Shown: positions 1 through 64,000 of the stretch, piece by piece
Position numbering within the stretch: position 1 is the first letter of the stretch
Layout of the letters: each line of letters opens with the position of its first letter
Source of the DNA: a phage
Sequence record: PX092659.1
Reading direction: 5' to 3' (one strand)
DNA: 64,000 nt
Translations under genes and position numbers: made by a program
Notes under the pieces: generated by a model
What the model saw: the letters and a program-made list of their open reading frames with translations, nothing else
What the model was told of the DNA's origin: nothing
The model's database searches: none

Positions 1-1279
1 CGTTGTTACGATATACTGCCATACGTCCAGAAGCCTGTCTTAGTCCAGTGCCACCTTTCATAATTAGATCTACAACAATAGGGTCGAGTTTACCCTCGAC
101 AATACGTTGAACACGGCCTGCAAGCTGTTCAATGAGAGATTCATTATTAATGAGGCTTCCCATTATTAAACAAGATAGCTCATTAAGGGAAATACCTTCA
201 GAGAAGATACTTTGAGCTGCTGCAAGTACACAAGGGCCACCTTTTGCTATATCTTCCTGAATTTTTAACCGATCATCAAGTGGGGTTGCGCCAATAATCT
301 CATAGGTTGTGACGCCTCGCTGAGATAGTGCTTCTAGTACTGTTTGGATTAACTCTGTTCTATCACTTACAATGAGTACTTTATGTCCCATATTCACATA
401 TAAATGTGCTAGGTTTATAATAGTCTCTCGATATTCATGGTGATTATATACATCGTTAGCACGTAATGCCCATGGTACGTTTTGGTTCCCTGATAACTCA
501 ACAGGTACGGAGTATCTATGGATTGTAGGTGCAACAGTATTATTAACCGGTGGGCTAAAGATCTTATATCCAAAGAAATCTTTGAACATAACTTGTAGAC
601 CATCTTTACGTTTTAATGTTCCAGATAGCCCAATCTTATAGCGAGCACATGATATTTCTAGGAAGTTAGTGAAAGTTGTAGCCACACAATGGTGAACTTC
701 ATCAACTATAACAGTACCGAATACTTTAGAAAGATTATTCGCATGTTTATTCACTGTTTGAATATTACTGACCACAATTGGTGGATCAATATTGTATTTT
801 CCAGAACCTATGATACCAGGTTCAAACCCAAACCATTTACGAACTTCTGCTGCCCACATTTCACGAATGGATGTATTCGTACAGATTACCAAAGTTTTCT
901 GGCCAAATTTATACGCAAGTGCAAGGGCTAGGATAGTTTTACCAAATCCAGGCTTACCATTAATAATACAGGTATCATCACACTCTTCATATATTGGGAG
1001 CTGGTCTTCTTCACGCAGTTTGAACTTAGGTTTTGGTATATCTACCGGAGCTAATGTGCGTTTATCTACTAATTCGTATTTTACTCCTTTAGCATCTAAT
1101 AAATCTAGACGCGTGATAGGAATCCACTTAATCTCTTTGGCAACAACACCACTATTCTTATACATAATAGGGTATTTACTAGTCATTGTCTCAATGTGAT
1201 AAGTGGTTTGCTTACTACAATAATCCCAAAGTTCATCATCGGGCTTGAAATAGGCTTTATTAGATATAACAACCTTCAT
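1..1279 (-). CDS. SF2 DEAD/DEAH-box helicase, partial (C-terminus lies beyond window start)
   Basis: Absent from ORF track because it runs off the edge. Minus-strand translation from ATG at 1279 shows Walker A GKPGFGKT, motif II DEVHH and motif VI-like QLAGRVQR. Start overlaps upstream stop (ATGA). Confidence 0.75.
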   Translation of the reverse strand, partial: MKVVISNKAYFKPDDELWDYCSKQTTYHIETMTSKYPIMYKNSGVVAKEIKWIPITRLDLLDAKGVKYELVDKRTLAPVDIPKPKFKLREEDQLPIYEECDDTCIINGKPGFGKTILALALAYKFGQKTLVICTNTSIREMWAAEVRKWFGFEPGIIGSGKYNIDPPIVVSNIQTVNKHANNLSKVFGTVIVDEVHHCVATTFTNFLEISCARYKIGLSGTLKRKDGLQVMFKDFFGYKIFSPPVNNTVAPTIHRYSVPVELSGNQNVPWALRANDVYNHHEYRETIINLAHLYVNMGHKVLIVSDRTELIQTVLEALSQRGVTTYEIIGATPLDDRLKIQEDIAKGGPCVLAAAQSIFSEGISLNELSCLIMGSLINNESLIEQLAGRVQRIVEGKLDPIVVDLIMKGGTGLRQASGRMAVYRNN

Positions 1280-1773
1280 AATTTTATTCTAAGTCTAGGA
1301 ATTTCAGGCTCCTCTTGATGGACTTGATAAATAACAGGGCTATTATTTACCAGAATATAGCTTATATAAGCTGGAACATAGGATAATACAAATGGATATG
1401 GAACTTTAGCTACATAGCATTGGTATTTTCCGTTATAAATTCTAGCTGAATGCAAAACTTTAGAGGTGACAACATCATAGAACGTAGTTTTCTTCCAGTT
1501 AATAAGATTTCCATCAGAATCTATAAATTGGCTACGCTTTGACCCAACTAATTGAGACAACATTGATATTCTACCTCTAATAGGATAGAGCTTGTATGGT
1601 AATTCTTTCCGTTTCTCAAATAGAATAAGTCTACGTTGAGAAAAAGTGCCAGGCAACTTCCTGTTATCTAGCACATATTTATTATACCTTGTTATAATTA
1701 CGGAATAATCACCTTCTTGCTCAATTGATACAAACGCCCGTAAAGCATATACGGGCAATTTGAAATCAAGCAC
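1276..1773 (-). CDS. hypothetical protein
   Basis: 165-aa track ORF, co-oriented and overlapping stop/start with helicase and polymerase genes. Confidence 0.55.
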   Translation of the reverse strand: MLDFKLPVYALRAFVSIEQEGDYSVIITRYNKYVLDNRKLPGTFSQRRLILFEKRKELPYKLYPIRGRISMLSQLVGSKRSQFIDSDGNLINWKKTTFYDVVTSKVLHSARIYNGKYQCYVAKVPYPFVLSYVPAYISYILVNNSPVIYQVHQEEPEIPRLRIKL

Positions 1774-4333
1774 CGAGAATCCTTCTCACGTTATCCAAAT
1801 CTTTACATACAGCAATAAACTTATCATCCTTGTATTTGCTATGATCTGGATGCTCTTTATCCATTGCAGCTAGTTTCTTATACTCGAATTCTGCATCAAG
1901 TAATACACCCTTGACATAACGAGTATATTCATCATCATCAATACAAGCGATTGATGGATGCTGCTTCTTCATCTTACCACAAGAGTAGTCACGAGAACCT
2001 CCAGCTTCAGAATCAGAATCAATACCAATCGGACAACCAGGAATACTGATACCGCGGTCTTTCTGAATATTACGAATCAGGATTTCATTGTATTGGTCGA
2101 TCAAATCCTCACGAACAATAGCAACTACGGAGTCGTGAACCAGCATAACAATCTTCATCTCTTGTTCTAGGCCAAGAGAAATGATCTCATTATCTGCATC
2201 TACAGCACCTAAAAGGAGGCTATCAGAGGAAGCAGACTGAATGATTGCGTTAAATCCAGAACGAATTTCTTCACCCTGAACACCACGGTCTTCGGAGTGG
2301 ATATTGTGCAGACGACGCTTACGACCAAAGTGACTATAGATAAATCCATGATTCTTGATCTGATCGTGGCACTTATCAATCCAACGCTTAAGCTGCGGGA
2401 ACTGACCGAAGTAAGTTTCGATATACTCTTTAGCATCTGCAACCGTACATTCTACAAACGGTTCGCCTGTCTTAGCAGCCTGTTCCAGAAGAGCTTCGTT
2501 AACAGAATGAGCTACTTTAGCTGGGCCAGAACCATACAAAATACCGAAGGTAATTGCCTTAGCAGCCTGACGCAGAGCTGGGAATAACTTTTTAACATCA
2601 CGAGGTTCACATTGCAATTTAAATACCATGTGGGCGATGTTAGAGTGGAAGTCGGGGTATTTATCAGGTTCATTTCTCATGTTGATAAATACCTGTTGCA
2701 TATTTCTATCACCAGATAGAACAGCAGCATAATAAACTTCCGCAGTTGTTAAGTCCCATGCGATTACACGATACCCGGGAGGAGCTACTACACAACCCTT
2801 GATAATAGATTCATCACGAGGTAACTGTTGCAGGTTCAGTTTACCAGAAGAACTCAGACGACCAGAAGTAGTCATATGTTCATGGAAACCAGTACGAATG
2901 CAACCATCAGCATCAATGCTCAGAAGAATCTTCTCAACGTAAGTAGAGATTAGCTTAGTCAGCTTACGAATCTCTAGTAGAGTCTTAGCAATTGGATGCT
3001 GTGTAGACAGTTCGTTCAGAGCTTCTGCATCTGTAGAGTCTGCTCCAGTATCCGTCAATTTACCTGTTGGAGTTAAGCCAACATAATCAAACAGAAGAAC
3101 ACGTAGCTGCTTAACAGAGTTTGGGTTAAACGCTTCGTTCTGATCTTTCTCTAGCTGAACGACTTCTGGATAAGTATACAGCTTTTCACGAGCTTTATTC
3201 AGATTATGAGTTAACTGGTACTGAGCTTCTTTTAAACGATCAATAGAAATAGGTACACCACGATCCTCAACACGCTGGAGAAATACACAACCAGGCATTA
3301 GAACATCATAATACAGACTGCAAAGTTTTTCATTCTTCTCAATTTTTGGTAAGAAGAAATTGTGCAAACGTATGGTGGCATCGGTATCTTTTGCAGCGTA
3401 AGGCCACATAATATCAAACGGAATTAAATCATATGTGAAATCTTCTTTCTTGATTTTATGTGCTTTGCAGTAATCATCTTTGAACTTATCTAGTTCAAAG
3501 TCATAGTCACCCATATCTGTATACTTCATTGCTAGAGATTTCAAGCCATGAGTACCACGACGCTCATCTAGAACATAATGCTGCAACATAGTATCATGGA
3601 GCCTGCGTTCTTTATGTGCTTTATCAAAAGTAAGTCCCAGATGGTACTTATAAAAGTGCATATCAAACTTCAAGTTGTGAAAAACAATAGTGTGGTTTTC
3701 ACTATCCAGAATTTTCTGGAGATAATATACTGCAACCTCTGTGAGACAATCAGAATCGATATATACACCCTGGTACTCTTGGTGAGATATAGAAACACCA
3801 AGCAGATAACCATCTCGACAGTATAGTGCTGAGGTTTCGGAGTCGAATGCGACAGGTCCGATAACCATATTATACACCATCTTGATATATTCTTCCGCCT
3901 CGTCAGGGTCAGTAATAGGACGGTAATCACCAGCTTTTGCAATCTTCTCACGACCATTGATAATATCGTGGATATTCTCTACTGTTGCATCGAAAACTGG
4001 TTTCATTTCAGGCTTAAAGTGTAACTGGGCTGGGCTGATACTCGCAATCCAGTTAGCATATCCATTATACTCTACACGTTTACCAGTATAGTCACCAATG
4101 CCTTTCTTACCTGCGAAATACAGGAAAGGTTCAGCACCTACTAGTATAACAAAATCATAATCATTCGGGTCAAATGGGTTTTCCGGGGTCCCGATAGTAA
4201 TATGTTTTTTGAGCAAACGACCGGACAACTTCTCGTTACACATATGGAATACATCAACTTCCTCGCCGTATAGCTGGAAATGTTTATCGTAACGAGTGTT
4301 GTTTAGAGCTTTATCAACTACTGCGATTTTCAA
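1766..4333 (-). CDS. DNA polymerase, family A (Pol I-like) with 3'-5' exonuclease domain
   Basis: 855 aa; exo motifs FDSETSALY and YAAKDTD; polymerase motif B RQAAKAITFGILYG; motif C MLVHDS. Confidence 0.9.
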   Translation of the reverse strand: MKIAVVDKALNNTRYDKHFQLYGEEVDVFHMCNEKLSGRLLKKHITIGTPENPFDPNDYDFVILVGAEPFLYFAGKKGIGDYTGKRVEYNGYANWIASISPAQLHFKPEMKPVFDATVENIHDIINGREKIAKAGDYRPITDPDEAEEYIKMVYNMVIGPVAFDSETSALYCRDGYLLGVSISHQEYQGVYIDSDCLTEVAVYYLQKILDSENHTIVFHNLKFDMHFYKYHLGLTFDKAHKERRLHDTMLQHYVLDERRGTHGLKSLAMKYTDMGDYDFELDKFKDDYCKAHKIKKEDFTYDLIPFDIMWPYAAKDTDATIRLHNFFLPKIEKNEKLCSLYYDVLMPGCVFLQRVEDRGVPISIDRLKEAQYQLTHNLNKAREKLYTYPEVVQLEKDQNEAFNPNSVKQLRVLLFDYVGLTPTGKLTDTGADSTDAEALNELSTQHPIAKTLLEIRKLTKLISTYVEKILLSIDADGCIRTGFHEHMTTSGRLSSSGKLNLQQLPRDESIIKGCVVAPPGYRVIAWDLTTAEVYYAAVLSGDRNMQQVFINMRNEPDKYPDFHSNIAHMVFKLQCEPRDVKKLFPALRQAAKAITFGILYGSGPAKVAHSVNEALLEQAAKTGEPFVECTVADAKEYIETYFGQFPQLKRWIDKCHDQIKNHGFIYSHFGRKRRLHNIHSEDRGVQGEEIRSGFNAIIQSASSDSLLLGAVDADNEIISLGLEQEMKIVMLVHDSVVAIVREDLIDQYNEILIRNIQKDRGISIPGCPIGIDSDSEAGGSRDYSCGKMKKQHPSIACIDDDEYTRYVKGVLLDAEFEYKKLAAMDKEHPDHSKYKDDKFIAVCKDLDNVRRILGA

Positions 4334-4395
4334 ATTTAATCTCCTCTTGGTAAGTAAGTATAACTTCAGTGTTTCTTCTCTAACTTACCAATATA

Positions 4396-5286
4396 TTATA
4401 CCAAATCTTTGAGCGATTCAGCAACTAAAATTTCAATACGTTTTGCTAACATATCAATTTCATCTTTGTTTAAATCACCTGGGTCTTTACCTTCAGGCAG
4501 AAGAAAGTTAGCCACTACAGGCGTTAAACGCGTTTTTGTACGAATTAGCTTGGCCAACGCTTGTGCAGCTTTATTACCAGAAGCATCATTATCTAGTAAG
4601 ATAACAACAACTTTTACACCAGCAATAATATAAGGACTGAACTTATCTGCAATGTTATCCGAGGTAAACTGATGTGTACCAAAGCAGCAAGAAGCATAGT
4701 CTATACCATTATCCTCTAGGTTCAGCATATCAAAGATACCTTCAACTAGAATAAGAACTGGAGTATTATATCGTACAGGGAAAATCGGTGGTGAAACTTG
4801 TTTTGGTTTTACTAAGTATTTAGGAGGGGCAGAACTGTTTATAGAACGACCCAAAAATAGGATATTGCGTCCAACAGCATCTGTGATTGGGAATACAATT
4901 CTGCCTTCCCAATTTTCTTGGTGTTGGAAAGCAAAATATTTCTTCAAGGTCTTAGAACTTATACCTCGGAAATCACCTTCGAAAAGAAAGGCAGATTCTG
5001 GGATTGCAAGATTCGTAGATCCATTTCTAATTTCAGAAATTTTTTTACGTACTTGGGATAGTCTTGGAGATTGTCTATATTGAGTTTCATTAAAATAATG
5101 ATAAATACTAGGTATACCTTTGCCAAAACCGCAACTCAAACAGTGCATAATCCCGGTTTCAGGATCAATACGCAAACTTGGGTGTTTATCGTCATGATCT
5201 GGATTCAGGCAGCATATAAGAATATCTCCTCCAGTATCTTTATACTCAATTCCTTTCAGATCAAGTAGTTCTGTTATTCTACTCAT
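4396..5286 (-). CDS. DNA primase (zinc-binding plus TOPRIM)
   Basis: 296 aa; N-terminal Cys-rich zinc motif (CCLNPDH...HCLSCG); TOPRIM-like acidic motifs EGIFDM and LLDND. Confidence 0.7.
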   Translation of the reverse strand: MSRITELLDLKGIEYKDTGGDILICCLNPDHDDKHPSLRIDPETGIMHCLSCGFGKGIPSIYHYFNETQYRQSPRLSQVRKKISEIRNGSTNLAIPESAFLFEGDFRGISSKTLKKYFAFQHQENWEGRIVFPITDAVGRNILFLGRSINSSAPPKYLVKPKQVSPPIFPVRYNTPVLILVEGIFDMLNLEDNGIDYASCCFGTHQFTSDNIADKFSPYIIAGVKVVVILLDNDASGNKAAQALAKLIRTKTRLTPVVANFLLPEGKDPGDLNKDEIDMLAKRIEILVAESLKDLV

Positions 5287-5816
5287 GCGTTTAGCTCCTC
5301 TAATGCAGGATAATTAGACGGGTCGAATATTTCTTGAATAGCGTTTTCCCCATGGAACTGTAGTCGTAGCTTATTAATCTTATCTATTGCTGATTCTAAA
5401 TTCTGGTACTCAAAATATCCACCGAATACTTTCTTTTTATTGGTATCTCTTAGTTGAACTTGCCATTTTTGCCTTTGTTTATTCCAACTAACTCCTATAT
5501 ACCCTGATTTACTTTTAGCTGCTTTATTCCTACTATTCTCTTGGTGAGAAGAATCTTTAAGATTAACCCAACGATTATCACTTCGTATACGGTTTATATG
5601 GTCTACCTCTTCAGGTAAATAACCTTCCATATAGAGAAAAGCTAGTTGATGAGCATAGTAAGGCTTTCCATCTACCCATATACATATATAATCATCTTTT
5701 CTTAAAGAACCAGCTATACTACCAGCTCTTTGATTGCCTCTAGATACTTTTCTAGTAAACTCCCCAGTTCCTGGGGAGTAATCAAATAACTCTTTTAGCC
5801 TTTCCTGTGTTATCAT
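5283..5816 (-). CDS. HNH homing endonuclease (paralog family)
   Basis: 177 aa; N-terminus MITQERLKELFDY shared with other copies; HNH-like region AHQLAFLYMEG...VDHINRIRSDNRWVNL. Confidence 0.7.
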   Translation of the reverse strand: MITQERLKELFDYSPGTGEFTRKVSRGNQRAGSIAGSLRKDDYICIWVDGKPYYAHQLAFLYMEGYLPEEVDHINRIRSDNRWVNLKDSSHQENSRNKAAKSKSGYIGVSWNKQRQKWQVQLRDTNKKKVFGGYFEYQNLESAIDKINKLRLQFHGENAIQEIFDPSNYPALEELNA

Positions 5817-7279
5817 ATATCGCTGGCCTGTTCACCTGTTGAATTTTCAGCTTTGTCTTTCTTAGCACGTTTAGGTTGAGCCGGCTTATCCTTCTCAATA
5901 GGGATAACGAACTCAGCTTCCATTTGAGATATATCTTCCATTGCTAGGTTGGTAGTGTTATCCATTCGCAGAGTTTCCCAGTTCATTTTAGGCATAAACT
6001 TCACGCTATCAGAAGAACGAGTCTTAACGAAGTCAAACATAATAGCACCTTGACCATTATCAGCTTTTGCAGCATTAAGATTAGCAGCCATGTCTGCGGA
6101 ATCAAGAATCCCCTTTGACATACGTGTTCTACCATCCTGATCGATCTGGTAAGGAGCTACACCAGCCACGTTATGTTTCTGGCAGATAGATTTGAAAGAC
6201 GAGCTAACAACCATCTGTTCTTTCCAGTCATACATATCAATGGTTTTAGAATCTGGAAGTCGGGTTTGGTTAATATAGTCCAGTAAAGCTACTGTAACTT
6301 TATCACCATATCTAGCAACTAATTTATTTAACTCTACATCAACTGTTGTAATGGACAGTTCAGGGTCATAAACGATAATCATAGGAGTATGTAGTTCATA
6401 CCCCTCTATTAGTTTACTCTCCATATCGTAGAAATCACTCATCTTAGCCATTGTGTACTGTTTAACAAAGTTATCGAAAAGCTCTTCACCACCATTAAAC
6501 ATTCTAGCTCTAGTTCTGGCTAATCTCAACAGAGCTGCACCTTCTAGAGTATTATTACGCATTGCTAGTGCTGATACACCAGCTAACATGGCTAGATTAC
6601 GTCTAAATACTTCATGTTCTTTCATCTCAATTGAGAAGTATGGAGCAATATCTCCATTCAAATATTGCTGAACCTGTATGTTTGAACAGATAATGGATTT
6701 ACCAGTACCACGCCAACCACCAAGCAGTAACGTTTCTGTGCGAGCTAAACCAATTTGAGCGTCGAACTCATTACAAATACCAAGAGCGATTAAGTTCAGT
6801 TTGGTATCTTCTTCTCTCTGGAAAATACGCATGTTATCTGCGTTGAATACTTTTCCAGTATTCGTTACTTTCTCTTCTAATTTTAAGTGAAGGGAGGCAA
6901 CTCGGTTGAGAATTTCTCCCTGATCCAGCATTGTTAAATCTTGAAGCACGTCTGTTTCTAGAAGCTTCAGGAATAAATCCTGTGTATATTCGGCCTCTAG
7001 GACTTCAAGTGCCTGTTCCATGCTCACTTCTGGAATTTGAGTGTTAGCTAAGACGACTAGAGCTTGAGAAAGGCGGGCGTTCCTATTAGCTTCAAGCATA
7101 AGTGCGTCAATGGACGGCATTGTGTTATATTTTTTATAATAATTCTGGACGGCTTGGTAAATTGAGGAGAAAGCGTCATTAAAATGATCTTTATGCAGTT
7201 TTGAGAATGTTTCCAATGCTATTTGCTTCTGTTCGGAAGCTAGAAGCATCTTCAACACTACAGCTTGCACGTTAAACAT
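5813..7279 (-). CDS. P-loop NTPase, probable replicative helicase-like protein
   Basis: 488 aa; Walker A-like GGWRGTGKS; sits between primase and ligase genes; start ATGA-overlaps upstream HNH stop. Confidence 0.5.
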   Translation of the reverse strand: MFNVQAVVLKMLLASEQKQIALETFSKLHKDHFNDAFSSIYQAVQNYYKKYNTMPSIDALMLEANRNARLSQALVVLANTQIPEVSMEQALEVLEAEYTQDLFLKLLETDVLQDLTMLDQGEILNRVASLHLKLEEKVTNTGKVFNADNMRIFQREEDTKLNLIALGICNEFDAQIGLARTETLLLGGWRGTGKSIICSNIQVQQYLNGDIAPYFSIEMKEHEVFRRNLAMLAGVSALAMRNNTLEGAALLRLARTRARMFNGGEELFDNFVKQYTMAKMSDFYDMESKLIEGYELHTPMIIVYDPELSITTVDVELNKLVARYGDKVTVALLDYINQTRLPDSKTIDMYDWKEQMVVSSSFKSICQKHNVAGVAPYQIDQDGRTRMSKGILDSADMAANLNAAKADNGQGAIMFDFVKTRSSDSVKFMPKMNWETLRMDNTTNLAMEDISQMEAEFVIPIEKDKPAQPKRAKKDKAENSTGEQASDI

Positions 7280-7853
7280 TATCTAGCAGCTCCTCTGTAA
7301 AGTTATCCGCTATATTCTGCGGTTTAACCCTCTCTATATCTAGAGCATCTAGAGCTGCGAAATCTCCATACAGGGCTAAAAGCAGCTTATCTCTATACCA
7401 CAGAGCTTCTCCTAGAGTTTTTAGGGTTTTTCTAAATACTTTGGAGTTTTTAGATATGGTTACTTTAAATGTGTTATTTTTTGTTACTTCTATATTACGA
7501 ATGCCTAGCTTGTTACCTATAAAGCTATTAGCGGAATTTTGAGAGGAAGTAACTTCACGTAAGTTATTCCAAGTATTATCAGTTTTAATTCTATTTTTAT
7601 GATCTACCTTGTCAGGAATTTCTCCTTCCATGTATAGAAAGGCCCACCTATGCGCTCCCATAGATTTTTGTATACCTGACTCTAAGGTTATCTTTATATA
7701 AATGTAGCCCGATGAATGCATATAGCCTGCAGGTTTGTTAGCGTGCTTAGCATTGAACGCAGGATTATTTTCTCTAGGTAGCCAGTAAAAATTTCCAGTA
7801 TCAGGCTCATATCTTAATAATGTTTTAAGATACTGCTGGGTAATCTCCCCCAT
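7272..7853 (-). CDS. HNH homing endonuclease (paralog family)
   Basis: 193 aa; HNH-like region AHRWAFLYMEGEIPDKVDHKNRIKTDNTWNNL. Confidence 0.65.
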   Translation of the reverse strand: MGEITQQYLKTLLRYEPDTGNFYWLPRENNPAFNAKHANKPAGYMHSSGYIYIKITLESGIQKSMGAHRWAFLYMEGEIPDKVDHKNRIKTDNTWNNLREVTSSQNSANSFIGNKLGIRNIEVTKNNTFKVTISKNSKVFRKTLKTLGEALWYRDKLLLALYGDFAALDALDIERVKPQNIADNFTEELLDNV

Positions 7854-7869
7854 TATGTAGCCTTCTAAT

Positions 7870-7897
7870 ATACAAGAAAGGAGAACCGAAGTTCTCC
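7870..7897 (-). terminator. rho-independent terminator (minus strand)
   Basis: Stem GGAGAAC / GTTCTCC with 4-nt loop, followed on the minus strand by TTTCTTGT; lies downstream of CDS 7913-8680. Confidence 0.6.
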
Positions 7898-7912
7898 TTA
7901 TCTGCCTTCTAA

Positions 7913-8680
7913 TTATTCAGCAGCCGCAGCTTTTGCATCCAGTTTAGCACGCTTAGCGGCACCATCATAGTCCTTAGCAACCAGACCACGACGGGACAGC
8001 ATAGATTTAACACCACGCTCAGACTTACCAGTTTTCTCAGCGATCTCAGCAACAGTCATGTTAACCAGATCCAGACCTTCTAACAGATCTTCACGAGTTT
8101 TAGCACTTGAAGTTTCCTGTACCGGCATAGCCGCAATACGACCTTCACGGAGCAGGCTCAGAGCTTTACCACGGATCTGCTTAATATTGCGACCGAAGTG
8201 AGCAGCGATAGCTTCAATAGTAGCACCAGCAACAACCTGATTAACAAAGTCAGTTTCTTCATCCGGAGTGAAGGAACGAACAGCAGCAGCTTTTTCAGTT
8301 GGTTTAACAGAAGCGGTCATTTCCAGACTCAGGATCTTACCCTGTACCTGTTTAGCACCAAACTGACCACCAGCTACAGCAGCAGCGATTTCAGCATAAG
8401 TATACTGACCAGCATGAGCGTTCAGGAAATCAACCAGTTCAGCTTCCTGCTCAGGAGTCCACGGGGATTTCTGTACTTCGTTAGCTTTCTGTACTTCGAA
8501 ACCTTCTTTACGCAGCTTAGAGCCAACAGAGCGAGCGGTAACGTCTTTGCCAGTTTCAGCAGCCAGTTCAGCAGCGATAGCCGCTACTTGTTCTTGAGAG
8601 ATTACAGCAACACCCAGAGCAGTGGCTTTTGCTTTCAGAGACTCGGTTACACCTTCTACGTTCCAGTTCAGTTTAGACAT
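7913..8680 (-). CDS. hypothetical Ala/Lys-rich protein with internal repeats (possible DNA-binding early protein)
   Basis: 255 aa; three internal repeats of the form AEIA...G...K; position next to the ligase resembles the D5-type gene of T5-like phages. Confidence 0.45.
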   Translation of the reverse strand: MSKLNWNVEGVTESLKAKATALGVAVISQEQVAAIAAELAAETGKDVTARSVGSKLRKEGFEVQKANEVQKSPWTPEQEAELVDFLNAHAGQYTYAEIAAAVAGGQFGAKQVQGKILSLEMTASVKPTEKAAAVRSFTPDEETDFVNQVVAGATIEAIAAHFGRNIKQIRGKALSLLREGRIAAMPVQETSSAKTREDLLEGLDLVNMTVAEIAEKTGKSERGVKSMLSRRGLVAKDYDGAAKRAKLDAKAAAAE

Positions 8681-9455
8681 TATTATTTTTCTCCAATAGT
8701 TCTTTAATCGACAGGATTTCTATCCCATTCGTTTCGGCTTTCTTATAAGATGAGGAAGAACGCTTCGATTCATCCTCACAGATTAGGTATTTGACGTCTT
8801 TGGTAACGGATTTCTTAACCGTATATCCTAGACCTTCTAAATAGTTTGTTGCATCCGTTCTATTTGCAAAATCTTGCAAAGATCCGGTAATACATACCGT
8901 TATTCCGTTTGGTTGGGCTACTAGACCATCAGTGATGATGACCTCAGCTTTAGCACCTTTAATACCGGTTGTGAATTTCCATGGTAATTCGATAACATCC
9001 TTGCCTTGTGGGGAATTTAGCCAGGCTTTATAATTTTCTCCAGCTTTGCCATCAGCTCTCACATCATGGAAGCTAGTGCAATTTTGGGATAATTTCTTTG
9101 CTGCAACCTCTCCAATTAGAGGGATTCCTAAAGAACCGAGAACTGAACCAAAGTCAATGTCTCCGCGAACTTTAGTATTTAATTCGCTAATTAACTTAGC
9201 GGCAACCTTGCTACCCACGGCTCTAACCAAATCTTCTTCGGTTAGGTAAAATAGTTCTGAAATCTTCGTCAGCTCCAGCTTCTCAATAGTTTTTGGGCCA
9301 AAGCCCTTTAACTTCATTTTTGTACAGAAGTTCTCAATTAACTTACTTGACTGCGCTGGACAGTTGGACTTATTCCTACAGAATAATTGTCCGTTGACAA
9401 GATCTAGCTTAGAACCACAAGAGGGACATTGTGTTGGAATTTCGATTTTCATCAA
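8673..9455 (-). CDS. ligB: NAD-dependent DNA ligase, C-terminal subunit (zinc finger / HhH / BRCT)
   Basis: 260 aa; Cys4 zinc finger CPSCGS...CRNKSNC; HhH-like and BRCT-like C-terminus (VCITGSL); complements the adenylation-domain ORF at 9655-10626. Confidence 0.75.
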   Translation of the reverse strand: MMKIEIPTQCPSCGSKLDLVNGQLFCRNKSNCPAQSSKLIENFCTKMKLKGFGPKTIEKLELTKISELFYLTEEDLVRAVGSKVAAKLISELNTKVRGDIDFGSVLGSLGIPLIGEVAAKKLSQNCTSFHDVRADGKAGENYKAWLNSPQGKDVIELPWKFTTGIKGAKAEVIITDGLVAQPNGITVCITGSLQDFANRTDATNYLEGLGYTVKKSVTKDVKYLICEDESKRSSSSYKKAETNGIEILSIKELLEKNNNV

Positions 9456-9482
9456 ATTTCTTCCTTATCAATTTATATAAAT

Positions 9483-9511
9483 ATTATAGCAAGTATTTAA
9501 GCATTTAGCAA
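9483..9511 (-). promoter_or_regulatory. sigma70-type early promoter (minus): TTGCTA-N17-TATAAT
   Basis: Reverse complement reads TTGCTA, 17-nt spacer, TATAAT; member of the repeated cassette. Confidence 0.65.
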
Positions 9512-9575
9512 CTACAATTTTAACTAACTTTGCTCACCCTCGCCATAACTTTCTATCCCTCAACTGAATGATAAT

Positions 9576-9604
9576 AGTATATACCTAAGCGGCGAAAATG
9601 TCAA
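9576..9604 (-). promoter_or_regulatory. second promoter class (minus): TTGACATTTTCGC-type
   Basis: Reverse complement reads TTGACA ttttcgccgcttaggta TATACT; shares a 13-nt identity TTGACATTTTCGC with the promoter at 39953-39981. Confidence 0.55.
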
Positions 9605-9654
9605 TAACCACTTTATAATTCCGATATGGTAGATGGGTAGCAAAGGGTTATGTA

Positions 9655-10626
9655 TTAATCATATACTCGCTCTACTATGCACGGGATTACACCACCAGCA
9701 CGAATCACTCGAATCTGGCAACCGATCTCTAGATCGAGAGAGTTAATATAATCAACGTTATTAAGAGTCGCTTTAACAATTGTAGCATCATCAATAATTA
9801 CCGGTTCGAAATAACCAACTGGAGTTACTTTACCAGAAGCCCCTACCTGCCACTCAACTTTAGTAAGAGTTGTAATCTCGCCTTCTTCATCCTCTTTAAC
9901 AGCAAATGCTCCACGAGGGAATTTATTAGTCCAGCCTTCACGGAAGAATTTGTTGTTGTCATTAATACGAACAACTTTACCGTCCGTCGGAATCCATTTA
10001 AAGAAGGAACGCACATTAACAACTGTTAAGAAGTTCTCATTCTCTAGCCAAAGCATATCTTTTAAGTATGCTTCTGTAATACCTACAGATTCAGCAGAAC
10101 ACTGGATACCATAAGCAACAAAGATTAAACCACCTTCCCCGATACGTTGTACGAAATCATCACTATCTTTGAGGTTAATAGCACCAGAGGCAAAGTTACG
10201 TTTATTTTCTACTTCTTTTGTAATTAGAACTTCACCAGTGATTTGAGTTGGTACTTTTTGGGAAATCTTTTTAGGGATATTCAGCAGTCTTACGTTGCTT
10301 GTGACATCATTCCCTAGAATACCATTACCACGAGTTAGTGCTTGAACAAATTCGCCATTAATATATAGTAGAGAAATCGCACAACCATCTAACTTGTCAG
10401 TTTCTACCTGACCTAATGGGTTAAATGGGGGTTTATCTCCACGATTATAATAAACTTTCTGTAAAGAATACATACGATACAGATGTGGAATATCGCCCTT
10501 AGGCCCGATCTCTTCTTCTAACGGAAATCTTTTAATCAGACGATCATATTCTTCGTCAGAGATTAAAGACATTCCCTGGTAATATGCTTCTTGACAGCGT
10601 TTAATAAATTCTTTTACATTGGTCAT
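9655..10626 (-). CDS. ligA: NAD-dependent DNA ligase, N-terminal adenylation/OB subunit
   Basis: 323 aa; adenylation lysine motif KLDG (ETDKLDGCAISL); separated from the C-terminal half by a 199-bp promoter-containing spacer. Confidence 0.75.
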   Translation of the reverse strand: MTNVKEFIKRCQEAYYQGMSLISDEEYDRLIKRFPLEEEIGPKGDIPHLYRMYSLQKVYYNRGDKPPFNPLGQVETDKLDGCAISLLYINGEFVQALTRGNGILGNDVTSNVRLLNIPKKISQKVPTQITGEVLITKEVENKRNFASGAINLKDSDDFVQRIGEGGLIFVAYGIQCSAESVGITEAYLKDMLWLENENFLTVVNVRSFFKWIPTDGKVVRINDNNKFFREGWTNKFPRGAFAVKEDEEGEITTLTKVEWQVGASGKVTPVGYFEPVIIDDATIVKATLNNVDYINSLDLEIGCQIRVIRAGGVIPCIVERVYD

Positions 10627-10657
10627 TTATTTATATCTCTCATTAATTTATATAAAT

Positions 10658-10686
10658 ATTATATAACAAAACTGAGTTGAAAGCAA
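10658..10686 (-). promoter_or_regulatory. sigma70-type early promoter (minus): TTGCTT-N17-TATAAT
   Basis: Reverse complement gives TTGCTT, 17 nt, TATAAT upstream of ligA. Confidence 0.65.
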
Positions 10687-10692
10687 ATACAT

Positions 10693-11004
10693 TTATTCTT
10701 TTTCCGCCAGGCGTTTAGCTTCTTTTTCTACTTCTAATAAAACCTCACTATTAGATAATATTTTAGTAAATGCCTTAAATAAATGAGATGTTGTTTCTAG
10801 AGTGTATGGCATACTGAATCCACTTTTTGTTGGAAACCATTCACCTTCTATATCTTGGAGCCAGTACCTAATTCCTAAGTATAGATTCCCCCTAAACTCA
10901 GATACAGTTAGCCTAACCTGTTGGCCATCTTCTCTTTCCCAGATAACTATGGACTGATCATCTACATGTCCAACATAATCCTGATTTACATTATCTCCCG
11001 ACAT
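10693..11004 (-). CDS. hypothetical protein
   Basis: 103-aa track ORF, co-oriented; overlaps downstream gene start. Confidence 0.5.
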   Translation of the reverse strand: MSGDNVNQDYVGHVDDQSIVIWEREDGQQVRLTVSEFRGNLYLGIRYWLQDIEGEWFPTKSGFSMPYTLETTSHLFKAFTKILSNSEVLLEVEKEAKRLAEKE

Positions 11005-11651
11005 TTTATTGCTCCCTGACTTAGGAGATATTCCTCTGCCTCCTCTGGTTGAATATTAAAAAACTCAGTAGAACCATCAAATATTGATTCTGTAAATATC
11101 TGTGTAGTACTAAAAAATCTATGAGCTTTATTTTCTAGATTATACGCTGACTCATCATAAGAGTATACTCCATATATACTCAAGTCCTCCAGATTAGAAT
11201 CTTTTTTGATCTCTAAAAGTCTTCTATCTGGACTTTTAGATGTTCCTATTTTTGTGCCTAGTTGTGGGCTATAAAATACGTATAAATAGCTAGTAGATTT
11301 ACACATAGGGCATGATCTACCAGCATTTTTAACTTTATCTACACTACTAGTCCACGTGTGTCCGTGGGTGCACTCAAATATTGCCGGACTTTGGGAATTT
11401 ATATAGGAGGATATAAGTTTTATACCTTTAGTACTTAACTGTTGATTTATGACCTCTACAGTTAGTTTAGCTTTGCCACTACAATAAGGGCAGCCACTAC
11501 CTTTCCGTATATTACTTAAATATCCCTTCCATTGATGACCTTTTGAACACTCAAATATAGCGGGTGTTCTTATATTAGCCCATTCACTCACTATATGAAA
11601 ACCTAGTGGCTCTAACTCTTTATTTATTTGCTCTTCTGTTAATTTTTTCAC
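10986..11651 (-). CDS. Zn-ribbon repeat protein with C-terminal T5orf172-like (GIY-YIG superfamily) domain
   Basis: 221 aa; repeated CxxC zinc-ribbon units (GSGCPYCSGK, GRSCPMCKS) then YVFYSPQLGTKIGTSKSPDRRLLEIK; paralog of 22845-23708. Confidence 0.55.
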   Translation of the reverse strand: MKKLTEEQINKELEPLGFHIVSEWANIRTPAIFECSKGHQWKGYLSNIRKGSGCPYCSGKAKLTVEVINQQLSTKGIKLISSYINSQSPAIFECTHGHTWTSSVDKVKNAGRSCPMCKSTSYLYVFYSPQLGTKIGTSKSPDRRLLEIKKDSNLEDLSIYGVYSYDESAYNLENKAHRFFSTTQIFTESIFDGSTEFFNIQPEEAEEYLLSQGAIKCREIM

Positions 11652-11663
11652 TATAATTTACAT

Positions 11664-11689
11664 ATGACAAAGGAGAGCCGAAGCTCTCC
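11664..11689 (-). terminator. rho-independent terminator (minus strand, possibly bidirectional)
   Basis: Stem GGAGAGC / GCTCTCC with CGAA loop; T-run on both sides. Confidence 0.6.
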
Positions 11690-11698
11690 TTTTCTTTA

Positions 11699-11989
11699 TT
11701 ATTTTTTGCCTACTGGCGTAGCTCTATCAAGTTCACTAGACAATGAAGTGACACGTTTCACCTTATTTACAGGAATAAATCGGAAGCTATCATTAGTGCG
11801 ACTAAACACTAGAATTTCGTCATCTTTTGGTTGACGGATACGCTCCTGAGCAAAACGTTTACTTAGGTACTTATCAGTAAAATCCATAGTGCCCTGTAAA
11901 TAGGTAGTGCCCTTTTGACGGAGCTTTTCGTAATGAAGATAAAATTCATTATGAGCTTCACATGCGGAGATAATTTCTTGCTTAGTCAT
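11699..11989 (-). CDS. hypothetical protein
   Basis: 96-aa track ORF, co-oriented. Confidence 0.5.
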   Translation of the reverse strand: MTKQEIISACEAHNEFYLHYEKLRQKGTTYLQGTMDFTDKYLSKRFAQERIRQPKDDEILVFSRTNDSFRFIPVNKVKRVTSLSSELDRATPVGKK

Positions 11990-12004
11990 TTTTAATCCCC
12001 CTTA

Positions 12005-12415
12005 TTACTTAGTGATAGCTCGGATTGCTTCTGCCAGATGAGCAGCCGCTTTACCGGTCAGTTTGTCGATAATTGCATCATCCAGAAAATCTGGTGCTAA
12101 GCCAGCATCAGAGAACGCTGAACGAAGATCAGCATGAGCTTGGGCTTTGGAGGTACGAGAGCCACCGGAAGCTTTTTCTCCAGTAGATGCACTAGATTTA
12201 GAAGTAGAACCAGCAGCTTTCTTGATATACAAACCTGCTTTAGTCAGTTTCATACGAAAACCGTTCGGAGTTACACCATTTTCCTGGGCAATTTCACTAA
12301 CAATTTCCATGCTAACGCCCGGACGTTCATCCTCTGGGAATTGCTCCATACGAGCAACGTATTCGGAAGACATTTTTTCGAACAGTTCATCAGTCCACTG
12401 AGTTGGAGTAGTCAT
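12005..12415 (-). CDS. hypothetical protein
   Basis: 136-aa track ORF; promoter cassette at 12473-12501 just upstream. Confidence 0.5.
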   Translation of the reverse strand: MTTPTQWTDELFEKMSSEYVARMEQFPEDERPGVSMEIVSEIAQENGVTPNGFRMKLTKAGLYIKKAAGSTSKSSASTGEKASGGSRTSKAQAHADLRSAFSDAGLAPDFLDDAIIDKLTGKAAAHLAEAIRAITK

Positions 12416-12472
12416 ATTTTATATTTCCTTAATTAAGAATTAAACAGAATAGTTCTTTCAAACTATGAGAAT

Positions 12473-12501
12473 ATTATATCAAGAATTATAGGATTAAGCA
12501 A
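12473..12501 (-). promoter_or_regulatory. sigma70-type early promoter (minus): TTGCTT-N17-TATAAT
   Basis: Reverse complement gives TTGCTT, 17 nt, TATAAT. Confidence 0.6.
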
Positions 12502-12518
12502 CTGAAATTTTTAAGTAG

Positions 12519-12794
12519 TTACTCCACTAGGCCAACAGCGAGCATATCATCAATGCTGGCAACCTCCCAATCGTCCGCAATAGCTTCGCATACTGTTAAT
12601 GAAACAACCTCGCTATATGGATAGTTACCGGCTACCCAGGTATGCTGAGTAGCTACATCCGAGTCAGCATCTAAAGTTAGTAACACTAAGCCGTTATTAT
12701 CGTTATCCCAGCTTCTGCGATATAGTGTTTTTACTTCCCCATCTTTAAGTAAATCAGTTAGTTTACTCACGGCGTTTTCCTTTTTCTTTATCAA
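12519..12794 (-). CDS. hypothetical protein
   Basis: 91-aa track ORF, co-oriented. Confidence 0.45.
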   Translation of the reverse strand: MIKKKENAVSKLTDLLKDGEVKTLYRRSWDNDNNGLVLLTLDADSDVATQHTWVAGNYPYSEVVSLTVCEAIADDWEVASIDDMLAVGLVE

Positions 12795-13467
12795 GTTTCA
12801 AGGCAGCCTTAACAGCTTCGTTAATCAGTGTGATAACTTCTTCCCGGGACCATTTGTACCCCAGAGACTTTACATCAACCCCTAACTTTTCCAGATGTTT
12901 AACAGAAGCCAGCTCGTAATTCATATAATGAACGTTCTGTTGTTTGCCTTCCGATAGTAACCAGACTCGATAACAACCAACAGGATTATCCATTGCTTTT
13001 TTGATTTCACCGATACACTGGTATCCAGGAACCCAAACTAGTTCTCCAACTTCAAATTCTTCTGCTACAGCATCATCAGGAATAATTGGAGGATTCAATG
13101 GATCTACAATATCGTTCAAACGAAGTAGAGCACCATATCGTTCCAGAACAGATTTAACCATTGCTACAGAGCGATAATTACGATCGGCAATCTCTTCAAA
13201 AGAATCGCCAGATAGATACTGTTCAATAACGTTGGCCAACTCAATACCTTCAATGAGTGTACCACGTTTCTTTTTCTTCATCTCAGCAACTTGAATCTGG
13301 CGGTCTTGCCATTCTTCAATCATCCTTTCCATAGTTGGGTTGGATGATACACCGAGCATTTCACATGCTGCTTTCTTAGTACCACCGTTCTCCAGATGCT
13401 CTATAACTTTTTTAAAGACTTCATCCGGGATTTCATGGATATGTTTTTTTCTGCGAGAACCAGCCAT
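12763..13467 (-). CDS. hypothetical protein, possible HTH DNA-binding protein
   Basis: 234 aa; basic N-terminus followed by a helix-turn-helix-like segment (TKKAACEMLGVSSNPTMERM); promoter cassette immediately upstream. Confidence 0.5.
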   Translation of the reverse strand: MAGSRRKKHIHEIPDEVFKKVIEHLENGGTKKAACEMLGVSSNPTMERMIEEWQDRQIQVAEMKKKKRGTLIEGIELANVIEQYLSGDSFEEIADRNYRSVAMVKSVLERYGALLRLNDIVDPLNPPIIPDDAVAEEFEVGELVWVPGYQCIGEIKKAMDNPVGCYRVWLLSEGKQQNVHYMNYELASVKHLEKLGVDVKSLGYKWSREEVITLINEAVKAALKLDKEKGKRRE

Positions 13468-13498
13468 ATTTAAACTCCTCTCTCAAATTTATGAATCT

Positions 13499-13527
13499 AT
13501 TATACAGAAAATTTTTCCTGAAAGCAA
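13499..13527 (-). promoter_or_regulatory. sigma70-type early promoter (minus): TTGCTT-N17-TATAAT
   Basis: Reverse complement gives TTGCTT, 17 nt, TATAAT, then cataaatttgagagagg before the ATG. Confidence 0.65.
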
Positions 13528-13535
13528 ATAAATTT

Positions 13536-13877
13536 TTACGATTCCTTGAGTAAAGAAGAAAGTTCAGCATATACTTTATCTAACTCAAACCCTATGCGAA
13601 GAGATACGTTAGTCCTCCGTTGTTTAAGTAACCACTCGGATATGTTAGGGATACCAGCTAATCTATGTGGTACCACCCTACATAGCTTTTCCGAAGTGTC
13701 ATAAACAGGAACTTTACGTTCTTTTACTGGGAACTTCCTTGTTTCCCATTTCTTATTCTTCACTGTCATATCTCTCCGAGGGATTAAATTCACCAAACAG
13801 CTCTTTAACTCCCCTAAGGTATAGCTGATGGGCTTCTTCCGGGGTATCTCGTCTACCAAAAATATGTTGCTTTCCAT
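13536..13877 (-). CDS. hypothetical protein (uncertain; overlaps HNH gene by about 125 nt)
   Basis: 113-aa track ORF in a different frame from the 3' end of 13753-14283; may start later or be spurious. Confidence 0.3.
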   Translation of the reverse strand: MESNIFLVDEIPRKKPISYTLGELKSCLVNLIPRRDMTVKNKKWETRKFPVKERKVPVYDTSEKLCRVVPHRLAGIPNISEWLLKQRRTNVSLRIGFELDKVYAELSSLLKES

Positions 13878-14283
13878 CGCAGTAAGCGTAGGCCATATAC
13901 CTATTACCTCGTTTTACAACTCCAGTGAATCCGGTAGAATTAGTAGAACACTTCTTATTCTTCCCATTTTCGGAATAGGTAGCCTTACGTAAATTATCCC
14001 ACAAGTTGTTTAAACTATCGCCGTCTTTATGGTCAATAGTTTTACCCCCAGGATCTTCACCTGTCTTTATAAACCAGATTATTCTATGGGCTAAGTAAGC
14101 TGTCCGCTCCCCATTTATCGTAAACTCTAGCTGTCTCCCAGTTTTCATTTTGGAGCCCGCTACCTTTCCCTTCCTTGGGCCAGATAACCAAATTAAGTCC
14201 CCAGTACTTTCGTCATACCTAAGCTTTTCTAGGATAAATGCCATAGGAGGCATTGGTTTATGCATTTTCATTAGTTGCTCCAA
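13753..14283 (-). CDS. HNH homing endonuclease (paralog family)
   Basis: 176 aa; AHRIIWFIKTGEDPGGKTIDHKDGDSLNNLWDNL HNH-like motif. Confidence 0.65.
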   Translation of the reverse strand: MEQLMKMHKPMPPMAFILEKLRYDESTGDLIWLSGPRKGKVAGSKMKTGRQLEFTINGERTAYLAHRIIWFIKTGEDPGGKTIDHKDGDSLNNLWDNLRKATYSENGKNKKCSTNSTGFTGVVKRGNRYMAYAYCDGKQHIFGRRDTPEEAHQLYLRGVKELFGEFNPSERYDSEE

Positions 14284-17044
14284 GTTCGGACAGTACTTCT
14301 TCTGCCATAGCCTTCTCTTCCTCTGTCATGAATTTGAAAGGAATTGGCATACACTCGATTTTACAATAGGTTCTGTACCAGTCTACGATATTCTCCGTGT
14401 TCATATCTTTACCAATACCCATCATACCAAGATACATTCTAGCATATTTTGGGTTAGCACTCTGACCTGTTTTAAGGAAGAAGTCCTTCTTCTTACCTTT
14501 CAGAGCCTCTATGAATGGTTTAATGGTCACATTTGAACACTTCTTAATATCTTCCCAGAACATCTCGTGCATCTTATGGAAGAATGCAGCTCGATCATTC
14601 GGTTTATCTTTGATATATTGTTCAACATGCTCAACTGTTACATCTTTAATAGACTCGAGATGATAATAGCGAACAAGAAGTAGCTTAGCTTCATATGCAT
14701 CCGCATGGCGCGGAGCACAATAATCAGGAGTTGAGTGCAGAATAGCTTTGATTCGCTCCTCTGTGTACTCTTTACCAGCACCTTCAATAGTTCCCCAGCT
14801 TTCACTGAAAATATCAATAGTTGCACCCTGATCAAGCAAGTAATAACGTAAAGTACTAGTATAGTTCCTAGATTCTAATTCCCTGCGACGTGCGTATAAT
14901 TGCTGTGCTAACTCCAGCCAACCTTCATCAATATTATATTGTTCAGAACCTGCGGAGAATCCACTCGTAGATTTATCAATAAAATAATAGATATTTTGAG
15001 CACCACGGTCGCGCCTGATTGCTTGGAAACGCATGTTTGGCGCTTGATTACTAGTTCTAGTAATAACGAATACGTTATCAAAATAGTTGAAGTCAACACC
15101 ACTCGTTACGGATGGACTACATAATAAGCAATCAATTTGTTGATCAATTAGCTCATTAGTTGTGTAATCCAGAATACGTCTAATATCTACATCAGACGTA
15201 GAGTTTGAGTGGATTTCCTTAACTAACGCACCCGTATTACGACGCAACGCCATGCCCTTCTCATTCAGTTCATCTGGCCCACAGTCAGATACTAGGATAG
15301 ATTTCTCACCCATCTCCAGGGAAGTCTGAAGTGCAACCCAAATACTAGACTCATCAGGGAACTCATAAGCATGAGCTTTTGATAGCATTTTACGGTGGTG
15401 ATTGTAAAATGCAACCGGTTTATCAAACTCAATCAAAGAACCATATGCTTCAATTGTTTCTGCACTAATATCCCCATCAGATAATATAATGATTTTTGCA
15501 GTTGCAAGAATATCCCGAAGAACCTGAATACATTCACGACGTTGTTTAACAACCGGGGCGAATAATAGGTCATTCATTACAGCGTCACATTCATCGATAA
15601 AGATTGCATCGATTTGACCAATAAAACTCTTGAACTTATGTAAAGAGTGAATAGTTGTGGACATACGGTCAATAGCGCCACGCTTAAAATTAAGCATATC
15701 TACAGACTTATCATATTGTCCTGCACTAAATTTCTTAGCATTTGAAGATACCAGTGCTCGAGTATTGGTAATTGCTAAGAAATTACCTTTAATAACTCCT
15801 GAATCTAACCAACGAACAACAGCCGTTGTTTTACCCGTGCCTAGGCTTGCTTTTACAAAAGTCATATAGCCTTCTGGTGGTACAGTATTTAATTTCAAGA
15901 AGTTGTCGGTCTCTAGTGAGTTAGTCTCTAGTTTTTTAAGTGGAATACCTTTTAAAACATCAGGTATATCACGTTTAGAATTATTCACAAAGGCTTTTAA
16001 CGCCTGCTTACGACCGTTATTAAAGTAATCTTGAATATTACGACTATTATCTTTAGTTGCAATATACTCAGATAAAGCTGGGCGGATCTCCTTCTCTAGC
16101 CAGCCAAAATCTACACCATCCTCTAGTGCTCGGTGATAGAGTTTAGGAATAATACGTAGATATACACCATCCTCAGCTTCTTCTAACTCGCTGATGGTTT
16201 CTTCTACTTTATCAGAGGCAGCTTTTTTACCCTTAATTTGGTCTAGTAAAGAGTAGAACTCTTCCTTAAACTCACCTCTAGTTGTTTCATAGTCAACTAG
16301 ATTATTAGGTAAATTTACTTTTGAGCCTTTAACAAATACCAGACGTGAAGCACCCTCCGCTTTAAACGGATCTACTATACCATCAGTGAATAAAGGATCT
16401 GCAAAGTAATGGAGCTGTACGGAAGAGTAATAAGCTAAGTCGGCAATATCAAAGCCATACTTTTGTCTACTACTTTCGTTGATAGATGTAAATAAGAATT
16501 TGATTTGACCCTGAGTTACTTTAACATTAGATTCTAGTATTAAGTGCATTCGGATACCTGGTTTTAGCCCAGCCGAAGACGATGCATGAGCGATAAACCC
16601 TGCATCAAGAGGAAACATATCCTCACTAATACTATTTAACATTCTAATAATATGTCGAGCCATGCCAACAAGATCAAACTTGTTACAACCACCTGTATCT
16701 ACAATACCATCCACGTCCATTGCAATTATATGACTTGGGTTAGATACATTAAAGTTGCCCTTCTTACGTCGCACATTATTTTTAGGTGCAAGACATCGAC
16801 CTCGTACCGCAACGATATGAGGGTCAGACGTTAAACGTCTCATAAGAGGAAGCATTTCTACTAGGGTTTGAGGATCAACTTCATCAATTACATCAAACTT
16901 GAAGGGCATTGAAGCTGGTTTACCTTCAGGATGCTTTGAGGAAAATCTTTTAGCAAAAAGATAGTCTTCTGCTTTAACTTCTCGCCAATTGCCTGTGGCT
17001 AAATCGCGATGAAATCCTGCATGACCTTGTAGGATTGAAAACAC
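14258..17044 (-). CDS. large P-loop NTPase, replication-associated (origin-binding / helicase-like)
   Basis: Track ORF starts at TTG 17122; GTG at 17044 preceded by AGGAG is the more likely start. Walker A KASLGTGKTT and Walker B-like IFIDECD. Confidence 0.55.
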   Translation of the reverse strand: MFSILQGHAGFHRDLATGNWREVKAEDYLFAKRFSSKHPEGKPASMPFKFDVIDEVDPQTLVEMLPLMRRLTSDPHIVAVRGRCLAPKNNVRRKKGNFNVSNPSHIIAMDVDGIVDTGGCNKFDLVGMARHIIRMLNSISEDMFPLDAGFIAHASSSAGLKPGIRMHLILESNVKVTQGQIKFLFTSINESSRQKYGFDIADLAYYSSVQLHYFADPLFTDGIVDPFKAEGASRLVFVKGSKVNLPNNLVDYETTRGEFKEEFYSLLDQIKGKKAASDKVEETISELEEAEDGVYLRIIPKLYHRALEDGVDFGWLEKEIRPALSEYIATKDNSRNIQDYFNNGRKQALKAFVNNSKRDIPDVLKGIPLKKLETNSLETDNFLKLNTVPPEGYMTFVKASLGTGKTTAVVRWLDSGVIKGNFLAITNTRALVSSNAKKFSAGQYDKSVDMLNFKRGAIDRMSTTIHSLHKFKSFIGQIDAIFIDECDAVMNDLLFAPVVKQRRECIQVLRDILATAKIIILSDGDISAETIEAYGSLIEFDKPVAFYNHHRKMLSKAHAYEFPDESSIWVALQTSLEMGEKSILVSDCGPDELNEKGMALRRNTGALVKEIHSNSTSDVDIRRILDYTTNELIDQQIDCLLCSPSVTSGVDFNYFDNVFVITRTSNQAPNMRFQAIRRDRGAQNIYYFIDKSTSGFSAGSEQYNIDEGWLELAQQLYARRRELESRNYTSTLRYYLLDQGATIDIFSESWGTIEGAGKEYTEERIKAILHSTPDYCAPRHADAYEAKLLLVRYYHLESIKDVTVEHVEQYIKDKPNDRAAFFHKMHEMFWEDIKKCSNVTIKPFIEALKGKKKDFFLKTGQSANPKYARMYLGMMGIGKDMNTENIVDWYRTYCKIECMPIPFKFMTEEEKAMAEEVLSELGATNENA

Positions 17045-17643
17045 AACAATACTCCTGTGTTGGAAATGGAATAAGTTTTCTTTAGGACTATTCAGAAAGA
17101 ATAGAACAACTGTTACTGTCAATTTCTCAACAAATTAATTGCAAATACTGAAGTGGGGTGGCAACTTCCACTTTCACGCTGCGCTGCTGCCTCATTATAC
17201 CGCACAAATCCTTGAGGATGGCCGCTAAGCCAGATTTGCTCACCTAATGCTTCATATACTAGCTCATACTAGATGCAATATAACTTACAGAATCACGTCT
17301 CGGTAGTTTTTCACTCCTCCCATCTCACTTCACAACCACCTCATACTAGGTTGCTTCGAGGCCTTACCAGGGTTCCTATGGGACGCAGATCGCTAAGTAT
17401 TCTATTAACTATTTGCTTAAAAACTAACACGTAACAGTTAAAACAACCCTTAATGGGGCAGCCTAACTGTTCCGTATCGCGGATTGTAAACAAGAAAAAA
17501 CTTTTTCGTAAAGCTCTAGCAACGTACCTTATGCAGCTATTTACGGGTCATCGATTCCTCTCGCCGTAAATCTCTTGTCAGCTTCACTAAGAAAAATTAG
17601 TAAAAGATCAATTTTTACTAATGTCTCTCAATTCAATATAAAT

Positions 17644-17672
17644 ATTATAGCAAGATTTTGAGCATCATGCAA
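17644..17672 (-). promoter_or_regulatory. sigma70-type early promoter (minus): TTGCAT-N17-TATAAT
   Basis: Reverse complement gives TTGCAT, 17 nt, TATAAT; would start a roughly 600-nt untranslated leader before CDS 14258-17044. Confidence 0.55.
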
Positions 17673-17707
17673 GTAGATTTTTAAAGAGAATGCTATCAGT
17701 GTCTTTG

Positions 17708-17740
17708 AGCACAGAGAAAACCGAGCCAAAATGACTCGGT
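17708..17740 (-). terminator. rho-independent terminator (minus strand)
   Basis: Stem ACCGAG / CTCGGT followed on the minus strand by TTTTCTCTGTG; directly downstream of CDS 17749-17943. Confidence 0.6.
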
Positions 17741-17748
17741 TATACGGA

Positions 17749-17943
17749 TTAATCATAAAAAAGACCACGAATAGTATTAGCAAATTTAAGTATAATAGCG
17801 CGGTTTGAGCTACTTAACTTTTTAATATCGAAAGTGGGATCAGTCAAATATCTCGCCATAAATTTTACTTGTTTAGCTGAAAGTTGACCCTTATTCCACT
17901 TTTTAATTTTACCATAACATACCCAATATTCTTTATTCATCAT
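17749..17943 (-). CDS. hypothetical protein
   Basis: 64-aa track ORF. Confidence 0.4.
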   Translation of the reverse strand: MMNKEYWVCYGKIKKWNKGQLSAKQVKFMARYLTDPTFDIKKLSSSNRAIILKFANTIRGLFYD

Positions 17944-18325
17944 TTAGTCCCGGAACATAGATCCCAACACGATTTAATTGTTCTTTAGCTTCTTTGAGAA
18001 TATCTGGAGTGTACTCCCAAATATCATCTTCCACCTGTAAAAGATGTGGCGAACAACCGTCATCAGGCACACGACATATGGCCAAACCACGTGGATGGAA
18101 CAAAGAGAAATTTAGGGCAACAATCAAGCCCATAGCAGACAATTCATTCCAATCCAATTCCCATTCCCTGGCATATCCAGACAGGAAAATGCCAATGCAT
18201 GGATCATCTATTTGCTGCTCCGGAAAAGTGAAGGAGGCTTGTCTTACCCCCAACCAACGTTGTAGCAGCTTCTCCGCACGCTTCACCAAACTAGGATCAA
18301 TCTGACGCCAGTATACTTGTTCCAT
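17933..18325 (-). CDS. hypothetical protein (paralog of 18335-18763)
   Basis: 130 aa; shares motifs with the neighbour (PCIGI.L, W.ELD.N/EL..MGL..ALN..LF.P, C-terminal GIYVPGL). Confidence 0.5.
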   Translation of the reverse strand: MEQVYWRQIDPSLVKRAEKLLQRWLGVRQASFTFPEQQIDDPCIGIFLSGYAREWELDWNELSAMGLIVALNFSLFHPRGLAICRVPDDGCSPHLLQVEDDIWEYTPDILKEAKEQLNRVGIYVPGLNDE

Positions 18326-18334
18326 TATGCCTCC

Positions 18335-18763
18335 TTAGGCAGTTAAACCCGGAATTTGATAACCAAAACGGCGAAGTTTTTGGATACCATCATTTACTTC
18401 TTCCGGTGAGTAAGACCAACCATAACGTTCATTAACCTGAAAACCAGGAGATTCACTAGTTTTATAGTTAACAACGAGGCGATGCTTAGCAGGCATAAAC
18501 AGCTTATAGTTTAACGCAAAAACTAAGCCCATTTCATCTAACTCTTTCCAGCCGACAATTTCTTCAAGACCATCCTCTACCTGCACAATTAAACCAATAC
18601 AGGGAGCCTCATCAATATCATCTTTAAAAGCAAAGGAGATTTCGTTATTCTCACACCATATTTTCAAAGAGTTAATAGCCTCATTATACAGGCTAGCTGG
18701 GAGAGTACGCCAAAAGTTAACCAAAATTGGGTTAGCTTCTTTAGAGAGTACATTATTGAACAT
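18335..18763 (-). CDS. hypothetical protein (paralog of 17933-18325)
   Basis: 142 aa; APCIGLIVQVEDG, WKELDEMGLVFALNYKLFMP, C-terminal GYQIPGL. Confidence 0.5.
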   Translation of the reverse strand: MFNNVLSKEANPILVNFWRTLPASLYNEAINSLKIWCENNEISFAFKDDIDEAPCIGLIVQVEDGLEEIVGWKELDEMGLVFALNYKLFMPAKHRLVVNYKTSESPGFQVNERYGWSYSPEEVNDGIQKLRRFGYQIPGLTA

Positions 18764-18765
18764 AT

Positions 18766-19272
18766 TTACACCTTAAATTGTTGTAAGGATTTACACATTT
18801 CAAGATCTGGGCTAAATTCTAGCATATAGCTAACAGCTTTTAAATCTTGAAGATTTATCCCAGTCCTACCGTTGACTATAACTGTTGGATACTGATACAT
18901 CATAGCACCCGCATCATCAAGTACACACCAATGTTTGAGCTTATACTTTTCAACGAAACGAAGAACAGAATTACCCCTAGATAATCCACCTCCAGTAAAA
19001 TCCGTTGTACCAAGAAAACGATCGATAAGACCTAATCTGGTCATAATCTGAACGTTCTCCATCTCATTTCTAACAGAGAACCAAGATGATACTCCAACAA
19101 TCATTATCGGAGAAGGACGAATAAAGTCCTGAAAAGCCTTGAGAAGCGGTTTGAAAACCCAGTCACTTCCAAAGAAAATCTTTTCATCATCAGGTGCATG
19201 ATGGTGGGAGATGCTCGAATTGAGCACCCCATCAATGTCTAGAAAAATAATCGGAGTATTACTTATTTCCAC
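18766..19272 (-). CDS. HAD-superfamily hydrolase-like protein
   Basis: 168 aa; N-terminal HAD motif I FLDIDGVLN and later VLDDAG. Confidence 0.5.
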   Translation of the reverse strand: MEISNTPIIFLDIDGVLNSSISHHHAPDDEKIFFGSDWVFKPLLKAFQDFIRPSPIMIVGVSSWFSVRNEMENVQIMTRLGLIDRFLGTTDFTGGGLSRGNSVLRFVEKYKLKHWCVLDDAGAMMYQYPTVIVNGRTGINLQDLKAVSYMLEFSPDLEMCKSLQQFKV

Positions 19273-19441
19273 TTTTGTCCCTTTCTAAGAACGTATCATA
19301 CTCAACCGTATCAACATATATGACACCATAGTCATCGGATTTATAGTCCATTTCCCACAGCTCACAGCGATAGCACCAACTACCGTCCGCCCATACAAAT
19401 ATATCATCAGGGTGTGCATACACAGATTTAATTATGGACAT
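19259..19441 (-). CDS. hypothetical protein
   Basis: 60-aa track ORF. Confidence 0.4.
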   Translation of the reverse strand: MSIIKSVYAHPDDIFVWADGSWCYRCELWEMDYKSDDYGVIYVDTVEYDTFLERDKSGNK

Positions 19442-20255
19442 ATTTGTTCCCCGGCATATAAGGCCTACCCTCTAGATGAGCTTCTACACGAGCAATAAAA
19501 TCAGGGTCACTGAAGGCATCTACAGCCCCTTTACCCCAGTAAGGGATACCGCGTTCTTCCAACTGGTACATCTCACTACGAGTCATGCCTTGATAGCCAG
19601 GTTCCGCTGCTAGGGCATTATCATAGTAGTTAACAACCATTAGCTTGGCAGCAGTAAGGTTAAGAATAGGAAATAATTCCCAGTAGAAGTTAATTACTTG
19701 GTTAGAGCAACCAACCACAATGATCATATCTTGACTGGTAATACCATCAAAAACATTGTACATTTCTGTATATGCTGGAGCATGCTCACCAAAGAAGATG
19801 ACATTAGGTTTAACCCATTTATAGTCATCTGGGTCAATAGAGTTATACCCAACATCAATAATTCGTTTATTACTACTATTGTAGCTATCAGCTACAACAA
19901 CCTCCTTTAAGTATCCATGAATGTGGAGAATATCATTATGGGGAACACCAGCACGCTCAATAAGGTCATCAACGTTAGTAGTCAAATTTACTACTTGACC
20001 TGGGTATTGTTTATACCACTCACCAATACGAAGATGCGCAAGGTTAGGTTCAACAGTTTTTAGCTCTTCACGACGCTTGTTGTAAAACATATGGGTTTTA
20101 TGATAAAAATTACCACGAAAGGCATGAATATTACATACTTCTTCTAGATCATAATCATCCCACAATGCTTTACCACTAGCAGTATCAGTACGAAAGGCTC
20201 GTACACCACTTTCAACGCTCAAACCCGCACCGCTAATAATAATTAATCTACGCAT
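19428..20255 (-). CDS. Sir2-family (sirtuin-like) NAD-dependent protein
   Basis: 275 aa; sirtuin motifs GAGLSVESGVRAFR, TTNVDDLIERAG, catalytic-His region LHIHGYL; no Cys4 zinc module seen. Confidence 0.65.
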   Translation of the reverse strand: MRRLIIISGAGLSVESGVRAFRTDTASGKALWDDYDLEEVCNIHAFRGNFYHKTHMFYNKRREELKTVEPNLAHLRIGEWYKQYPGQVVNLTTNVDDLIERAGVPHNDILHIHGYLKEVVVADSYNSSNKRIIDVGYNSIDPDDYKWVKPNVIFFGEHAPAYTEMYNVFDGITSQDMIIVVGCSNQVINFYWELFPILNLTAAKLMVVNYYDNALAAEPGYQGMTRSEMYQLEERGIPYWGKGAVDAFSDPDFIARVEAHLEGRPYMPGNKYVHN

Positions 20256-20469
20256 TTTTCACCTGTTCTCTGAAGTTTTGCCCAATACTGTCTAATAGCT
20301 CAGCTAATTCTTTATTGCCTTTCTCCATTAAGGTATTAGCAATAACTTCTAGCATAGTAGCGCAGGATTCAACACCATCCTTATAGCCAGTTTCCCAGTG
20401 CTGCATTAATGCGTTTTCCAAAGCGGCGTTTAAACCCTTATCTGGTAGTATCGGCTTCAAGAATGCCAT
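20248..20469 (-). CDS. hypothetical protein
   Basis: 73-aa track ORF. Confidence 0.45.
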   Translation of the reverse strand: MAFLKPILPDKGLNAALENALMQHWETGYKDGVESCATMLEVIANTLMEKGNKELAELLDSIGQNFREQVKNA

Positions 20470-20641
20470 AAAGTTTCTCCTCTAATTCCATAACACGATT
20501 TTCATAAGAGGCACGCAACTTTTCAATTGCCAGTGCACGCACCGTAACCTCATTAGAATTAATAGCTAATTGGGCCAGATCTTCTGTTTCCATACGTCCG
20601 TTGTAAATTAAGCGATATTTAAGATGTTTTACGTTTTTCAT
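20438..20641 (-). CDS. hypothetical protein
   Basis: 67-aa track ORF. Confidence 0.45.
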   Translation of the reverse strand: MKNVKHLKYRLIYNGRMETEDLAQLAINSNEVTVRALAIEKLRASYENRVMELEEKLYGILEADTTR

Positions 20642-20650
20642 TCTTGTTCC

Positions 20651-20932
20651 TTAGTTCTGTACTGTAAATTCATTCTTATCACAGTGAGCATAATAATACC
20701 CATACATACGATAAATCTTCACAGCCTTAGTAGACCCCTTCGATTCTTCGTAATCAATCCAGAGCCACTTGTCTTTACCTACATAATGTACCCGAAACTT
20801 CTTAACTTTCTTATCATTCCATGTTGCAACAACACGACGATAATCAAATCCGCCCAACCAATCCAGAGCTTTACGTTCTTCACTAGGCTCTCCAAGATGG
20901 GAGACATCTACTTTAGGAAGCAACTCGCTCAT
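20651..20932 (-). CDS. hypothetical protein
   Basis: 93-aa track ORF; promoter cassette immediately upstream. Confidence 0.5.
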   Translation of the reverse strand: MSELLPKVDVSHLGEPSEERKALDWLGGFDYRRVVATWNDKKVKKFRVHYVGKDKWLWIDYEESKGSTKAVKIYRMYGYYYAHCDKNEFTVQN

Positions 20933-20960
20933 AACTTTCTCCTCTCAAATTTATAAATCT

Positions 20961-20989
20961 ATTATATATAAATTTTTGGCTGAAAGCAA
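20961..20989 (-). promoter_or_regulatory. sigma70-type early promoter (minus): TTGCTT-N17-TATAAT
   Basis: Reverse complement gives TTGCTT, 17 nt, TATAAT. Confidence 0.65.
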
Positions 20990-21031
20990 ATAAAATAAAA
21001 GCCAGGTCGACTAGCAACCCGGCTGATTAGC

Positions 21032-22858
21032 TTACTTAAGATTTAAGTGTTTTACTCTACCAAGAACTTCTTTTTGTTTCCCAGAATTGAAAGGCCTACT
21101 GCCAGGAGATCCCAGGTACCCGCAAACCCTACGTGTAACCTCTATTTCTTCAGACCCACAACTCGGACATACAAACCCACGTTCAGAGGCAACAGATTCA
21201 CCCATATACCCACAGTTGAAGCACTCATCAATTGGTATATTAACACCAATATAATGGCTACATTCTAGCCCCTTATCCACCACATACTCAAGAGCTTTGT
21301 GGAACTTTTTCATTTGAGGTAGTTCCACAAATGATATATTACCACCATTAGCTATTTTGGTAAAATGAGCCTCGTACTCAAATTTAGTATCTGGAGCTAC
21401 CTTCTCTCTTACGTCCAAATGGTGACTATTAGTAAGATAGCCTTTGTCTGTTAACCAAGAATACTCTGGGAATCTACGTTCTAGTAATTTATTAAAACGA
21501 TTACATAGAGACTCACTAGGAGTAGCATACAAGCTAAACCCAAGATTAGTCTCATTAGCTTTAACTTCGCAACGATTTTTTAGGTGAGTGAGAACTTCCT
21601 CTGTAAATTCAATACAGTCCCTATGGGTCTGTGGTAAACTAAACATTATTTGGCACATCTCATAGACCCCAATATACCCAAGAGATACAGAGGATCTACC
21701 CTCAAAAATAGGCCATACATATTCTTCCCCTTCTAAACGTGCACCAAACCCACCGTGCATATAAAGAATAGGGGCTTGTTTAGCCTTAACTTTCTTCAGT
21801 CTGTTTAAGAAGAAGTCATGCGCTTCAAAAGCCTCATCCACATATTTGTCTAGAATACCCCAGAAATCTTCAAAAACTCCATCTGCCTCAGCAGCAACCA
21901 TAGGTAGATTGATAGACACAACACCTAAATTATTACGTCCTGCAATTTCTCCAGAGGGGATAGCAGATAAAAAACTACGACAACCCATAGGGGCTTTAAA
22001 ATCACCAGTAACAGCTACAACTCTCTCGTAACTTAAATAGTCTGGATACATACGAGTAGCAGAACACTCAAGTGCTAGCTGTTTTATATCATAGTTAGGA
22101 TCACCTGGGTTTTTATTTAACCCTTCTTTAACTGAGAATACTAGTTTAGGGAAGATAGGGGTTGACTCAGCAGCACCTAAACCTTTAATGCGATTTTGGA
22201 GGATGGCTTTCTGAATCATCCTTTCCTCCCACTCCTGCCCTAATCCAAAGCCAAGCGTAACAAAAGGGGTCTGCCCATTAGAGTTAAATAATGAATTAGT
22301 TTCATACTCTAGAGCTTGGAATGCATCATAACACTCTTTTTCAGTAAGCTCAGTAGCATACACAGCAGCTTTTCTTTCATCCTTGAGCCAACGTAGCCCA
22401 CGACCCAGATGTTTATTGTAAGACTTTCTGACATACGGGGCTAGAACCTCGTCGATACGATCAATAGAGGTGCCACCATACTGAGCACCAGATACTTGGG
22501 CAATAATCTGAGCAGTGATTGCACATGCAGTAGTTATGGATTTAGGAGTTTCAATATTTGCATTACCAATTTTAGTACCATTCTTCAGCATGCCACCAAG
22601 GTCTACTAAGCAACAGTTAGTGTACCCCTGCGCCCTGTAATCCATATCATGAATGTGTATCTTACCTAGATTATGTGCGTCTAATAGATGTTTGGGTAAT
22701 TCCTGCGATACTAAATACTTGTTGATTTCTCCGGCTAATAAGTCTCTTTGAGTATGGAACATCTCACTAGGCTTATTAGCATTATTATGTTGTAAGTCCT
22801 TGTCAGCAGTTAGAGTGAGCAGGCCTTTGCAATTCTCAATTAATTCATTCTCTGTCAT
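21032..22858 (-). CDS. nrdD: anaerobic ribonucleoside-triphosphate reductase (class III RNR)
   Basis: 608 aa; C-terminal Cys4 zinc ribbon (CFNCGY...CPSCGS) and glycyl-radical motif RRVCGYLGS. Confidence 0.8.
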   Translation of the reverse strand: MTENELIENCKGLLTLTADKDLQHNNANKPSEMFHTQRDLLAGEINKYLVSQELPKHLLDAHNLGKIHIHDMDYRAQGYTNCCLVDLGGMLKNGTKIGNANIETPKSITTACAITAQIIAQVSGAQYGGTSIDRIDEVLAPYVRKSYNKHLGRGLRWLKDERKAAVYATELTEKECYDAFQALEYETNSLFNSNGQTPFVTLGFGLGQEWEERMIQKAILQNRIKGLGAAESTPIFPKLVFSVKEGLNKNPGDPNYDIKQLALECSATRMYPDYLSYERVVAVTGDFKAPMGCRSFLSAIPSGEIAGRNNLGVVSINLPMVAAEADGVFEDFWGILDKYVDEAFEAHDFFLNRLKKVKAKQAPILYMHGGFGARLEGEEYVWPIFEGRSSVSLGYIGVYEMCQIMFSLPQTHRDCIEFTEEVLTHLKNRCEVKANETNLGFSLYATPSESLCNRFNKLLERRFPEYSWLTDKGYLTNSHHLDVREKVAPDTKFEYEAHFTKIANGGNISFVELPQMKKFHKALEYVVDKGLECSHYIGVNIPIDECFNCGYMGESVASERGFVCPSCGSEEIEVTRRVCGYLGSPGSRPFNSGKQKEVLGRVKHLNLK

Positions 22859-23708
22859 TGATTATTTCCTCGATAAACTTTATAGCTACTTTTGGTTCAA
22901 TATTGAAGAATTCCGTAGCGCCATCAAAATCTTTGTAATGGCAATTCTGTTCTTTAAAGTAGTTATGAGCTAATTTTTCGATTCGAACTGCACTACTATA
23001 TTCGCCAATTTCAAATACTTTAAGTATTTCCAAATCAATAAGGTGGCCACTAGATTTAATATGTAGAAGCCTACGCTCTGGATTGTTAGACCTACCTATT
23101 TTAACTCCATGTGTGGGGCTATGCATAACATATATCTTAGTACTTTCTAAATCTCTATAGCTACAGTAAGGACAACCGTTCCCTCTTAATACAGATCCTG
23201 GAGTAGCTCCCCACCTATGCCCTGCGCCACAGAGAAAGGTAGTCTTAGTATTCGCATTAACATATTCACCTACTATTCTGATATTTCTGGCAGTAAGACG
23301 ATCATTTATAACACTAATACTAAGTTTCTGCTTATTAATAGCACAAGACGGACAGCCACTCCCCCTATTAATTATGCTATTAAGCGTAGTAGTCCACTCA
23401 TGACCACAAATACACCTAAATTTAGTGTTTATATCAACACTATTTTTATATCCCCCCAACAATGTAATACCTCTGTCCTGTAATACAGAACTAATTTTAT
23501 CAATATCTAGTTTACGGCTATTAGTAGAGCAAGTAGGACAATTGGTCTTTCCATTCCTAATAGCGTCAAATTTAGCTGTCCATTGATGGCCATATTCACA
23601 CTGATACGTATGCCTATACCTAGAATTTTGATACGGCTTATCCACCATAGTAAAACCACGCTCGGCTAGGCATTTATCTACTTCTTCTTGGGTTAATTTT
23701 TTCGGCAT
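22845..23708 (-). CDS. Zn-ribbon repeat protein with C-terminal T5orf172-like (GIY-YIG superfamily) domain
   Basis: Track ORF runs to 23765 but overlaps the promoter; ATG at 23708 (MPKKLTQEEV) with GGAGAAGAG upstream is the likelier start. Repeated CxxC units, then IYVMHSPTHGVKIGRSNNPERRLLHIK. Confidence 0.55.
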   Translation of the reverse strand: MPKKLTQEEVDKCLAERGFTMVDKPYQNSRYRHTYQCEYGHQWTAKFDAIRNGKTNCPTCSTNSRKLDIDKISSVLQDRGITLLGGYKNSVDINTKFRCICGHEWTTTLNSIINRGSGCPSCAINKQKLSISVINDRLTARNIRIVGEYVNANTKTTFLCGAGHRWGATPGSVLRGNGCPYCSYRDLESTKIYVMHSPTHGVKIGRSNNPERRLLHIKSSGHLIDLEILKVFEIGEYSSAVRIEKLAHNYFKEQNCHYKDFDGATEFFNIEPKVAIKFIEEIINDRE

Positions 23709-23736
23709 TACTCTTCTCCATAGAATTTTTACATTT

Positions 23737-23765
23737 ATTATACTAAACATTATCCACCATGTCAA
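23737..23765 (-). promoter_or_regulatory. sigma70 promoter (minus): TTGACA-N17-TATAAT, leftward arm of divergent region
   Basis: Reverse complement gives TTGACA tggtggataatgtttag TATAAT. Confidence 0.6.
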
Positions 23766-23902
23766 TTAAAATTTTCTTTCGCCATCTAATACTGTAATAT
23801 TTCGCGTATAAATAGTTGAGTATCTAGTATCACACATCCCACGTTAAAAGCAAGCAAATTTTTTATTTAAATGCAATATCATAGGCTTATTTAAAATTGT
23901 AG

Positions 23903-23931
23903 TTGCTTTTTACTGTATATATTGGTATAAT
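23903..23931 (+). promoter_or_regulatory. sigma70-type early promoter (plus): TTGCTT-N17-TATAAT, rightward arm of divergent region
   Basis: TTGCTT, 17 nt, TATAAT; upstream of phoH. Confidence 0.6.
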
Positions 23932-24004
23932 ATATTTGTAAGTTGATAAACAAGATCTTTTTGTTGATCCTCTGTTAGCGAAGTACACTATAGGAGTGTT
24001 ATTT

Positions 24005-24757
24005 ATGGGAAAAGCACGTCAAAAAAGAGAGAACCGCAACGGTTCAAGAAAGCGTGGCAACAAATATGAGAATAACGTAATTCAGGCGGATTTTTCTAAT
24101 GATTACGCTAACCCAGTTGCTAAATCCCTAGTAGGTAAAAACCGCGAGCAAAAATCATATATCAATATGATCAAGAACAACACAGTGACTGTGGGTATTG
24201 GTGAGCCGGGTACAGGTAAAACCTTTATTCCGTCTGTTCTTGCAGCTCAGGAACTCGTAGACATTCACTCAGATATTGAGCAAGTGATCCTCGTACGTCC
24301 TAATGAACCTCTAGGTAAGTCTCTTGGTATGCTTCCTGGTGATCTAGCGGAAAAGCTAGAGCCTTGGTTGGAGCCAATAGCTGATGGTATGAAATGGGCC
24401 ATCGGCGATCATGCGTATAAAGGATATGTCGAACGTCAGAAAATTAAATTTTTGGCTGTCGAACATGCTCGTGGCAGAACTTTCAACAACTCCTATGTAA
24501 TTGTCGATGAAGCTCAGAATATTTCCGTTGAGGCAATGATTTGTCTCCTAACTCGTGTAGGACAAGACTGCCGTTTAATTATCTGCGGAGATATAGCTCA
24601 GAAAGACATTAAAGGTGACTCAGGTCTAGCACTCCTTATGGAAGTCTATGAGAAATACGAAAATGCCCCATTCTCAATGATCGAATTGATTGATAACGTT
24701 CGTTCTGTCGAGTCTAAAGCATTCTATGATATTTTTAAAGACATGGGGAAGGTGTAA
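24005..24757 (+). CDS. phoH: PhoH-like ATPase
   Basis: Track ORF from GTG 23996; ATG 24005 after TAGGAG is likelier. Walker A GEPGTGKTF, Walker B VIVDEAQN. Confidence 0.8.
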   Translation: MGKARQKRENRNGSRKRGNKYENNVIQADFSNDYANPVAKSLVGKNREQKSYINMIKNNTVTVGIGEPGTGKTFIPSVLAAQELVDIHSDIEQVILVRPNEPLGKSLGMLPGDLAEKLEPWLEPIADGMKWAIGDHAYKGYVERQKIKFLAVEHARGRTFNNSYVIVDEAQNISVEAMICLLTRVGQDCRLIICGDIAQKDIKGDSGLALLMEVYEKYENAPFSMIELIDNVRSVESKAFYDIFKDMGKV

Positions 24758-24758
24758 T

Positions 24759-24980
24759 ATGGGAAACGTCGTTCATCTGAGCCGTAAAACTAAAATACAT
24801 CGTACTTCACTGAGTGCTGCTAATATTATTACACGTAAAGAAGGAGAAGAAAGTCCTAAGACAACCCTAGCGTGGAAAATTGTAACCTCAAACCCAAATA
24901 AACCCTTCAATTATAACGAGCTGAGCACCTCCATAGATATTCTATTAAAAGAAGTAGCTAGAGCTAAAGTAATTGAATAA
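24759..24980 (+). CDS. hypothetical protein
   Basis: ATG 24759 follows the phoH stop directly; the track ORF's N-terminal extension overlaps phoH. Confidence 0.45.
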   Translation: MGNVVHLSRKTKIHRTSLSAANIITRKEGEESPKTTLAWKIVTSNPNKPFNYNELSTSIDILLKEVARAKVIE

Positions 24981-25122
24981 GCTAAAAAGCTAGACTGGTA
25001 ATATACAGGGCCTGGGTATGAAAATACTCGGGCCTTTTCTATCAGAAAATTTTATTTGCCTAATGACCAATAATAATGTAGAATATTCCTTAAATCCTGA
25101 TAACTATAAAAAGGAAAGCCAA

Positions 25123-27453
25123 ATGAGCCATCGCATTGAAAAAGTAATTAAACGTGACGGTACTGTAGAAGACTTTGCTCCTGAAAAACTCAATGGTTGG
25201 GCAGAGTATGGTTGCAAAACAGTTGATGTAAGTTGGTCAGCCATTACTATGGCTGCTCAAAAAACTCTACCTAAAGGGGTTGTAGATTCCGACACTCTGA
25301 TGGACGCATTAATTAAAGCTGCTGAAAGTCTTATCAAAGATAACCCAGCATACGATGTGCCAGCAAAGGAATTACGTCTTGCGCAAATGCGTAAGCGCCT
25401 TTATGACTCTTTCGAACCACCTTCTCTACGTTTCTTCCATGACCATATGGTTAGCGTAGGTGCATGGGAAGACATGAGTGCATGGATTACCGATGAGCAA
25501 TTTGAAGCTCTGAATCAGGTTATCGATCATGATCGTGACCGTCTTTTTACTAGTGGTGGACTGAAACAGTTCTTTGATAAGTATTCCCGTCGTAACATAG
25601 CCACTGGTGAAATTTATGAAACCCCGCAGTTTGCCTACATGGGTATGGCAATGGCGATGTTATCTCAACCTAACTGGACAATTCTAGATGCAATCGACCT
25701 CTACAACGCAATGTCGCTCCACAAAATCAACGTTCCTACGCCGCCACTGGTTGGTCTGCGCTCTAGTGACCGTGGATTTGCTAGTTGCTGCCTCGTGGAT
25801 TCCACTGACACGTTGGATTCAATCGACACCGCCGAGCACATCGTCTTCAAAATGGTCGCAGCCAGAGCGGGAATCGGGTATCATCTTGAAAGCCGATCAA
25901 TTGCTGATCCGGTGCGAAATGGGGCATTCCCGCATTCCGGAAAACTGCCATATTATAGACACATTGACCGCTCAGTAAAGGCCAATACTCAGCAAACTCG
26001 TGGGGGTTCTGCCACAGTGTCTTATCCATACTTCGACCCTGAAATCATTCAATTGATGCAGGTTAAGCAACAACGTGCTACAGATGAGAATAAAATCGAT
26101 AAGATGGATTATTCTCTGAGCTTCAACAATCTTTTGTTAAAACGTTATCTGAAAAATGAAGATATTACGCTAATGTCATACTTCTATGCTCCAGAAGTTC
26201 ATGAAGCGTTTTATAGTGATGACGAGGCTAAATTTGAAGAAATCTACGTGGCAGCGGAGAAACGTGTGGCATCTCTTACAAAGATCGACCACGAAGGAAA
26301 AACAGTTCCTGCAGCTCCTAAAGTCTCTGCAAAAGAAATCCTAGATACTTGGCTACGTATCCGAATGGAAACAGGACGTATGTATGCTCATCACATCGGG
26401 GAATCTAATCGTCACGGTAACTTCCTTGATCCGATCCGTATGACAAACCTTTGTGTTGAGATTACTCAGCCTACGCGCCCGTTCCATCATATCACAGAAC
26501 TGTATAAGACAAAAGAGCAGCTTGATCAAATGAAGCCGGAGGATATTGGTGAAGTATCTCTGTGTAACTTAGGTGGTGTTGTACTTGGGCGCATGGAATC
26601 TCTGGCTGAGTGGGAAAAAACTTGCTACATCCTTCTGAAATTCGTTGATACAATTATCGAAATTCAGGATTATCCGTTCCCAACTATGGAATATACGGCT
26701 AAGAAACGTCGTAATGTTGGTATTGGTCTAATGAACGCAGCAGGTGCAATGGCAGCAGAAGGTCTGGCTTATGAAGGTATTGAAGCCCGTAACTGGATTC
26801 ACCGTGAGGCTGAAAAACTGTCTTACTTCCTGCATAAAGCCTCTGTACGCCTAGCTAGAGAACAGGGCGCATGTGAGTGGTTTGATCGTACTAAACCATC
26901 TAAAGGAATTCTGGTAATCGACACGTACAAGAAAACTGTTGATGAACTGGTATCCGTAGGTCTAGAAATGGATTGGGAGTCTCTGCGTGCAGATATTCTG
27001 AAATACGGTATGCGTAACTCTGTTCTGACTGCTCAGATGCCGGGGGAAAGTTCCTCTGTTCTGTTAGGTGTTACTAACTCTATCGAACCGCCTCGTAAGA
27101 TTGTATCTATCAAGGGTAGTGCAGTAAATAAAGTAATTGCAATTGCTCCAGGTGCAACCGATTGGGAAACGTTAATGAGCTATAAATTGGCTTATGATGT
27201 AGATCGTATCGAGTGGATCAAATGGGTAGCAACTATGCAGAAATTCTTCAGTCAGTCTATCAGTACGAATATGTACTATGACTACACTAAGTTTGAGAAT
27301 GAAATCATTCCTGGCCCAGTAGTAGTTCGTGATTTCATGACTGCTGTTAAGTATGGGTGGAAAACTTGGTATTATGCTAACTTCAATACCGCAAATGGTG
27401 GAGGTGCTGGAGAAGAAGCAGCCGGTTGTGCATCAGGTGGTTGTACTATTTAA
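25123..27453 (+). CDS. nrdA: ribonucleoside-diphosphate reductase alpha subunit (class Ia)
   Basis: Track ORF from 25018; ATG 25123 (MSHRIEKVIKRDGTVEDF = ATP-cone) after AAAGGAAAG is likelier. Catalytic motifs NLCVEI and C-terminal Cys pair GCASGGC. Confidence 0.85.
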   Translation: MSHRIEKVIKRDGTVEDFAPEKLNGWAEYGCKTVDVSWSAITMAAQKTLPKGVVDSDTLMDALIKAAESLIKDNPAYDVPAKELRLAQMRKRLYDSFEPPSLRFFHDHMVSVGAWEDMSAWITDEQFEALNQVIDHDRDRLFTSGGLKQFFDKYSRRNIATGEIYETPQFAYMGMAMAMLSQPNWTILDAIDLYNAMSLHKINVPTPPLVGLRSSDRGFASCCLVDSTDTLDSIDTAEHIVFKMVAARAGIGYHLESRSIADPVRNGAFPHSGKLPYYRHIDRSVKANTQQTRGGSATVSYPYFDPEIIQLMQVKQQRATDENKIDKMDYSLSFNNLLLKRYLKNEDITLMSYFYAPEVHEAFYSDDEAKFEEIYVAAEKRVASLTKIDHEGKTVPAAPKVSAKEILDTWLRIRMETGRMYAHHIGESNRHGNFLDPIRMTNLCVEITQPTRPFHHITELYKTKEQLDQMKPEDIGEVSLCNLGGVVLGRMESLAEWEKTCYILLKFVDTIIEIQDYPFPTMEYTAKKRRNVGIGLMNAAGAMAAEGLAYEGIEARNWIHREAEKLSYFLHKASVRLAREQGACEWFDRTKPSKGILVIDTYKKTVDELVSVGLEMDWESLRADILKYGMRNSVLTAQMPGESSSVLLGVTNSIEPPRKIVSIKGSAVNKVIAIAPGATDWETLMSYKLAYDVDRIEWIKWVATMQKFFSQSISTNMYYDYTKFENEIIPGPVVVRDFMTAVKYGWKTWYYANFNTANGGGAGEEAAGCASGGCTI

Positions 27454-27462
27454 TAAAAACAA

Positions 27463-27489
27463 GGAGATCTTCGGGTCTCCTTTTTCTTT
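27463..27489 (+). terminator. rho-independent terminator
   Basis: GGAGATC ttcg GGTCTCC followed by TTTTTCTTT, downstream of nrdA. Confidence 0.65.
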
Positions 27490-27499
27490 GAAATTTTAC

Positions 27500-27528
27500 T
27501 TGCTAATCGCTACCAGATTTGCTATAAT
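27500..27528 (+). promoter_or_regulatory. sigma70-type early promoter: TTGCTA-N17-TATAAT
   Basis: Cassette match upstream of the HNH gene at 27555. Confidence 0.6.
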
Positions 27529-27554
27529 ATCTCCATTAGTTAAGGAGATTAGTT

Positions 27555-28070
27555 TTGATAACACAAGATGAATTAAAAAGGATTCTGGAGTATAATCCAG
27601 ATGAAGGAACATTTACTTGGTTAAATAACCAAGAAGTACACAATAAAGTAAGAGGATTACCTGCTGGCTGTTTAAAACCACACTCAGTAGACCCTAACCG
27701 AAAAGACTTAGTGATACAAATCAAGGGCAAGAAGTACCCTGCACAAAATATTGCCTTCCTGTACATGACAGGAAACTTACCTAAAGTTATGGTTGACCAT
27801 ATAGATGGAGATTCACTAAACTATAAGTGGACTAATCTAAGAGAAGCAGACTGGCAATTAAATAGTCAAAATAGAAAAACCAGTAAAAACAATATATTGG
27901 GTACTAAGAATATTCGGAAGAAAGGGTCTGGATTTCAAGTTAGAAAATCCATTAACGGAAAAGAATATGTGAAAACTCTTCCAACTCTAGAAGAGGCAAT
28001 AGAGTATCGAGATTCTTTAATCCTCTCTATAACCAAAGATCCAACACTACTTAGAAACACAGATAAATAG
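27555..28070 (+). CDS. HNH homing endonuclease (paralog family), free-standing between nrdA and nrdB
   Basis: 171 aa; TTG start after AAGGAG; MITQDELKRILEYNPDEGTF N-terminus and IAFLYMTGNLPKVMVDHIDGDSLNYKWTNL HNH region. Confidence 0.65.
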   Translation: MITQDELKRILEYNPDEGTFTWLNNQEVHNKVRGLPAGCLKPHSVDPNRKDLVIQIKGKKYPAQNIAFLYMTGNLPKVMVDHIDGDSLNYKWTNLREADWQLNSQNRKTSKNNILGTKNIRKKGSGFQVRKSINGKEYVKTLPTLEEAIEYRDSLILSITKDPTLLRNTDK

Positions 28071-28078
28071 GAGAACTA

Positions 28079-29224
28079 ATGACAACTTTACTTAACTTAA
28101 ACTGGGATCATACCAATAAAGATCTATTTCTCGGTGATTCTCTTGGTATTGCAGATTATGTACGAGTAGCCCATCCAGAGCTGGAAAGGCTGGCGTTATT
28201 AGCTCGCTCTCAATTTTGGACTGAAACTGAAATCAGTCTGGAAGCAGATAAGAAACAATGGCCTAATCTCCCACGAGAAATTCAGGAAATTACACTCCTG
28301 AACTTAGCATGGCAGACTCAAACTGATTCCTTTATCAGTCGTGCCCCTGAAGCAGCTATTATGCCACTTGTAAGTCGTCCAGAATTGGAAGGTATGCTCA
28401 AACAGTGGAGCTATTTTGAAGACTTGCATAGTCGTGCTTATAGCAATATTATTCGTAATGTGCTGACTGATCCAGCAGAATTTATTGATTCTGTAACCAA
28501 AAACCAAGAAGCATTCGCGCGCATCGCTGATTCTGTTGAACTATTCGATGAACTGTACCAGTTAGGTCAGTATTTCATCGCAGTACGCGATCATCGTGGC
28601 GACAATACATACCCAGAAACGGAGTTTCCTGAAGTTAAACGTGAAACTCAGGCTAAACTATTAGATGCTTACTTTGCTATCTATGGTCTGGAAGCAATGC
28701 AGTTTTACGCATCCTTTGCATGTACCTTTGCATTAGCAGAGAACGATATTCTGCAAGGTATTGCTAAAAATCTGCAATTAATCGCTAAAGATGAAGCTCT
28801 GCACACTCAGATGTCCAAAGCAATCATCCAGATTATGTTCCAGCAGTTTGACAAAGACCTAGTAGATGAAGCAGTGGCTAAAGCACCAGCACAGCTCCTG
28901 AAAACCCTGAAAACTGAAATTGAATGGGGTCATTTCATTTTCAAAGGTCGTAGTCTGATTGGCTTGAATGCAGAACTTCTAGAAGAATATCTGTACTTTG
29001 TGGGGCGTAATGCATTTATGCACATCGGTGTAGAATGGCCTAGTCATTTACCAGTAATCACCAAAAACCCTATTCCGTGGATTATGAACTGGTTGGATAC
29101 TACTTCTCTACAGCCTGCTCCACAAGAAATTCAGATTGGTGCAGCCTACCGTGTAGGTCAGGTAACTGAGACCTCTACTGATACTCTGAAAGATCTGGGT
29201 AATGAATTTGGAGATTTCTTATGA
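28079..29224 (+). CDS. nrdB: ribonucleoside-diphosphate reductase beta subunit
   Basis: 381 aa; ferritin-like diiron/radical regions (FYASFACTFALAEN, KDEALHTQ). Confidence 0.8.
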   Translation: MTTLLNLNWDHTNKDLFLGDSLGIADYVRVAHPELERLALLARSQFWTETEISLEADKKQWPNLPREIQEITLLNLAWQTQTDSFISRAPEAAIMPLVSRPELEGMLKQWSYFEDLHSRAYSNIIRNVLTDPAEFIDSVTKNQEAFARIADSVELFDELYQLGQYFIAVRDHRGDNTYPETEFPEVKRETQAKLLDAYFAIYGLEAMQFYASFACTFALAENDILQGIAKNLQLIAKDEALHTQMSKAIIQIMFQQFDKDLVDEAVAKAPAQLLKTLKTEIEWGHFIFKGRSLIGLNAELLEEYLYFVGRNAFMHIGVEWPSHLPVITKNPIPWIMNWLDTTSLQPAPQEIQIGAAYRVGQVTETSTDTLKDLGNEFGDFL

Positions 29225-29754
29225 TTACAGCAATGTATGCAGTTGGGCCGAATGGGGAGTTCGGCCTCCGAGGTAAACTTCCCTGGGGTTCCTTCAAAGA
29301 AGAACTAGATGCTTTCTATTCTCAACTGGACGTGTTGAATCCAGATAACATCATCATTGGTGCGGGTACTTATTTAGCTCTTCCATACGCCGTTAGAGAA
29401 CGTATGATTGGAGCTTCTGACCTATTTATTCGTGCTGATCGTCCACTGCCAGACGATATTACACATGATATTTACACTCCAATTTCTAAGATTGGGGATG
29501 CTTTACCTACATTTCTGAAAGATCAGCAGACAGTAGTTCTAGGTGGGGCTAACCTTCTTCTAGAAATGTATATTCATGGACATATTGAAAGTGCTTTTGT
29601 ATCTACAATCTTTAGTGATCAAAAACTAGAGGCAGATACACACCTAGATAGTATGATACTGGATTATAACTATGAATCCACTCGATTAGTCTATGCAGTT
29701 GGCGCAAACAGTGATAACAGCCTGCGATTTGTACAGGAATTGGTTACTTATTAA
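29221..29754 (+). CDS. frd: dihydrofolate reductase
   Basis: 177 aa; N-terminal DHFR signature MYAVGPNGEFGLRGKLPW; overlaps nrdB stop and abuts thyA. Confidence 0.7.
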   Translation: MITAMYAVGPNGEFGLRGKLPWGSFKEELDAFYSQLDVLNPDNIIIGAGTYLALPYAVRERMIGASDLFIRADRPLPDDITHDIYTPISKIGDALPTFLKDQQTVVLGGANLLLEMYIHGHIESAFVSTIFSDQKLEADTHLDSMILDYNYESTRLVYAVGANSDNSLRFVQELVTY

Positions 29755-30593
29755 TGCAACAATACTTAAAAATTTTGACAGATGTAATTTTACTAGGTGA
29801 ACCCCGTAATGACCGTACAGGAACAGGCACAGTTTCAATTTTTGATTCTTACGCTAAATTCGATCTACGTGACGGGTTTCCTGCTGTCACTACCAAACGT
29901 CTAGCTTGGAAATCAGTAGTAGGAGAACTTTTATGGTTCTTGTCTGGTTCTACAAATCTTCATGATCTACGTGTATTCACATTTGGTCGTGACGAAGGAC
30001 AGTGGACCATCTGGACTCCAAATTATGAAGACCAAGCTATAAGTATGGGTTATGATAAGGGTAATCTAGGACCAGTATATGGTAAACAGTGGCGTAACTT
30101 TGGTGGGCGAGATCAGATTCTAGAACTCATTGAGGGACTCAAAAATAACCCGCATGGCCGTAGACACCTAGTATCTGCATGGAACGTAGCTGAACTGGAC
30201 AAGATGGCATTACCACCATGTCACTATGGTTTCCAATGTTACATAAGTAATGATGGATACTTAGATCTTAAATGGACACAACGCTCTGTGGATTGTTTCC
30301 TCGGTTTACCTTTCAATATTGCTAGTTATGCTTTATTAACGCATATATTAGCAAAACTGACAGGATTAAAACCTCGTTATCTTATCTTTAGTGGCGGTGA
30401 TACTCATATCTATAATGACCACATGGAACAGGTAGAAGAACAGGTAAAACGTAAACCTCGTCCTTTACCGACTCTAGTAATGCCAGAATTTGTAGATCTT
30501 TACGACTTACTAGAAAATAATACGGCAGCTTGGTCATTCCATTTAGAGGGGTACGATCCTCATCCAGCTCTTAAAGCTAAAATGTCCTCTTAA
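29754..30593 (+). CDS. thyA: thymidylate synthase
   Basis: 279 aa; active-site LPPCHYGFQ; folate-binding region KRLAWKSVVGELLWFLSGST. Confidence 0.9.
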   Translation: MQQYLKILTDVILLGEPRNDRTGTGTVSIFDSYAKFDLRDGFPAVTTKRLAWKSVVGELLWFLSGSTNLHDLRVFTFGRDEGQWTIWTPNYEDQAISMGYDKGNLGPVYGKQWRNFGGRDQILELIEGLKNNPHGRRHLVSAWNVAELDKMALPPCHYGFQCYISNDGYLDLKWTQRSVDCFLGLPFNIASYALLTHILAKLTGLKPRYLIFSGGDTHIYNDHMEQVEEQVKRKPRPLPTLVMPEFVDLYDLLENNTAAWSFHLEGYDPHPALKAKMSS

Positions 30594-30598
30594 ATTAA

Positions 30599-30622
30599 AT
30601 AGCCCTTCGGGGCTATTATATT
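30599..30622 (+). terminator. rho-independent terminator
   Basis: AGCCC ttcg GGGCT followed by an A/T-rich run (attatattt), after thyA. Confidence 0.5.
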
Positions 30623-30632
30623 TAAATTTCAT

Positions 30633-30661
30633 TTGCTTATTTAGTGAAATTTAAATATAAT
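30633..30661 (+). promoter_or_regulatory. sigma70-type early promoter: TTGCTT-N17-TATAAT
   Basis: Cassette match. Confidence 0.6.
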
Positions 30662-30686
30662 ATATTTTATAAATTGGAGGTATACA

Positions 30687-30968
30687 ATGATTTCAGCCAA
30701 AGAAGCCCAAGAACTTGCAGGATTAACAGAAGTACCCGCATTTCTAAAGTTTATAGAAGAAAAGATTGTAGAAGCTGCTAAGTCTGGAAATACAGAAGTA
30801 ATTATTCGAGATAATCCTTACGCTAGGTGGCTATATAATCCTAGAGAAATGCCAGGAGCCGCTAAATCGGTACTAAAAACCTTATCGGATAAGGGGTATC
30901 ATCACTCACAATACTACCGAGAAGCCGCCTTTGTAGACATGGGTCTTAAAATTAGTTGGGGGGTATAA
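30687..30968 (+). CDS. hypothetical protein
   Basis: 93-aa track ORF; GGAGG RBS upstream. Confidence 0.5.
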   Translation: MISAKEAQELAGLTEVPAFLKFIEEKIVEAAKSGNTEVIIRDNPYARWLYNPREMPGAAKSVLKTLSDKGYHHSQYYREAAFVDMGLKISWGV

Positions 30969-31444
30969 TGTCGGTTTTCCACATTTACACAGATGGTGCT
31001 TGTAAGTCTAATCCGGGTCCAGGTGCTTGGGGTTTTATTGTCTATGATGATAACGACGATCGTTTAGGTTCTAAATCTGGTTATAATCCTAAAACTACAA
31101 ATAATGAGATGGAACTCACAGCTATTGTAGAAGCTCTACGTTGGTCTGTTAAAAAAGATAATAGACCAATTGCTATCTATACTGACTCTGCTTATTGCAA
31201 AAATGGTATGGAAAGTTGGATGTTTTCTTGGCAAAGGAAAGGCTGGAAGAAAGCAGATGGTGAAGTTCCTCTTAATCTAGAACTTTGGCAGGAAGCATTT
31301 AAATTAACACAGCAGTATATCAACTTTCATAATACTAACCCTACTTTTATTAAGGTTAAAGGACATTCTGGTATTAGTGGTAATGAAGCTGTAGACGCCT
31401 TATGTAACACAGTTATTACTGAAGCTGAAATGGCTGAGATGTAA
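30968..31444 (+). CDS. rnhA: ribonuclease H
   Basis: ATG 30968 overlaps upstream stop (TAATG); RNase HI catalytic regions IYTDGACK, NNEMELTAI, IYTDSAY, GHSGISGNEAVD. Confidence 0.8.
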   Translation: MSVFHIYTDGACKSNPGPGAWGFIVYDDNDDRLGSKSGYNPKTTNNEMELTAIVEALRWSVKKDNRPIAIYTDSAYCKNGMESWMFSWQRKGWKKADGEVPLNLELWQEAFKLTQQYINFHNTNPTFIKVKGHSGISGNEAVDALCNTVITEAEMAEM

Positions 31445-31464
31445 TAAATAAATTAAAAATTCTC

Positions 31465-31493
31465 TTGCTTAAAGCCCTCTAATTTAGTATAAT
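31465..31493 (+). promoter_or_regulatory. sigma70-type early promoter: TTGCTT-N17-TATAAT
   Basis: Cassette match. Confidence 0.6.
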
Positions 31494-31520
31494 ATTCGTA
31501 TTGAAAGTGAGGAGGGCTTT

Positions 31521-31799
31521 ATGCGGATTTATAACTTAAATTCATTAGGATTTAAACCATTGAGAAAACGTGCACAATCACCTCGTCAAATAAGAAAGGC
31601 TAATATTGGTGAGCCAGAAACACGTCTTCCACCTCCTCCAGAACAACGTTTAGTTTATCTGGATGAAGAATTAGCCGAACGCGAAAGAAAAGCTCAAGAA
31701 GAGATTGAGCGTAAGAAAATGTGTACTGCTCCAGCATATAATAAAGGAGCGTATCAATATGTTTCCGATGCAGAACAAGCCAAGATGGTTGGTAGATAA
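31521..31799 (+). CDS. hypothetical protein
   Basis: 92-aa track ORF after GAGGAGGG RBS. Confidence 0.5.
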   Translation: MRIYNLNSLGFKPLRKRAQSPRQIRKANIGEPETRLPPPPEQRLVYLDEELAERERKAQEEIERKKMCTAPAYNKGAYQYVSDAEQAKMVGR

Positions 31800-31815
31800 T
31801 TTTTAAAAAATTCAT

Positions 31816-31844
31816 TTGCTAAACGCTTCAAATTCTTGTATAAT
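31816..31844 (+). promoter_or_regulatory. sigma70-type early promoter: TTGCTA-N17-TATAAT
   Basis: Consensus-like cassette copy (aaaaattcaTTTGCTAaacgcttcaaattcttgTATAATatacttcataaattga). Confidence 0.7.
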
Positions 31845-31882
31845 ATACTTCATAAATTGATAAACAAAAAGGAAAACAAATA

Positions 31883-32398
31883 ATGGCTAAGCAGAAAAAC
31901 GCAAAAACTCAAGCAGCTACTACAGTTAAAACTTTCCCGCAGACTGAGGCTAACCGCAAAGCTCGTCTGGAACGCCACCTGCGCAAGCACCCTACTGATG
32001 CTCAAGCTGCACAGGCACTGAATCGTCCGGCTCCGATTCGTCAAAAGCCGAAGGCTAAGAACGCTACTCGTTCTGTAGCCCGCCTTGTGACCTATGTACA
32101 AGGTTATGGTCACAAATCTGTCCCAGTAACACTGAGTTTCAATGCTGGAGCAGAATTGTTCCCTCGTAATGGCATGGCCATGAAAGATTACGAGAAAGCA
32201 GTTAACCAGAAACGCAAACCAACGGCAGATGTACTGCGTGATGCTCGTGGACAGTTTGGTTCTGTTAAGCCAAATATCTTCGGTGTAGAGTATAGCAAAG
32301 ATAACGTTCGTGCTCTGTGTTACGGTGTAGGCATTAAGTTCACGGGTGATTCTGCTCGTAAATCTGCTAAACCAGCTCGTAAACGTAAAGCGAAGTAA
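31883..32398 (+). CDS. hypothetical basic (Lys/Arg/Ala-rich) protein
   Basis: 171 aa; promoter and AAAGGAAAACAAATAATG RBS upstream; antisense track ORF 31850-32425 rejected. Confidence 0.55.
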   Translation: MAKQKNAKTQAATTVKTFPQTEANRKARLERHLRKHPTDAQAAQALNRPAPIRQKPKAKNATRSVARLVTYVQGYGHKSVPVTLSFNAGAELFPRNGMAMKDYEKAVNQKRKPTADVLRDARGQFGSVKPNIFGVEYSKDNVRALCYGVGIKFTGDSARKSAKPARKRKAK

Positions 32399-32405
32399 TA
32401 GATAA

Positions 32406-32430
32406 GAGGGGCTTTCGCCCCTCATATTTT
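32406..32430 (+). terminator. rho-independent terminator
   Basis: GAGGGGC tttc GCCCCTC followed by ATATTTT. Confidence 0.65.
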
Positions 32431-32439
32431 GGAGAAACT

Positions 32440-32676
32440 ATGCGTAATTTTGTAGCAAAGAATGATTTTAACCGTGCTAGCACCCATAAGTCAGCTAGGG
32501 ATTATACACGACTTTCTAGTCATGAGGTAATGGATGCCTGTTATGAAGAGCTGGAAGGTAGCTGGAATGAATGGCCCGACTTCTCTATGGAAGAAAACTG
32601 GGATGTCAGTGAGGATATGCTTCCTGGTTTTAAAGACCCCAAGAAGTGGGAGTCTATTAAAGAGACAGCTCTTTAA
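32440..32676 (+). CDS. hypothetical protein
   Basis: 78-aa track ORF after GGAGAAACT RBS. Confidence 0.5.
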   Translation: MRNFVAKNDFNRASTHKSARDYTRLSSHEVMDACYEELEGSWNEWPDFSMEENWDVSEDMLPGFKDPKKWESIKETAL

Positions 32677-32704
32677 TAGTTTTCTACACAATAAAGGATA
32701 AGTT

Positions 32705-33406
32705 ATGAAAGTAAAACCATTTGGTATGCTAGATATTGAATCTCTAGGAACTCCAGGAGATTGTGGTACTACTCATATCGCAATGCCTTCTTTCGCTTTT
32801 GTGGCTATGCATGGGATTGACAAAGACCCTGACTTAGTATTTGTTACTTTGGATGTGCAGGATCAGCTTAATTCTGGTGCCAAAGTTACAGCATCTACTC
32901 TAGCATTCTGGATGGATCAAGCTAAAAATAGCCCGTCTGCTATTCACATTATGGAAGCTATGAAGGAACGTAATCCAAAACTGATTGCCTTCCAGAATGG
33001 TAAACATCATTGCACTAATAAATTAGGCTCAAACTATGCTGCCTTCTCTATGGCACAAAATATTATGGAGTTGGCTCTAGGCGAAAATGCTTTGTATTAT
33101 GGCAATGGCCCAGAGTTTGATATGACTATCTACTCTGCAAACACGTTCCATGCTGGAACCAATGAAGAGGTAGTTCCGTGGAAATTCTGGAATTTGGGTA
33201 ATGTTCGATCTCTTCGTAATCTCTGGATGCAAGCTGGATACAGTTATAAGGCTCTAGAGACCGAAGCTATTAGCTGGGCAATAGCTAAAATGGAGAAGAT
33301 GGACACCATTCGTTATGGGATCTATCCGGTTAAGCACGACCCAGCATTCGATGCCCTAGTTGAGAGCTATTGTGTTGCAGCTATGATCGAAAAAATGAAA
33401 ATTTGA
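32705..33406 (+). CDS. DnaQ-like 3'-5' exonuclease (DEDDh), DexA-like
   Basis: 233 aa; exo motif I LDIESLG; C-terminal H-x4-D motif (KHDPAFDAL). Confidence 0.5.
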   Translation: MKVKPFGMLDIESLGTPGDCGTTHIAMPSFAFVAMHGIDKDPDLVFVTLDVQDQLNSGAKVTASTLAFWMDQAKNSPSAIHIMEAMKERNPKLIAFQNGKHHCTNKLGSNYAAFSMAQNIMELALGENALYYGNGPEFDMTIYSANTFHAGTNEEVVPWKFWNLGNVRSLRNLWMQAGYSYKALETEAISWAIAKMEKMDTIRYGIYPVKHDPAFDALVESYCVAAMIEKMKI

Positions 33407-33407
33407 T

Positions 33408-33436
33408 TTGCTTCCGGCTCCAAAATTCTGTATAAT
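33408..33436 (+). promoter_or_regulatory. sigma70-type early promoter: TTGCTT-N17-TATAAT
   Basis: Cassette match. Confidence 0.6.
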
Positions 33437-33476
33437 ATATTCATAAATTTGAGAAAACAATAAAAGGAAAACAAAT

Positions 33477-33659
33477 ATGCCAGTATCTAAAAATGTTCGT
33501 AAAAACGGTAAGAAAGCTACTCGTAATCTGGGTATCCGTCGTATGGCTGAACGTCAATCAGGTATCCAGAAAATCTTTGATCTGCTAAATCGTGCTAATC
33601 CTAAAATTGGTAACAGTAATGATACTGTTCTGCGCACTCTGCTGGCAATTGGTCTGTAA
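33477..33659 (+). CDS. hypothetical small basic protein
   Basis: 60-aa track ORF after AAAAGGAAAACAAAT RBS. Confidence 0.45.
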   Translation: MPVSKNVRKNGKKATRNLGIRRMAERQSGIQKIFDLLNRANPKIGNSNDTVLRTLLAIGL

Positions 33660-33712
33660 TAGACCAAATTTAAACAAATTCAAATCTCAAACTTCATATA
33701 AGGAAGCAAATA

Positions 33713-34351
33713 ATGACTACTCGTATCTCTAAAACTCGCGCTCTGGCAACTATCAAATCTCTGGAAGCTAAAATCCGTAAAGCTACTGAACAACAGCTTC
33801 TGATCGCTGTTGGTGAAGGTAAGGATAAAAATAAGGTTGTAGTTGGCGCTGCAATCGAAGTAGACGATCTGTCTGCTCGTATTAAGGCAGATTTCCAATC
33901 TCTCCTGGATATGATGTCCCAGCGTGATCGTATCAAAGCTGCTCTTATTAAGAGCAATGCGGAAACAGTGGTTGAGATTGGTTCTCGTAAGATGACTGTT
34001 GCGGAAGCAATTGAAGCTAAGCGTTCTATGGAGCTTAAAGCCCAACTGCTGGCTAACATGCGTAAGCAGTTCCATGCCGCTACGGTTAAGTTTAATACGC
34101 AGAAAGCACAGTTTGATGCTAAATATGAGCGTTTGCAGGATAGCATGGCTACCCGCGATAAGAAAACTTCCGAAGATGAAGTTAAAATGCAGCTCAACCT
34201 GCTGGAACTCAAGAATACTCCATTCTTGATTGATCCGCTGGAACTGGAAAAGCTGATTAAGCAGCACGACGAGGAATATCAGGACTTTGCAACAAATGTT
34301 GACTTTGTTCTGTCCGAGTCTAACGCCTCTACCTTCATTGAAGTAGAGTAA
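33713..34351 (+). CDS. hypothetical protein (coiled-coil-rich)
   Basis: 212 aa; AAGGAAGCAAATAATG RBS; co-oriented; two antisense track ORFs rejected. Confidence 0.5.
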   Translation: MTTRISKTRALATIKSLEAKIRKATEQQLLIAVGEGKDKNKVVVGAAIEVDDLSARIKADFQSLLDMMSQRDRIKAALIKSNAETVVEIGSRKMTVAEAIEAKRSMELKAQLLANMRKQFHAATVKFNTQKAQFDAKYERLQDSMATRDKKTSEDEVKMQLNLLELKNTPFLIDPLELEKLIKQHDEEYQDFATNVDFVLSESNASTFIEVE

Positions 34352-34734
34352 TAATTTAAAAGCTAGTAAATCGGTAGACGAAAGCCCAAGCATCTTACCT
34401 CGCAGCAGCGGTTGAAATACGAGGTTAAATAAGACCGCTGACCATACTATAAAGTATAATCTATTGGAGATTATGTTTATTACACCAGCCTCTTAAGCTG
34501 ACACGTAAGAACAAAGCGTCGTTGATATTACCGACACAACTTCAAAGATCAACATTTAAGTATGAAAGCTGAAAAGTTTAAAGAACTCAAACTTCTAAAC
34601 TTCTAAAGCTAAAAGATGCAAAGTATTCGTTGATGATTCAAACCCTAGATCAAAGGTACATGGCTCGTAAGATATGGCCTGTGGCGCCTCTAGGCTGTTT
34701 ATCGGTTTACTAGTTTCACAATTTAAAAATGTAT

Positions 34735-34763
34735 TTGCTAATTTACTAAGTTATCTGTATAAT
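34735..34763 (+). promoter_or_regulatory. sigma70-type early promoter: TTGCTA-N17-TATAAT
   Basis: Cassette match. Confidence 0.6.
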
Positions 34764-34793
34764 ATATTTTTAAATTGATGAAACGAGGCTATT

Positions 34794-35111
34794 ATGACTT
34801 TTCATATTTTGATTGATGATGTGCGTAATCTTCACGGAATGGACATTATCATTCGAACCCCAGAAGCCGCTGTAGAGTTTCTGAATAAAACTGATACCAC
34901 AGGCCATTTCGTTTATATGGATAATGACTTGGCTGTAGATGGTATGGAAGGTTATCAAATTCTCCGTTTACTCTTAGAATTTGGGCAGAGACCAAAGAAA
35001 GTGGTACTAGTAACCTCGAACCCAGTAGCTAAGCAAAATATGCGCAATGATTTGCTTGACTTAGGGTATAAAGAAAATCCCAATCGTGTTGAATATGATT
35101 GGCAGGAGTAA
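34794..35111 (+). CDS. hypothetical protein
   Basis: 105-aa track ORF. Confidence 0.5.
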   Translation: MTFHILIDDVRNLHGMDIIIRTPEAAVEFLNKTDTTGHFVYMDNDLAVDGMEGYQILRLLLEFGQRPKKVVLVTSNPVAKQNMRNDLLDLGYKENPNRVEYDWQE

Positions 35112-35116
35112 AAAGA

Positions 35117-35566
35117 ATGAAGGCAGCTTTGCTTTTAGTAGCTGCCCTTACCTTCAGCTTTAGTAGTCAGGCATCGCACGATGCAAAAGAAATAGATTGC
35201 ATTGCTAAAAATATCTATTTCGAAAGTCGTGGTGAGGGCATAAAGGGAATGACGGCGATTGCACATGTTACTAAAAACCGTGTAAACTCCGGTAAATTCC
35301 CAGATTCCTACTGTAAAGTAGTATATCAGTCTAACCAGTTCTCTTGGGTATCTAAGAAACCAAAAGTTGATAAAACTGATGAGGCTTGGCAAACCGCTAA
35401 GAATTTAGCTAGAGTGATATACTACGTTGATTTACCACAAGATCCTACATATGGAGCACTATACTTCCATAGTGGTAAAGATAAACCTTACTGGACAAAG
35501 AAGTTTAAGAAAACAACTAAGATTAAGGGACATACGTTTTATAAACCTGTTGTCACTAAAACTTAA
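35117..35566 (+). CDS. secreted cell-wall hydrolase (SleB-like)
   Basis: Start moved to ATG 35117 so that the signal peptide MKAALLLVAALTFSFSSQA is N-terminal; hydrolase-like region NIYFESRGEGIKGMTAIAHVTKNR. Confidence 0.55.
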   Translation: MKAALLLVAALTFSFSSQASHDAKEIDCIAKNIYFESRGEGIKGMTAIAHVTKNRVNSGKFPDSYCKVVYQSNQFSWVSKKPKVDKTDEAWQTAKNLARVIYYVDLPQDPTYGALYFHSGKDKPYWTKKFKKTTKIKGHTFYKPVVTKT

Positions 35567-35576
35567 AAAAATTTAC

Positions 35577-35605
35577 TTGCTTAGCTACTTAAATTTCTGT
35601 ATAAT
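35577..35605 (+). promoter_or_regulatory. sigma70-type early promoter: TTGCTT-N17-TATAAT
   Basis: Cassette match. Confidence 0.6.
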
Positions 35606-35636
35606 ACTTTCATAAATTAATGAGAGGAAGCGAAAT

Positions 35637-35807
35637 ATGAAATCAGTTGTAATTATTGGTGTTAACACTCGCGGTATTCGTACTACGAAAACTGTTAAAA
35701 CTTCTAACATTGCTGAAATCACTACGAACCCTAAAAAGTTTGATTTCGCCAAAGTCTCAGCAGTTATGACAGAACAATCTTTTAACCAAGCATTGGGGAT
35801 GAAATAA
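35637..35807 (+). CDS. hypothetical small protein (56 aa, below track cutoff)
   Basis: ATG after GAGAGGAAGCGAAAT RBS; stop overlaps next start (TAATG). Confidence 0.4.
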   Translation: MKSVVIIGVNTRGIRTTKTVKTSNIAEITTNPKKFDFAKVSAVMTEQSFNQALGMK

Positions 35808-36265
35808 TGGGTGAAAATATTCTAATGACCCTTCGTGGACTGCTTAGTCTAGCACGTACTCACGGTGATAAGGAACGGGCACTTAATCTTCAGACCATGA
35901 TTGGTGATCTGCAACGTATTGATAAAGACATTGTTACTCGAACCGAGTTCGTAGCCTATCTGAAAGCTCAGATTAAGGCTCTAGAAAATGCAAAACAACG
36001 CGCTATTAAAGTTGGTACGGAAGTTCCTACCGATGTAGACTATGAGCAACTGCTTTATTCCATGCTGCAAGAGTATCAGCCAAGTCAACTTACTGAAACT
36101 GAAATTCGTGAGTATTTTGCAGAACTGGTTAAATTAAACCCAGGTATTACCAAAGCTCTATTAATGAAAACCATTAAGGCAGAATTTCCTGGACGTTATG
36201 ACGGTAAAACAACTGCTTTGATTGCTAGTGAATTTTTTAAAAATTCATTTGCTAAATGCTTATAA
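35807..36265 (+). CDS. hypothetical protein
   Basis: 152-aa track ORF. Confidence 0.5.
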   Translation: MGENILMTLRGLLSLARTHGDKERALNLQTMIGDLQRIDKDIVTRTEFVAYLKAQIKALENAKQRAIKVGTEVPTDVDYEQLLYSMLQEYQPSQLTETEIREYFAELVKLNPGITKALLMKTIKAEFPGRYDGKTTALIASEFFKNSFAKCL

Positions 36266-36277
36266 ATTCTGTATAAT
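36249..36277 (+). promoter_or_regulatory. sigma70-type early promoter: TTGCTA-N17-TATAAT, reads into an 810-nt ORF-free region
   Basis: Cassette match; no ORF of 60 aa or more and no convincing RBS-led small ORF until tRNA-Arg at 37090. Confidence 0.6.
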
Positions 36278-37046
36278 ATATTCATAAATTAGGGAACAGC
36301 GAGCCGATTACGCTGAACTTGTCTTAATGTAAGATGCGTCGAGCACTAAGATTCGTTGAATAGAGTCGGTGGGTTAGTTGTAAAACTAGTACACAGGGGG
36401 CGGCAATCCCGGTTAGTGGCTAGAACGTGTAAAATGAGGCGTCTGAAACCTCTCCCCTAAACTCTTCTCTAATTTATAAATAGTGGGGTGTGGAAATCAC
36501 TTATGTAGTAGCACTGCCGTCCTAGTATAATTGGTATTATCAAGCCGTAACTGGTGGAAGATGTAGGTTCGAATCTTACGGTCGGTAAGAACTGGATAAC
36601 TGATGCTTTTAACGTAAAAGCTTCCGAGGTTAGTTGCGCACTGCCTAAACCACGCGGTAGTTGGTTCCAGGCTAACCAACCAGTCTGCTGAATAGTTTTA
36701 TTACGATTTAACTATGTCCAGACTAAAGAAGAACTTTAGAAGGTATTCTAGGATAGTGAAGTTCTTTCTCCATATCGGAGTAGTTTTTCAAGCTATCCAC
36801 AAAGTGGGAAATGCTGACATGAGAGATGTCACTAATGGTGCACAATAGCACAGGTAATTCGCGATAACTCCTGTTGAGTAGCAGCAAAAGGCGGGAAGTC
36901 ATGACCCCAAGCCTAACCGAGTCCTCAATATACCGCAGGACATAACCACTAAGTCACCCTGACTTAAACTGGAAAATAATAGACGTTACTGTATTTTGTC
37001 TTGAAATACTTAATGAGTGAGACTTATGACTCTCCCGGTATCGTCT

Positions 37047-37084
37047 GTATTTTTAAGAGTTTTTACGAGAGTTCTTAAAAATAC
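37047..37084 (+). repeat. perfect 12-bp inverted repeat (GTATTTTTAAGA ... TCTTAAAAATAC) with 14-nt loop
   Basis: Read directly from sequence; sits 5 nt upstream of tRNA-Arg. Confidence 0.7.
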
Positions 37085-37089
37085 TTAAA

Positions 37090-37164
37090 CGGGGTGTAGT
37101 CTAAGGGAGAGGCAGGAGTCTTCTAAATTCCTTTATGCAGGTTCGAATCCTGTCACCTCGGCCA
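37090..37164 (+). tRNA. tRNA-Arg (anticodon TCT)
   Basis: Manual cloverleaf: acceptor CGGGGTG/CACCTCG, anticodon loop CTTCTAA, T-arm GCAGG-TTCGAAT-CCTGT, CCA encoded. Confidence 0.7.
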
Positions 37165-37198
37165 ATTTTATTAACTGTAACTAAAACAAAGGAAATAT

Positions 37199-38146
37199 AT
37201 GTTTAATACTAAAAATATGAAAGAACTGACTTCTGAGCAGAAAGTAATTCGTACTATTAAACGTTGGGGTATTGGTGCTGTAGTTGGTTTAGCAGGCTTG
37301 ATTCTAGCCTTTAATTCATATACTATTGTTTCTGATGGTACGGTTAAAACTCAAACATTTCTGGGTAAAGTAGATCCTAACCCAGTATTACCAGGTTTCC
37401 ATCTTGTAAACCCCTTTGCATCTTTCGACACTTTTAGTACAAAAGATATTGCTGTAAAATTAGATAAACTTCAAGTTCCTAGTCAGGATAAATTTAAATC
37501 CACTGTTGACCTGACTGTTATGTTGCAGTTTGATGGTTCTAAGGCACCGATTAACCGTATTAATGCGGGTACTCAGGATCAAGCGTTAGACAAATATGTA
37601 ACTGAAAAATTACTGTCTACTATTCGTGAGTTTGGTAAGTCTGTACCTAAAGCACAAGATTTGTTTGATGCTAAAATTCAGGCTCAATTGCAAACTGCAA
37701 TTCAACAGGAAGTTGAAGAGTATGCACGCCCATATGGTTATACAGTTAAGCAGGTATTCCTTCAGGATATTACTTTGCCACCGGTAATCATGGAACAGGT
37801 ACAGAATACCAAAGTTCGTGAAGAACAGGTTAATGCTGCTAAAGCTGAATTAGCTCGTGTTGAACAGGAAGCACAGCAAAAAGTTAAACAAGCAGAAGCA
37901 GATCGCGAAGCTCGTAATAACCAAGCTATTGCCAATGAGCGTGACGCAGATGCCAAACTGTACGCAGCTAAGAAAGAAGCTGAAGCTAACGCCGCGTTGC
38001 AACGTACCATTACTCCTGAGATGATTCGCTGGAAGCAACTGGAAGTTGAAATGATTCGTGCTCAGAAATACCAAGGTGGTGTACCGCAGACTGTGGTTGG
38101 CACTGGCTATGATGGCCAAATGATTATGGATATGCGTAATAAATAA
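37199..38146 (+). CDS. SPFH/band-7 (prohibitin/HflC-like) membrane protein
   Basis: 315 aa; N-terminal TM helix (IGAVVGLAGLILAF), SPFH-like core, C-terminal Ala/Glu/Gln-rich coiled coil. Confidence 0.7.
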   Translation: MFNTKNMKELTSEQKVIRTIKRWGIGAVVGLAGLILAFNSYTIVSDGTVKTQTFLGKVDPNPVLPGFHLVNPFASFDTFSTKDIAVKLDKLQVPSQDKFKSTVDLTVMLQFDGSKAPINRINAGTQDQALDKYVTEKLLSTIREFGKSVPKAQDLFDAKIQAQLQTAIQQEVEEYARPYGYTVKQVFLQDITLPPVIMEQVQNTKVREEQVNAAKAELARVEQEAQQKVKQAEADREARNNQAIANERDADAKLYAAKKEAEANAALQRTITPEMIRWKQLEVEMIRAQKYQGGVPQTVVGTGYDGQMIMDMRNK

Positions 38147-38170
38147 TACCCGCATGTAACATCTGAAATA

Positions 38171-38205
38171 AGCCCTGCGTTTCCTGGAGAGCGCAGGGCT
38201 TTTCT
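38171..38205 (+). terminator. rho-independent terminator
   Basis: AGCCCTGCG ... CGCAGGGCT stem followed by TTTTCTG. Confidence 0.75.
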
Positions 38206-38221
38206 GTATTTAAGATAAAAG

Positions 38222-38256
38222 AAAAGCCCCTAAGTCTTTCGACTAGGGGCTTTATT
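38222..38256. terminator. bidirectional rho-independent terminator
   Basis: GCCCCTAAGTC tttc GACTAGGGGC with T-runs on both strands; ends the plus-strand SPFH unit and the minus-strand pair 38471-39901. Confidence 0.7.
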
Positions 38257-38470
38257 GTTTGGTTCTTTAGAACCATATACTCTTGTTACAGCAACCACCC
38301 ATACGGGAGGCCAATCTTGACTGAAAATCTACTCTAGGGGGCAGGATAAGAGTAGGCTTAAAGGCAAACGGATTGAACGCCGGTATTTGTGTAAACATTG
38401 CTGGAGAGCAACAACGTGCTACAGGCATTGGGCAGCACGAAATAGATTTTCTGCAACACATAATTTCTCC

Positions 38471-38887
38471 TTAGGAGTTATTACCACCATTTTGAGCTTT
38501 TGCAACTTGGCTTTGGCAGAAGCTATTAAACTTACCCATAAGTGATACAAGCTGTTTCCCATCCTCTGTCTTTGCGAAGTCTTCGAAAAGGGCTAGTACT
38601 GCCTGTCCTTCCGCAGAAACCTGCGGTTGTTGGGTTTGTTGCTGAACTTGCTGCTGAGGCACCTGTTGCTGCATTTGTTGAGGCATTTGCGACTGCCCGC
38701 TCATTTGCTGCATCATTTGCATAGGACTCACACTTCCAGGGTTTTGCTGGAGTTGTTGCTGCATCTGTTGCGCTTCTGCTAAACGCTGTTGCAATTGTTG
38801 TAAGTAGGGGTTATCCAGACCCGGAATGGGCTGCTGGGAGCCCATACTTTGATTAAGTCCGTTATTTACAAAACCATATTTACTCAT
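38471..38887 (-). CDS. hypothetical Gln-rich low-complexity protein
   Basis: 138 aa; about 35 percent Gln (QQLQQRLAEAQQMQQQLQQ...); part of the inverted two-gene module. Confidence 0.5.
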   Translation of the reverse strand: MSKYGFVNNGLNQSMGSQQPIPGLDNPYLQQLQQRLAEAQQMQQQLQQNPGSVSPMQMMQQMSGQSQMPQQMQQQVPQQQVQQQTQQPQVSAEGQAVLALFEDFAKTEDGKQLVSLMGKFNSFCQSQVAKAQNGGNNS

Positions 38888-38908
38888 AATGGGCTCCTCC
38901 CCTTAATA

Positions 38909-39901
38909 TTAAGCCGGCAGTTTAGCCTGCAGACCAGCCAGAGTCTGAGTGATAGCACCAAGACTTACAGCGATTTGATTAATTACCTGACCGTTAGCAC
39001 CGTTACCCGCAGCGATTGCTTCACGTAGGCGACATGCATCTAACTCATCCTGAATACGAGCAGTAGTTACACCAGCGATAGCAGTCTGAAGTTCACAGCA
39101 ACATTCAGCGATCTGACGTTCCAGAGAGTTCTGGTTAGCACACATCTGAGCCTGAACAGCGGCAAACTGGTTATTAGTTTGTAAAGTCTGCTGGAAAGCG
39201 ATCTGTGCAGAATCAAACTTATCTTGTGCACGAGCTATCTGATTAGCTGCGAAAGATTGATCAATCTGGCGAGAAAGATCGAACTGACCCTGAATAACGT
39301 TGCGAGTTTCCTGACAGATCTGATTAGACAGATTAGCACCTGTACCATAGATCGTAGTTAGTACAGACTGAGTATCACGGCTCTGGTTTTGGGATGTCTG
39401 GCTAAACCCATTGTTAACTGCGCTTAAAACAGCTCCAGTACCCTGGTTAGCTTCTGTACGAGTAGTGTTAATAGCTGCTAGAATACTAGCGGTATCTTGG
39501 TTCTGAAGTACTGCATCAACTGCGGTACCATCACCAACTACACCACGTCCACCGAATCCACCGAAACCACCGAATCCGCCTGTTAATAGAGCACCGATTA
39601 GGATAGCTCCGAATAGTCCCATACCTTCACCACCGAAAGCACCTGCGTTTGCTGGGTAACCACCCAGTAGGCCAGGGAAGCCACTAGTAAATACGTTTAC
39701 TGGTTCTTGCATTTTATGTTTTCCATATTTATGACAATGTTCATCGTCATCTTCTTCATCATCGTGTTCACGATGTTTTTCTTCGTAGGCTCTGACCTTC
39801 TCCCACTTTTTCTTATCTGATTCCTCGTGACGGTGCAGTTCTGCTGCAACGCTAGCGACGGTCTCAGGACTCTTAGCTACTTCTTCTGTCATTTTTGACA
39901 C
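38909..39901 (-). CDS. hypothetical membrane protein with glycine-zipper TM segment and Gln/Asn/Cys-rich C-terminal domain
   Basis: 330 aa; acidic/His-rich N-terminus, Gly-zipper TM (GLFGAILIGALLTGGFGGFGGFGG), Q/N/T-rich C-terminal half with Cys clusters (AECCCELQ); AGGAGGTG RBS. Confidence 0.55.
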   Translation of the reverse strand: MSKMTEEVAKSPETVASVAAELHRHEESDKKKWEKVRAYEEKHREHDDEEDDDEHCHKYGKHKMQEPVNVFTSGFPGLLGGYPANAGAFGGEGMGLFGAILIGALLTGGFGGFGGFGGRGVVGDGTAVDAVLQNQDTASILAAINTTRTEANQGTGAVLSAVNNGFSQTSQNQSRDTQSVLTTIYGTGANLSNQICQETRNVIQGQFDLSRQIDQSFAANQIARAQDKFDSAQIAFQQTLQTNNQFAAVQAQMCANQNSLERQIAECCCELQTAIAGVTTARIQDELDACRLREAIAAGNGANGQVINQIAVSLGAITQTLAGLQAKLPA

Positions 39902-39952
39902 CTCCTAGTATATAGAAAATGTGTGTCTCTTTGATCACTCATCCATAACATA

Positions 39953-39981
39953 TACTTTACACTACCCCAGCGAAAATGTCA
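39953..39981 (-). promoter_or_regulatory. second promoter class (minus): TTGACATTTTCGC-type
   Basis: Reverse complement reads TTGACA ttttcgctggggtagtg TAAAGT; shares the 13-nt TTGACATTTTCGC with 9576-9604. Confidence 0.55.
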
Positions 39982-40098
39982 AGGGGTCTTTAAAAATTGC
40001 CCCTGAATTTTTAGTGGGGTCACAAATTTTGGTCCTCACCATTTATCTGCTATCCTTAAGTGCCCTATGATTTTCCTCTAAAAAGTTAAAAAATTTGA

Positions 40099-40127
40099 TT
40101 GCTTGAATGCTAAATTCTCTGTATAAT
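40099..40127 (+). promoter_or_regulatory. sigma70-type early promoter: TTGCTT-N17-TATAAT
   Basis: Cassette match. Confidence 0.6.
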
Positions 40128-40157
40128 ATATCTATAAATTTGAAAGAGGAACCAAAT

Positions 40158-40676
40158 ATGAATGTTGATGAGCTAACACAGCACCTCTTATCTAGAGGAT
40201 TTGATACAGATAAATATCATTGCTGGTTAAGTCCGGAAGGATGGCTAACAGTCCCGTTGTATGACTTCTCTGGGATGTTGAGGGGCTATCAAACTTATAA
40301 TCCTTCTGCTCCAAAAGGTCATGGTAAGTGCCCCTTTGAAGCTAAATACTTTACTTATTCTACTACCCAGTGTGTATGGGGACTAGAAACTCTCAATGGA
40401 GATGAAAAAGTAGTATTGATTGCTGAATCTGTATTTAAGGCAGTTGCGTTACATAATGCTGGTTATCCAGCCCTAGCAATGTTGGGTTCTTCTCCAGGAA
40501 AAGCGTTATTAAAGCAACTGAAATTACTACCTTTTAAATTGGTAGCTGTCGGAGATAATGATCCTGCGGGTGAAAAATTTGCTAGAAAATTAAACGGCTT
40601 TGTTTCTCCCGTAGATGTGGATGAGATGTCTACCGAAAACTTGAAAAATTTTCTTGCTATGAAGCTAAATTTCTAA
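40158..40676 (+). CDS. small TOPRIM-domain-like protein
   Basis: ATG 40158 after GAAAGAGGAAC RBS (track ORF extends to 40107); TOPRIM-like Glu (LIAESVFK) and DxD (AVGDNDPAG). Confidence 0.45.
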   Translation: MNVDELTQHLLSRGFDTDKYHCWLSPEGWLTVPLYDFSGMLRGYQTYNPSAPKGHGKCPFEAKYFTYSTTQCVWGLETLNGDEKVVLIAESVFKAVALHNAGYPALAMLGSSPGKALLKQLKLLPFKLVAVGDNDPAGEKFARKLNGFVSPVDVDEMSTENLKNFLAMKLNF

Positions 40677-40682
40677 TATAAT
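40654..40682 (+). promoter_or_regulatory. sigma70-type early promoter: TTGCTA-N17-TATAAT (inside 3' end of previous ORF)
   Basis: Cassette match; would drive the tRNA-Ser/tRNA-Met pair. Confidence 0.55.
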
Positions 40683-40697
40683 ATATCTTATAAATTC

Positions 40698-40786
40698 GGA
40701 AGAATAGCATAACGGTATTGCAGCAGATTGCTAATCTGTCGGCTTGAAATATAGCCTTGTGGGTTCGATTCCCACTTCTTCCGCCA
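40698..40786 (+). tRNA. tRNA-Ser (anticodon GCT), class II
   Basis: Acceptor GGAAGAA/TTCTTCC, anticodon loop TTGCTAA, long variable arm, T-arm GTGGG-TTCGATT-CCCAC, G73-CCA. Confidence 0.75.
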
Positions 40787-40792
40787 AACATA

Positions 40793-40867
40793 GGGTCGGT
40801 AGCTTAAAGTTAAAGCGGTGGCCTCATAAGCTAACGAGTAGGAGTTAGATTCTCCTCCGACCCACCA
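40793..40867 (+). tRNA. tRNA with CAT anticodon (Met, fMet or Ile2 type)
   Basis: Perfect acceptor GGGTCGG/CCGACCC, D-stem GCTT/AAGC, anticodon loop CTCATAA, T-arm AGGAG-TTAGATT-CTCCT. Confidence 0.7.
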
Positions 40868-40881
40868 ATTAGGTACTGCGT

Positions 40882-41283
40882 ATGGAAAAGGTTGAATTTG
40901 AGTACTTTGGAGTTATTTTAATTGTACACTTAAATGGTACAATAGAAACTAAAGATAGAATAATAACACAACGAAATCAATATGGCGAGTATACTAGAAC
41001 TATAAAAGGAAAGGTACTGTCTCCACGTTGCAATGGTAAATCTGGGTATTTTCAGGTGAAGATTTGCAATAAGGGATTAGGTAAAAATGAGTATGTGCAC
41101 AGACTCGTATGGATGGCTTTCAACGGTGAAATACCGGAAGGCTATGAAATAGAGCACAAAGATGATGATAAGTCTAATAATGCTTTACCTAACCTAGAAT
41201 TATTCACAAGAAAGCAGAATATGGACAAAGTCTTAAATAAGATGACTAGAGATTCTCTAGGTCGTTTTGAAAAACTTAACTAG
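40882..41283 (+). CDS. HNH homing endonuclease (divergent copy) inside tRNA cluster
   Basis: 133 aa; HRLVWMAFNGEIPEGYEIEHKDDDKSNNALPNLELFTRKQN. Confidence 0.6.
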   Translation: MEKVEFEYFGVILIVHLNGTIETKDRIITQRNQYGEYTRTIKGKVLSPRCNGKSGYFQVKICNKGLGKNEYVHRLVWMAFNGEIPEGYEIEHKDDDKSNNALPNLELFTRKQNMDKVLNKMTRDSLGRFEKLN

Positions 41284-41291
41284 GAGACTAT

Positions 41292-41477
41292 ATGTCTAAG
41301 TTTCAAGAACTCAAGCAAGAGCTAGAAGAATGTGCCTGCCCTGAGTGTAGAGGAATTGGTGAAAGTTCTGATGCAGAAGCAGGAGATACTTTTTGCAATA
41401 TCTGGGTTTGCCCAACTTGCAATGGTACAGGTATTAATCCTAACTGCGGTATTTCCCTAGATATTGAGCGAGGATAA
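41292..41477 (+). CDS. hypothetical small Cys-rich protein (two CxxC pairs)
   Basis: 61 aa; CACPECRG ... CPTCNG. Confidence 0.45.
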   Translation: MSKFQELKQELEECACPECRGIGESSDAEAGDTFCNIWVCPTCNGTGINPNCGISLDIERG

Positions 41478-41578
41478 TACCTGTGAAACTAAAAGATTAT
41501 TATATTGGTTGGTTTGTGGGACTAGTAGTAGTATTTTCACTAGGCTATAATATGTATCAACTAATAAACTGATTACAT

Positions 41579-41655
41579 GGGGGTGTAATCGAATTGGCAT
41601 AGGTACTGGACTTAAAATTCAGGTTTTGTGGGTTCGAATCCCACCACCCCTACCA
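41579..41655 (+). tRNA. tRNA with TAA anticodon (Leu-type anticodon) but short variable arm
   Basis: Acceptor GGGGGTG/CACCCCT, anticodon stem CTGGA/TTCAG with loop CTTAAAA, 5-nt variable region, T-arm GTGGG-TTCGAAT-CCCAC, A73-CCA. Confidence 0.6.
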
Positions 41656-41830
41656 AATTAAGGAAATAAGATGTATAGACATCCACCTCCGCCAACACGT
41701 CGTTCCAGAGAAGTTATCCTCATGGAGTTGACTAAAAACTTCAAGGCAACTCTTGAAGATAGAGATTTAGGCACGGATGAAGACATTGATTTTATTTGTA
41801 GACTATTAAAGATGAAACTGGAGAAACAAC

Positions 41831-42037
41831 ATGGCTAATCCTGAAATTACCGCACAACGTTTCATGCTTAAAGGCATGATTGCTGAAGCAGGTATGACTC
41901 AAGAGGTTGCAGACTTTCATAAGCAATTTCTTGATATTATAACTCTAGCTAAAGAGACTGGAGAAAAAGAACACGGAGCAGCAATTATGGCTATATCTCT
42001 TATTAGTCTAGACTTGGCTGAAGAATCTGGAGTTTAG
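41831..42037 (+). CDS. hypothetical protein
   Basis: 68-aa track ORF; a 56-aa ORF at about 41671-41841 precedes it. Confidence 0.45.
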   Translation: MANPEITAQRFMLKGMIAEAGMTQEVADFHKQFLDIITLAKETGEKEHGAAIMAISLISLDLAEESGV

Positions 42038-42067
42038 CTCCTCCAAACAGAATTTTTAAAAATGTAC

Positions 42068-42097
42068 TTGCCTTTTGCTTTAAATTTCTGATATAAT
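42068..42097 (+). promoter_or_regulatory. sigma70-type promoter (TTGCCT-N18-TATAAT)
   Basis: Cassette-like with 18-nt spacer. Confidence 0.45.
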
Positions 42098-42127
42098 AGT
42101 TATATAAATTGATGAAGGAGTTAACGA

Positions 42128-42403
42128 ATGCAAAATCGTGTTATAGCAGCTGGTATTGAAAGTGCAATCTGTAAATCCTGGGAAGGCTGGGAAGGTGAGA
42201 TTGAATGGCTTTATTTCTATGATGTAGAACTTCTGCCGGAAGTTAAAGCTAAATGTGTTGAAGCTGGCATGGCTCCAGATGCAAAAGCTGATATTGATAT
42301 TTCAATGTCTGAACTTAAAGGTCGTGTAATTACTGTTAGTGATGAGGGCGAAGAAGTCTTCGAACTTCCATTCTCCTTAATTGTCACTCCTAAGTTCGAC
42401 TAA
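42128..42403 (+). CDS. hypothetical protein
   Basis: 91-aa track ORF after GAAGGAG RBS. Confidence 0.5.
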   Translation: MQNRVIAAGIESAICKSWEGWEGEIEWLYFYDVELLPEVKAKCVEAGMAPDAKADIDISMSELKGRVITVSDEGEEVFELPFSLIVTPKFD

Positions 42404-42439
42404 CTAATACAGCACTGAGCAAGTTCTTTAAAATTTGAC

Positions 42440-42468
42440 TTGCTCAGTGCTATAAAACTTGATATAAT
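42440..42468 (+). promoter_or_regulatory. sigma70-type early promoter: TTGCTC-N17-TATAAT
   Basis: Cassette match; drives the RNA-only unit 42496-42938. Confidence 0.55.
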
Positions 42469-42495
42469 AGTTATCTAATTTGGAAAGTTCTTTTT

Positions 42496-42589
42496 AAGGT
42501 AGTTCCTACTTTAGTAGAGTAAATTTTTGGCAGATGGCCCCACCATTTTACCGATAACTCCTAGTCAGTGCGGCAACACTGGCTACCTT
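42496..42589 (+). ncRNA. candidate tRNA-sized structured RNA (non-canonical, no consensus T-loop)
   Basis: Terminal 7-bp helix AAGGTAG/CTACCTT encloses three hairpins (CTAC-ttta-GTAG; ATGG-cccca-CCAT; CAGTG-cggcaa-CACTG); lies between promoter and tRNA-Tyr. Confidence 0.3.
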
Positions 42590-42600
42590 AAAGAGAATTT

Positions 42601-42687
42601 GGGCGTTTATTCCGTAAGTGGTAGCGGAGGGGATTGTAAATCCCTGGTCATTGCGACTCGAGTGGTTCGACTCCATTAACGCCCACC
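42601..42687 (+). tRNA. tRNA-Tyr (anticodon GTA), class II
   Basis: Acceptor GGGCGTT/AACGCCC, anticodon loop TTGTAAA, long variable arm, A73-CCA. Confidence 0.75.
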
Positions 42688-42695
42688 AAATTTAA

Positions 42696-42772
42696 GTCCT
42701 GTTAGACAAACGGGTAAAGTCACTACCCTTTCAAGGTAGGATTTGCGGGTTCGATCCCCGCACAGGACGCCA
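42696..42772 (+). tRNA. tRNA-Glu (anticodon TTC)
   Basis: Acceptor GTCCTGT/ACAGGAC, anticodon stem CTACC/GGTAG with loop CTTTCAA, T-arm GCGGG-TTCGATC-CCCGC. Confidence 0.8.
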
Positions 42773-42780
42773 ATTTCTGC

Positions 42781-42857
42781 ATTCCTAGAGTGTTACTGGA
42801 CAGCATGTCGGTCTCCAAAACCGTACGGTCTAGGTTCGAGTCCTAGTAGGTTTGCCA
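42781..42857 (+). tRNA. tRNA-Trp (anticodon CCA), two U-U mismatches in acceptor stem
   Basis: Anticodon loop CTCCAAA on stem CGGT/ACCG; T-arm CTAGG-TTCGAGT-CCTAG; acceptor ATTCCTA/TAGGTTT pairs at 5 of 7 positions. Confidence 0.55.
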
Positions 42858-42863
42858 AAATTT

Positions 42864-42938
42864 GCACCTTTAGCTGAGATGGATTAGCGCTTGCCTGAAG
42901 AGCTTGAGAGGTTCGTTCGATACGAACAGGGTGCACCA
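42864..42938 (+). tRNA. tRNA-Phe (anticodon GAA)
   Basis: Acceptor GCACCTT/AGGGTGC, D-stem GCTG/TAGC, anticodon loop CTGAAGA, T-arm GTTCG-TTCGATA-CGAAC. Confidence 0.65.
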
Positions 42939-42955
42939 AATTGAAGGAGCTGCTG

Positions 42956-43228
42956 ATGCATCCTGAAAACTTCTTTATTTACTGCGCGGATAAGTCGCTG
43001 AAACGTAGAATTAACAAAGTCTATCATTATCGTGCTAGTCAACAGCCTTATGTATATGCTTTTGACGGTGATCACATTCCACTAGAACAATTATCTTGTG
43101 ATTACATGATATTGAAGAACTTTGACGAGACGAAGATCTCAAGCGTTCATAATCGACAGAATCCCTTAACGTGGAAATATAAGAAGAAAAAGAAAGGCAT
43201 CAAATTCTTAAAAAATGTAGTTGCTTAG
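42956..43228 (+). CDS. hypothetical protein
   Basis: ATG 42956 after GAAGGAG (track ORF starts at TTG 42941). Confidence 0.45.
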   Translation: MHPENFFIYCADKSLKRRINKVYHYRASQQPYVYAFDGDHIPLEQLSCDYMILKNFDETKISSVHNRQNPLTWKYKKKKKGIKFLKNVVA

Positions 43229-43249
43229 TTTCTAAAAGTTCTGTATAAT
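43221..43249 (+). promoter_or_regulatory. sigma70-type early promoter: TTGCTT-N17-TATAAT (within 3' end of previous ORF)
   Basis: Cassette match. Confidence 0.55.
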
Positions 43250-43297
43250 AATTACATAAATTGAACTGGAGAAGCAACATGACAGAACAAGATAAAC

Positions 43298-43373
43298 CGA
43301 CCGTTGGCTGAATGGCTTAGGCGAAGGATTGCAAATCCTTTTTATGTGAGTTCAAATCTCATGCGGTCGTCCA
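43298..43373 (+). tRNA. tRNA-Cys (anticodon GCA)
   Basis: Acceptor CGACCGT/GCGGTCG, anticodon stem AAGGA/TCCTT with loop TTGCAAA, T-arm GTGAG-TTCAAAT-CTCAT. Confidence 0.7.
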
Positions 43374-43380
43374 AATTTTA

Positions 43381-43463
43381 GGGTCGTTAGCCAAGCGGTT
43401 TGGCGGCGGATTGTTAATCCGTGTCGAAAGACAACGTAGGTTCGAATCCTACACGGCCCGCCA
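43381..43463 (+). tRNA. class II-shaped tRNA with GTT (Asn-type) anticodon and G73
   Basis: Acceptor GGGTCGT/ACGGCCC, D-stem GCCA/TGGC, anticodon stem GCGGA/TCCGT with loop TTGTTAA, 13-nt variable arm with GTC/GAC stem, T-arm GTAGG-TTCGAAT-CCTAC. Confidence 0.55.
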
Positions 43464-43565
43464 AATTCTGTGTAGAGTTAAGTAAACCGGTAGCCAACCA
43501 GCTATCATTGCTGACATCGAATTCAGCCACAGATACCATTTTCATTAATAACTGAGGAAACAAGC

Positions 43566-43751
43566 ATGTCCAAGAATGTAATTGCGCAGCTAGAAGTTCA
43601 TCGTGATAGCACTATTAACAATATTGAAGTTGAAAAGAAATACATCGAAGAACTTAAACACGATATACTAGTAAGTCTCAATCGTCTTAATGTACGAAAA
43701 GAGTTTCTTAAAGAACTTAATGCAGCTATTGAAAAACTCAAAGCTGAGTAA
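43566..43751 (+). CDS. hypothetical protein
   Basis: 61-aa track ORF after GAGGAAACAAGC RBS. Confidence 0.45.
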   Translation: MSKNVIAQLEVHRDSTINNIEVEKKYIEELKHDILVSLNRLNVRKEFLKELNAAIEKLKAE

Positions 43752-43760
43752 ATGAATTAT

Positions 43761-43837
43761 GCGACCGGGGCTGGCTTGGTAATGGTACTCCCCTGTCACG
43801 GGAGAGAATGTGGGTTCGAATCCCATCGGTCGCGCCA
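43761..43837 (+). tRNA. tRNA-Asp (anticodon GTC)
   Basis: Acceptor GCGACCG/CGGTCGC, anticodon stem CTCCC/GGGAG with loop CTGTCAC, T-arm TGGG-TTCGAAT-CCCA. Confidence 0.8.
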
Positions 43838-44013
43838 AATAAGGTAGGTTAGCTATGGAATGTAGGGAGTTTACTCCAGAAGAGATAGAGCAGATAAAAG
43901 AATCTGCTATGAAAAATGCTAGAATATCTCTGTCACTGGAAGGTATCATTATTAGTGATGTAAACTTTGAAAAAATCAAAGCCATAGCTGATGAACTGGA
44001 AAAGTAATTTAAT

Positions 44014-44089
44014 ACATCCATAGCTCAATGGTTAGAGCTACCGCCTCTTAAGCGGAGGGTTCTAGGTTCAAGTCCTAGTGGGTGTACCA
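44014..44089 (+). tRNA. tRNA-Lys (anticodon CTT)
   Basis: Acceptor ACATCCA/TGGGTGT, D-arm GCTCAATGGTTAGAGC, anticodon loop CTCTTAA, T-arm CTAGG-TTCAAGT-CCTAG. Confidence 0.65.
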
Positions 44090-44114
44090 AATTAATTTAG
44101 TATGAGAATATACT

Positions 44115-44462
44115 ATGCGTAATGCTAAAGAAGAGCTGTTACTCGCCTTAAAAAATACCAATTCTAAAGTTAAGTGTATTAAAATAGAATTTGGGTATTA
44201 TGGGGACAAAAAAGTCTGGGTATTACCTTTAGGTTATACAGAAGAAGACATTGAGGGGTTTCTTAATAACCTAGACTTTGAATATGATTCTGGATACGGT
44301 GGACAATTACTTTATGGTAATGTATGGTTTGCCGATGGAACTTGGCTAGAACGTGGGGAATATGATGGTGCTGAGTGGTGGGAATACAAGGCTACACCAG
44401 CAATCCCAGAGGAATGCCGAACAATTAATGGTGAAGTAGATAATACTTTACGGTTAAACTAA
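44115..44462 (+). CDS. hypothetical protein
   Basis: 115-aa track ORF. Confidence 0.5.
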   Translation: MRNAKEELLLALKNTNSKVKCIKIEFGYYGDKKVWVLPLGYTEEDIEGFLNNLDFEYDSGYGGQLLYGNVWFADGTWLERGEYDGAEWWEYKATPAIPEECRTINGEVDNTLRLN

Positions 44463-44855
44463 TAAAATTTCAGTGCAGAACACGGAGCTAGCAATTCGGA
44501 AGTGCTGACTCATGATAAGCTGCCTATGTACTTGCAAAGCGGTCGTGTCCAAGACTCGGACTCTTGCACTGAAAACAATCAAACATTCTAGCGTGGTTGA
44601 TGGGGAAACCAGCTTGGCTAGGGCAGAAGCTCGTTCGATTCGAGTGAAAGAATGGTTCTCGTAAGTCCGCACAAGTGATAGCAGGTTCGAGTCCTGTCTA
44701 GAATGATACTATAAAGTTTACTTATTGAGTAGGTTCCGATAGATCGGCGGGTCTATTCTGGCAGTTAAGAGAGGTCTCGCAAACTTCTTTGTCAGCCGTG
44801 GGGTTGGTAGCCTCCAGGTGGCCTACACAATAAGTAAATTTATTAAAAATTCATT

Positions 44856-44884
44856 TGCTATTTCGCTTAATTCTCGGTATAATA
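44856..44884 (+). promoter_or_regulatory. sigma70-type early promoter: TTGCTA-N17-TATAAT
   Basis: Cassette match (coordinates here may be off by 1 nt). Confidence 0.55.
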
Positions 44885-44915
44885 TATCTTATAAAGTGTT
44901 GAGAAGGAAAGCAAA

Positions 44916-45113
44916 ATGAAAAAAGTTTTACTGCTGTCTGTATTCCTACTTACTGGTTGTTTTAAACTTGACTCAACCATTAATAAAGAGTATGAATTTG
45001 CTAAAAATTTCTGTGGCGGAGAGAGTAATATAAAGAATTTCTACATATATAGTACAATTCCTAGTACCGTTTATTGTGTAGACGGACGAATTATTAATAT
45101 TCCTCCACAATAA
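44916..45113 (+). CDS. small lipoprotein (signal peptide with lipobox LLTGC)
   Basis: 65 aa; MKKVLLLSVFLLTGC then mature Cys; AAGGAAAGC RBS. Confidence 0.55.
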   Translation: MKKVLLLSVFLLTGCFKLDSTINKEYEFAKNFCGGESNIKNFYIYSTIPSTVYCVDGRIINIPPQ

Positions 45114-45122
45114 AAGAATTAA

Positions 45123-45198
45123 CAGTGCGTAGCGCAGTTGGTAGCGTGGGAGCCTTGGATGCTTCGGGTCGCAGGTTCGAGTCCTGCCGCACTGACCA
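45123..45198 (+). tRNA. tRNA-Pro (anticodon TGG)
   Basis: Acceptor CAGTGCG/CGCACTG, D-arm GCGCAGTTGGTAGCGT, anticodon stem GGAGC/GCTTC with loop CTTGGAT, T-arm GCAGG-TTCGAGT-CCTGC. Confidence 0.75.
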
Positions 45199-45204
45199 AA
45201 CAAT

Positions 45205-45282
45205 TGCGGGTTAGATCTCTGGTAGAGATCGCTAGTCTCATAAGCTAGAAAGAGGTAGGTTCGATTCCTGCACCCGCTTCCA
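45205..45282 (+). tRNA. tRNA with CAT anticodon (Met/Ile2 type), 1-72 mismatch
   Basis: Anticodon stem CTAGT/GCTAG with loop CTCATAA; T-arm GTAGG-TTCGATT-CCTGC; acceptor TGCGGGT/ACCCGCT has a U-U at position 1-72. Confidence 0.6.
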
Positions 45283-45471
45283 TTTTAATAGAGGGTTTCG
45301 AAATGAAAGTATTTCGATTAGTAGTAAGTGACAAACGTTTAGGTAAGAATACCTCAAAATCCTTACTTGCTCATTATGGAAAAGATGAGAAAGAAGTAAT
45401 GGCGGAGTTTGGGATTAATCACCCTTACTTGAAAGTTCACTCTATTAAAGAAGTATATAATGGTTACTAAT

Positions 45472-45550
45472 AGATCGCTAGCTCAATAGGTTTAGTAGCA
45501 TCCGACTTTTAATCGGAAGGTTCTGGGTTCGAGTCCCAGGCGATCTACCA
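45472..45550 (+). tRNA. tRNA-Lys (anticodon TTT)
   Basis: Perfect acceptor AGATCGC/GCGATCT, anticodon stem TCCGA/TCGGA with loop CTTTTAA, T-arm CTGGG-TTCGAGT-CCCAG. Confidence 0.8.
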
Positions 45551-45568
45551 ATTTCAAGAAAAACGCAG

Positions 45569-45597
45569 TTGCTTAATGCGTAATTTCTTGTTACAAT
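45569..45597 (+). promoter_or_regulatory. sigma70-type early promoter: TTGCTT-N17-TACAAT
   Basis: Cassette variant; followed by about 235 nt of ORF-free leader before tRNA-Ala. Confidence 0.55.
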
Positions 45598-45835
45598 ATT
45601 TATATAAATTGATGAGGAGAAATCCTCGTCATAGTTCACTAAGGTATTAGCTCGACCTAGGACTGGCTGCCAAAAAGCACGATCCCTACGATTCGGGAGA
45701 AGTTCTAGATTAGTCCACTAGATTCAGCGGCAACTGAATAGTGTATCGGGTTTGCGAGATGACGCGGTTCCTTCCGCTCGAAGCGAAGGTGCTGTAGTTA
45801 CGCCGAGCTAATAGCCTTAGTAAACTAAAGAATTT

Positions 45836-45910
45836 GGGCGAATAGTGTCAGCGGGAGCACACCAGACTTGCAATCTGGTAGGGAGGGTTCGAGTCCCTCT
45901 TTGTCCACCA
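45836..45910 (+). tRNA. tRNA-Ala (anticodon TGC)
   Basis: Acceptor GGGCGAA/TTTGTCC with G3-U70 wobble (Ala identity pair), anticodon stem CCAGA/TCTGG with loop CTTGCAA, T-arm GAGGG-TTCGAGT-CCCTC. Confidence 0.8.
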
Positions 45911-45915
45911 AATAC

Positions 45916-45992
45916 GCGTGATTGATGGAATTGGCATACATACCGTCCTTAGAAGTCGGGTTTTGAGGGTTCGAATCCCTTGTCACGCACCA
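45916..45992 (+). tRNA. tRNA with TAG anticodon (Leu-type anticodon) but short variable arm
   Basis: Acceptor GCGTGAT/GTCACGC, anticodon loop CTTAGAA on stem CCGTC/GTCGG (one mismatch), 5-nt variable region, T-arm GAGGG-TTCGAAT-CCCTT, A73. Confidence 0.55.
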
Positions 45993-46104
45993 AATTTGAT
46001 GGTCAGAGTAAATTAAACCTACTATCTCGGTTGAGCTGTTTTAATGGGTTCGAATCCCAGCGAGGCGTAACTGCCTGGCGTGATAGAGGCATCATCTTAT
46101 TACT

Positions 46105-46195
46105 GGAAGAGCAAATCGAATTGGCGACGAAAACCGCTTGGAAAGTGGCTGACTGGTAAAACGGCTTGAGAGTTCAAATCTCTCCTCTTCCGCCA
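46105..46195 (+). tRNA. tRNA-Ser (anticodon GGA), class II
   Basis: Acceptor GGAAGAG/CTCTTCC, anticodon loop TTGGAAA on 4-bp stem, long variable arm, T-arm GAGAG-TTCAAAT-CTCTC, G73-CCA. Confidence 0.6.
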
Positions 46196-46214
46196 AACAC
46201 TTGAGGTAATAATA

Positions 46215-46562
46215 ATGTTAGCAAAAGATAAAGCTCTAGAGTTTTTAGCATCTTTAGATGAAGATAAGATTATAGATGCTGCTGAAAAAGCTGGAATGCC
46301 CGATTTAACATATCTGGAACGTGCTATTATTGCTCGTGATAAACTACAGAAAGAGTTTGCTATTGCCCAGGAGGAGTTTTATACTCGCTATAACGCTCTT
46401 ACTAAGCAAATTGAAAATGAGTGTTCCCATACTTGGGGAGTAACAGAAAACCTAGGTAATGATCACGATGGCTGGTCTAAAGTAAAAATTACCTACTATC
46501 ATCGTAGGACTTGTAAAATTTGTGGAAAAGTAGAAGATTTCACTAGTACGAGTGACTATTAG
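46215..46562 (+). CDS. hypothetical protein
   Basis: 115-aa track ORF after GAGGTAATAATA RBS. Confidence 0.5.
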   Translation: MLAKDKALEFLASLDEDKIIDAAEKAGMPDLTYLERAIIARDKLQKEFAIAQEEFYTRYNALTKQIENECSHTWGVTENLGNDHDGWSKVKITYYHRRTCKICGKVEDFTSTSDY

Positions 46563-46575
46563 TATAATAAATACT

Positions 46576-46665
46576 AGAAGATAGGACGTAGTGGTACGTA
46601 ACTGGTCTTGAAAACCAGCCCGCTGTAGCGATACGGTGATGGTTCGACTCCATTATCTTCTGCCA
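46576..46665 (+). tRNA. tRNA-Ser (anticodon TGA), class II
   Basis: Acceptor AGAAGAT/ATCTTCT, anticodon stem CTGGT/ACCAG with loop CTTGAAA, long variable arm, T-arm GATGG-TTCGACT-CCATT, G73-CCA. Confidence 0.75.
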
Positions 46666-47228
46666 ATTAACTATAAGGAAGTCTTATGAGCAAAACAGTT
46701 ACTGTAACAATGAAGGACGGTAAAAAATTTAAAGCATGTCTTCATGAAACAGATAAGGGGTGGATGGCTTATTTGCCACACCTAGATTCCACCGGGTACG
46801 GAATGACCCAACGTGAAGCTATTGTTGATGCTTTAAATGAGGCTTCTGCTGGTTTATAAAAAATTCTTGAAGTATGCCGGAATCGGTAGACGGGGCTGCC
46901 TAAAAGGTTTATAGGGAACATCCACTCCCTGCAACATACCTCATAAAGCGGCTGAGATAAATGGTCTATCTCGTGAAGGTTCAAGTCCTTCTGCTTCTTG
47001 ATACATCTATGGCTCAAAGTGTAACGGTGCTATTTGATGCTCTTGGTAAGACTTCCCCGACATGCGTTCGGGAGTAAGCTGCTAAGACTAGAGTAGAAGA
47101 GTTTCTGAGAGCCGCCACAATTGAAAATTCGTACTCGTCTTGAGCTGCGTGCAATAGGAGATAACTTGATTAGTATTCTAGAACATGCTAATTGAGGATG
47201 GTTTCGCTAACCCTGCGAGTTTTCAATT

Positions 47229-47305
47229 GTGGCTATATCATAATTGGTTAATGATCCTGATTGTGAATCAGGCCTATGTGGATTCGAATTCCACTAGCCA
47301 CCCCA
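47229..47305 (+). tRNA. tRNA-His (anticodon GTG)
   Basis: Acceptor GTGGCTA/TAGCCAC, C73, anticodon stem CCTGA/TCAGG with loop TTGTGAA, T-arm GTGGA-TTCGAAT-TCCAC. Confidence 0.8.
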
Positions 47306-47330
47306 AATTAACTTAAATAGGAAATAAAAT

Positions 47331-47528
47331 ATGGCTGATTTCTGCAAACAATGCTCCATTGATATGTGGGGCAGAGATACTGGTGATCTTTCTGGTTTGA
47401 TTACAGAAGCTGAGGTCAAAGAAGGTTATGGTGCAGTTGTGATTTGCGAAGGATGCGGAGTTATTCGAGTAGATCATGAAGGCAAACGTTTAAAAGAACC
47501 GGAAAACTTAGGAGAAACAAATGAGTAA
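47331..47528 (+). CDS. hypothetical small Cys-containing protein
   Basis: 65-aa track ORF; CKQC ... CEGCG. Confidence 0.45.
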   Translation: MADFCKQCSIDMWGRDTGDLSGLITEAEVKEGYGAVVICEGCGVIRVDHEGKRLKEPENLGETNE

Positions 47529-47757
47529 TGCTTTAATTAGTGAAATTATGTTAACACGTCTTGCAGAACTGCAAACTCTTCGAGATGAATCTCAGAATAA
47601 CTTAGCCTATCATAAACAGATGGTAGATACTCTTACTACTCGTATTGAAACTTACGAGCGTGATATTGCAGCATTACAGGCTCTTTTCTCAGTATCAGCA
47701 CCAGATACTTTAGAGCAGCCTGTTGTATCTCAGCCAGTAGAAACAGCATCTAGTTAA
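47521..47757 (+). CDS. hypothetical protein
   Basis: 78-aa track ORF, start overlaps upstream stop. Confidence 0.45.
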   Translation: MSNALISEIMLTRLAELQTLRDESQNNLAYHKQMVDTLTTRIETYERDIAALQALFSVSAPDTLEQPVVSQPVETASS

Positions 47758-47766
47758 TAGCATTTT

Positions 47767-47842
47767 TGGAGTGTAGATCAATTGGCAGATCGTCGGCCTC
47801 TGACTCCGAAGGTTCCTGGTTCGATCCCAGGCACTCCAGCCA
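47767..47842 (+). tRNA. tRNA-Gln (anticodon CTG)
   Basis: Acceptor TGGAGTG/CACTCCA, D-stem GATC/GATC, anticodon loop CTCTGAC, T-arm CCTGG-TTCGATC-CCAGG. Confidence 0.75.
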
Positions 47843-47848
47843 AATAAT

Positions 47849-47924
47849 TGGAGAGTAGTGTAACGGTTAGCACAACGGCCTTTGACTCCGTTAATGGTAG
47901 GTTCGATTCCTCCTTCTCCAGCCA
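47849..47924 (+). tRNA. tRNA-Gln (anticodon TTG)
   Basis: Acceptor TGGAGAG/TTCTCCA, anticodon loop CTTTGAC; near-duplicate of the adjacent Gln(CTG) gene. Confidence 0.7.
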
Positions 47925-47932
47925 AGTAATAA

Positions 47933-48008
47933 GCGGTTAAGCACACGGGTTGTGTCGCAGGCCTTCCAAGCCTCGCTGAGTAGGGTTCGATTCCCTCTAG
48001 CCGCTCCA
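47933..48008 (+). tRNA. tRNA-Gly (anticodon TCC)
   Basis: Acceptor GCGGTTA/TAGCCGC, anticodon stem AGGC/GCCT with loop CTTCCAA, T-arm AGGG-TTCGATT-CCCT. Confidence 0.65.
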
Positions 48009-48024
48009 ACTTTAAGGAAACGTT

Positions 48025-48276
48025 ATGCACGTTTTTGAGTTTCGTAATAAAAGTACCGATAAACGAGTTATTGTTATTGGAGAAACATACCGAGCATACG
48101 AACAAACTGACGGCTCTGTCATCCTGAATGATGAGAAAGGAGGTTTTAGCTTTTATCCAGAAGAACCTTATGAAGAGTTTCGAAAACAATTTAACCTAGA
48201 CTGGAGAAAGCATTTAAACACTGTTGCTTCATCTGTAGTATTGCCAACTACCAGTACTGTACTATCTAATGGCTGA
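48025..48276 (+). CDS. hypothetical protein
   Basis: 83-aa track ORF; a 52-aa ORF follows at about 48271-48432. Confidence 0.45.
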   Translation: MHVFEFRNKSTDKRVIVIGETYRAYEQTDGSVILNDEKGGFSFYPEEPYEEFRKQFNLDWRKHLNTVASSVVLPTTSTVLSNG

Positions 48277-48443
48277 TAACCTAAAAGTCAAGATCGACAA
48301 ACAAAAGAAACGTGTAGAAGTAGAGATTGGTGAAGAACGTGTAGCCTTCACCTTTGAATTCCTACAACAAATGGCAATGGTAGTTATGACTGATAAGTCT
48401 CCTGTTATTGAAAAAGAAATCCCGTTGAAATAACGGGATCATC

Positions 48444-48518
48444 GCTCCTAAAGCATTGCTGGCGATGCAGTTGCCTTGTAAGCATCTGAACCGGGTTCGA
48501 TTCCTGGTGGGAGCACCA
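48444..48518 (+). tRNA. tRNA-Thr (anticodon TGT)
   Basis: Acceptor GCTCCTA/TGGGAGC, D-arm GCATTGCTGGCGATGC, anticodon loop CTTGTAA, T-arm CCGGG-TTCGATT-CCTGG. Confidence 0.75.
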
Positions 48519-48533
48519 AATTTAAAAATTCAT

Positions 48534-48562
48534 TTGCTTTCTCTCTTATTTATTGTTATAAT
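48534..48562 (+). promoter_or_regulatory. sigma70-type early promoter: TTGCTT-N17-TATAAT
   Basis: Cassette match. Confidence 0.6.
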
Positions 48563-48592
48563 ATTTATATAAATTAATGAGAGGGAAACCAA

Positions 48593-48883
48593 ATGAAACG
48601 TTATCTTTCTGTTGTGTTCCAAACTGGTGGTCAACGCTATACCTATGAATTTCCTAGCTCTTGGAAGATCAAAGAAGGTGATCAAGTAGTAGTGTTAACA
48701 CCGCGAGATGGATATAAAGTAGTAACGGTTAAACAAGTATTCCCAAAAGATCATGAACCAGCTAAAGGCATTCGCTATAAGATGATTCATGGTGTGGTTC
48801 GTCAAGTACCACGAACTGAGGTAGAAGTAGATAAGACTGGAGAAGCTAAATTCCGTTATACTTCTTACCTAGATAGTGTGTGA
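48593..48883 (+). CDS. hypothetical protein
   Basis: 96-aa track ORF after GAGAGGGAAACC RBS. Confidence 0.5.
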   Translation: MKRYLSVVFQTGGQRYTYEFPSSWKIKEGDQVVVLTPRDGYKVVTVKQVFPKDHEPAKGIRYKMIHGVVRQVPRTEVEVDKTGEAKFRYTSYLDSV

Positions 48884-48898
48884 TGTAAATATTTTAAT

Positions 48899-48975
48899 GC
48901 TTCGGTAGCTTAGCGATCTAAAGCACTCGGCTGATAACCGAGAGATCGGGGGTTTAAATCCCTCCCGGAGTACCA
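48899..48975 (+). tRNA. tRNA-Ile (anticodon GAT)
   Basis: Acceptor GCTTCGG/CCGGAGT, D-stem GCTT/AAGC, perfect anticodon stem CTCGG/CCGAG with loop CTGATAA, T-arm GGGGG-TTTAAAT-CCCTC. Confidence 0.75.
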
Positions 48976-49071
48976 AATTTAGGAATTAAGACTATGCGTC
49001 CAGGAAAGTTTAAAAAAGCTAGTTGGTCTAAAGAGTATAAAGAATACTTACTTAGTCTAATAAAACATAAT

Positions 49072-49147
49072 AGTTAGTTGGCAGAGTGGTTATGCACCTC
49101 CTTCATACGGAGCGACTACAGTGGTTCAAATCCACTACTAACTACCA
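49072..49147 (+). tRNA. tRNA with CAT anticodon (Met/fMet/Ile2 type)
   Basis: Perfect acceptor AGTTAGT/ACTAACT, anticodon stem CTCC/GGAG with loop TTCATAC, T-arm AGTGG-TTCAAAT-CCACT. Confidence 0.7.
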
Positions 49148-49170
49148 AATTCTAACATCGGGGAGATCTA

Positions 49171-49539
49171 ATGAAAGCATATCAAAACCTTAAATCTGGC
49201 GTAATTAACCTTGTTCATGAAAATCAGATTATTCAGCTATACTCCGACAACGGTGAACTTAAACAGAAAGTTCTAGTTGAAGATCTAGAAGGTATCACAC
49301 CACAATTCGATCCTGAATCCTTCCGTGAAGTTAAGGTGGAAGTCGCCCCTCAAATCGAAGGTGGTCAGCACCTAAATGTCAATGTATTAAGCCGTGATCA
49401 GCTTTTGGATGCACAGAAACATCCTGAAAAATATCCTCAGTTGACCATCCGTGTCTCTGGCTACGCTGTTCGATTTAATGCACTGACTCGTGAACAACAG
49501 AACGACGTTATTAGTCGTACATTTACTCAGGCGATGTAA
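49171..49539 (+). CDS. autonomous glycyl-radical cofactor-like protein (GrcA/YfiD-like)
   Basis: 122 aa; C-terminal glycyl-radical signature [19 protein letters not shown], the PFL/GrcA-type motif rather than the NrdD-type. Confidence 0.65.
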
Positions 49540-49620
49540 TGGGGTTTGGGTACGATTTCTCCGAACTACGTGGGGTAGTCGAGCAAACTCCATTTATCTC
49601 CCAAGTTTTAGGAGAAATGT

Positions 49621-49935
49621 GTGGATCGAGCATTAAGACGCCATCACCGGCAACGTGTGAAGAACAACCGCAGGAAGTATTGGACAGTCTTCCCACATGA
49701 AGAAAGCCCTAAGCGGTTAGGTATTATCACTACTACTCCTTGCATCTGTTCTTGTTGGATGTGTGGGAACCCTCGCAAATACTATAAGAATAGTAAAGCA
49801 GGCATGAAAATTTCGGAGATTAGGAAAATGGAAGCAATGATTATGGGCATCTCAAATGATGAATTTGATGACTTTGTAGGATTCGGAGAAGGAATCAGCT
49901 CAGGCTGTTTCGAAGATGAGCGCCCCGATCTGTAA
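49621..49935 (+). CDS. hypothetical basic Cys-rich protein (GTG start, uncertain)
   Basis: 104 aa; CICSCWMCGNPRKY; no cassette promoter directly upstream; terminator downstream. Confidence 0.35.
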   Translation: MDRALRRHHRQRVKNNRRKYWTVFPHEESPKRLGIITTTPCICSCWMCGNPRKYYKNSKAGMKISEIRKMEAMIMGISNDEFDDFVGFGEGISSGCFEDERPDL

Positions 49936-49944
49936 TTAATAATA

Positions 49945-49980
49945 AACCCCAGCTATTGAATAAGTAGTCTGGGGTTTTTC
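49945..49980 (+). terminator. rho-independent terminator
   Basis: ACCCCAG ... CTGGGGT stem followed by TTTTC. Confidence 0.7.
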
Positions 49981-50056
49981 TGTATAAAGGTACATAATAT
50001 ATGTATAACAAAATTCATCCACATTAGGTTAATTTAAAAGACTTAATGGAGGTAAT

Positions 50057-50404
50057 ATGAGCCGTACTTATCGTAAACAATCTGGTGATCAGTGGTGGAA
50101 GTCTAAAGAACAATTCTCTCAAGAATATTCTTTCTTCAAAGAAAATGGCTACTGGATTCGTGTTATTTATGCTAAATCCTGGGATGATATAAAACAGGAA
50201 ATGAAGGAAGCAACCATTCGTAATGAGAAAAAGGATGGTTATAACTGGAATTCTATTAGTAAGAATGTTAAGTGGCATTCTAATAAAATGGTTCGTCAAG
50301 GGAATCGTCAAGAACTCCACCGCGTGATGAAAGATCCAGAAAATTACGACTATAATCGCGATCATGACATGCGTAAGCGTGGATTATGGTGGTGCTATGA
50401 CTAA
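50057..50404 (+). CDS. hypothetical Trp-rich protein
   Basis: 115-aa track ORF after GGAGGTAATATG; antisense track ORF 50024-50365 rejected. Confidence 0.5.
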   Translation: MSRTYRKQSGDQWWKSKEQFSQEYSFFKENGYWIRVIYAKSWDDIKQEMKEATIRNEKKDGYNWNSISKNVKWHSNKMVRQGNRQELHRVMKDPENYDYNRDHDMRKRGLWWCYD

Positions 50405-50421
50405 ATTCTGAAATAATTCAT

Positions 50422-50450
50422 TTGCTAAACCTCTCTTTTCTTGCTATAAT
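50422..50450 (+). promoter_or_regulatory. sigma70-type early promoter: TTGCTA-N17-TATAAT
   Basis: Cassette match. Confidence 0.6.
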
Positions 50451-50480
50451 ATATTTATAAATTGATGAGAGAGGTTTGAA

Positions 50481-50762
50481 ATGAAAACTCGTCTAGACTG
50501 TGCTGTTCATGTTCTTGAACACGATGTTGTGGGAACCTGTATGTCTTACCATGAAGCAGGTCGTTTAATTAAAGAACGTGTGGCAGATGTGTGCGGATTG
50601 AAGATTGCTGCTGAGGAAGCTGATGATCTTTTAGGTCAAGCACTAGAGAAAACCGAAATGTTTCTCTGCGATTCTTGTTCTTGGTGGTGTGAAGCTCACG
50701 AACGTTCTTTCAACGATTATGATGTATGTCGTGATTGTAGTGGGGAGGATGAAGATGAATAA
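50481..50762 (+). CDS. hypothetical Cys-rich protein with acidic C-terminal tail
   Basis: 93 aa; CDSCSWWCEAHE ... CRDCSGEDEDE. Confidence 0.5.
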   Translation: MKTRLDCAVHVLEHDVVGTCMSYHEAGRLIKERVADVCGLKIAAEEADDLLGQALEKTEMFLCDSCSWWCEAHERSFNDYDVCRDCSGEDEDE

Positions 50763-51054
50763 GTTTATTATTGCACTGATGATCTCCGCAGTTAGTTTCG
50801 GTTCTTTGGCATCTACCAAAGTTTCTATGAAAAATGGTAATGTTAAAGTCCAACAGAACGGCATTATTACCGAGTATGGTAAAGTTCGTGATGTTAGGGA
50901 ACGTAATGGTAAAGTAGAAATATATACTAATAAAAACTTCTCTACTCCAGCCGTTACTATTAGCAAACGCGGTGAAATAACCACTCAACGTACTAATAGC
51001 TCCAGTTCTTTTACTTGTCGTTATGATTGCGACTTTGAAGGTGAAGATGAATAA
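50755..51054 (+). CDS. hypothetical secreted protein (signal peptide)
   Basis: ATG 50755 gives MNKFIIALMISAVSFGSLAST signal peptide; ends CDFEGEDE. Confidence 0.5.
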   Translation: MNKFIIALMISAVSFGSLASTKVSMKNGNVKVQQNGIITEYGKVRDVRERNGKVEIYTNKNFSTPAVTISKRGEITTQRTNSSSSFTCRYDCDFEGEDE

Positions 51055-51466
51055 TTTAGACCCTAGAATTAAATTTGCAATTACAGAAATCCAAGATCAA
51101 ATTGACGAGGACTTCACCGTTTGGTCAAGGTCTGGTAATGGGGAATACTGCCAGCTTTACAGCATGAAAATGGGTATCTCAATTGAGCTTAATATCAACT
51201 CTGAAGGTAGAGTAGAAGCCCAACCCATGTTCAGTGTTCCAGGCTTCTCTGGGTTTGTTGCGGGTATGAAATTATGCCTACCAAATAACCATCTTCATCG
51301 AGTTATTTGTCAGCTAGAGACTATTAAGCATTTCTTGCCAGAAGATAATATCAATGACTACTACCATGAAGTCGTAGCAGCTCATATGATGAGAGAATGT
51401 AAACGTCGGAGAGAAGAACGTGAAAAGACTAAACATCAACAGCACAGTGCAGATTCCAGCAACTAA
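51047..51466 (+). CDS. hypothetical protein
   Basis: ATG 51047 (MNNLDPRIKF) overlapping previous stop. Confidence 0.45.
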   Translation: MNNLDPRIKFAITEIQDQIDEDFTVWSRSGNGEYCQLYSMKMGISIELNINSEGRVEAQPMFSVPGFSGFVAGMKLCLPNNHLHRVICQLETIKHFLPEDNINDYYHEVVAAHMMRECKRRREEREKTKHQQHSADSSN

Positions 51467-51716
51467 GGATGTTTTAACATTCCTACGTAGTGAGAATACC
51501 CAGTTTTGGCATGACTATATTCAGGAAAATAAAAATAATCCAGACATAGTTGCTTTTGCCAAAAAACGTATTGGGGAATATAAAGATCCAGAGATTAAAG
51601 ATGGGATGATTACTATGCAGTTATGGATAGCTATGAAAACCTTTGGACCTACTATGAGTTTAGGATTTACTCCACTGTTTACTGATATTCTAATTAATGA
51701 AAGGGATCTGAAATGA
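51420..51716 (+). CDS. hypothetical protein (start uncertain)
   Basis: 98-aa track ORF overlapping the previous ORF by 47 nt. Confidence 0.4.
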   Translation: MKRLNINSTVQIPATKDVLTFLRSENTQFWHDYIQENKNNPDIVAFAKKRIGEYKDPEIKDGMITMQLWIAMKTFGPTMSLGFTPLFTDILINERDLK

Positions 51717-51997
51717 TTATCTCCCCATTTGCTCTTTGGTTCGTCATTGGATCTATAGTTGCTATTTATAGCCTGGTTGATGATCTGTATATTTCTAAGA
51801 ATAAAGATGTAATATTATACGTTATACATAAAACACGTCCACTAGATCTAGCACCTCTTGATGATACAACACTATTAAGATGTGGTATGTCTGTGATATT
51901 TATTATGGATATTCTGCTAGGACCAGCATCTGTATTTTTCTATTACCGAAAAACTCGTAATATGAAAAAATTTAAAGCAGAAATGCAGAATAATTAA
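51713..51997 (+). CDS. hypothetical membrane protein
   Basis: 94 aa; two hydrophobic helices (ALWFVIGSIVAIYSLV; MSVIFIMDILLGPASVFFYY). Confidence 0.45.
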   Translation: MIISPFALWFVIGSIVAIYSLVDDLYISKNKDVILYVIHKTRPLDLAPLDDTTLLRCGMSVIFIMDILLGPASVFFYYRKTRNMKKFKAEMQNN

Positions 51998-52107
51998 AGA
52001 ACTCGCGTAGGACCGAGTTGCGTCACCTGCAACTGTTACGGATAAGGGAGTCGTGCCCCTTAGTGCGGTAAGTGGTGAGTTGGTCGCTGACCTTAACTGG
52101 AGATTAT

Positions 52108-52452
52108 ATGACTATAGTACTAATTCTTGTTACCACTTGGTTTTTAATCGGCGCTGGGTATGCAGTAGCTATACTTAGACACTTAGATGAATATTCTGCT
52201 GAATGGTTCATTAAACACCTTCGTATAGACAACAAGGAGCACGAGTTTGAAAACGAAAAACAAAGAAAAGCAGTTGAAGAAATGACAGGCGAAGAATGCT
52301 TATTCTATATGCGTGCAATAGGATTCTTAGGATTATTTAGTGCTGGCCCACTAGGTTTTACCATAGCTCCTTATAAAGAAACAGTAGACGATATTAAGTT
52401 ATGGAGAAATGCAGGGGTACTGCACAAAGCTAGAAAAACTAATATTACATAA
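52108..52452 (+). CDS. hypothetical membrane protein
   Basis: ATG 52108 (MTIVLILVTTWFLIGAGYAVAIL) after CTGGAGAT; track ORF extends to 52072. Confidence 0.45.
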   Translation: MTIVLILVTTWFLIGAGYAVAILRHLDEYSAEWFIKHLRIDNKEHEFENEKQRKAVEEMTGEECLFYMRAIGFLGLFSAGPLGFTIAPYKETVDDIKLWRNAGVLHKARKTNIT

Positions 52453-52496
52453 GATTGACACTAAGTCAGCTTACTAGCAAAAGCAAATAATGACAA

Positions 52497-52531
52497 AGCC
52501 CAGCCTGCAAAGTTGCGACTGGGCTATTTTT
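52497..52531 (+). terminator. rho-independent terminator
   Basis: AGCCCAG ... CTGGGCT stem with 15-nt loop, followed by ATTTTT. Confidence 0.6.
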
Positions 52532-52546
52532 ATAATAAAATTTTAG

Positions 52547-52575
52547 TTGCTTAGATGCCCAAACTTTTGTATAAT
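52547..52575 (+). promoter_or_regulatory. sigma70-type early promoter: TTGCTT-N17-TATAAT
   Basis: Cassette match. Confidence 0.6.
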
Positions 52576-52606
52576 ATGTTTATAGATTGAGGCAAGAGGA
52601 TTAAAT

Positions 52607-53305
52607 ATGAGGATTATTTCTAAGTTCGCCGATGTTTATGATTTGCAGAACAGTTTGTTCGACCCAGATCGTGTTTGGGAACGTAAAACTGAAGAGTTGC
52701 TGGTTAAAGTAACCGATGATGCAGAAAAGAACATTGTGCATACTCGCCAGGTATTTCGTGATGGCTCGCTATCTTTTCGTGGTGATTTCGAATATTTTGT
52801 AAACCCACTATTTGTTGCAGGTGAAGTTTACTGGTTGCACGAGCTGTACTGCTGGCATCCGGCATTTAGCTTCAAAACGTTCAACCTCGACACTATGTTC
52901 GATAAAATGGAAGAGATGGGATTGCATGCCCGCTCTTACTTAATGGATAAGAGTCGTGGAGATGTTCGTGAAACAATGCGTGATTTGCTCATTGAAGCAA
53001 AACCTAAAGCAGAACGTATCTTGTCCGAACTGCGTGTACCGATTGCATATGTGAAAGGTATTAAAAAGAACGATAATGATGATGTTCGTAACTTCGTGAT
53101 TCAGACTAACATTCGTTTCCATCAGTCAGGTATTCCGTGGCAGGAAATTGAAAGTAACTTATATCGTTTACACCAGATGATCGAGCAATATATCTGGGGC
53201 GTGTTAGGAACCGGTGAGCCTGATATGATTACCACTTCCGATAAGGATCGCTTAACCGCACATGGATTTGATACTGTTACTTCTTTTAGGAATATGAAAA
53301 GATGA
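52607..53305 (+). CDS. hypothetical protein
   Basis: 232-aa track ORF after CAAGAGGATTAAAT RBS. Confidence 0.5.
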   Translation: MRIISKFADVYDLQNSLFDPDRVWERKTEELLVKVTDDAEKNIVHTRQVFRDGSLSFRGDFEYFVNPLFVAGEVYWLHELYCWHPAFSFKTFNLDTMFDKMEEMGLHARSYLMDKSRGDVRETMRDLLIEAKPKAERILSELRVPIAYVKGIKKNDNDDVRNFVIQTNIRFHQSGIPWQEIESNLYRLHQMIEQYIWGVLGTGEPDMITTSDKDRLTAHGFDTVTSFRNMKR

Positions 53306-53799
53306 TCAGTAAGGAAGAGCTAAGAAGAATGTTCGATTACCAAGAAGATGGTAATCTTATCTGGAAACCCAGGGAAGGGGACGAACATTTTAATAAGATA
53401 TTCGCCGGAACAGTAGCAGGATCTAGACAAAGTACAGGGCATAGAGTAGTTGAACTATATAATGGTTCCATAGCTATAGGGGCACATAGATTAATCTATG
53501 CATGGCATACTGGAGAATGGCCTGAAATAGTTGATCACAAGGATAAAGACCCAACTAATGATAGATTTGAGAATCTAAGACCTGCTACAAGATCTGATAA
53601 TGCTTGTAACCAAAAAGTAAGAAGCGATAACCATTTAGGCGTTAAAAATATCCATAGAAAAACAAATGGGACTTACCAAGTAAGAATTACCAAACACGGT
53701 AAGCAAGTTTCGAAAACACTTAAGAGTTTGGAAGAGGCTATAAAATGGCGGGATACCAAACTCAAAGAACTCCACGGTGAGTTTGCGAGTACAGGCTAA
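53302..53799 (+). CDS. HNH homing endonuclease (paralog family)
   Basis: 165 aa; MISKEELRRMFDYQEDGNLIWKP and AHRLIYAWHTGEWPEIVDHKDKDPTNDRFENL. Confidence 0.65.
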   Translation: MISKEELRRMFDYQEDGNLIWKPREGDEHFNKIFAGTVAGSRQSTGHRVVELYNGSIAIGAHRLIYAWHTGEWPEIVDHKDKDPTNDRFENLRPATRSDNACNQKVRSDNHLGVKNIHRKTNGTYQVRITKHGKQVSKTLKSLEEAIKWRDTKLKELHGEFASTG

Positions 53800-54242
53800 T
53801 GCGGAAATGGTTTGTAGACTTAGTTTGGAATAACAAGATATACATCCTGGGAGCAGGTCTAGCGATAGGCATCGGGTTCGGTGCTTATCACTTAGTAGAT
53901 AAAGTGGAGACTTTAGCAGGAGATCTTGCGGTAGCTACTAAAAAGATTTCTTCTCTAGAAACCTCCCTTAATAAGGTGAAAGCTGAAAGCGAACTTCGTG
54001 AGACTAGAATGAATCAGTATTTCACGATGAATAATATTTCTCAAGCAGACTTAGATAAGAAAATTGGTCAGCTTGATAAGGCACTTAGCCGCCAAGATAT
54101 TATAGCTGCAAAGCCCGGATTGGTAACATTAATTGCTAAAAAGCAGAGTAAAGAGTTCGAGGAAAGATTAGCGTGTTTAACTGGAAACTTGGAATACTGC
54201 TCGCAGCCGCAATCACAATCACAGGCTGTGCACAAGAAATAG
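53799..54242 (+). CDS. TM plus coiled-coil protein (i-spanin-like candidate)
   Basis: 147 aa; N-terminal TM helix (IYILGAGLAIGIGFGAY) then coiled-coil-like periplasmic region; 3' end overlapped out of frame by a lipoprotein ORF. Confidence 0.4.
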   Translation: MRKWFVDLVWNNKIYILGAGLAIGIGFGAYHLVDKVETLAGDLAVATKKISSLETSLNKVKAESELRETRMNQYFTMNNISQADLDKKIGQLDKALSRQDIIAAKPGLVTLIAKKQSKEFEERLACLTGNLEYCSQPQSQSQAVHKK

Positions 54243-54526
54243 AGTCAGAACCCACACACGAGCTACCAACAGCTCATGTAGACTGGCCTAAAGGACTTCA
54301 ACCTTGTAGCTTTGACTTTAAGTTTGAAAAGAAATTAGCTACAAATGGAGAAGATGGCGTAGTAGTTGTTGTACCATATAAAGATTGGAATGCAAAAGCA
54401 AAATGTGAGGAAGCAGTTTACTCTTACATTTCACGACTGACTGGTATGGTTTGCTTCTATCGTCAAGATTTACAAGAAAAACGTTGCTTAGTTTACTATC
54501 CACCCATTACAAATAGGAAAGATTAA
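54173..54526 (+). CDS. lipoprotein (lipobox ITGC); possible o-spanin-like partner, atypically long
   Basis: 117 aa; MFNWKLGILLAAAITITGC signal/lipobox; start embedded in the 3' end of the preceding ORF. Confidence 0.45.
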   Translation: MFNWKLGILLAAAITITGCAQEIESEPTHELPTAHVDWPKGLQPCSFDFKFEKKLATNGEDGVVVVVPYKDWNAKAKCEEAVYSYISRLTGMVCFYRQDLQEKRCLVYYPPITNRKD

Positions 54527-55278
54527 TGTCAGTATTAGTCGGTTTACATGGTGAAGCTGGTTCGGGAAAAGATACCGTTGCAAAATTAATTATCGATTGG
54601 TGTAATGACACGTATCCAACGTGTTTATCCCGTCGTTACCGTTTTGCTAAGCCCGTTTATGAACTTGCATCCGTAATCCTCGGTGTAACTCCAGAGTTTC
54701 TAGGAGAGCGCAGAGGAAAAGAGATTGACCAATGGTTTACGGTCACACAATCTCAATTGGAGCGAGCCAGAGATGTGTGGTTTAAGTACGGTATCGATAA
54801 GTTTGAAGACTTCTCGTACGTTTGGCCTATTTTTGAGGAAAAATATCTTAATCCTCAACAACTTATCTCAGAGAATAAAGAAGACGGACTTTATAGTTTA
54901 TTTATTTCTCCGAGAAAAATGTTACAGCTCATAGGGACAGAGCTAGGAAGGCAGCTGGTGCATGAACGCATTTGGCTCATAATTCTGGAGCAATCCATCG
55001 CTAAAGACGACCCAGATGTCGCCGTAATAACAGATGTTAGATTCCCCAATGAAGGAGAGTTACTCAGAGAAACAAACCATTTAGATATGGATTCTTTGAT
55101 AGTAAATGTAGTACCCGCTGAGCAGAAGTTCACTATTAAATCAGATCATCCATCTGAAAGTGGTATTCCTGCAAAATATATTACTCACGAATTAGTTAAT
55201 AAATTCGATGGTATCAATAACCTTAAACTAGAAGTTTATAACTTCTGTGACTTAGAGCTAGAACCACTAGTTGGATAA
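54526..55278 (+). CDS. deoxynucleoside monophosphate kinase-like P-loop kinase
   Basis: 250 aa; N-terminal P-loop LVGLHGEAGSGKDT. Confidence 0.6.
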   Translation: MSVLVGLHGEAGSGKDTVAKLIIDWCNDTYPTCLSRRYRFAKPVYELASVILGVTPEFLGERRGKEIDQWFTVTQSQLERARDVWFKYGIDKFEDFSYVWPIFEEKYLNPQQLISENKEDGLYSLFISPRKMLQLIGTELGRQLVHERIWLIILEQSIAKDDPDVAVITDVRFPNEGELLRETNHLDMDSLIVNVVPAEQKFTIKSDHPSESGIPAKYITHELVNKFDGINNLKLEVYNFCDLELEPLVG

Positions 55279-55290
55279 TCAAGGATCGCT

Positions 55291-55890
55291 ATGACTAATA
55301 AAAAAGAAGAAAAGACTAACCTGTTTCACTCCATTCGCCAATCTAATGAGTATACCTTTTTCTTTGATGAAGAATTAGGCCCGCCGGATGAATACCGTGA
55401 TTTATCAATGGTACTTATGCAGGCAAATGAGGACGACGAAATTAATCTGATGATTAATGGCCCTGGTGGTTATGTTGATACTGCTGCACAGTTATCTAAC
55501 TTAATTGCTAATTGCCGTGGAACAGTTATAGGACACCTGATTGGTCCTAGTGCTTCTGCTTACTGCACAATTTTCCTATCCTGTCATGGATGGGTAGTAC
55601 ATCCACATGCTACGCTAATGGGACACACGTTCTCTGGCGGATTCTGTGAGAAGGGTCAAGAAATCAAGAAAGCCTATGAATCTTACAACAAGTTCGTAGA
55701 AGATATGATGCTAGATGTCTACTATCCGTTCTTCTCAATAGACGAAATCGACGAGATGGTAAAAGACAACAAAAATATCTATCTAGATAGCAAAGAAATC
55801 CATAAGCGTATTGAAATCTTGGCAAAATATCGATCTGAGCAATATAATAAAGCCCAGTTACCTCAATCCGAGGAGCATAACGAAGAGTAA
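55291..55890 (+). CDS. ClpP-like serine protease (S14-like)
   Basis: 199 aa; ClpP-like regions INLMINGPGGYV, GPSASAYCTIFL and conserved His (HPHATLMGH). Confidence 0.5.
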   Translation: MTNKKEEKTNLFHSIRQSNEYTFFFDEELGPPDEYRDLSMVLMQANEDDEINLMINGPGGYVDTAAQLSNLIANCRGTVIGHLIGPSASAYCTIFLSCHGWVVHPHATLMGHTFSGGFCEKGQEIKKAYESYNKFVEDMMLDVYYPFFSIDEIDEMVKDNKNIYLDSKEIHKRIEILAKYRSEQYNKAQLPQSEEHNEE

Positions 55891-55900
55891 GTAATTTTAA

Positions 55901-55930
55901 GCCAGGGTTTAACGACCCTGGCTTTTCTTT
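55901..55930 (+). terminator. rho-independent terminator
   Basis: GCCAGGG tttaacga CCCTGGC followed by TTTTCTTTT. Confidence 0.7.
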
Positions 55931-56046
55931 TATCTAAAATTCTTCTTGACAACGACAAAATTTTATGCTCCAGAAGTGATCTTTAAAAACACATTGTAAT
56001 TTTCCTCCAAAATTAGTATAATGGTACTGGTTAGAGGAGGTTACAA

Positions 56047-56703
56047 TTGGAAAAGTTCTTACAATTATTAACGGTACTGCTCCAAGAAGCGAAAGATCCA
56101 GCATCGCTTCTTAAACGTCTGCTAACTATCTTAGTTGCTGTCATTATTTTCTTATTTGTTAGTAATACTAGTGAGGTGATGTCGTTCTTAAAGACTTTCT
56201 CCACGTCTGCGGTTCTACAGGATGTTCAAACTCAAAGGATAAGTAATTTTCCTAACGTAGCTAGAGAAAAGAGCATGGTGCTTTTTTCCCAAACGGGTGC
56301 GGATGCTGTTTTTGTAGTCAAGTATAAACCCGATGCCATTAATGATTATTCTAACATTATTGCATGGGAAAGCAATGCGCAATTAGATAGGGCTGACTTG
56401 GCCGATAAAGCGGTAAATAAGACGTCTGAGCTATATAGACGTCACTTAGACGGCTTTAACTACGCATCGGATTTAAGTGTAAAAGTAAATAAATACATGG
56501 GGTTAAATATACCTGCGTTTAAGAACGTTACTTTTAATTACATATACACTTGTCCGTACTTCAATCTAAACAATATCTATGCTGGATATATTGGTATTGC
56601 TTGGAAAGATAATCCTGTAGATGCAGCCGATTCTGAGAAATTTAACGAGTATTTAACAAAGCTCTGTTCCCCACAACAGAGATCTTTAGGTAGATCAATA
56701 TGA
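56047..56703 (+). CDS. holin-like membrane protein (TTG start)
   Basis: 218 aa; TTG start 6 nt after GAGGAGG; N-terminal TM helix LLTILVAVIIFLFV; immediately upstream of and overlapping the endolysin. Confidence 0.55.
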   Translation: MEKFLQLLTVLLQEAKDPASLLKRLLTILVAVIIFLFVSNTSEVMSFLKTFSTSAVLQDVQTQRISNFPNVAREKSMVLFSQTGADAVFVVKYKPDAINDYSNIIAWESNAQLDRADLADKAVNKTSELYRRHLDGFNYASDLSVKVNKYMGLNIPAFKNVTFNYIYTCPYFNLNNIYAGYIGIAWKDNPVDAADSEKFNEYLTKLCSPQQRSLGRSI

Positions 56704-57113
56704 GTTTTAAATTTGGTAAAAATAGCGAAAAACAATTAGCTACCGTTAAGCCAGAGCTACAAAAAGTAGCTCGTAGAGCTTTAGAATTATCTCCTTATGA
56801 TTTCACGATCGTACAGGGTATTCGTACAGTAGCACAAAGTGCCCAGAATATTGCTAATGGTACTTCATTCTTAAAAGATCCTAGTAAAAGCAAGCATATT
56901 ACTGGGGATGCTCTTGATTTTGCTCCATACATTAATGGTAAGATTGATTGGAATGATTTAGAAGCATTTTGGGCAGTTAAAAAGGCTTTTGAACAAGCAG
57001 GTAAAGAACTAGGCATTAAACTTCGTTTTGGTGCTGATTGGAATGCTTCTGGAGACTATCACGATGAAATAAAACGTGGTACCTATGATGGCGGTCATGT
57101 CGAACTAGTTTAA
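56700..57113 (+). CDS. endolysin, L-alanyl-D-glutamate peptidase type (M15/LAS-like)
   Basis: 137 aa; zinc-binding motifs HITGDALDF and DGGHVEL; ATGA overlap with holin stop. Confidence 0.75.
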   Translation: MSFKFGKNSEKQLATVKPELQKVARRALELSPYDFTIVQGIRTVAQSAQNIANGTSFLKDPSKSKHITGDALDFAPYINGKIDWNDLEAFWAVKKAFEQAGKELGIKLRFGADWNASGDYHDEIKRGTYDGGHVELV

Positions 57114-57124
57114 TTAATAACTTA

Positions 57125-57147
57125 GGCGGGAGTATTCCCGCCTTTTT
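57125..57147 (+). terminator. rho-independent terminator
   Basis: GGCGGGA gtat TCCCGCC followed by TTTTT. Confidence 0.75.
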
Positions 57148-57190
57148 AGGCAAAGGGGGCTTTAATAATTTTTGAAGATAGGAGAAAGCC

Positions 57191-57607
57191 ATGTTTGCAG
57201 AACTATTCACTATGATGCTGCTAGGTATCTGGAAAATAAGTCTAGTAGTATTCGTTTTAATGATAGTCTTTACTATCATTGCATTAACTACCAGAAATAG
57301 CTTATTAATAAAGGTTATTCACGGACTAGAGTATATAATTATGGGTTCATTCGGCGTTTGTAAATGCAATTGCCATAGAGATACGAAATATTGTTGGTTA
57401 TGGATGGAACTAGAGAATCCCATATCCATAGCTTTGGCTGTTTCATTCGGTATGATTCTTATGGCCCTTACTCTAGCATTAATACCTTTGATGTTAGCTG
57501 GGGGAGTTACAGCGTATTTCACCCTTTTCTCCCCGATACTTATGTACTCAATTTACCCAATAACTATGTATCTAGTTAGGAAAAGATTTATACATGTAGT
57601 AGATTAA
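57191..57607 (+). CDS. hypothetical polytopic membrane protein
   Basis: 138 aa; several hydrophobic helices; GGAG RBS. Confidence 0.45.
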   Translation: MFAELFTMMLLGIWKISLVVFVLMIVFTIIALTTRNSLLIKVIHGLEYIIMGSFGVCKCNCHRDTKYCWLWMELENPISIALAVSFGMILMALTLALIPLMLAGGVTAYFTLFSPILMYSIYPITMYLVRKRFIHVVD

Positions 57608-57620
57608 GATAAAAAAGTAG

Positions 57621-57649
57621 TTGACTTTTAGCCCTAGTTATTATATAAT
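57621..57649 (+). promoter_or_regulatory. sigma70-type promoter: TTGACT-N17-TATAAT
   Basis: TTGACT, 17 nt, TATAAT then catAAATTagt cassette tail. Confidence 0.6.
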
Positions 57650-57682
57650 ATATACATAAATTAGTTAAGAGAGGTATATATT

Positions 57683-58114
57683 ATGTCTGATCGTTTCTAT
57701 ACTCAAATGGCGGAACATTTTCGTATACCACATTACGAGCTAAACATTGCACTCCGTGATCATGACTCTCCTGAGTACAAAAAGCTCGAAAAGAAAGCGG
57801 AAAAATCTATTGATACAAAGGTAGGTGCATCTATGTCTAAGGGCAAAAAGTTAACTCGTCTTGATCTTAATAAAATTTTAACTGAACTTTTGGGTACTGA
57901 TATTGAAGGTGCTAAATTACCACTTCTTGTACTAGAGACTATGATTAAAAAGGTCAAAAATAAAGAATATAAGAAGGTAGAAGTCCCGGAAGGCAGATTA
58001 AAGGCTCCTTATCAGGAAGCATTAACTGAGTGTTTGGGTGTAAATCTTGATCTGAGCACCGCAACCGTAAAAACTATGAAAAACTTCTTAGAGGCCATTA
58101 ATAACTATGAGTAA
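57683..58114 (+). CDS. hypothetical protein
   Basis: 143-aa track ORF after GAGAGGTATAT RBS. Confidence 0.5.
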   Translation: MSDRFYTQMAEHFRIPHYELNIALRDHDSPEYKKLEKKAEKSIDTKVGASMSKGKKLTRLDLNKILTELLGTDIEGAKLPLLVLETMIKKVKNKEYKKVEVPEGRLKAPYQEALTECLGVNLDLSTATVKTMKNFLEAINNYE

Positions 58115-58397
58115 ATTAGTATATCTATTAAAAGGTTCCACCTGTAACCCGTGTAAACTTTTCGAGCCAGTATTTGATAAAGTAGTCAATGACTATAATT
58201 TGGAAGTCCATAAAGAGACTGATAATACAGAATTAATGCAGAAATTTGGTGTACGCCAAGTTCCTGTAGTAGTTCTAGCGGATCGCTTACCTAATGGTCG
58301 AGTAGAAGCTAATCATATTTTGATTGGACGTCAGCTTCGTAAAGAAACTATGCACGAAGCTATTAAAAACTTCCTGGAGGATAATCCAGAAGATTAA
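58107..58397 (+). CDS. thioredoxin/glutaredoxin-like redox protein
   Basis: 96 aa; CxxC motif (STCNPCKLFEP) in a thioredoxin-fold-sized protein; follows the lysis genes, while nrdA/nrdB lie 30 kb upstream. Confidence 0.55.
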   Translation: MSKLVYLLKGSTCNPCKLFEPVFDKVVNDYNLEVHKETDNTELMQKFGVRQVPVVVLADRLPNGRVEANHILIGRQLRKETMHEAIKNFLEDNPED

Positions 58398-58403
58398 TAA
58401 ACC

Positions 58404-58436
58404 AAGCCTGATCTTAGCGGATCAGGCTTTTATTTT
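58404..58436 (+). terminator. rho-independent terminator
   Basis: AGCCTGATC ttagcg GATCAGGCT followed by TTTATTTT. Confidence 0.75.
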
Positions 58437-58438
58437 AC

Positions 58439-58467
58439 TTGCTTTTTGCTAAAAATTTTGGTATAAT
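58439..58467 (+). promoter_or_regulatory. sigma70-type early promoter: TTGCTT-N17-TATAAT
   Basis: Cassette match directly after the terminator. Confidence 0.6.
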
Positions 58468-58557
58468 ACTTATATAAATTGATGAGAAGGCTATCTTCGT
58501 ATGGGTTCTAGTCATACTAAGGGCTATCTACGCACTACAAGAAATAGGAGTATTCCA

Positions 58558-58935
58558 ATGAACTATGCATATCTTATTATTAATAATAACGTAGTTTGTG
58601 GTACTCGCGCTGTTGAGATGGGTATTACAGAAGAAAAGTATAAGTCACTTCCAGAAAAGGAACAACAATATTATGTTGAAGAAGCTGCTTGGGAGTATGC
58701 TGAGGTTTATCCCGAAGAACGTGAAGATCGTCTTACTCTTGTTGTGTCTCTGGGTTTGGTTGGCTGTGATACCGAAGTTGATACAGACCTAGAGACTTTA
58801 GAGGAGTGGGAAGAGTTAGATATTTCAGCTAAAAACTCCTTAATCCGTGAAGCCTTTTGGGAAGCTGTAGATTGCCATGTAGTATTTGAGCCTAATGATG
58901 AAGAGGCTGAAAAACATACTAACCATTGGAGATAA
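58558..58935 (+). CDS. hypothetical acidic protein
   Basis: ATG 58558 (MNYAYLIINN) after AGGAG; track ORF extends to 58501. Confidence 0.45.
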   Translation: MNYAYLIINNNVVCGTRAVEMGITEEKYKSLPEKEQQYYVEEAAWEYAEVYPEEREDRLTLVVSLGLVGCDTEVDTDLETLEEWEELDISAKNSLIREAFWEAVDCHVVFEPNDEEAEKHTNHWR

Positions 58936-58939
58936 TTAA

Positions 58940-59185
58940 ATGTTAGCGGAACAAGCAAAACGTTTAGCTAGAATAAATAGAGCCGCGTCCCTTAAGAGCC
59001 GAAAGAAAACGTATAGATGGGTTAAGCGAAGGATAGTATCTTCTGTCGAGATTGGAGGTTCTTTTGTACAGCTTAATCGTGACGAAATTAGTTATGAAGC
59101 TATAAAAGCCCTCTATAAAGATGGTTATACTCTAAAACTATCAAATAATTATGGTACAACTATTTTAAATGTTATTTGGGAATAA
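58940..59185 (+). CDS. hypothetical protein
   Basis: 81-aa track ORF. Confidence 0.45.
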   Translation: MLAEQAKRLARINRAASLKSRKKTYRWVKRRIVSSVEIGGSFVQLNRDEISYEAIKALYKDGYTLKLSNNYGTTILNVIWE

Positions 59186-59187
59186 TT

Positions 59188-60051
59188 ATGAAAAAAGAAT
59201 TTAATGTGCATAAAACACTAGTAGTACCTGATGATGTTAACTTATTCTTTGTTGGTGATATTCATGGATGCAACGATTTACTAGAAGATGCATTACAATT
59301 AGCTGGCTATAACGGCAAGAAAGACTGCGTTGTATGCGTTGGGGATTTAATTGATCGAGGCACGCAGAACCTACAAGTTTTAGCCAAATTCCTGTATAAT
59401 CCACGCTTTATCAGTGTCCGTGGTAATCATGACCAATTTATGATTGTGGGAGATTGGGCTAACTGGATGTATAACGGTGGTATGTGGGCCATGAATGAAC
59501 TAGATGCAGATACCATTAAAAATATTGCTGAAGACATGGCTGAAAAAATGCCAGTATTTCTGACTGTATTGCATCGTGGTAAAAAGTATGGTGTTGTTCA
59601 TGGTGGTGTACCTTTTACGTACAAAGAATGCGGTAACGAAGTAGAAACCCCAGTATGGGATAGCCTTATTGCACAAGTAGAAGCAGCTAAGGAAGATCCA
59701 CATGACCATCCTGGATACCATGTTGAGCCATACTTATGGGATCGAGATGTAATCCAAGAAATAGGTTTTCACTTAGCTAAAAATGGTGAAGAACACTCAC
59801 ATTTCCAGCGTTATGCAGGGTTTAAAGAGAAATACATGGTAGAAGTACCTCCGGTTAATGGAGTAGACTTTGTATTTCATGGGCATACCGGAGTACCTTA
59901 CCCGATTTTATACCAGAACCGTGTTTACCTAGATACCGGCGGTGTTTTCAACGGGCAGTTGACGGTTGCGCAGGTTAACGATGAAACTGGCAAAATCACC
60001 ACATTTACCACAGACAAAAATGATAGCTGCGGTGTACAGAGGATCCTTTAA
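59188..60051 (+). CDS. Ser/Thr protein phosphatase-like metallophosphoesterase
   Basis: ATG 59188 (MKKEFNVHK); calcineurin-like motifs GDIHGC, GDLIDRG, GNHD, HGG. Confidence 0.7.
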   Translation: MKKEFNVHKTLVVPDDVNLFFVGDIHGCNDLLEDALQLAGYNGKKDCVVCVGDLIDRGTQNLQVLAKFLYNPRFISVRGNHDQFMIVGDWANWMYNGGMWAMNELDADTIKNIAEDMAEKMPVFLTVLHRGKKYGVVHGGVPFTYKECGNEVETPVWDSLIAQVEAAKEDPHDHPGYHVEPYLWDRDVIQEIGFHLAKNGEEHSHFQRYAGFKEKYMVEVPPVNGVDFVFHGHTGVPYPILYQNRVYLDTGGVFNGQLTVAQVNDETGKITTFTTDKNDSCGVQRIL

Positions 60052-60338
60052 TGAATGATAGAATGAAAGAAGTACAAGAAGAATTACGAGCAATGCGTAT
60101 TGATGCCCTTCGTTGGAGGGCATTAGTTAATGCTTTCGTCAAAGGAGACACCGGAGTAATATATTCTGGAATAGCAGTCAATTTTTGTTTTAATTCTCCT
60201 GCTGAAATAGAGATAGAAACAAGGCTTACTACCTACCTTAATGAGGTAGACCTTAAGGAAGGAGAGACTCCCGAGGAGTTTAAAACTAGAGTATTAACTA
60301 CCTGGGTTGATAACTTAATACAAAAAAGGAGTAAGTGA
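60051..60338 (+). CDS. hypothetical protein
   Basis: 95-aa track ORF, start overlapping previous stop. Confidence 0.45.
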   Translation: MNDRMKEVQEELRAMRIDALRWRALVNAFVKGDTGVIYSGIAVNFCFNSPAEIEIETRLTTYLNEVDLKEGETPEEFKTRVLTTWVDNLIQKRSK

Positions 60339-60928
60339 TGAAGGTTAAATTCTGGTCAGACTTGCACTTAGACCACCCTGGAGCACTACGTTTCCGTCCG
60401 TGGTTTAAGAACATGAAAGAGCACGATGAGTATATTCTAGATACTTTGTCCAAGCATATTGGTAAACGAACAAAACTTATTTTGCTAGGAGATATTGCAG
60501 TAGGTCGTGAAGGTCTGGACAAATTAAAGTCGGTTATCCACAATGTCCCTAATCAACTCATTATGGGTAATCATGATGCGGAGCGTCAAGGACTGAGTAT
60601 TAGGGACTTAGCGGAAGTTTATGATGATATTCAGGCTCTAGGTAAACAGACTGGAGGTGGCAAAAAGTTTTGGCTATCTCACTGCCCTTTGCATCCCAAT
60701 GAACTTCGTGGTAAACTAAATATTCACGGACACGTACATACTACTTCTTTACGTGATCCACGTTATATTAATGTCTCATTTGAAATGAGTAAAATTCCAA
60801 TTCCGCTAGAGGATATTGTATCTGGTAAGTTTACTAGCTATGATAGGGTAGTTAATTGTACTACCGGCGAGGTATTACAAATAGGAGAAGACGTAGCTGC
60901 TGTATTACGTGGTGATATAAATGTCTAA
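60335..60928 (+). CDS. metallophosphoesterase (calcineurin-like), second copy
   Basis: 197 aa; LLGDIAVGR, GNHD and HGHVH motifs. Confidence 0.65.
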   Translation: MMKVKFWSDLHLDHPGALRFRPWFKNMKEHDEYILDTLSKHIGKRTKLILLGDIAVGREGLDKLKSVIHNVPNQLIMGNHDAERQGLSIRDLAEVYDDIQALGKQTGGGKKFWLSHCPLHPNELRGKLNIHGHVHTTSLRDPRYINVSFEMSKIPIPLEDIVSGKFTSYDRVVNCTTGEVLQIGEDVAAVLRGDINV

Positions 60929-61036
60929 GTATATAGCTGAGGCTATTATTAAACGAATCATACAAGCGATAGCAATACTTATAATTATTTGTATTGCTAT
61001 TGGCACAGGATTAGGCATTTTAACTAAAAGTTTTAT

Positions 61037-61065
61037 TTGCTAAAATGCTTAAGTTTCTGTATAAT
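61037..61065 (+). promoter_or_regulatory. sigma70-type early promoter: TTGCTA-N17-TATAAT
   Basis: Cassette match. Confidence 0.6.
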
Positions 61066-61095
61066 TACTTTATAAATTGATGAGAAGGAATCAAA

Positions 61096-61527
61096 ATGAA
61101 CAAAGTTGATAAAGCTCTAGTTTTCGCAGCAGCAGATAAGTTTGAACAAGTTAAGGCAACTTTCCGAACCTTGTTCCAGTCTTACGTTCAGGATAAGTCT
61201 AATCCTATTTCTGAACGCTTGATGGTTTGGGAGTGTCATGCTTGCAATGCCCTGCTAATTGCTGATTACCGTAGTGATATAGATAAAGATCTTTGTGAAA
61301 TCCTTATCCCCGAGGAAGCAGAACGTTATCAGTTAATCTCTTTCCAAGATTTGGCGGAGCATATCATTCCTGATGATCTTTGGGACAAATATTACGGTGA
61401 TCCTGAAGATGAAGGAATGACTCCAGAAGCCTGTATTGAGCTGATCTGCAAAGATCATCCTGAAATTGCAGAGAAATTTGAAAAAGTTTTTGCTTCTGAG
61501 TTCTCCGGCGTTGTTAACGATTGGTAA
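61096..61527 (+). CDS. hypothetical protein
   Basis: 143-aa track ORF after GAGAAGGAATCAAA RBS. Confidence 0.5.
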   Translation: MNKVDKALVFAAADKFEQVKATFRTLFQSYVQDKSNPISERLMVWECHACNALLIADYRSDIDKDLCEILIPEEAERYQLISFQDLAEHIIPDDLWDKYYGDPEDEGMTPEACIELICKDHPEIAEKFEKVFASEFSGVVNDW

Positions 61528-61544
61528 GTAATTAAAAAATTCAG

Positions 61545-61573
61545 TTGCTTTAAGCCTTAAAATTCTGTATAAT
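61545..61573 (+). promoter_or_regulatory. sigma70-type early promoter: TTGCTT-N17-TATAAT
   Basis: Cassette match. Confidence 0.6.
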
Positions 61574-61605
61574 AAGTTCATAAATTAATGAGAGAGGAAA
61601 TTCTA

Positions 61606-61884
61606 ATGGAAAACATGACTAAAGACTTCGACGCCTCTAACCTTACCAAGACTGAAATGGCCAATGTATTAGCAATTCTCCTCGACATGCAAGGATTTGA
61701 GGGGCAACTGATGAAAATGTCTATTCCGGCGATGAAGAAGATGTATGATTCTCTTAACAAGAACGCTATGGCCTTTAACTTAGCAAAACAAGAGGCACGC
61801 TTTGCTAAGGAGCATCAAGCAGTGGCAGAACGCCGAGCAGCTAGCTTTGAGCGTGAAGTCAAGCAATTAAAGAAAAAATGCTAA
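61606..61884 (+). CDS. hypothetical protein
   Basis: ATG 61606 (MENMTKDF) after GAGAGG; track ORF extends to 61588. Confidence 0.4.
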   Translation: MENMTKDFDASNLTKTEMANVLAILLDMQGFEGQLMKMSIPAMKKMYDSLNKNAMAFNLAKQEARFAKEHQAVAERRAASFEREVKQLKKKC

Positions 61885-62414
61885 CACAAGAAAGATTAAA
61901 AGAGTTATTTGAATACCGCCCGGAAACGGGCGAGTTTATAAGGAAAGTCAGTAGAGGACGAGGTAAAGCAGGTAGTATTGCTGGTAGTCCTGATAAGGAT
62001 GGTTATATATTTATTGGGATAAATAGAAGAAGATATGCAGCCCATAGGTTAGCCTTTTTGTACATGGAGGGGTATATTCCAAATCTAGTACACCACTTAA
62101 ATAATATAAGAAAAGATAATAGATGGTGTAATTTAAAAGATTGTACGTCCCAAGAAAATAATCGTAGCAAAATCGCTCAATCTAATTCGGGGTACTTAGG
62201 AGTTACCTGGAAAAAAGATCGACAACAATGGAGAGTCCAGGCCAGAAGCGCCGAAAGCATTACAGTACACGGAGGCTACTTTAGGTATCTAGATTTAGAG
62301 TTGGCAGTTCAAAGAGCTAATGAACTACGTTTAGAACTACATGGGCCTAATGCTGTTATAGAAACTTTTGATCATACAAAACCCTTACCTACTTTAGAGG
62401 ACTTAAATAAATGA
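61878..62414 (+). CDS. HNH homing endonuclease (paralog family)
   Basis: 178 aa; MLTQERLKELFEYRPETGEFIRKV and AHRLAFLYMEGYIPNLVHHLNNIRKDNRWCNL; closest paralog of 5283-5816. Confidence 0.7.
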   Translation: MLTQERLKELFEYRPETGEFIRKVSRGRGKAGSIAGSPDKDGYIFIGINRRRYAAHRLAFLYMEGYIPNLVHHLNNIRKDNRWCNLKDCTSQENNRSKIAQSNSGYLGVTWKKDRQQWRVQARSAESITVHGGYFRYLDLELAVQRANELRLELHGPNAVIETFDHTKPLPTLEDLNK

Positions 62415-62692
62415 TTACAGAAATTCTCATTGGATTGCTAGTGCTTATGACACTAGCAGCGATTGGTGGGATTATTGGTATTGTAAGCATACGAAAAAAT
62501 ATGGAGGGTATGATTATTACTAATAGTGGACTTCACTGTCGTTTGATAGAACAAGAACAAGATATTGAACTAGCACAGAGACGCTCAGATATTCTAAAAG
62601 AAAAACTAAACAATATTGAAGCAATAGCTGGAAATACCAAATTACCTGCCAAAGTAATGCGTGCACAGATAATCACGGAGATTAAAAAATGA
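62411..62692 (+). CDS. hypothetical membrane protein
   Basis: 93 aa; N-terminal TM helix (ILIGLLVLMTLAAIGGIIGIV). Confidence 0.45.
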   Translation: MITEILIGLLVLMTLAAIGGIIGIVSIRKNMEGMIITNSGLHCRLIEQEQDIELAQRRSDILKEKLNNIEAIAGNTKLPAKVMRAQIITEIKK

Positions 62693-62934
62693 TGATGTTT
62701 ATTCTAGCATTTTATTTGATTGTGGTAGGGGTTCTAGTTACTAAGTACCATACATGGGCACCAAAGAATGTAGGTAAGGTAGCACTGTTTGTTATCCCAG
62801 TTCCACTTATTATACTTTCTATGCTACTGGTGATGTTAATAGGTAAAGTAACAAAAACAGATGTTAAGCGCATTGCTGACGAATTGCAACAGTCCTGTGA
62901 TATGGTTGAGGATATTCTTAAAGATGAAGCTTAA
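62689..62934 (+). CDS. hypothetical membrane protein
   Basis: 81 aa; two TM helices. Confidence 0.45.
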   Translation: MMMFILAFYLIVVGVLVTKYHTWAPKNVGKVALFVIPVPLIILSMLLVMLIGKVTKTDVKRIADELQQSCDMVEDILKDEA

Positions 62935-63250
62935 TTTTAATGAATTAAATACCTTACATGAGATATTACAGTTTGTGAATAATAATATTAGTATTCCAGA
63001 TGATACACTAGAAGTTCTCAGGGTAATCGAGAAAAAGGTAGGAATTGAAATTGAGGACTCTTGGAAACCACTTTCTGTATTAACACCTCTTAATATGAAA
63101 GTGATAGTTAAAAATATCGATACTGGTGAAGAATGTAAGATGATTCGTAAAGAACTAGCTGATAGTTATTCACCAAAGTCTGTAGTAATGTATCATGATG
63201 ACACACCTAAGATCCTACAGACAGCTAATTACGTATGGCGTCTCCCATGA
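62924..63250 (+). CDS. hypothetical protein
   Basis: ATG 62924 (MKLNFNELNT) overlapping previous stop; track ORF extends to 62861. Confidence 0.45.
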   Translation: MKLNFNELNTLHEILQFVNNNISIPDDTLEVLRVIEKKVGIEIEDSWKPLSVLTPLNMKVIVKNIDTGEECKMIRKELADSYSPKSVVMYHDDTPKILQTANYVWRLP

Positions 63251-63349
63251 TTGATTTAGTACCAATTACTGCGGGGCTACTGGCACTATTAGTGCTCGCA
63301 GTTTTTATTATTGTGGAGCAGGCCAAAGTAATAAGGAGACTTAAAAACA

Positions 63350-63550
63350 ATGATAAAACGTCTTGTTTATCAGGCACCAAAGATTGTAACTGAGTATTTT
63401 GTATTACTGCCTCAGATTGTATTTCTAACAGCATTATTTAATATACTTTTTCGACATCTAGGAATAACGGAAAATATTTTCTACACTTCTGAACTACTTC
63501 CTTTTATGTACGAAGGCATCCTCGTGGCAATTAACGGAGTTCGTAAATGA
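63350..63550 (+). CDS. hypothetical small membrane protein
   Basis: 66-aa track ORF; a 47-aa TM ORF at about 63247-63390 overlaps it, so the gene model is unresolved. Confidence 0.35.
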   Translation: MIKRLVYQAPKIVTEYFVLLPQIVFLTALFNILFRHLGITENIFYTSELLPFMYEGILVAINGVRK

Positions 63551-64000
63551 CAGCACTACAACAACTACAGAATTACTGGTTTGATAACCAATTTAACGAT
63601 CTCTTTATCCAGTTATTTGTCGAAACGAACGGACGCTTCAACTACCGATTCTTTAATAAGTTTCACGAAACAAAATTCTCGCATACAGAAATTAATGCAG
63701 CGATCCAAGACCTAACTGGTTCTAAAGTAATTCAGTATCGTGAAGTAGACTTCACACCGGATTGCTTTGGGTTTAAATTGTTTAAGAAAGCGTATAAATT
63801 TGGTAAGTTTGAAGATGCTCGTCAATGGGTTTACGATTTCTGGTACAACACTGATATTGTTCCTAGTCGTGTACTGATTCTTAACTGGATTGCTAAACAA
63901 CATCCACCTAAAGCTCAATCGTCCTTCTTACCAACAGACACAGGAAACCTTTACCATGACAGAAAAGAAAAATCCATTGCTGGAGCAGATGAAGGAATGG
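63547..64000 (+). CDS. hypothetical protein, partial (continues beyond window end)
   Basis: Open frame from ATG 63547 (MTALQQLQNYWFDNQF...) with no stop before 64000; not in track because it runs off the edge. Confidence 0.45.
   Translation, partial: MTALQQLQNYWFDNQFNDLFIQLFVETNGRFNYRFFNKFHETKFSHTEINAAIQDLTGSKVIQYREVDFTPDCFGFKLFKKAYKFGKFEDARQWVYDFWYNTDIVPSRVLILNWIAKQHPPKAQSSFLPTDTGNLYHDRKEKSIAGADEGM

What the first reader, a model, noticed from the sequence alone, without database searches (positions are those of the whole stretch)
38222..39981. Oppositely oriented, self-contained two-gene module with its own TTGACA promoter
In a 40-kb block where every other gene is on the plus strand, two minus-strand genes (330 aa and 138 aa) are insulated by a bidirectional terminator (38222-38256) and driven by a consensus-like TTGACA-N17 promoter (39953-39981) unlike the phage early cassette. 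Both products are compositionally extreme: an acidic/His-rich N-terminus, a glycine-zipper TM segment, a Gln/Asn/Thr-rich C-terminal half with Cys clusters (CCCELQ), and a 35 percent Gln protein. I recognise no domain. Insulation, a host-like promoter and position beside a tRNA suggest a moron or accessory cassette (host takeover, exclusion or membrane-targeting) rather than core phage function.
Basis: partly seen in the sequence, partly recalled or inferred. Interest (0 to 1): 0.65.

Follow-up and report, generated by a model that had tools for sequence, protein, structure and literature searches.

The report
T5 accessory three-gene operon T5.077-079
This is the T5-type phage's already annotated, dispensable operon T5.077-T5.079 (three genes, not two, with their own promoter and two-way terminator); its function is still unknown, but the cassette also turns up in unrelated phages and its main protein belongs to a large, unstudied family marked by a triple-cysteine motif.

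Summary
The window is a Tequintavirus (99.3% to phiLLS). The minus-strand unit is the homologue of T5 genes T5.077, T5.078 and T5.079. The T5 reference record already annotates promoter P12 and an "efficient bidirectional rho-independent terminator" here.

- **Accessory.** The unit lies in T5's st0 deletable region. All three genes scored "Not Fit" in a published knock-down screen. About half of close relatives lack it, with three different deletion scars.
- **Still selected and mobile.** A and B are under purifying selection (dN/dS 0.07-0.23). The same promoter-A-B-C-terminator cassette occurs at the same site in distant Demerecviridae. It also occurs antisense between Q and the lysis genes of a lambdoid phage, and in a 62-kb Mu-portal-type phage.
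- **Uncharacterised proteins.** A belongs to a family of at least 563 clusters. Of 144 full-length members, 133 carry a CCC motif. Pfam, PDB, PADLOC and NCBIfam gave no match.

The function is not known. My best guess, at low confidence, is a membrane-associated, cysteine/histidine-linked complex that acts in phage competition or host defence.

The parts
39954..39995 (-). Promoter, equivalent to T5 P12. It has an UP-like TTTTAAAG (39995-39988), a -35 TTGACA (39982-39977), a 17-nt spacer and a -10 TAAAGT (39959-39954).
   Evidence: Consensus scan; T5 annotation 'promoter P12'; core invariant in T5, Stitch, L012 and L011 although the A proteins are only about 40-46% identical. No transcription data were found for this promoter.
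39893..39953 (-). 5' leader with the ribosome-binding site GGAGG (39905-39901), 8 nt before the ATG.
   Evidence: Sequence; identical in T5 and Stitch. No significant RNA fold (z -0.5).
38909..39892 (-). Gene A (T5.077 homologue, 327 aa). It has an N-terminal charged helix with an L-x-x-H-E-x-x-D motif and an acidic/His-rich tract. A Gly-rich hydrophobic segment follows (GLFGAILIGALLTGGFGGFGGFGGRG). The C-terminal ~200 residues are Q/N/T/A-rich helices with 5 Cys, including ECCCE.
   Evidence: ORF; PHROG 8119, E 4e-203, unknown function; dN/dS 0.13-0.20; AlphaFold2 gives long helices 137-327 at low confidence and helix 15-48 at pLDDT about 90; family of 563 clusters; CCC in 133/144 full-length members.
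38471..38887 (-). Gene B (T5.078 homologue, 138 aa). It has an N-terminal helix (PYLQQLQQRLAEAQ), a disordered Gln/Pro-rich linker of variable length, and a conserved C-terminal helical hairpin (EGQAVLALFEDFAKTEDGKQLVSLMGKFNSFCQS).
   Evidence: ORF; PHROG 7894; alignments A4 and A5; AlphaFold2 hairpin 91-132 at pLDDT about 80; dN/dS 0.07-0.23; found only next to A.
38267..38461 (-). The peptide starts MCC, has four Cys-Cys pairs, is Pro/Phe-rich, carries a net charge of about +7, and has no signal peptide or lipobox.
   Evidence: ORF with RBS; annotated in T5; intact in 10/10 T5-like loci parsed. An MCC-initiated Cys-pair ORF of 60-69 aa follows B in all five highly diverged modules.
38222..38256 (.). 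Bidirectional intrinsic terminator (T5 ter1) that closes the operon.
   Evidence: Folds on both strands, -20.4 and -20.6 kcal/mol, z -3.4 and -4.6; T5 annotation 'efficient bidirectional rho-independent transcription terminator'. A G+C-rich hairpin followed by a T run follows C in L011, L013, L014 and L015 (sequence); the L013 hairpin was detected on both strands.
38170..38201 (+). Boundary element, not part of the operon: the terminator of the convergent SPFH gene. It carries the GCGC consensus of T5's major DNA nick.
   Evidence: T5 annotation 'major DNA single-chain interruption'. It is retained in phages that have lost the module.

Best explanation
This is an autonomous, dispensable accessory operon of the moron type, the homologue of T5.077-T5.078-T5.079.

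**Shown**
- A sigma-70-type promoter, three tightly packed genes and a two-way terminator form one unit, antisense to the surrounding early genes.
- The unit is old in Demerecviridae, is kept under purifying selection where present, is often lost by deletion, and has moved as a whole into unrelated phages.

**Inferred mechanism**
- Host RNA polymerase transcribes the operon on its own, independently of the neighbouring early transcription units.
- Protein A oligomerises through its long helices and associates with the inner membrane through its Gly-rich hydrophobic segment.
- Its conserved CCC motif and other cysteines, together with the His/acidic tract, form metal-thiolate or disulfide links.
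- Protein B is an adaptor. Its conserved helical hairpin and N-terminal helix each bind a partner, joined by a flexible Gln-rich tether.
- The basic Cys-pair peptide C joins the same cysteine-based assembly.
- The complex changes a property of the infected or lysogenic cell envelope that matters only under some conditions. Exclusion of competing phages or interplay with host defences is the most likely such condition.
For: **Architecture:**, and the T5 annotation.

**Accessory status**
- Location in the st0 deletion region.
- CRISPRi-ART scored all three genes 'Not Fit'.
- 223 module-bearing records against 442 with polymerase at least 90% identical.
- Three different deletion scars: microhomology TCTGTAT in SIA3lw, CTGCAAC in SESL, and a remnant in S113.

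**Selection:** dN/dS is 0.13-0.20 for A and 0.07-0.23 for B.

**Mobility as a unit**
- Same site in the tRNA region of distant Demerecviridae contigs L011 and L012.
- Antisense between antiterminator Q and holin-lysozyme-Rz in lambdoid contigs L013 and L014.
- Present in the 62-kb contig L015, which carries a Mu-type portal.
- In each case an upstream TTGAC-type -35 hexamer is visible (L011-L014; L015 less clear), and an MCC peptide gene and a terminator hairpin are present.

**Complex formation**
- A and B are each found in 223 phage records with the same breakdown by organism name. B was found only next to A in every locus examined.
- All eight loci in which B and C were seen have an A with the N-terminal extension. 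The five distant A-like loci examined (L005, L008, L041, L049, L052) lack the extension and have no recognisable B or C next door.
- All three proteins carry conserved cysteines.

**Membrane and metal hints**
- Hydrophobic Gly-rich segment with Kyte-Doolittle 19-mer mean 1.72.
- His-rich tracts recur in distant members.
- CCC is present in 133/144 full-length members.
Against: - No experiment and no homology ties the proteins to any function. Pfam, NCBIfam, PADLOC, PDB sequence search and fold search gave nothing significant.
- The hydrophobic segment is marginal and is weaker in several homologues. AlphaFold2 gives it low confidence.
- The topology is unresolved. B and C have no export signals, so either A's cysteine-rich domain is cytoplasmic, or A's cysteines do not meet those of B and C.
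- The module is almost absent from bacterial genomes: 1 weak hit in 185,579 species representatives, and none for the lambdoid copy of the module in E. coli genomes. The moron-in-a-lysogen picture therefore rests on a few metagenomic contigs.
- The promoter's timing and activity have not been measured.
Confidence: 0.4

Rival explanations
1. Anti-defence or host-takeover complex acting in the cytoplasm. A, anchored at the membrane with both ends inside the cell, and B sequester or inactivate a host factor such as a defence sensor. C supplies a thiol-rich cofactor or decoy.
For: - The module sits in a counter-defence neighbourhood. It lies in the phage tRNA array next to T5.076, which the CRISPRi-ART re-annotation lists as subverting retron defence.
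- In Epseptimaviruses it lies next to NadR/PnuC NAD-salvage genes.
- B and C lack export signals, and such genes are typically dispensable on laboratory hosts.
Against: - It is transcribed antisense to the other counter-defence genes and from its own promoter.
- There is no similarity to any known anti-defence protein.
- In the lambdoid phage it sits where lysogen-expressed morons sit.
Confidence: 0.2
2. Accessory envelope-fusion or lysis-modulating device. A acts like a spanin or a viral fusion protein, with a Gly-rich fusion-peptide-like segment plus coiled coils cross-linked by cysteines. It modulates lysis or membrane integrity.
For: - A's architecture resembles a hydrophobic Gly-rich segment followed by heptad-like helices with Cys.
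- crAss-like homologues are annotated 'spike protein/glycoprotein' and lie beside a LysB/FtsL-like gene.
- One distant homologue lies near an M15 endolysin.
- The lambdoid copy abuts the lysis cassette.
Against: - T5-like phages and the lambdoid phage have their own holin, endolysin and Rz-type spanins elsewhere.
- C has no lipobox.
- The operon is antisense to the lysis genes in the lambdoid phage.
- Knock-down has no effect.
- No fold or sequence match to spanins or fusion proteins was found.
Confidence: 0.12
3. Metal or thiol handling. The His/acidic tract, the CCC coiled coil and the Cys-pair peptide bind or buffer a metal (Zn, Ni, Cu or Fe-S) or reactive compounds for the benefit of phage enzymes.
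For: - His-rich tracts recur in far-apart members, for example HHYHHHHHEH in the Epseptimavirus-type proteins P0008 and P0013.
- CCC is nearly universal, and C has 8 Cys in 64 residues.
- A weak ferritin-like neighbour lies next to one distant homologue (below threshold).
Against: - There is no match to any known metal-binding family.
- The Cys count of C varies from 4 to 9 between modules.
- This could be a property of the complex rather than its purpose.
Confidence: 0.1
4. Virion-associated fibre or cargo protein. A is a minor structural coiled-coil protein.
For: crAss-like homologues lie in the tail/structural block and are annotated 'outer capsid protein/viral fiber'. Distant homologues follow large tail-fibre-like genes.
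Against: - In T5-likes the operon lies in the early/tRNA region with its own promoter. It is dispensable and absent from half of otherwise near-identical phages.
- To my knowledge T5 virion proteomics does not list these proteins, but I did not check this here.
Confidence: 0.05
5. Decaying selfish remnant with no present function.
For: Frequent deletions and no fitness effect in the laboratory.
Against: - Purifying selection acts on A and B.
- ORFs were intact in every T5-like locus the script parsed (10 of 17).
- The promoter and the three-gene order are conserved across about 40% protein identity and across phage families.
Confidence: 0.05

Closest known systems
Bacteriophage T5 genes T5.077-T5.078-T5.079 (T5p075-077) with promoter P12 and terminator ter1
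   Same: Same locus, order, orientation, promoter and terminator. A aligns at 81% identity by tblastn (89% in the codon alignment), B at 96% and C at 98%.
   Different: Only sequence-level differences. T5 offers no function: all three are 'hypothetical protein', and T5.079 is a PHROG singleton.
Phage morons (for example lambda bor and lom, HK97 gp15): autonomous promoter-gene-terminator units
   Same: It has its own promoter and terminator, sits between genes of another transcription unit, is patchily distributed, is dispensable, and occupies the Q-to-lysis interval in a lambdoid phage.
   Different: It has three genes rather than one, and here it lies in a strictly virulent phage. Absences are deletions of an old resident rather than empty insertion sites. 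Third-codon-position G+C (0.32) shows that the G+C excess reflects amino-acid content, not recent import.
Two-component spanins (Rz/Rz1, P2 LysB/LysC)
   Same: A membrane-anchored coiled-coil protein with cysteines is paired with a small Pro-rich Cys-containing peptide.
   Different: C has no lipoprotein signal. There is a third, Gln-rich protein. The genes are not embedded or overlapping and are not in the lysis cassette. The host phages have true spanins.
Colicin-type operons (toxin, immunity, small lysis peptide)
   Same: A three-gene operon of large, medium and small products with a Gly-rich region and a long helical region in the large protein, closed by a terminator.
   Different: There is no LexA box in the promoter, no recognisable cytotoxic or receptor domain, and no lipobox in the small peptide. 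It is carried by phages, not plasmids.

Membership tests
Moron (autonomous accessory transcription unit in a phage genome) | Own promoter upstream of the gene(s) | tested here: met
   TTGACA-17-TAAAGT, equivalent to T5's annotated P12. The core is invariant across modules with about 40% protein identity. Activity was not measured.
Moron (autonomous accessory transcription unit in a phage genome) | Own factor-independent terminator downstream | tested here: met
   The hairpin at 38222-38256 folds on both strands. T5 annotates it as an 'efficient bidirectional terminator'. The same arrangement is seen in L013.
Moron (autonomous accessory transcription unit in a phage genome) | Present in some close relatives and absent from others; dispensable | tested here: met
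   199 of 459 flank-matching records carry the full module. It lies in the st0 deletion region, and all three genes scored 'Not Fit'.
Moron (autonomous accessory transcription unit in a phage genome) | Acquired by insertion, with atypical composition | tested here: inconclusive
   G+C is 45.5% against 39.0% for the window (0 of 589 same-size windows reach it). But third-position G+C of A is 0.32, so the excess comes from amino-acid content. Empty sites are deletion scars. The cassette is found in other phage families.
Spanin pair (i-spanin / o-spanin) | Small partner is an outer-membrane lipoprotein with a signal peptide and lipobox | tested here: not met
   C starts MCCRKS with no hydrophobic leader.
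Spanin pair (i-spanin / o-spanin) | Located in the lysis cassette and needed for lysis | tested here: not met
   Holin, endolysin and Rz-like spanins lie about 14-17 kb away in phiLLS. The lambdoid host phage has its own Rz. Knock-down has no fitness effect.
Pfam glycine-zipper membrane families | Match to a Gly-zipper profile | tested here: not met
   No Pfam family reaches threshold for A or for 18 relatives. Only a small-xxx-small pattern (AILIGALLT) and GGF repeats are seen.
Known anti-phage defence systems (PADLOC) | Match to a defence-protein profile | tested here: not met
   No hit for A, B or C at E up to 1.
Class I viral fusion / 'spike glycoprotein' (the label given to crAss-like homologues) | Sequence or fold similarity to a solved fusion protein | tested here: not met
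   No PDB sequence hit at E up to 1. The best fold matches have E above 3 (Vipp1, vimentin), obtained with a low-confidence model.
Superinfection-exclusion membrane proteins | Blocks entry of other phages when expressed | not testable with these tools
   This class has no defining sequence signature, so it needs plating assays.

The most novel reading that the evidence does not exclude
The operon could be the founding example of an unrecognised, horizontally mobile phage system. It would be built on a widespread triple-cysteine coiled-coil protein family: at least 563 sequence clusters, spanning T5-like, lambdoid and crAss-like phages. In this subfamily the protein has recruited a Gln-rich adaptor and an MCC-initiated Cys-pair peptide. 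Together they would form a metal- or disulfide-linked membrane assembly with a new role in phage competition, envelope remodelling or counter-defence.
Probability: 0.3. Interest if true: 0.7.

Novelty: new member of a known kind. Interest (0 to 1): 0.45.

Why it matters
T5 is a model phage, yet this conserved and mobile operon has no assigned role. The work here turns it into a defined target. It is a three-gene unit with clear boundaries, natural deletion variants for comparison, and homologous cassettes in other phage types. It also has a sharp family signature, the CCC motif in a long helix, shared by hundreds of phage protein clusters including gut crAss-like phages. A function found for it would probably annotate a large block of viral dark matter. 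It would also add to the list of conditionally useful phage accessory systems.

Tried and rejected
**Searches that gave nothing usable**
- Pfam, NCBIfam, PADLOC and PHROGs: only unknown-function PHROGs 8119, 7894, 16490 and 9288.
- PDB profile searches with the A and B alignments: no hit at E up to 1.
- AlphaFold2 of A: pLDDT 55, long helices only. AlphaFold2 of B: a small hairpin.
- Foldseek against PDB: nothing for B, and E above 3 for A.
- Rfam: no RNA family inside the module.
- Bacterial genome scan: one weak hit only. E. coli genomes have no copy of the lambdoid-type module.
- Literature: no paper mentions T5.077-079 or these PHROGs outside the CRISPRi-ART supplement. The T5 promoter study did not test P12.
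- Contexts of distant homologues were uninformative or the contigs were too short.

**Readings rejected**
- The "cAMP-dependent protein kinase catalytic subunit" label on B in some records is, in my judgement, an artefact of Gln-rich low complexity. Pfam finds no kinase domain.
- Spanin pair and colicin-type operon (see the membership tests).
- Recent foreign import on the basis of G+C.
Full report
**What the window is.** The region matches Tequintavirus genomes. The best match is phiLLS at 99.3% over 1,951 bases, and 248 phage records match in all. The window carries the T5-type array of 24 tRNA genes.

**Checking the observation.**
- ORF listing shows two minus-strand ORFs at 38909-39901 (330 aa from a GTG) and 38471-38887 (138 aa).
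- In the annotated phiLLS genome these two are the only minus-strand CDSs in a plus-strand block of about 38 kb.
- The hairpin at 38222-38256 folds on both strands: -20.4 kcal/mol on plus and -20.6 kcal/mol on minus, with z-scores of -3.4 and -4.6. On the minus strand it is followed by UUUUCUUUUAU.
- A separate plus-strand terminator at 38170-38201 ends the convergent SPFH gene.
- The promoter-like site TTGACA-17-TAAAGT lies at 39982..39954 on the minus strand. The scan found fewer such sites than shuffled sequence gives (6 against 9.3), so the consensus match proves nothing by itself.

**It is already annotated in T5.** The T5 records AY734508 and NC_005859 annotate this exact unit. They list promoter P12, three CDSs (T5p075-077, also numbered T5.077-T5.079) and an [quoted passage not shown]. 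A "major DNA single-chain interruption" is annotated just beyond it. The whole unit lies inside the st0 deletion interval.

- *There are three genes.* A 64-aa ORF (38267-38461, minus strand) follows B after 9 nt. It has the ribosome-binding site AAGGAG and stops 10 nt before the terminator. Its product is MCCRKSISCCPMPVARCCSPAMFTQIPAFNPFAFKPTLILPPRVDFQSRLASRMGGCCNKSIWF.
- *A is 327 aa.* It starts at ATG 39892 (MTEEV) as in T5. The GTG at 39901 lies inside the GGAGG ribosome-binding site.
- *B is less Gln-rich than stated.* It is 27.5% Gln overall and 47% in its central part.

**Is gene C real?**
- It is intact in all 10 T5-like loci I parsed.
- A 60-69-aa ORF that starts MCC (or MCGCC), carries Cys-Cys pairs and is Pro/Phe-rich and basic follows B directly in five modules. 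Those modules have no DNA similarity to this one (L011, L012, L013/L014, L015).
- Within T5-likes, C shows unusually low synonymous divergence (dS 0.02-0.24, against 0.4-0.75 for A), and its dN/dS is noisy. I have no explanation for that. The RNA of this stretch folds better than shuffles (z -4.1), but that figure includes the terminator.

**Accessory status.**
- A published genome-wide knock-down screen of T5 scores T5.077, T5.078 and T5.079 as "Not Fit" and lists them as "unknown function" (PMC11879866, supplementary files 8 and 16).
- A and B are each found by tblastn in 223 phage records, with the same breakdown by organism name. A DNA polymerase at least 90% identical is found in 442 records.
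- A search with the module plus its flanks finds 459 records, and only 199 of them hold the whole stretch.
- Three module-less relatives show three different scars:
  - SIA3lw has a clean loss between two copies of TCTGTAT.
  - SESL has an internal deletion between two copies of CTGCAAC, fusing the 5' end of A to the start of C.
  - S113 keeps only a remnant of the 3' end of C.
- The absences are therefore repeated deletions of an older resident.
- Where the module is kept, A and B are under purifying selection (dN/dS 0.13-0.20 and 0.07-0.23). A has a fast-changing patch around codons 160-220.

**The cassette moves as a unit.** Homologues of A at 36-44% identity led to other contigs.
- In two roughly 110-kb Demerecviridae-like contigs (L011, L012) the module sits in the tRNA array, again antisense to its neighbours.
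- In lambdoid contigs (L013, L014) it sits antisense between antiterminator Q and the holin-lysozyme-Rz genes, a classic moron site.
- In a 62-kb contig with a Mu-type portal (L015), related to the unverified record "Pseudomonas phage RSP", it lies beside the packaging genes.
- In every case the order is A, B, C followed by a strong hairpin. An upstream TTGAC-type -35 hexamer is visible in L011-L014 and is less clear in L015. The L013 hairpin scores as a terminator on both strands.
- The promoter core TTTTAAAG-N5-TTGACA-N17-TA(A/G)AGT is invariant between this window, T5, Stitch, L012 and L011, although the A proteins are only about 40-46% identical.
- The module is almost absent from one-per-species bacterial genomes (one weak hit). 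No copy of the lambdoid-type module was found in E. coli genomes.
- Its G+C (45.5%) exceeds every other same-size stretch of the window (0 of 589). Third-position G+C of A is only 0.32, so the excess reflects Gly/Ala/Gln content, not recent import.

**The proteins.**
- *Protein A* has four parts:
  - a confidently predicted N-terminal helix (residues 15-48, pLDDT about 90) with a recurrent L-x-x-H-E-x-x-D motif;
  - an acidic/His-rich tract of variable length, which reaches HHYHHHHHEH in the Epseptimavirus-type proteins P0008 and P0013;
  - a Gly-rich hydrophobic segment;
  - about 200 residues of long helices rich in Gln, Asn, Thr and Ala, with five cysteines.
- *Hydrophobic segment of A.* It just passes a Kyte-Doolittle transmembrane threshold here (1.72). 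It is weaker in several homologues, so I treat membrane insertion as likely but not shown.
- *Family of A.* A profile search of 1.84 billion representative proteins finds 563 clusters at E up to 0.001, and 114 at E up to 1e-10. They fall in PHROGs 8119, 16490 and 9288, all of unknown function, with no Pfam family. Of 144 full-length members, 133 carry CCC, usually as [A/C]-x-C-C-C-[E/D].
- *crAss-like branch.* One branch belongs to crAss-like gut phages. There the gene lies in the tail/structural block and is labelled "spike protein/glycoprotein" or "outer capsid protein/viral fiber". I could not substantiate those labels.
- *Distant members.* They lack the N-terminal extension, and none of the five distant loci I examined has a recognisable B or C next door. 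All eight loci in which B and C were seen have the extension. This suggests that B docks on the N-terminal part of A.
- *Protein B* has an N-terminal helix, a disordered Gln/Pro-rich linker of variable length, and a strongly conserved C-terminal helical hairpin with an invariant Cys. B is a narrow family (122 proteins), and in every locus I examined it lies next to A.

**Mechanism.**
- *Shown:* one autonomous promoter-three genes-terminator unit that is dispensable, selected, often lost, and mobile.
- *Inferred:* host RNA polymerase expresses it independently of the neighbouring early transcription units. A oligomerises through its helices and associates with the membrane. Conserved cysteines in all three proteins, plus the His tract, hold the assembly together through metal or disulfide links. 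B is a tethered adaptor.
- *Purpose:* conditional, most likely competition with other phages or interplay with host defences.
- *Confidence:* about 0.85 that it is an accessory, self-contained, mobile operon. About 0.5 that the products form a membrane-associated complex. No more than 0.25 for any single biological role. The 0.4 given for the best explanation is a compromise between these.
- *Topology problem:* B and C have no export signals. Either A's Cys-rich domain is cytoplasmic, or A's cysteines do not meet those of B and C.

**Rivals.**
- A cytoplasmic anti-defence complex is favoured by the neighbourhood: the tRNA array, T5.076 listed as subverting retron defence, and NadR/PnuC in Epseptimaviruses.
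- A spanin-like or fusion-like accessory is favoured by A's architecture and by some contexts. It is disfavoured because the host phages have their own spanins and C has no lipobox.
- Metal or thiol handling, a virion protein, and a decaying remnant are less likely. Purifying selection argues against the remnant.

**Novelty.** The transcription unit itself is already annotated in T5. The following appear to be new:
- gene C is conserved far beyond T5, although PHROGs treats T5.079 as a singleton;
- the cassette's presence in lambdoid and Mu-portal-type phages;
- the repeated deletion scars;
- the size of the A family and its CCC signature.

I file it as a new member of a known kind, a moron-type accessory operon whose protein content has not been characterised.

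Noticed in passing
window 38170-38201 (+): The terminator hairpin of the SPFH gene contains GAGCGCAG. This matches the consensus that the T5 records mark as a 'major DNA single-chain interruption' (one of the nicks characteristic of T5 DNA) at the equivalent position.
   Followed up: partly
window 38267-38461 (-): Gene C has far lower synonymous divergence among T5-like phages (dS 0.02-0.24) than A and B (0.4-0.75). The RNA of this stretch folds better than shuffles (z -4.1, terminator included). This may indicate a nucleotide-level constraint, or a recent recombination sweep.
   Followed up: partly
window 36516-36587 (+): A tRNA-like match in Rfam (30.7 bits, just above gathering score) that ARAGORN did not call. 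It lies in the stretch that corresponds to T5's 'RNAX' stable RNA of unknown function.
   Followed up: no
window 40107-40676 (+): The divergent neighbour is the Toprim 'DNA primase-like' gene, homologous to T5.076. The CRISPRi-ART re-annotation lists T5.076 as subverting retron-mediated defence. Its early promoter -10 (TCTGTATAAT) is one end of the microhomology deletion that removed the module in phage SIA3lw.
   Followed up: partly
L003 (Salmonella phage Stitch) 1010-2744: In Epseptimaviruses the promoter side of the module is flanked by a NadR-like NMN adenylyltransferase and a PnuC transporter instead of the Toprim gene. The module therefore borders different accessory cargo in different genera.
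   Followed up: no
L005, L041, L049 (metagenomic phage contigs): Distant A-like genes are followed, three to four genes downstream, by a DUF7841 (PF25223) gene in three unrelated contigs. This is a recurrent synteny of unknown meaning. L005 also appears to use a recoded stop codon.
   Followed up: partly
window 37199-38146 (+): The convergent neighbour is an SPFH/band-7 membrane protein (Pfam E 2e-17), annotated 'lipoprotein' in T5. It is retained in phages that lost the module, so the two are not functionally tied by co-occurrence.
   Followed up: partly
phage records (e.g. AY587007, JLBYU40, HMD-P4): Gene B is annotated 'cAMP-dependent protein kinase catalytic subunit' in several GenBank records. 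Pfam finds no kinase domain, so the label looks like a low-complexity (poly-Gln) artefact that has propagated.
   Followed up: yes

What the first reader, a model, noticed from the sequence alone, without database searches (positions are those of the whole stretch)
40793..49147. Three separate CAU-anticodon tRNAs within a 26-gene tRNA cluster
CAU tRNAs at 40793-40867, 45205-45282 and 49072-49147 have different bodies, probably covering initiator, elongator Met and lysidine-modified Ile2 functions. The copy at 45205 has a mismatched 1-72 pair, an initiator-like feature. The cluster also has two Gln and three Ser genes and is interleaved with promoter cassettes, small ORFs and an HNH gene.
Basis: partly seen in the sequence, partly recalled or inferred. 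Interest (0 to 1): 0.35.

Follow-up and report, generated by a model that had tools for sequence, protein, structure and literature searches.

The report
Phage T5-type Met, fMet, Ile2 tRNAs
The window comes from a T5-like phage, and its three CAU-anticodon tRNA genes are the initiator, elongator-methionine and AUA-reading isoleucine tRNAs already annotated in phage T5 and its relatives, so the finding is correct but ordinary.

Summary
Three CAU tRNA genes lie at exactly the stated coordinates. All three fold as cloverleaves and pass Rfam's tRNA threshold. They sit in a 26-gene tRNA cluster with two Gln genes, three Ser genes, an HNH_3 ORF and repeated T5-type promoters.

The window is a T5-like phage (Demerecviridae).
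- The gene at 45205-45282 is 100% identical to T5 tRNAfM, which the T5 record annotates as "initiator tRNA fMet".
- The gene at 49072-49147 is 100% identical to T5 tRNAM.
- The gene at 40793-40867 occupies the slot of T5 tRNAI2(CAU) but is a different allele, identical to the gene that phage DT57C annotates as tRNA-Ile(CAU).

Identity elements agree with this three-way split. The fMet copy has a 1:72 mismatch, G2-C71, C3-G70, G4-C69, A11-U24 and G30-C40. The Met copy has U4-A69 and A5-U68. The Ile2-type copy has G3-C70, C5-G68 and G27·A43.

Two caveats remain. The Ile2-type copy has U4-A69, not the C4-G69 that E. coli TilS prefers. The initiator has only the middle one of the three canonical anticodon-stem G-C pairs.

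AUA codons are about 3.7 times more frequent here than in an E. coli sample, which fits a need for an Ile2 tRNA.

Verdict: already known, low interest.

The parts
40793..40867 (+). tRNA(CAU) no. 1, Ile2-type. It is predicted to be a TilS substrate that reads AUA once C34 is converted to lysidine. It is an alternative allele at the slot of T5 tRNAI2.
   Evidence: Gene calls: ARAGORN; Rfam 60.6 bits. It is only about 55% identical to T5 I2 but 100% identical to DT57C tRNA-Ile(CAU). Key elements are G3-C70, U4-A69, C5-G68, G27.A43, G30-C40, A37, A38 and A73. Compensatory changes occur within its family.
45205..45282 (+). tRNA(CAU) no. 2, initiator (fMet) type.
   Evidence: 100% identical to T5 tRNAfM, annotated 'initiator tRNA fMet'. 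Elements: U1.U72, G2-C71, C3-G70, G4-C69, A11-U24, A29-U41/G30-C40/U31.G39 and U73. The 1:72 position is unpaired in 8 of 9 distinct family sequences.
49072..49147 (+). tRNA(CAU) no. 3, elongator Met type.
   Evidence: 100% identical to T5 tRNAM. Elements: A1-U72, C11-G24, U4-A69, A5-U68, C30-G40 and A73. Its closest E. coli CAU tRNA is metT at 36 of 60 positions, against 28 for ileX and 27 for fMet.
48899..48975 (+). tRNA-Ile(GAU), the AUU/AUC reader. With the three CAU genes it completes the AUN codon box.
   Evidence: ARAGORN; Rfam 64.7 bits.
37090..49147 (+). T5-type tRNA gene cluster: 26 tRNA genes, all on the + strand, interleaved with small ORFs, stable-RNA genes and early promoters.
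   Evidence: Same gene order as T5, phiP4 and DT57C.
46105..46195 (+). tRNA-Ser(GGA), missed by ARAGORN and Rfam.
   Evidence: Identical to the annotated DT57C tRNA-Ser(GGA).
47933..48008 (+). tRNA-Gly(UCC), missed by ARAGORN.
   Evidence: Identical to T5 tRNAG1(UCC). Weak Rfam hit of 30.9 bits.
40882..41283 (+). Free-standing HNH_3 endonuclease ORF (133 aa), 15 nt downstream of CAU tRNA no. 1.
   Evidence: Pfam PF13392, E = 9.6e-20. Rare: only 2 phage records above 95% identity. Unrelated to T5 hegA beyond the HNH motif.
40654..40694 (+). T5-type early promoter cassette just upstream of Ser(GCU) and CAU no. 1.
   Evidence: TTGCTA-17-TATAAT. Regex match. T5 annotates promoter P15b at the same place.
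44855..44895 (+). T5-type early promoter cassette upstream of a small ORF, Pro(UGG) and CAU no. 2.
   Evidence: T5 promoter P13a lies at the same place.
48534..48573 (+). T5-type early promoter cassette upstream of a small ORF, Ile(GAU) and CAU no. 3.
   Evidence: T5 promoter P11 lies at the same place.

Best explanation
The three genes are the standard bacterial trio of CAU-anticodon tRNAs, carried by a T5-like phage inside its large tRNA cluster and serviced by host enzymes.

1. Gene 45205-45282 is the phage initiator. Host MetRS charges it through the CAU anticodon. Host formyltransferase formylates it because of the unpaired 1:72 position together with G2-C71, C3-G70 and G4-C69. G30-C40 lets it work in the ribosomal P site.

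2. Gene 49072-49147 is an elongator tRNA-Met. It has a paired 1:72 and a Y11:R24 pair. It carries U4-A69 and A5-U68, the pairs that keep E. coli TilS off tRNA-Met.

3. Gene 40793-40867 is an Ile2-type tRNA. Host TilS converts C34 to lysidine. IleRS then charges it and it reads AUA. AUA is common in this AT-rich phage and rare in the host.

Each gene sits in its own promoter-driven unit, directly behind another tRNA (Ser, Pro and Ile respectively).

Shown here: the genes, their folds, their identity or homology to annotated T5 and DT57C genes, the identity elements, conservation with compensatory changes, and the codon bias. Inferred: charging, formylation, lysidine formation and use in translation.
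For: The window is T5-like, about 96% identical to Tequintavirus and related genomes. T5 RefSeq annotates tRNAfM, tRNAM and tRNAI2 in the same order. A review lists tRNA-Ile2, tRNA-Met and tRNA-fMet for T5 and cites Chen et al. [quoted passage not shown]

CAU2 and CAU3 are 100% identical to the T5 genes.

CAU2 (initiator):
- The formylase determinants are the 1:72 mismatch (major) and G2-C71, C3-G70, G4-C69 (minor) (PMC9976931). All are present.
- A11-U24 is an fMet-only discriminator (PMC1635315) and is present.
- G30-C40 is the essential member of the three anticodon-stem G-C pairs (PMC5389676) and is present.
- Across 9 distinct family sequences, 1:72 is U.U, C.U or U.C, and U-A once. G2-C71, C3-G70, A11-U24 and the A-U/G-C/U.G lower anticodon stem never vary. 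Seven other pairs change on both sides.

CAU3 (elongator Met):
- U4-A69 and A5-U68 are the E. coli tRNA-Met anti-determinants for TilS (PMC2500205).
- Its best E. coli match is metT.

CAU1 (Ile2-type):
- G3 and C70 are reported only in tRNA-Ile(CAU) (PMC1635315). G3:C70 is a TilS element in Burkholderia (PMC11947777).
- C5-G68 is invariant in its family, while 4:69 varies as U-A, C-G and A-U.
- It has G27.A43 instead of the TmcA determinant C27-G43. It shares G27.A43 with phage T4 tRNA-Ile(CAU).
- An 89%-identical Klebsiella phage homologue is annotated tRNA-Ile, while that phage's other two CAU genes are annotated Met.

Codon usage: AUA is 12.7 per 1000 codons in the window (19% of Ile codons) against 3.4 per 1000 (6%) in 49 kb of E. 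coli, using the same method. No other tRNA in the cluster can read AUA.
Against: CAU1:
- It has U4-A69, which in E. coli tRNA-Met acts against TilS.
- It has G29.U41 instead of the IleRS element C29-G41.
- Over 60 structural positions it is slightly nearer E. coli metT (34) than ileX (31).
- Most GenBank records label the identical sequence tRNA-Met.

CAU2:
- It lacks two of the three canonical G-C pairs. Its third pair is U31.G39 rather than the G31.U39 of natural variants.
- It has U73 instead of A73.

CAU3 needs a bulged C to form C27-G43.

No tRNAscan-SE isotype models were available. No modification or charging data were obtained. The 1975 T5 paper could not be read here.
Confidence: 0.68

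Rival explanations
1. Gene 40793-40867 is not an Ile2 tRNA but a second elongator tRNA-Met. Under this reading the enterobacterial TilS rejects it because of U4-A69. C34 then stays unmodified, MetRS charges it and it reads AUG.
For: U4-A69 is a negative element for E. coli TilS (PMC2500205). The gene is slightly more similar to E. coli metT than to ileX. It is annotated tRNA-Met in most records with the identical sequence. Unmodified tRNA-Ile(CAU) behaves as tRNA-Met (PMC1635315).
Against: G3-C70 is not seen in Met or fMet tRNAs. C5-G68 is invariant in the family. The T5 I2 allele at the same slot also has U4-A69 and C5-G68. G27.A43 matches T4 tRNA-Ile. A family member has C4-G69 together with C5-G68. 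The phage already has a Met elongator. It uses AUA heavily and has no other AUA reader. The 'Met' labels come from tools that do not separate Ile2 from Met.
Confidence: 0.2
2. Gene 45205-45282 does not act as an ordinary initiator. Under this reading it is an elongator-like Met tRNA, or a spare or decoy that survives host nucleases aimed at tRNA-fMet, because its anticodon stem lacks the three G-C pairs needed for normal P-site selection.
For: Only G30-C40 of the three G-C pairs is present, and position 73 is U. Enteric VapC toxins cut tRNA-fMet between A38 and C39 (PMC4105405), and this tRNA has G39. Phage tRNAs are proposed to carry nuclease-evading changes (PMC10264068).
Against: All the acceptor-stem formylation determinants and A11-U24 are present and invariant. 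The middle G-C pair alone sustains E. coli (PMC5389676). T5 is reported to encode a formylatable Met tRNA (title of Chen et al. 1975). The unpaired 1:72 argues against an elongator role. This rests on general knowledge of EF-Tu and peptidyl-tRNA hydrolase, not on a test here.
Confidence: 0.1
3. One or more of the three genes is a decaying pseudogene with no function.
For: CAU2 has the lowest Rfam score of the three (43.6 bits), and the tRNA repertoire varies among relatives: DT57C has no fMet gene. T5 marks one neighbouring Gln gene as a pseudogene.
Against: All three fold. They are conserved, nearly or fully identical, across roughly 20 or more T5-like genomes. Homologous families exist in Klebsiella phages, with compensatory stem changes: 95% of cells are paired, against 34-56% when the partners are slid. 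All three encode CCA ends.
Confidence: 0.03

Closest known systems
Phage T5 tRNAfM(CAU) T5t14, tRNAM(CAU) T5t01 and tRNAI2(CAU) T5t23 (NC_005859)
   Same: Same cluster, same gene order and same neighbours (Pro-fM, Ile1-M, Ser3-I2). The fM and M genes are 100% identical to the window genes.
   Different: The window gene at the I2 slot is a different sequence, about 55% identical. The window also lacks T5 tRNA-Val and the hegA, hegC and hegD genes. It has Lys(CUU), Leu(UAA) and a different HNH ORF.
Phage DT57C tRNA-Ile(CAU) ACQ32_gt014, with identical genes in Shivani, SHSML-45 and others (63 records)
   Same: 100% identical to window 40793-40867 and in the same position after Ser(GCU).
   Different: DT57C has no fMet gene. 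In the 29 loci sampled here, the window is the only one that combines this allele with the T5 fM and M genes.
E. coli tRNA-fMet (metY), tRNA-Met (metT) and tRNA-Ile2 (ileX)
   Same: Same three-way division of labour and the same class-defining elements. For fMet these are the 1:72 mismatch, G2-C71, C3-G70, G4-C69, A11-U24 and G30-C40. For Met they are U4-A69 and A5-U68. For Ile2 they are C5-G68, G30-C40 and a non-Watson-Crick 27:43.
   Different: The bodies are only 50-67% alike.
- The phage fMet has U.U instead of C.A at 1:72, U73, and an A-U/G-C/U.G lower anticodon stem.
- The phage Met has U32 and C38 in the anticodon loop.
- The phage Ile2-type has U4-A69, G3-C70, and a U19-A56 elbow pair in place of G19-C56.
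Phage T4 tRNA-Ile(CAU) (T4t002)
   Same: A coliphage-encoded CAU tRNA annotated isoleucyl-tRNA. It has C5-G68, G27.A43 and U28-A42, as in the window gene.
   Different: T4 has C3-G70 and C4-G69. The rest of the body differs.
Natural 'unconventional' initiator tRNAs of mycoplasmas and rhizobia (au/GC/gu anticodon stems)
   Same: Only the middle G30-C40 pair is kept (PMC5389676).
   Different: The third pair here is U31.G39 (pyrimidine:purine), not G31.U39. The bearer is a phage that uses E. coli or Salmonella ribosomes.

Membership tests
Bacterial initiator tRNA-fMet (gene 45205-45282) | CAU anticodon with an unpaired 1:72 position | tested here: met
   U1.U72. The position is unpaired in 8 of 9 distinct family sequences, as U.U, C.U or U.C.
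Bacterial initiator tRNA-fMet (gene 45205-45282) | Formyltransferase minor determinants G2-C71, C3-G70, G4-C69 and A73 | tested here: inconclusive
   The three base pairs are present. Position 73 is U, not A. The determinant list is from PMC9976931.
Bacterial initiator tRNA-fMet (gene 45205-45282) | A11-U24 and G12-C23 in the D stem | tested here: inconclusive
   A11-U24 is present and invariant. Position 12:23 is U-A here and G-C in the Klebsiella phage homologue. The rule is from PMC1635315.
Bacterial initiator tRNA-fMet (gene 45205-45282) | Three consecutive G-C pairs at 29:41, 30:40 and 31:39 | tested here: not met
   The pairs are A-U, G-C and U.G. Only the middle pair is kept, and this is the one reported as essential and sufficient in E. 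coli (PMC5389676).
Bacterial initiator tRNA-fMet (gene 45205-45282) | Is formylated and initiates translation | not testable with these tools
   Reported for T5 in Chen et al. 1975, known here only by its title. The paper is not held.
tRNA-Ile2, the lysidine-dependent AUA reader (gene 40793-40867) | E. coli TilS positive determinants C4-G69 and C5-G68 | tested here: inconclusive
   C5-G68 is present and invariant in the family. Position 4:69 is U-A here, C-G in Roth37 and A-U in GAP32. Determinants are from PMC2500205.
tRNA-Ile2, the lysidine-dependent AUA reader (gene 40793-40867) | G3 or A3 with C70 or U70, reported never to occur in Met or fMet tRNAs | tested here: met
   G3-C70 is invariant in the family. 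The rule is from PMC1635315.
tRNA-Ile2, the lysidine-dependent AUA reader (gene 40793-40867) | Lacks the TmcA (tRNA-Met acetylase) determinants C27-G43 and C30-G40 | tested here: met
   G27.A43 and G30-C40. T4 tRNA-Ile has the same 27:43.
tRNA-Ile2, the lysidine-dependent AUA reader (gene 40793-40867) | IleRS elements A37, A38, A73, U12-A23 and C29-G41 | tested here: inconclusive
   All are present except C29-G41, which is G.U here and G-C in relatives. The element list is from PMC9976931.
tRNA-Ile2, the lysidine-dependent AUA reader (gene 40793-40867) | Lysidine at position 34 and charging with Ile | not testable with these tools
   No modification or charging data were obtained.
Elongator tRNA-Met (gene 49072-49147) | Paired 1:72 and a Y11:R24 pair (not an initiator) | tested here: met
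   A1-U72 and C11-G24.
Elongator tRNA-Met (gene 49072-49147) | U4-A69 and A5-U68, the anti-determinants for TilS | tested here: met
   Both are present. Source: PMC2500205.
Elongator tRNA-Met (gene 49072-49147) | C27-G43 and C30-G40 (TmcA elements) and C3-G70 | tested here: inconclusive
   C30-G40 is present. C27-G43 forms only if a C is bulged out. That C varies to U in relatives, and the Klebsiella phage homologue has a plain C27-G43. Position 3:70 is U-A.
T5-like (Demerecviridae) tRNA gene cluster | Sequence similarity and gene order matching T5 and its relatives | tested here: met
   606 phage records match, the best at about 96% identity. The gene order is as in T5, phiP4 and DT57C.

The most novel reading that the evidence does not exclude
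The phage initiator tRNA is a nuclease-proof replacement for host tRNA-fMet. Across T5-like phages and the one Sugarland-like Klebsiella phage compared, it keeps a pyrimidine.pyrimidine 1:72 mismatch (U-A in the Klebsiella phage), U73 and an invariant A29-U41/G30-C40/U31.G39 stem with G39. G39 sits at the bond that enteric VapC toxins cut. Under this reading the phage can keep initiating translation when the host destroys its own initiator.

Separately, the two unrelated Ile2-type alleles at one slot may be swapped between phages by the adjacent homing endonucleases.
Probability: 0.12. Interest if true: 0.5.

Novelty: already known. Interest (0 to 1): 0.13.

Why it matters
It adds little new biology. 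T5 has been known since the 1970s to encode Met, fMet and two Ile tRNAs, and the reference genome already labels the three CAU genes.

There are three practical points.
1. Public records are inconsistent. The identical 40793-type gene is called tRNA-Met in most records and tRNA-Ile in a few, so AUA-decoding capacity is under-annotated in T5-like phages.
2. The Ile2 slot holds two unrelated alleles. Both have U4-A69 and C5-G68, which would be a simple test case for how strict enterobacterial TilS really is.
3. The phage initiator works with only one of the three canonical G-C pairs. This is relevant to current ideas that phage tRNAs escape host tRNA nucleases.

Tried and rejected
1. Scan of bacterial genomes for the CAU1 anticodon arm (GTGGCCTCATAAGC). 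The first 120 matches were all chance hits outside tRNA genes, so nothing was learned about a bacterial source.

2. Scans of viral contigs for the CAU1 T arm. The specific pattern found only the six already known carriers. The loose pattern gave mostly chance hits, plus unrelated tRNA-Gly and tRNA-Asp genes with the same A56 T loop.

3. Overall similarity to the three E. coli CAU tRNAs. It classifies CAU2 and CAU3 clearly but not CAU1 or T5 I2, so I did not rely on it for Ile2.

4. The reference alignments of Silva et al. 2006, which would have allowed profile scoring, are not held. Chen et al. 1975 and Winther & Gerdes 2011 are not held either. No tRNAscan-SE isotype models were available, and I had no reference set from which to build separate Ile2, Met and fMet covariance models.

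5. I considered whether the HNH ORF is the T5 hegA gene that follows tRNAI2 in T5. It is not: the two share only the HNH motif.

6. A fuzzy regex search timed out and was replaced by blastn.

7. The generic sigma-70 scan is not enriched over shuffles (29 found against 32 expected). The promoter claim therefore rests on the repeated T5-type cassette and the T5 annotation, not on that count.

Full report

Yes. ARAGORN reports 24 tRNA genes, all on the + strand, between 37090 and 49147. Three of them have a CAU anticodon, at 40793-40867, 45205-45282 and 49072-49147.

Each of the three is drawn as a complete cloverleaf with an encoded CCA end. Rfam's tRNA model scores them 60.6, 43.6 and 51.5 bits against a threshold of 29.

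The bodies differ. Over 60 structurally aligned positions the three share only 27-32. The 45205 gene has U1 opposite U72.

Two further tRNA genes were missed by ARAGORN (Ser(GGA) also by Rfam; Gly(UCC) has only a weak sub-threshold Rfam hit) but are identical to annotated genes of relatives. They are Ser(GGA) at 46105-46195 and Gly(UCC) at 47933-48008.

The ORF at 40882-41283 is an HNH_3 endonuclease (Pfam E = 9.6e-20). Repeated TTGCT-N17-TATAAT...ATAAA cassettes are present.

**2. What the window is**

The region matches 606 phage records. The best match is about 96% identical, and all the best matches are T5-like phages of Salmonella and Escherichia.

The reference T5 genome (NC_005859) annotates the same cluster with the same order and the same promoters. 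It names three CAU genes:
- tRNAI2(CAU), directly after Ser3(GCU)
- tRNAfM(CAU), "initiator tRNA fMet", directly after Pro(UGG)
- tRNAM(CAU), after Ile1(GAU)

A review table lists tRNA-Ile1, Ile2, Met and fMet for T5. [quoted passage not shown] I could not read the 1975 paper itself.

**3. The three genes compared with T5**

The window genes at 45205 and 49072 are 100% identical to T5 tRNAfM and tRNAM.

The gene at 40793 is not the T5 I2 gene. The two are only about 55% identical. It is a second allele at the same slot.

In 29 T5-like loci, the slot after Ser(GCU) holds the T5-type gene in 24 and the window-type gene in 6. No locus has both.

The window-type sequence occurs in 63 phage records.
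- It is identical in DT57C, DT571/2, Shivani, SHSML-45 and others.
- It is 89% identical in Sugarland-like Klebsiella phages.
- It is 88% identical in the jumbo Cronobacter phage GAP32.
- DT57C annotates it tRNA-Ile(CAU), but most other records call it tRNA-Met.
- Klebsiella phage Roth37 calls its homologue tRNA-Ile and its two other CAU genes tRNA-Met.

**4. Identity elements**

Gene 45205 (initiator):
- The formyltransferase reads the unpaired 1:72 position first, helped by A73, G2-C71, C3-G70 and G4-C69 (PMC9976931). The 45205 gene has the mismatch and all three pairs, but U73.
- It has A11-U24, which Silva et al. found only in fMet tRNAs (PMC1635315).
- It does not have the three G-C pairs of the anticodon stem. 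Its pairs are A29-U41, G30-C40 and U31.G39.
- Shetty et al. showed that the middle pair is the essential one and can sustain E. coli. They also showed that natural au/GC/gu initiators exist (PMC5389676).
- In nine distinct family sequences, 1:72 is U.U, C.U or U.C, and U-A once in the Klebsiella phage.
- G2-C71, C3-G70, A11-U24 and the three lower anticodon-stem pairs never vary. Seven other pairs change on both sides, and 95% of cells pair.
- This pattern is what selection on an initiator would give.

Gene 49072 (elongator Met):
- It has A1-U72 and C11-G24, so it is an elongator.
- It has U4-A69 and A5-U68, the pairs that block TilS on E. coli tRNA-Met (PMC2500205).
- It has C30-G40.
- Its closest E. 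coli CAU tRNA is metT (36 of 60 positions, against 28 and 27).
- Its anticodon loop (U32, C38) differs from the host's.
- C27-G43 forms only with a bulged C. That C varies in relatives.

Gene 40793 (Ile2-type), evidence for:
- It has G3-C70. Silva et al. report G3 or C70 only in tRNA-Ile(CAU). G3:C70 is a TilS element in Burkholderia (PMC11947777).
- C5-G68 is invariant in its family, while 4:69 changes with compensation (U-A, C-G, A-U) and 49:65 does too.
- It has G27.A43 and G30-C40, not the acetylase determinants of tRNA-Met.
- Phage T4 tRNA-Ile(CAU) has the same G27.A43 and U28-A42.

Gene 40793, evidence against:
- It has U4-A69 where E. coli TilS prefers C4-G69.
- It has G29.U41 instead of C29-G41.
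- Its overall similarity leans slightly towards metT (34 against 31).

The T5 I2 allele also has U4-A69 and C5-G68. Both alleles at this slot therefore share the same half-match to the E. coli TilS rule.

**5. Why the phage would need them**

The window is 39% G+C. In 63 long ORFs, AUA makes up 12.7 codons per 1000 and 19% of Ile codons. In 49 kb of E. coli K-12 treated the same way, the figures are 3.4 per 1000 and 6%.

The only other Ile tRNA in the cluster is GAU. A GAU anticodon reads AUU and AUC; this is general knowledge, not tested here.

An Ile2 supply therefore fits the codon-compensation idea.

Each CAU gene lies in its own promoter unit, behind another tRNA:
- promoter 40654-40694, then Ser, then CAU1
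- promoter 44855-44895, then a small ORF, then Pro, then CAU2
- promoter 48534-48573, then a small ORF, then Ile, then CAU3

These positions correspond to the annotated T5 promoters P15b, P13a and P11. Co-transcription is inferred, not shown.

**6. Rivals**

The main rival is that gene 40793 is a second Met elongator because the host TilS rejects U4-A69. I give this about 0.2.

A lesser rival is that gene 45205 is not a normal initiator but a nuclease-resistant spare. Enteric VapC toxins cut tRNA-fMet between A38 and C39 (PMC4105405), and this tRNA has G39. Phage tRNAs have been proposed to carry such escape changes (PMC10264068). This could be true in addition to an initiator role. It is untested.

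Pseudogene status is unlikely, given the conservation and the compensatory changes.

**7. Comparison with what is known, and verdict**

This is the known T5 set of Met, fMet and Ile2 tRNAs in a mosaic T5-like genome. No single database record matches the whole Ser-CAU1-HNH-Leu stretch well. The best match is phage YJin-2024a at 91% coverage. Every part is nevertheless already known.

Novelty: already known. Interest is low.

My confidence is about 0.85 for each of the fMet and Met calls, about 0.7 for the Ile2 call, and 0.68 for the whole three-way assignment.

Noticed in passing
window 41579-41655 and 45916-45992: The two tRNA-Leu genes (UAA and UAG) are only 77 nt long with a 5-nt variable loop, so they are class-I shaped. 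Their D arm nevertheless looks Leu-like. T5 Leu1(UAG) and E. coli leuW are 85-nt class II tRNAs with a long extra arm. The short form is present in 569 phage records, including BF23, Felixounavirus and Klebsiella phages, where it is annotated tRNA-Leu. Whether LeuRS charges them was not examined.
   Followed up: partly
window 40793-40867; also L204, L208 and other viral loci: The CAU1 family has the T loop UUAGAKU (A56 instead of C56) and the D loop AAAGUUA (U19 instead of G19). This suggests a U19-A56 elbow pair replacing the near-universal G19-C56. Unrelated phage tRNA-Gly(GCC) genes show the same pairing of ..GU.. D loops with UUAGA T loops.
   Followed up: partly
window 36460-37089, 43466-43538, 44584-44829, 45645-45816, 46866-47227: These stretches correspond to the T5 'stable RNAs of unknown function' RNAX, RNA3, RNA2, RNAIV, RNA2H, RNA1, RNAI and RNAIII, at 85-100% identity. 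Some contain tRNA-like pieces: Rfam gives weak tRNA hits at 36516-36587 (30.7 bits) and 46868-46999 (25.2 bits).
   Followed up: partly
window 40882-41283: The HNH_3 ORF next to the variant Ile2-type gene is rare. Only two phage records exceed 95% identity, for example YJin-2024a. It is unrelated to T5 hegA, which follows tRNAI2 in T5. T5 HNH endonucleases in the tRNA region are described as homing enzymes (PMC2330249). This may explain the allele swap, but it was not tested.
   Followed up: partly
L002 (T5) 15087-15164 and L022: ARAGORN does not detect the annotated T5 tRNAI2(CAU) gene in T5 itself, although blastn finds it. Its T stem has mismatches. Relatives show a compensatory switch between A30-U40 and G30-C40 (7 against 14 loci). 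Automated counts of CAU tRNAs in T5-like phages will therefore often be one short.
   Followed up: partly
window 37090-49147 compared with T5: The tRNA repertoire is mosaic. The window lacks T5 tRNA-Val(UAC) and the hegA, hegC and hegD genes. It has Lys(CUU) at 44014-44089 and Leu(UAA), which T5 lacks. DT57C has only 16 tRNAs and no fMet gene.
   Followed up: partly
window 40158-40676, 37199-38146, 49171-49539: Three flanking ORFs have Pfam matches. One is a small Toprim-domain protein, annotated 'DNA primase' in relatives. One is an SPFH/Band 7 protein. One is a GrcA-like glycyl-radical cofactor.
   Followed up: no
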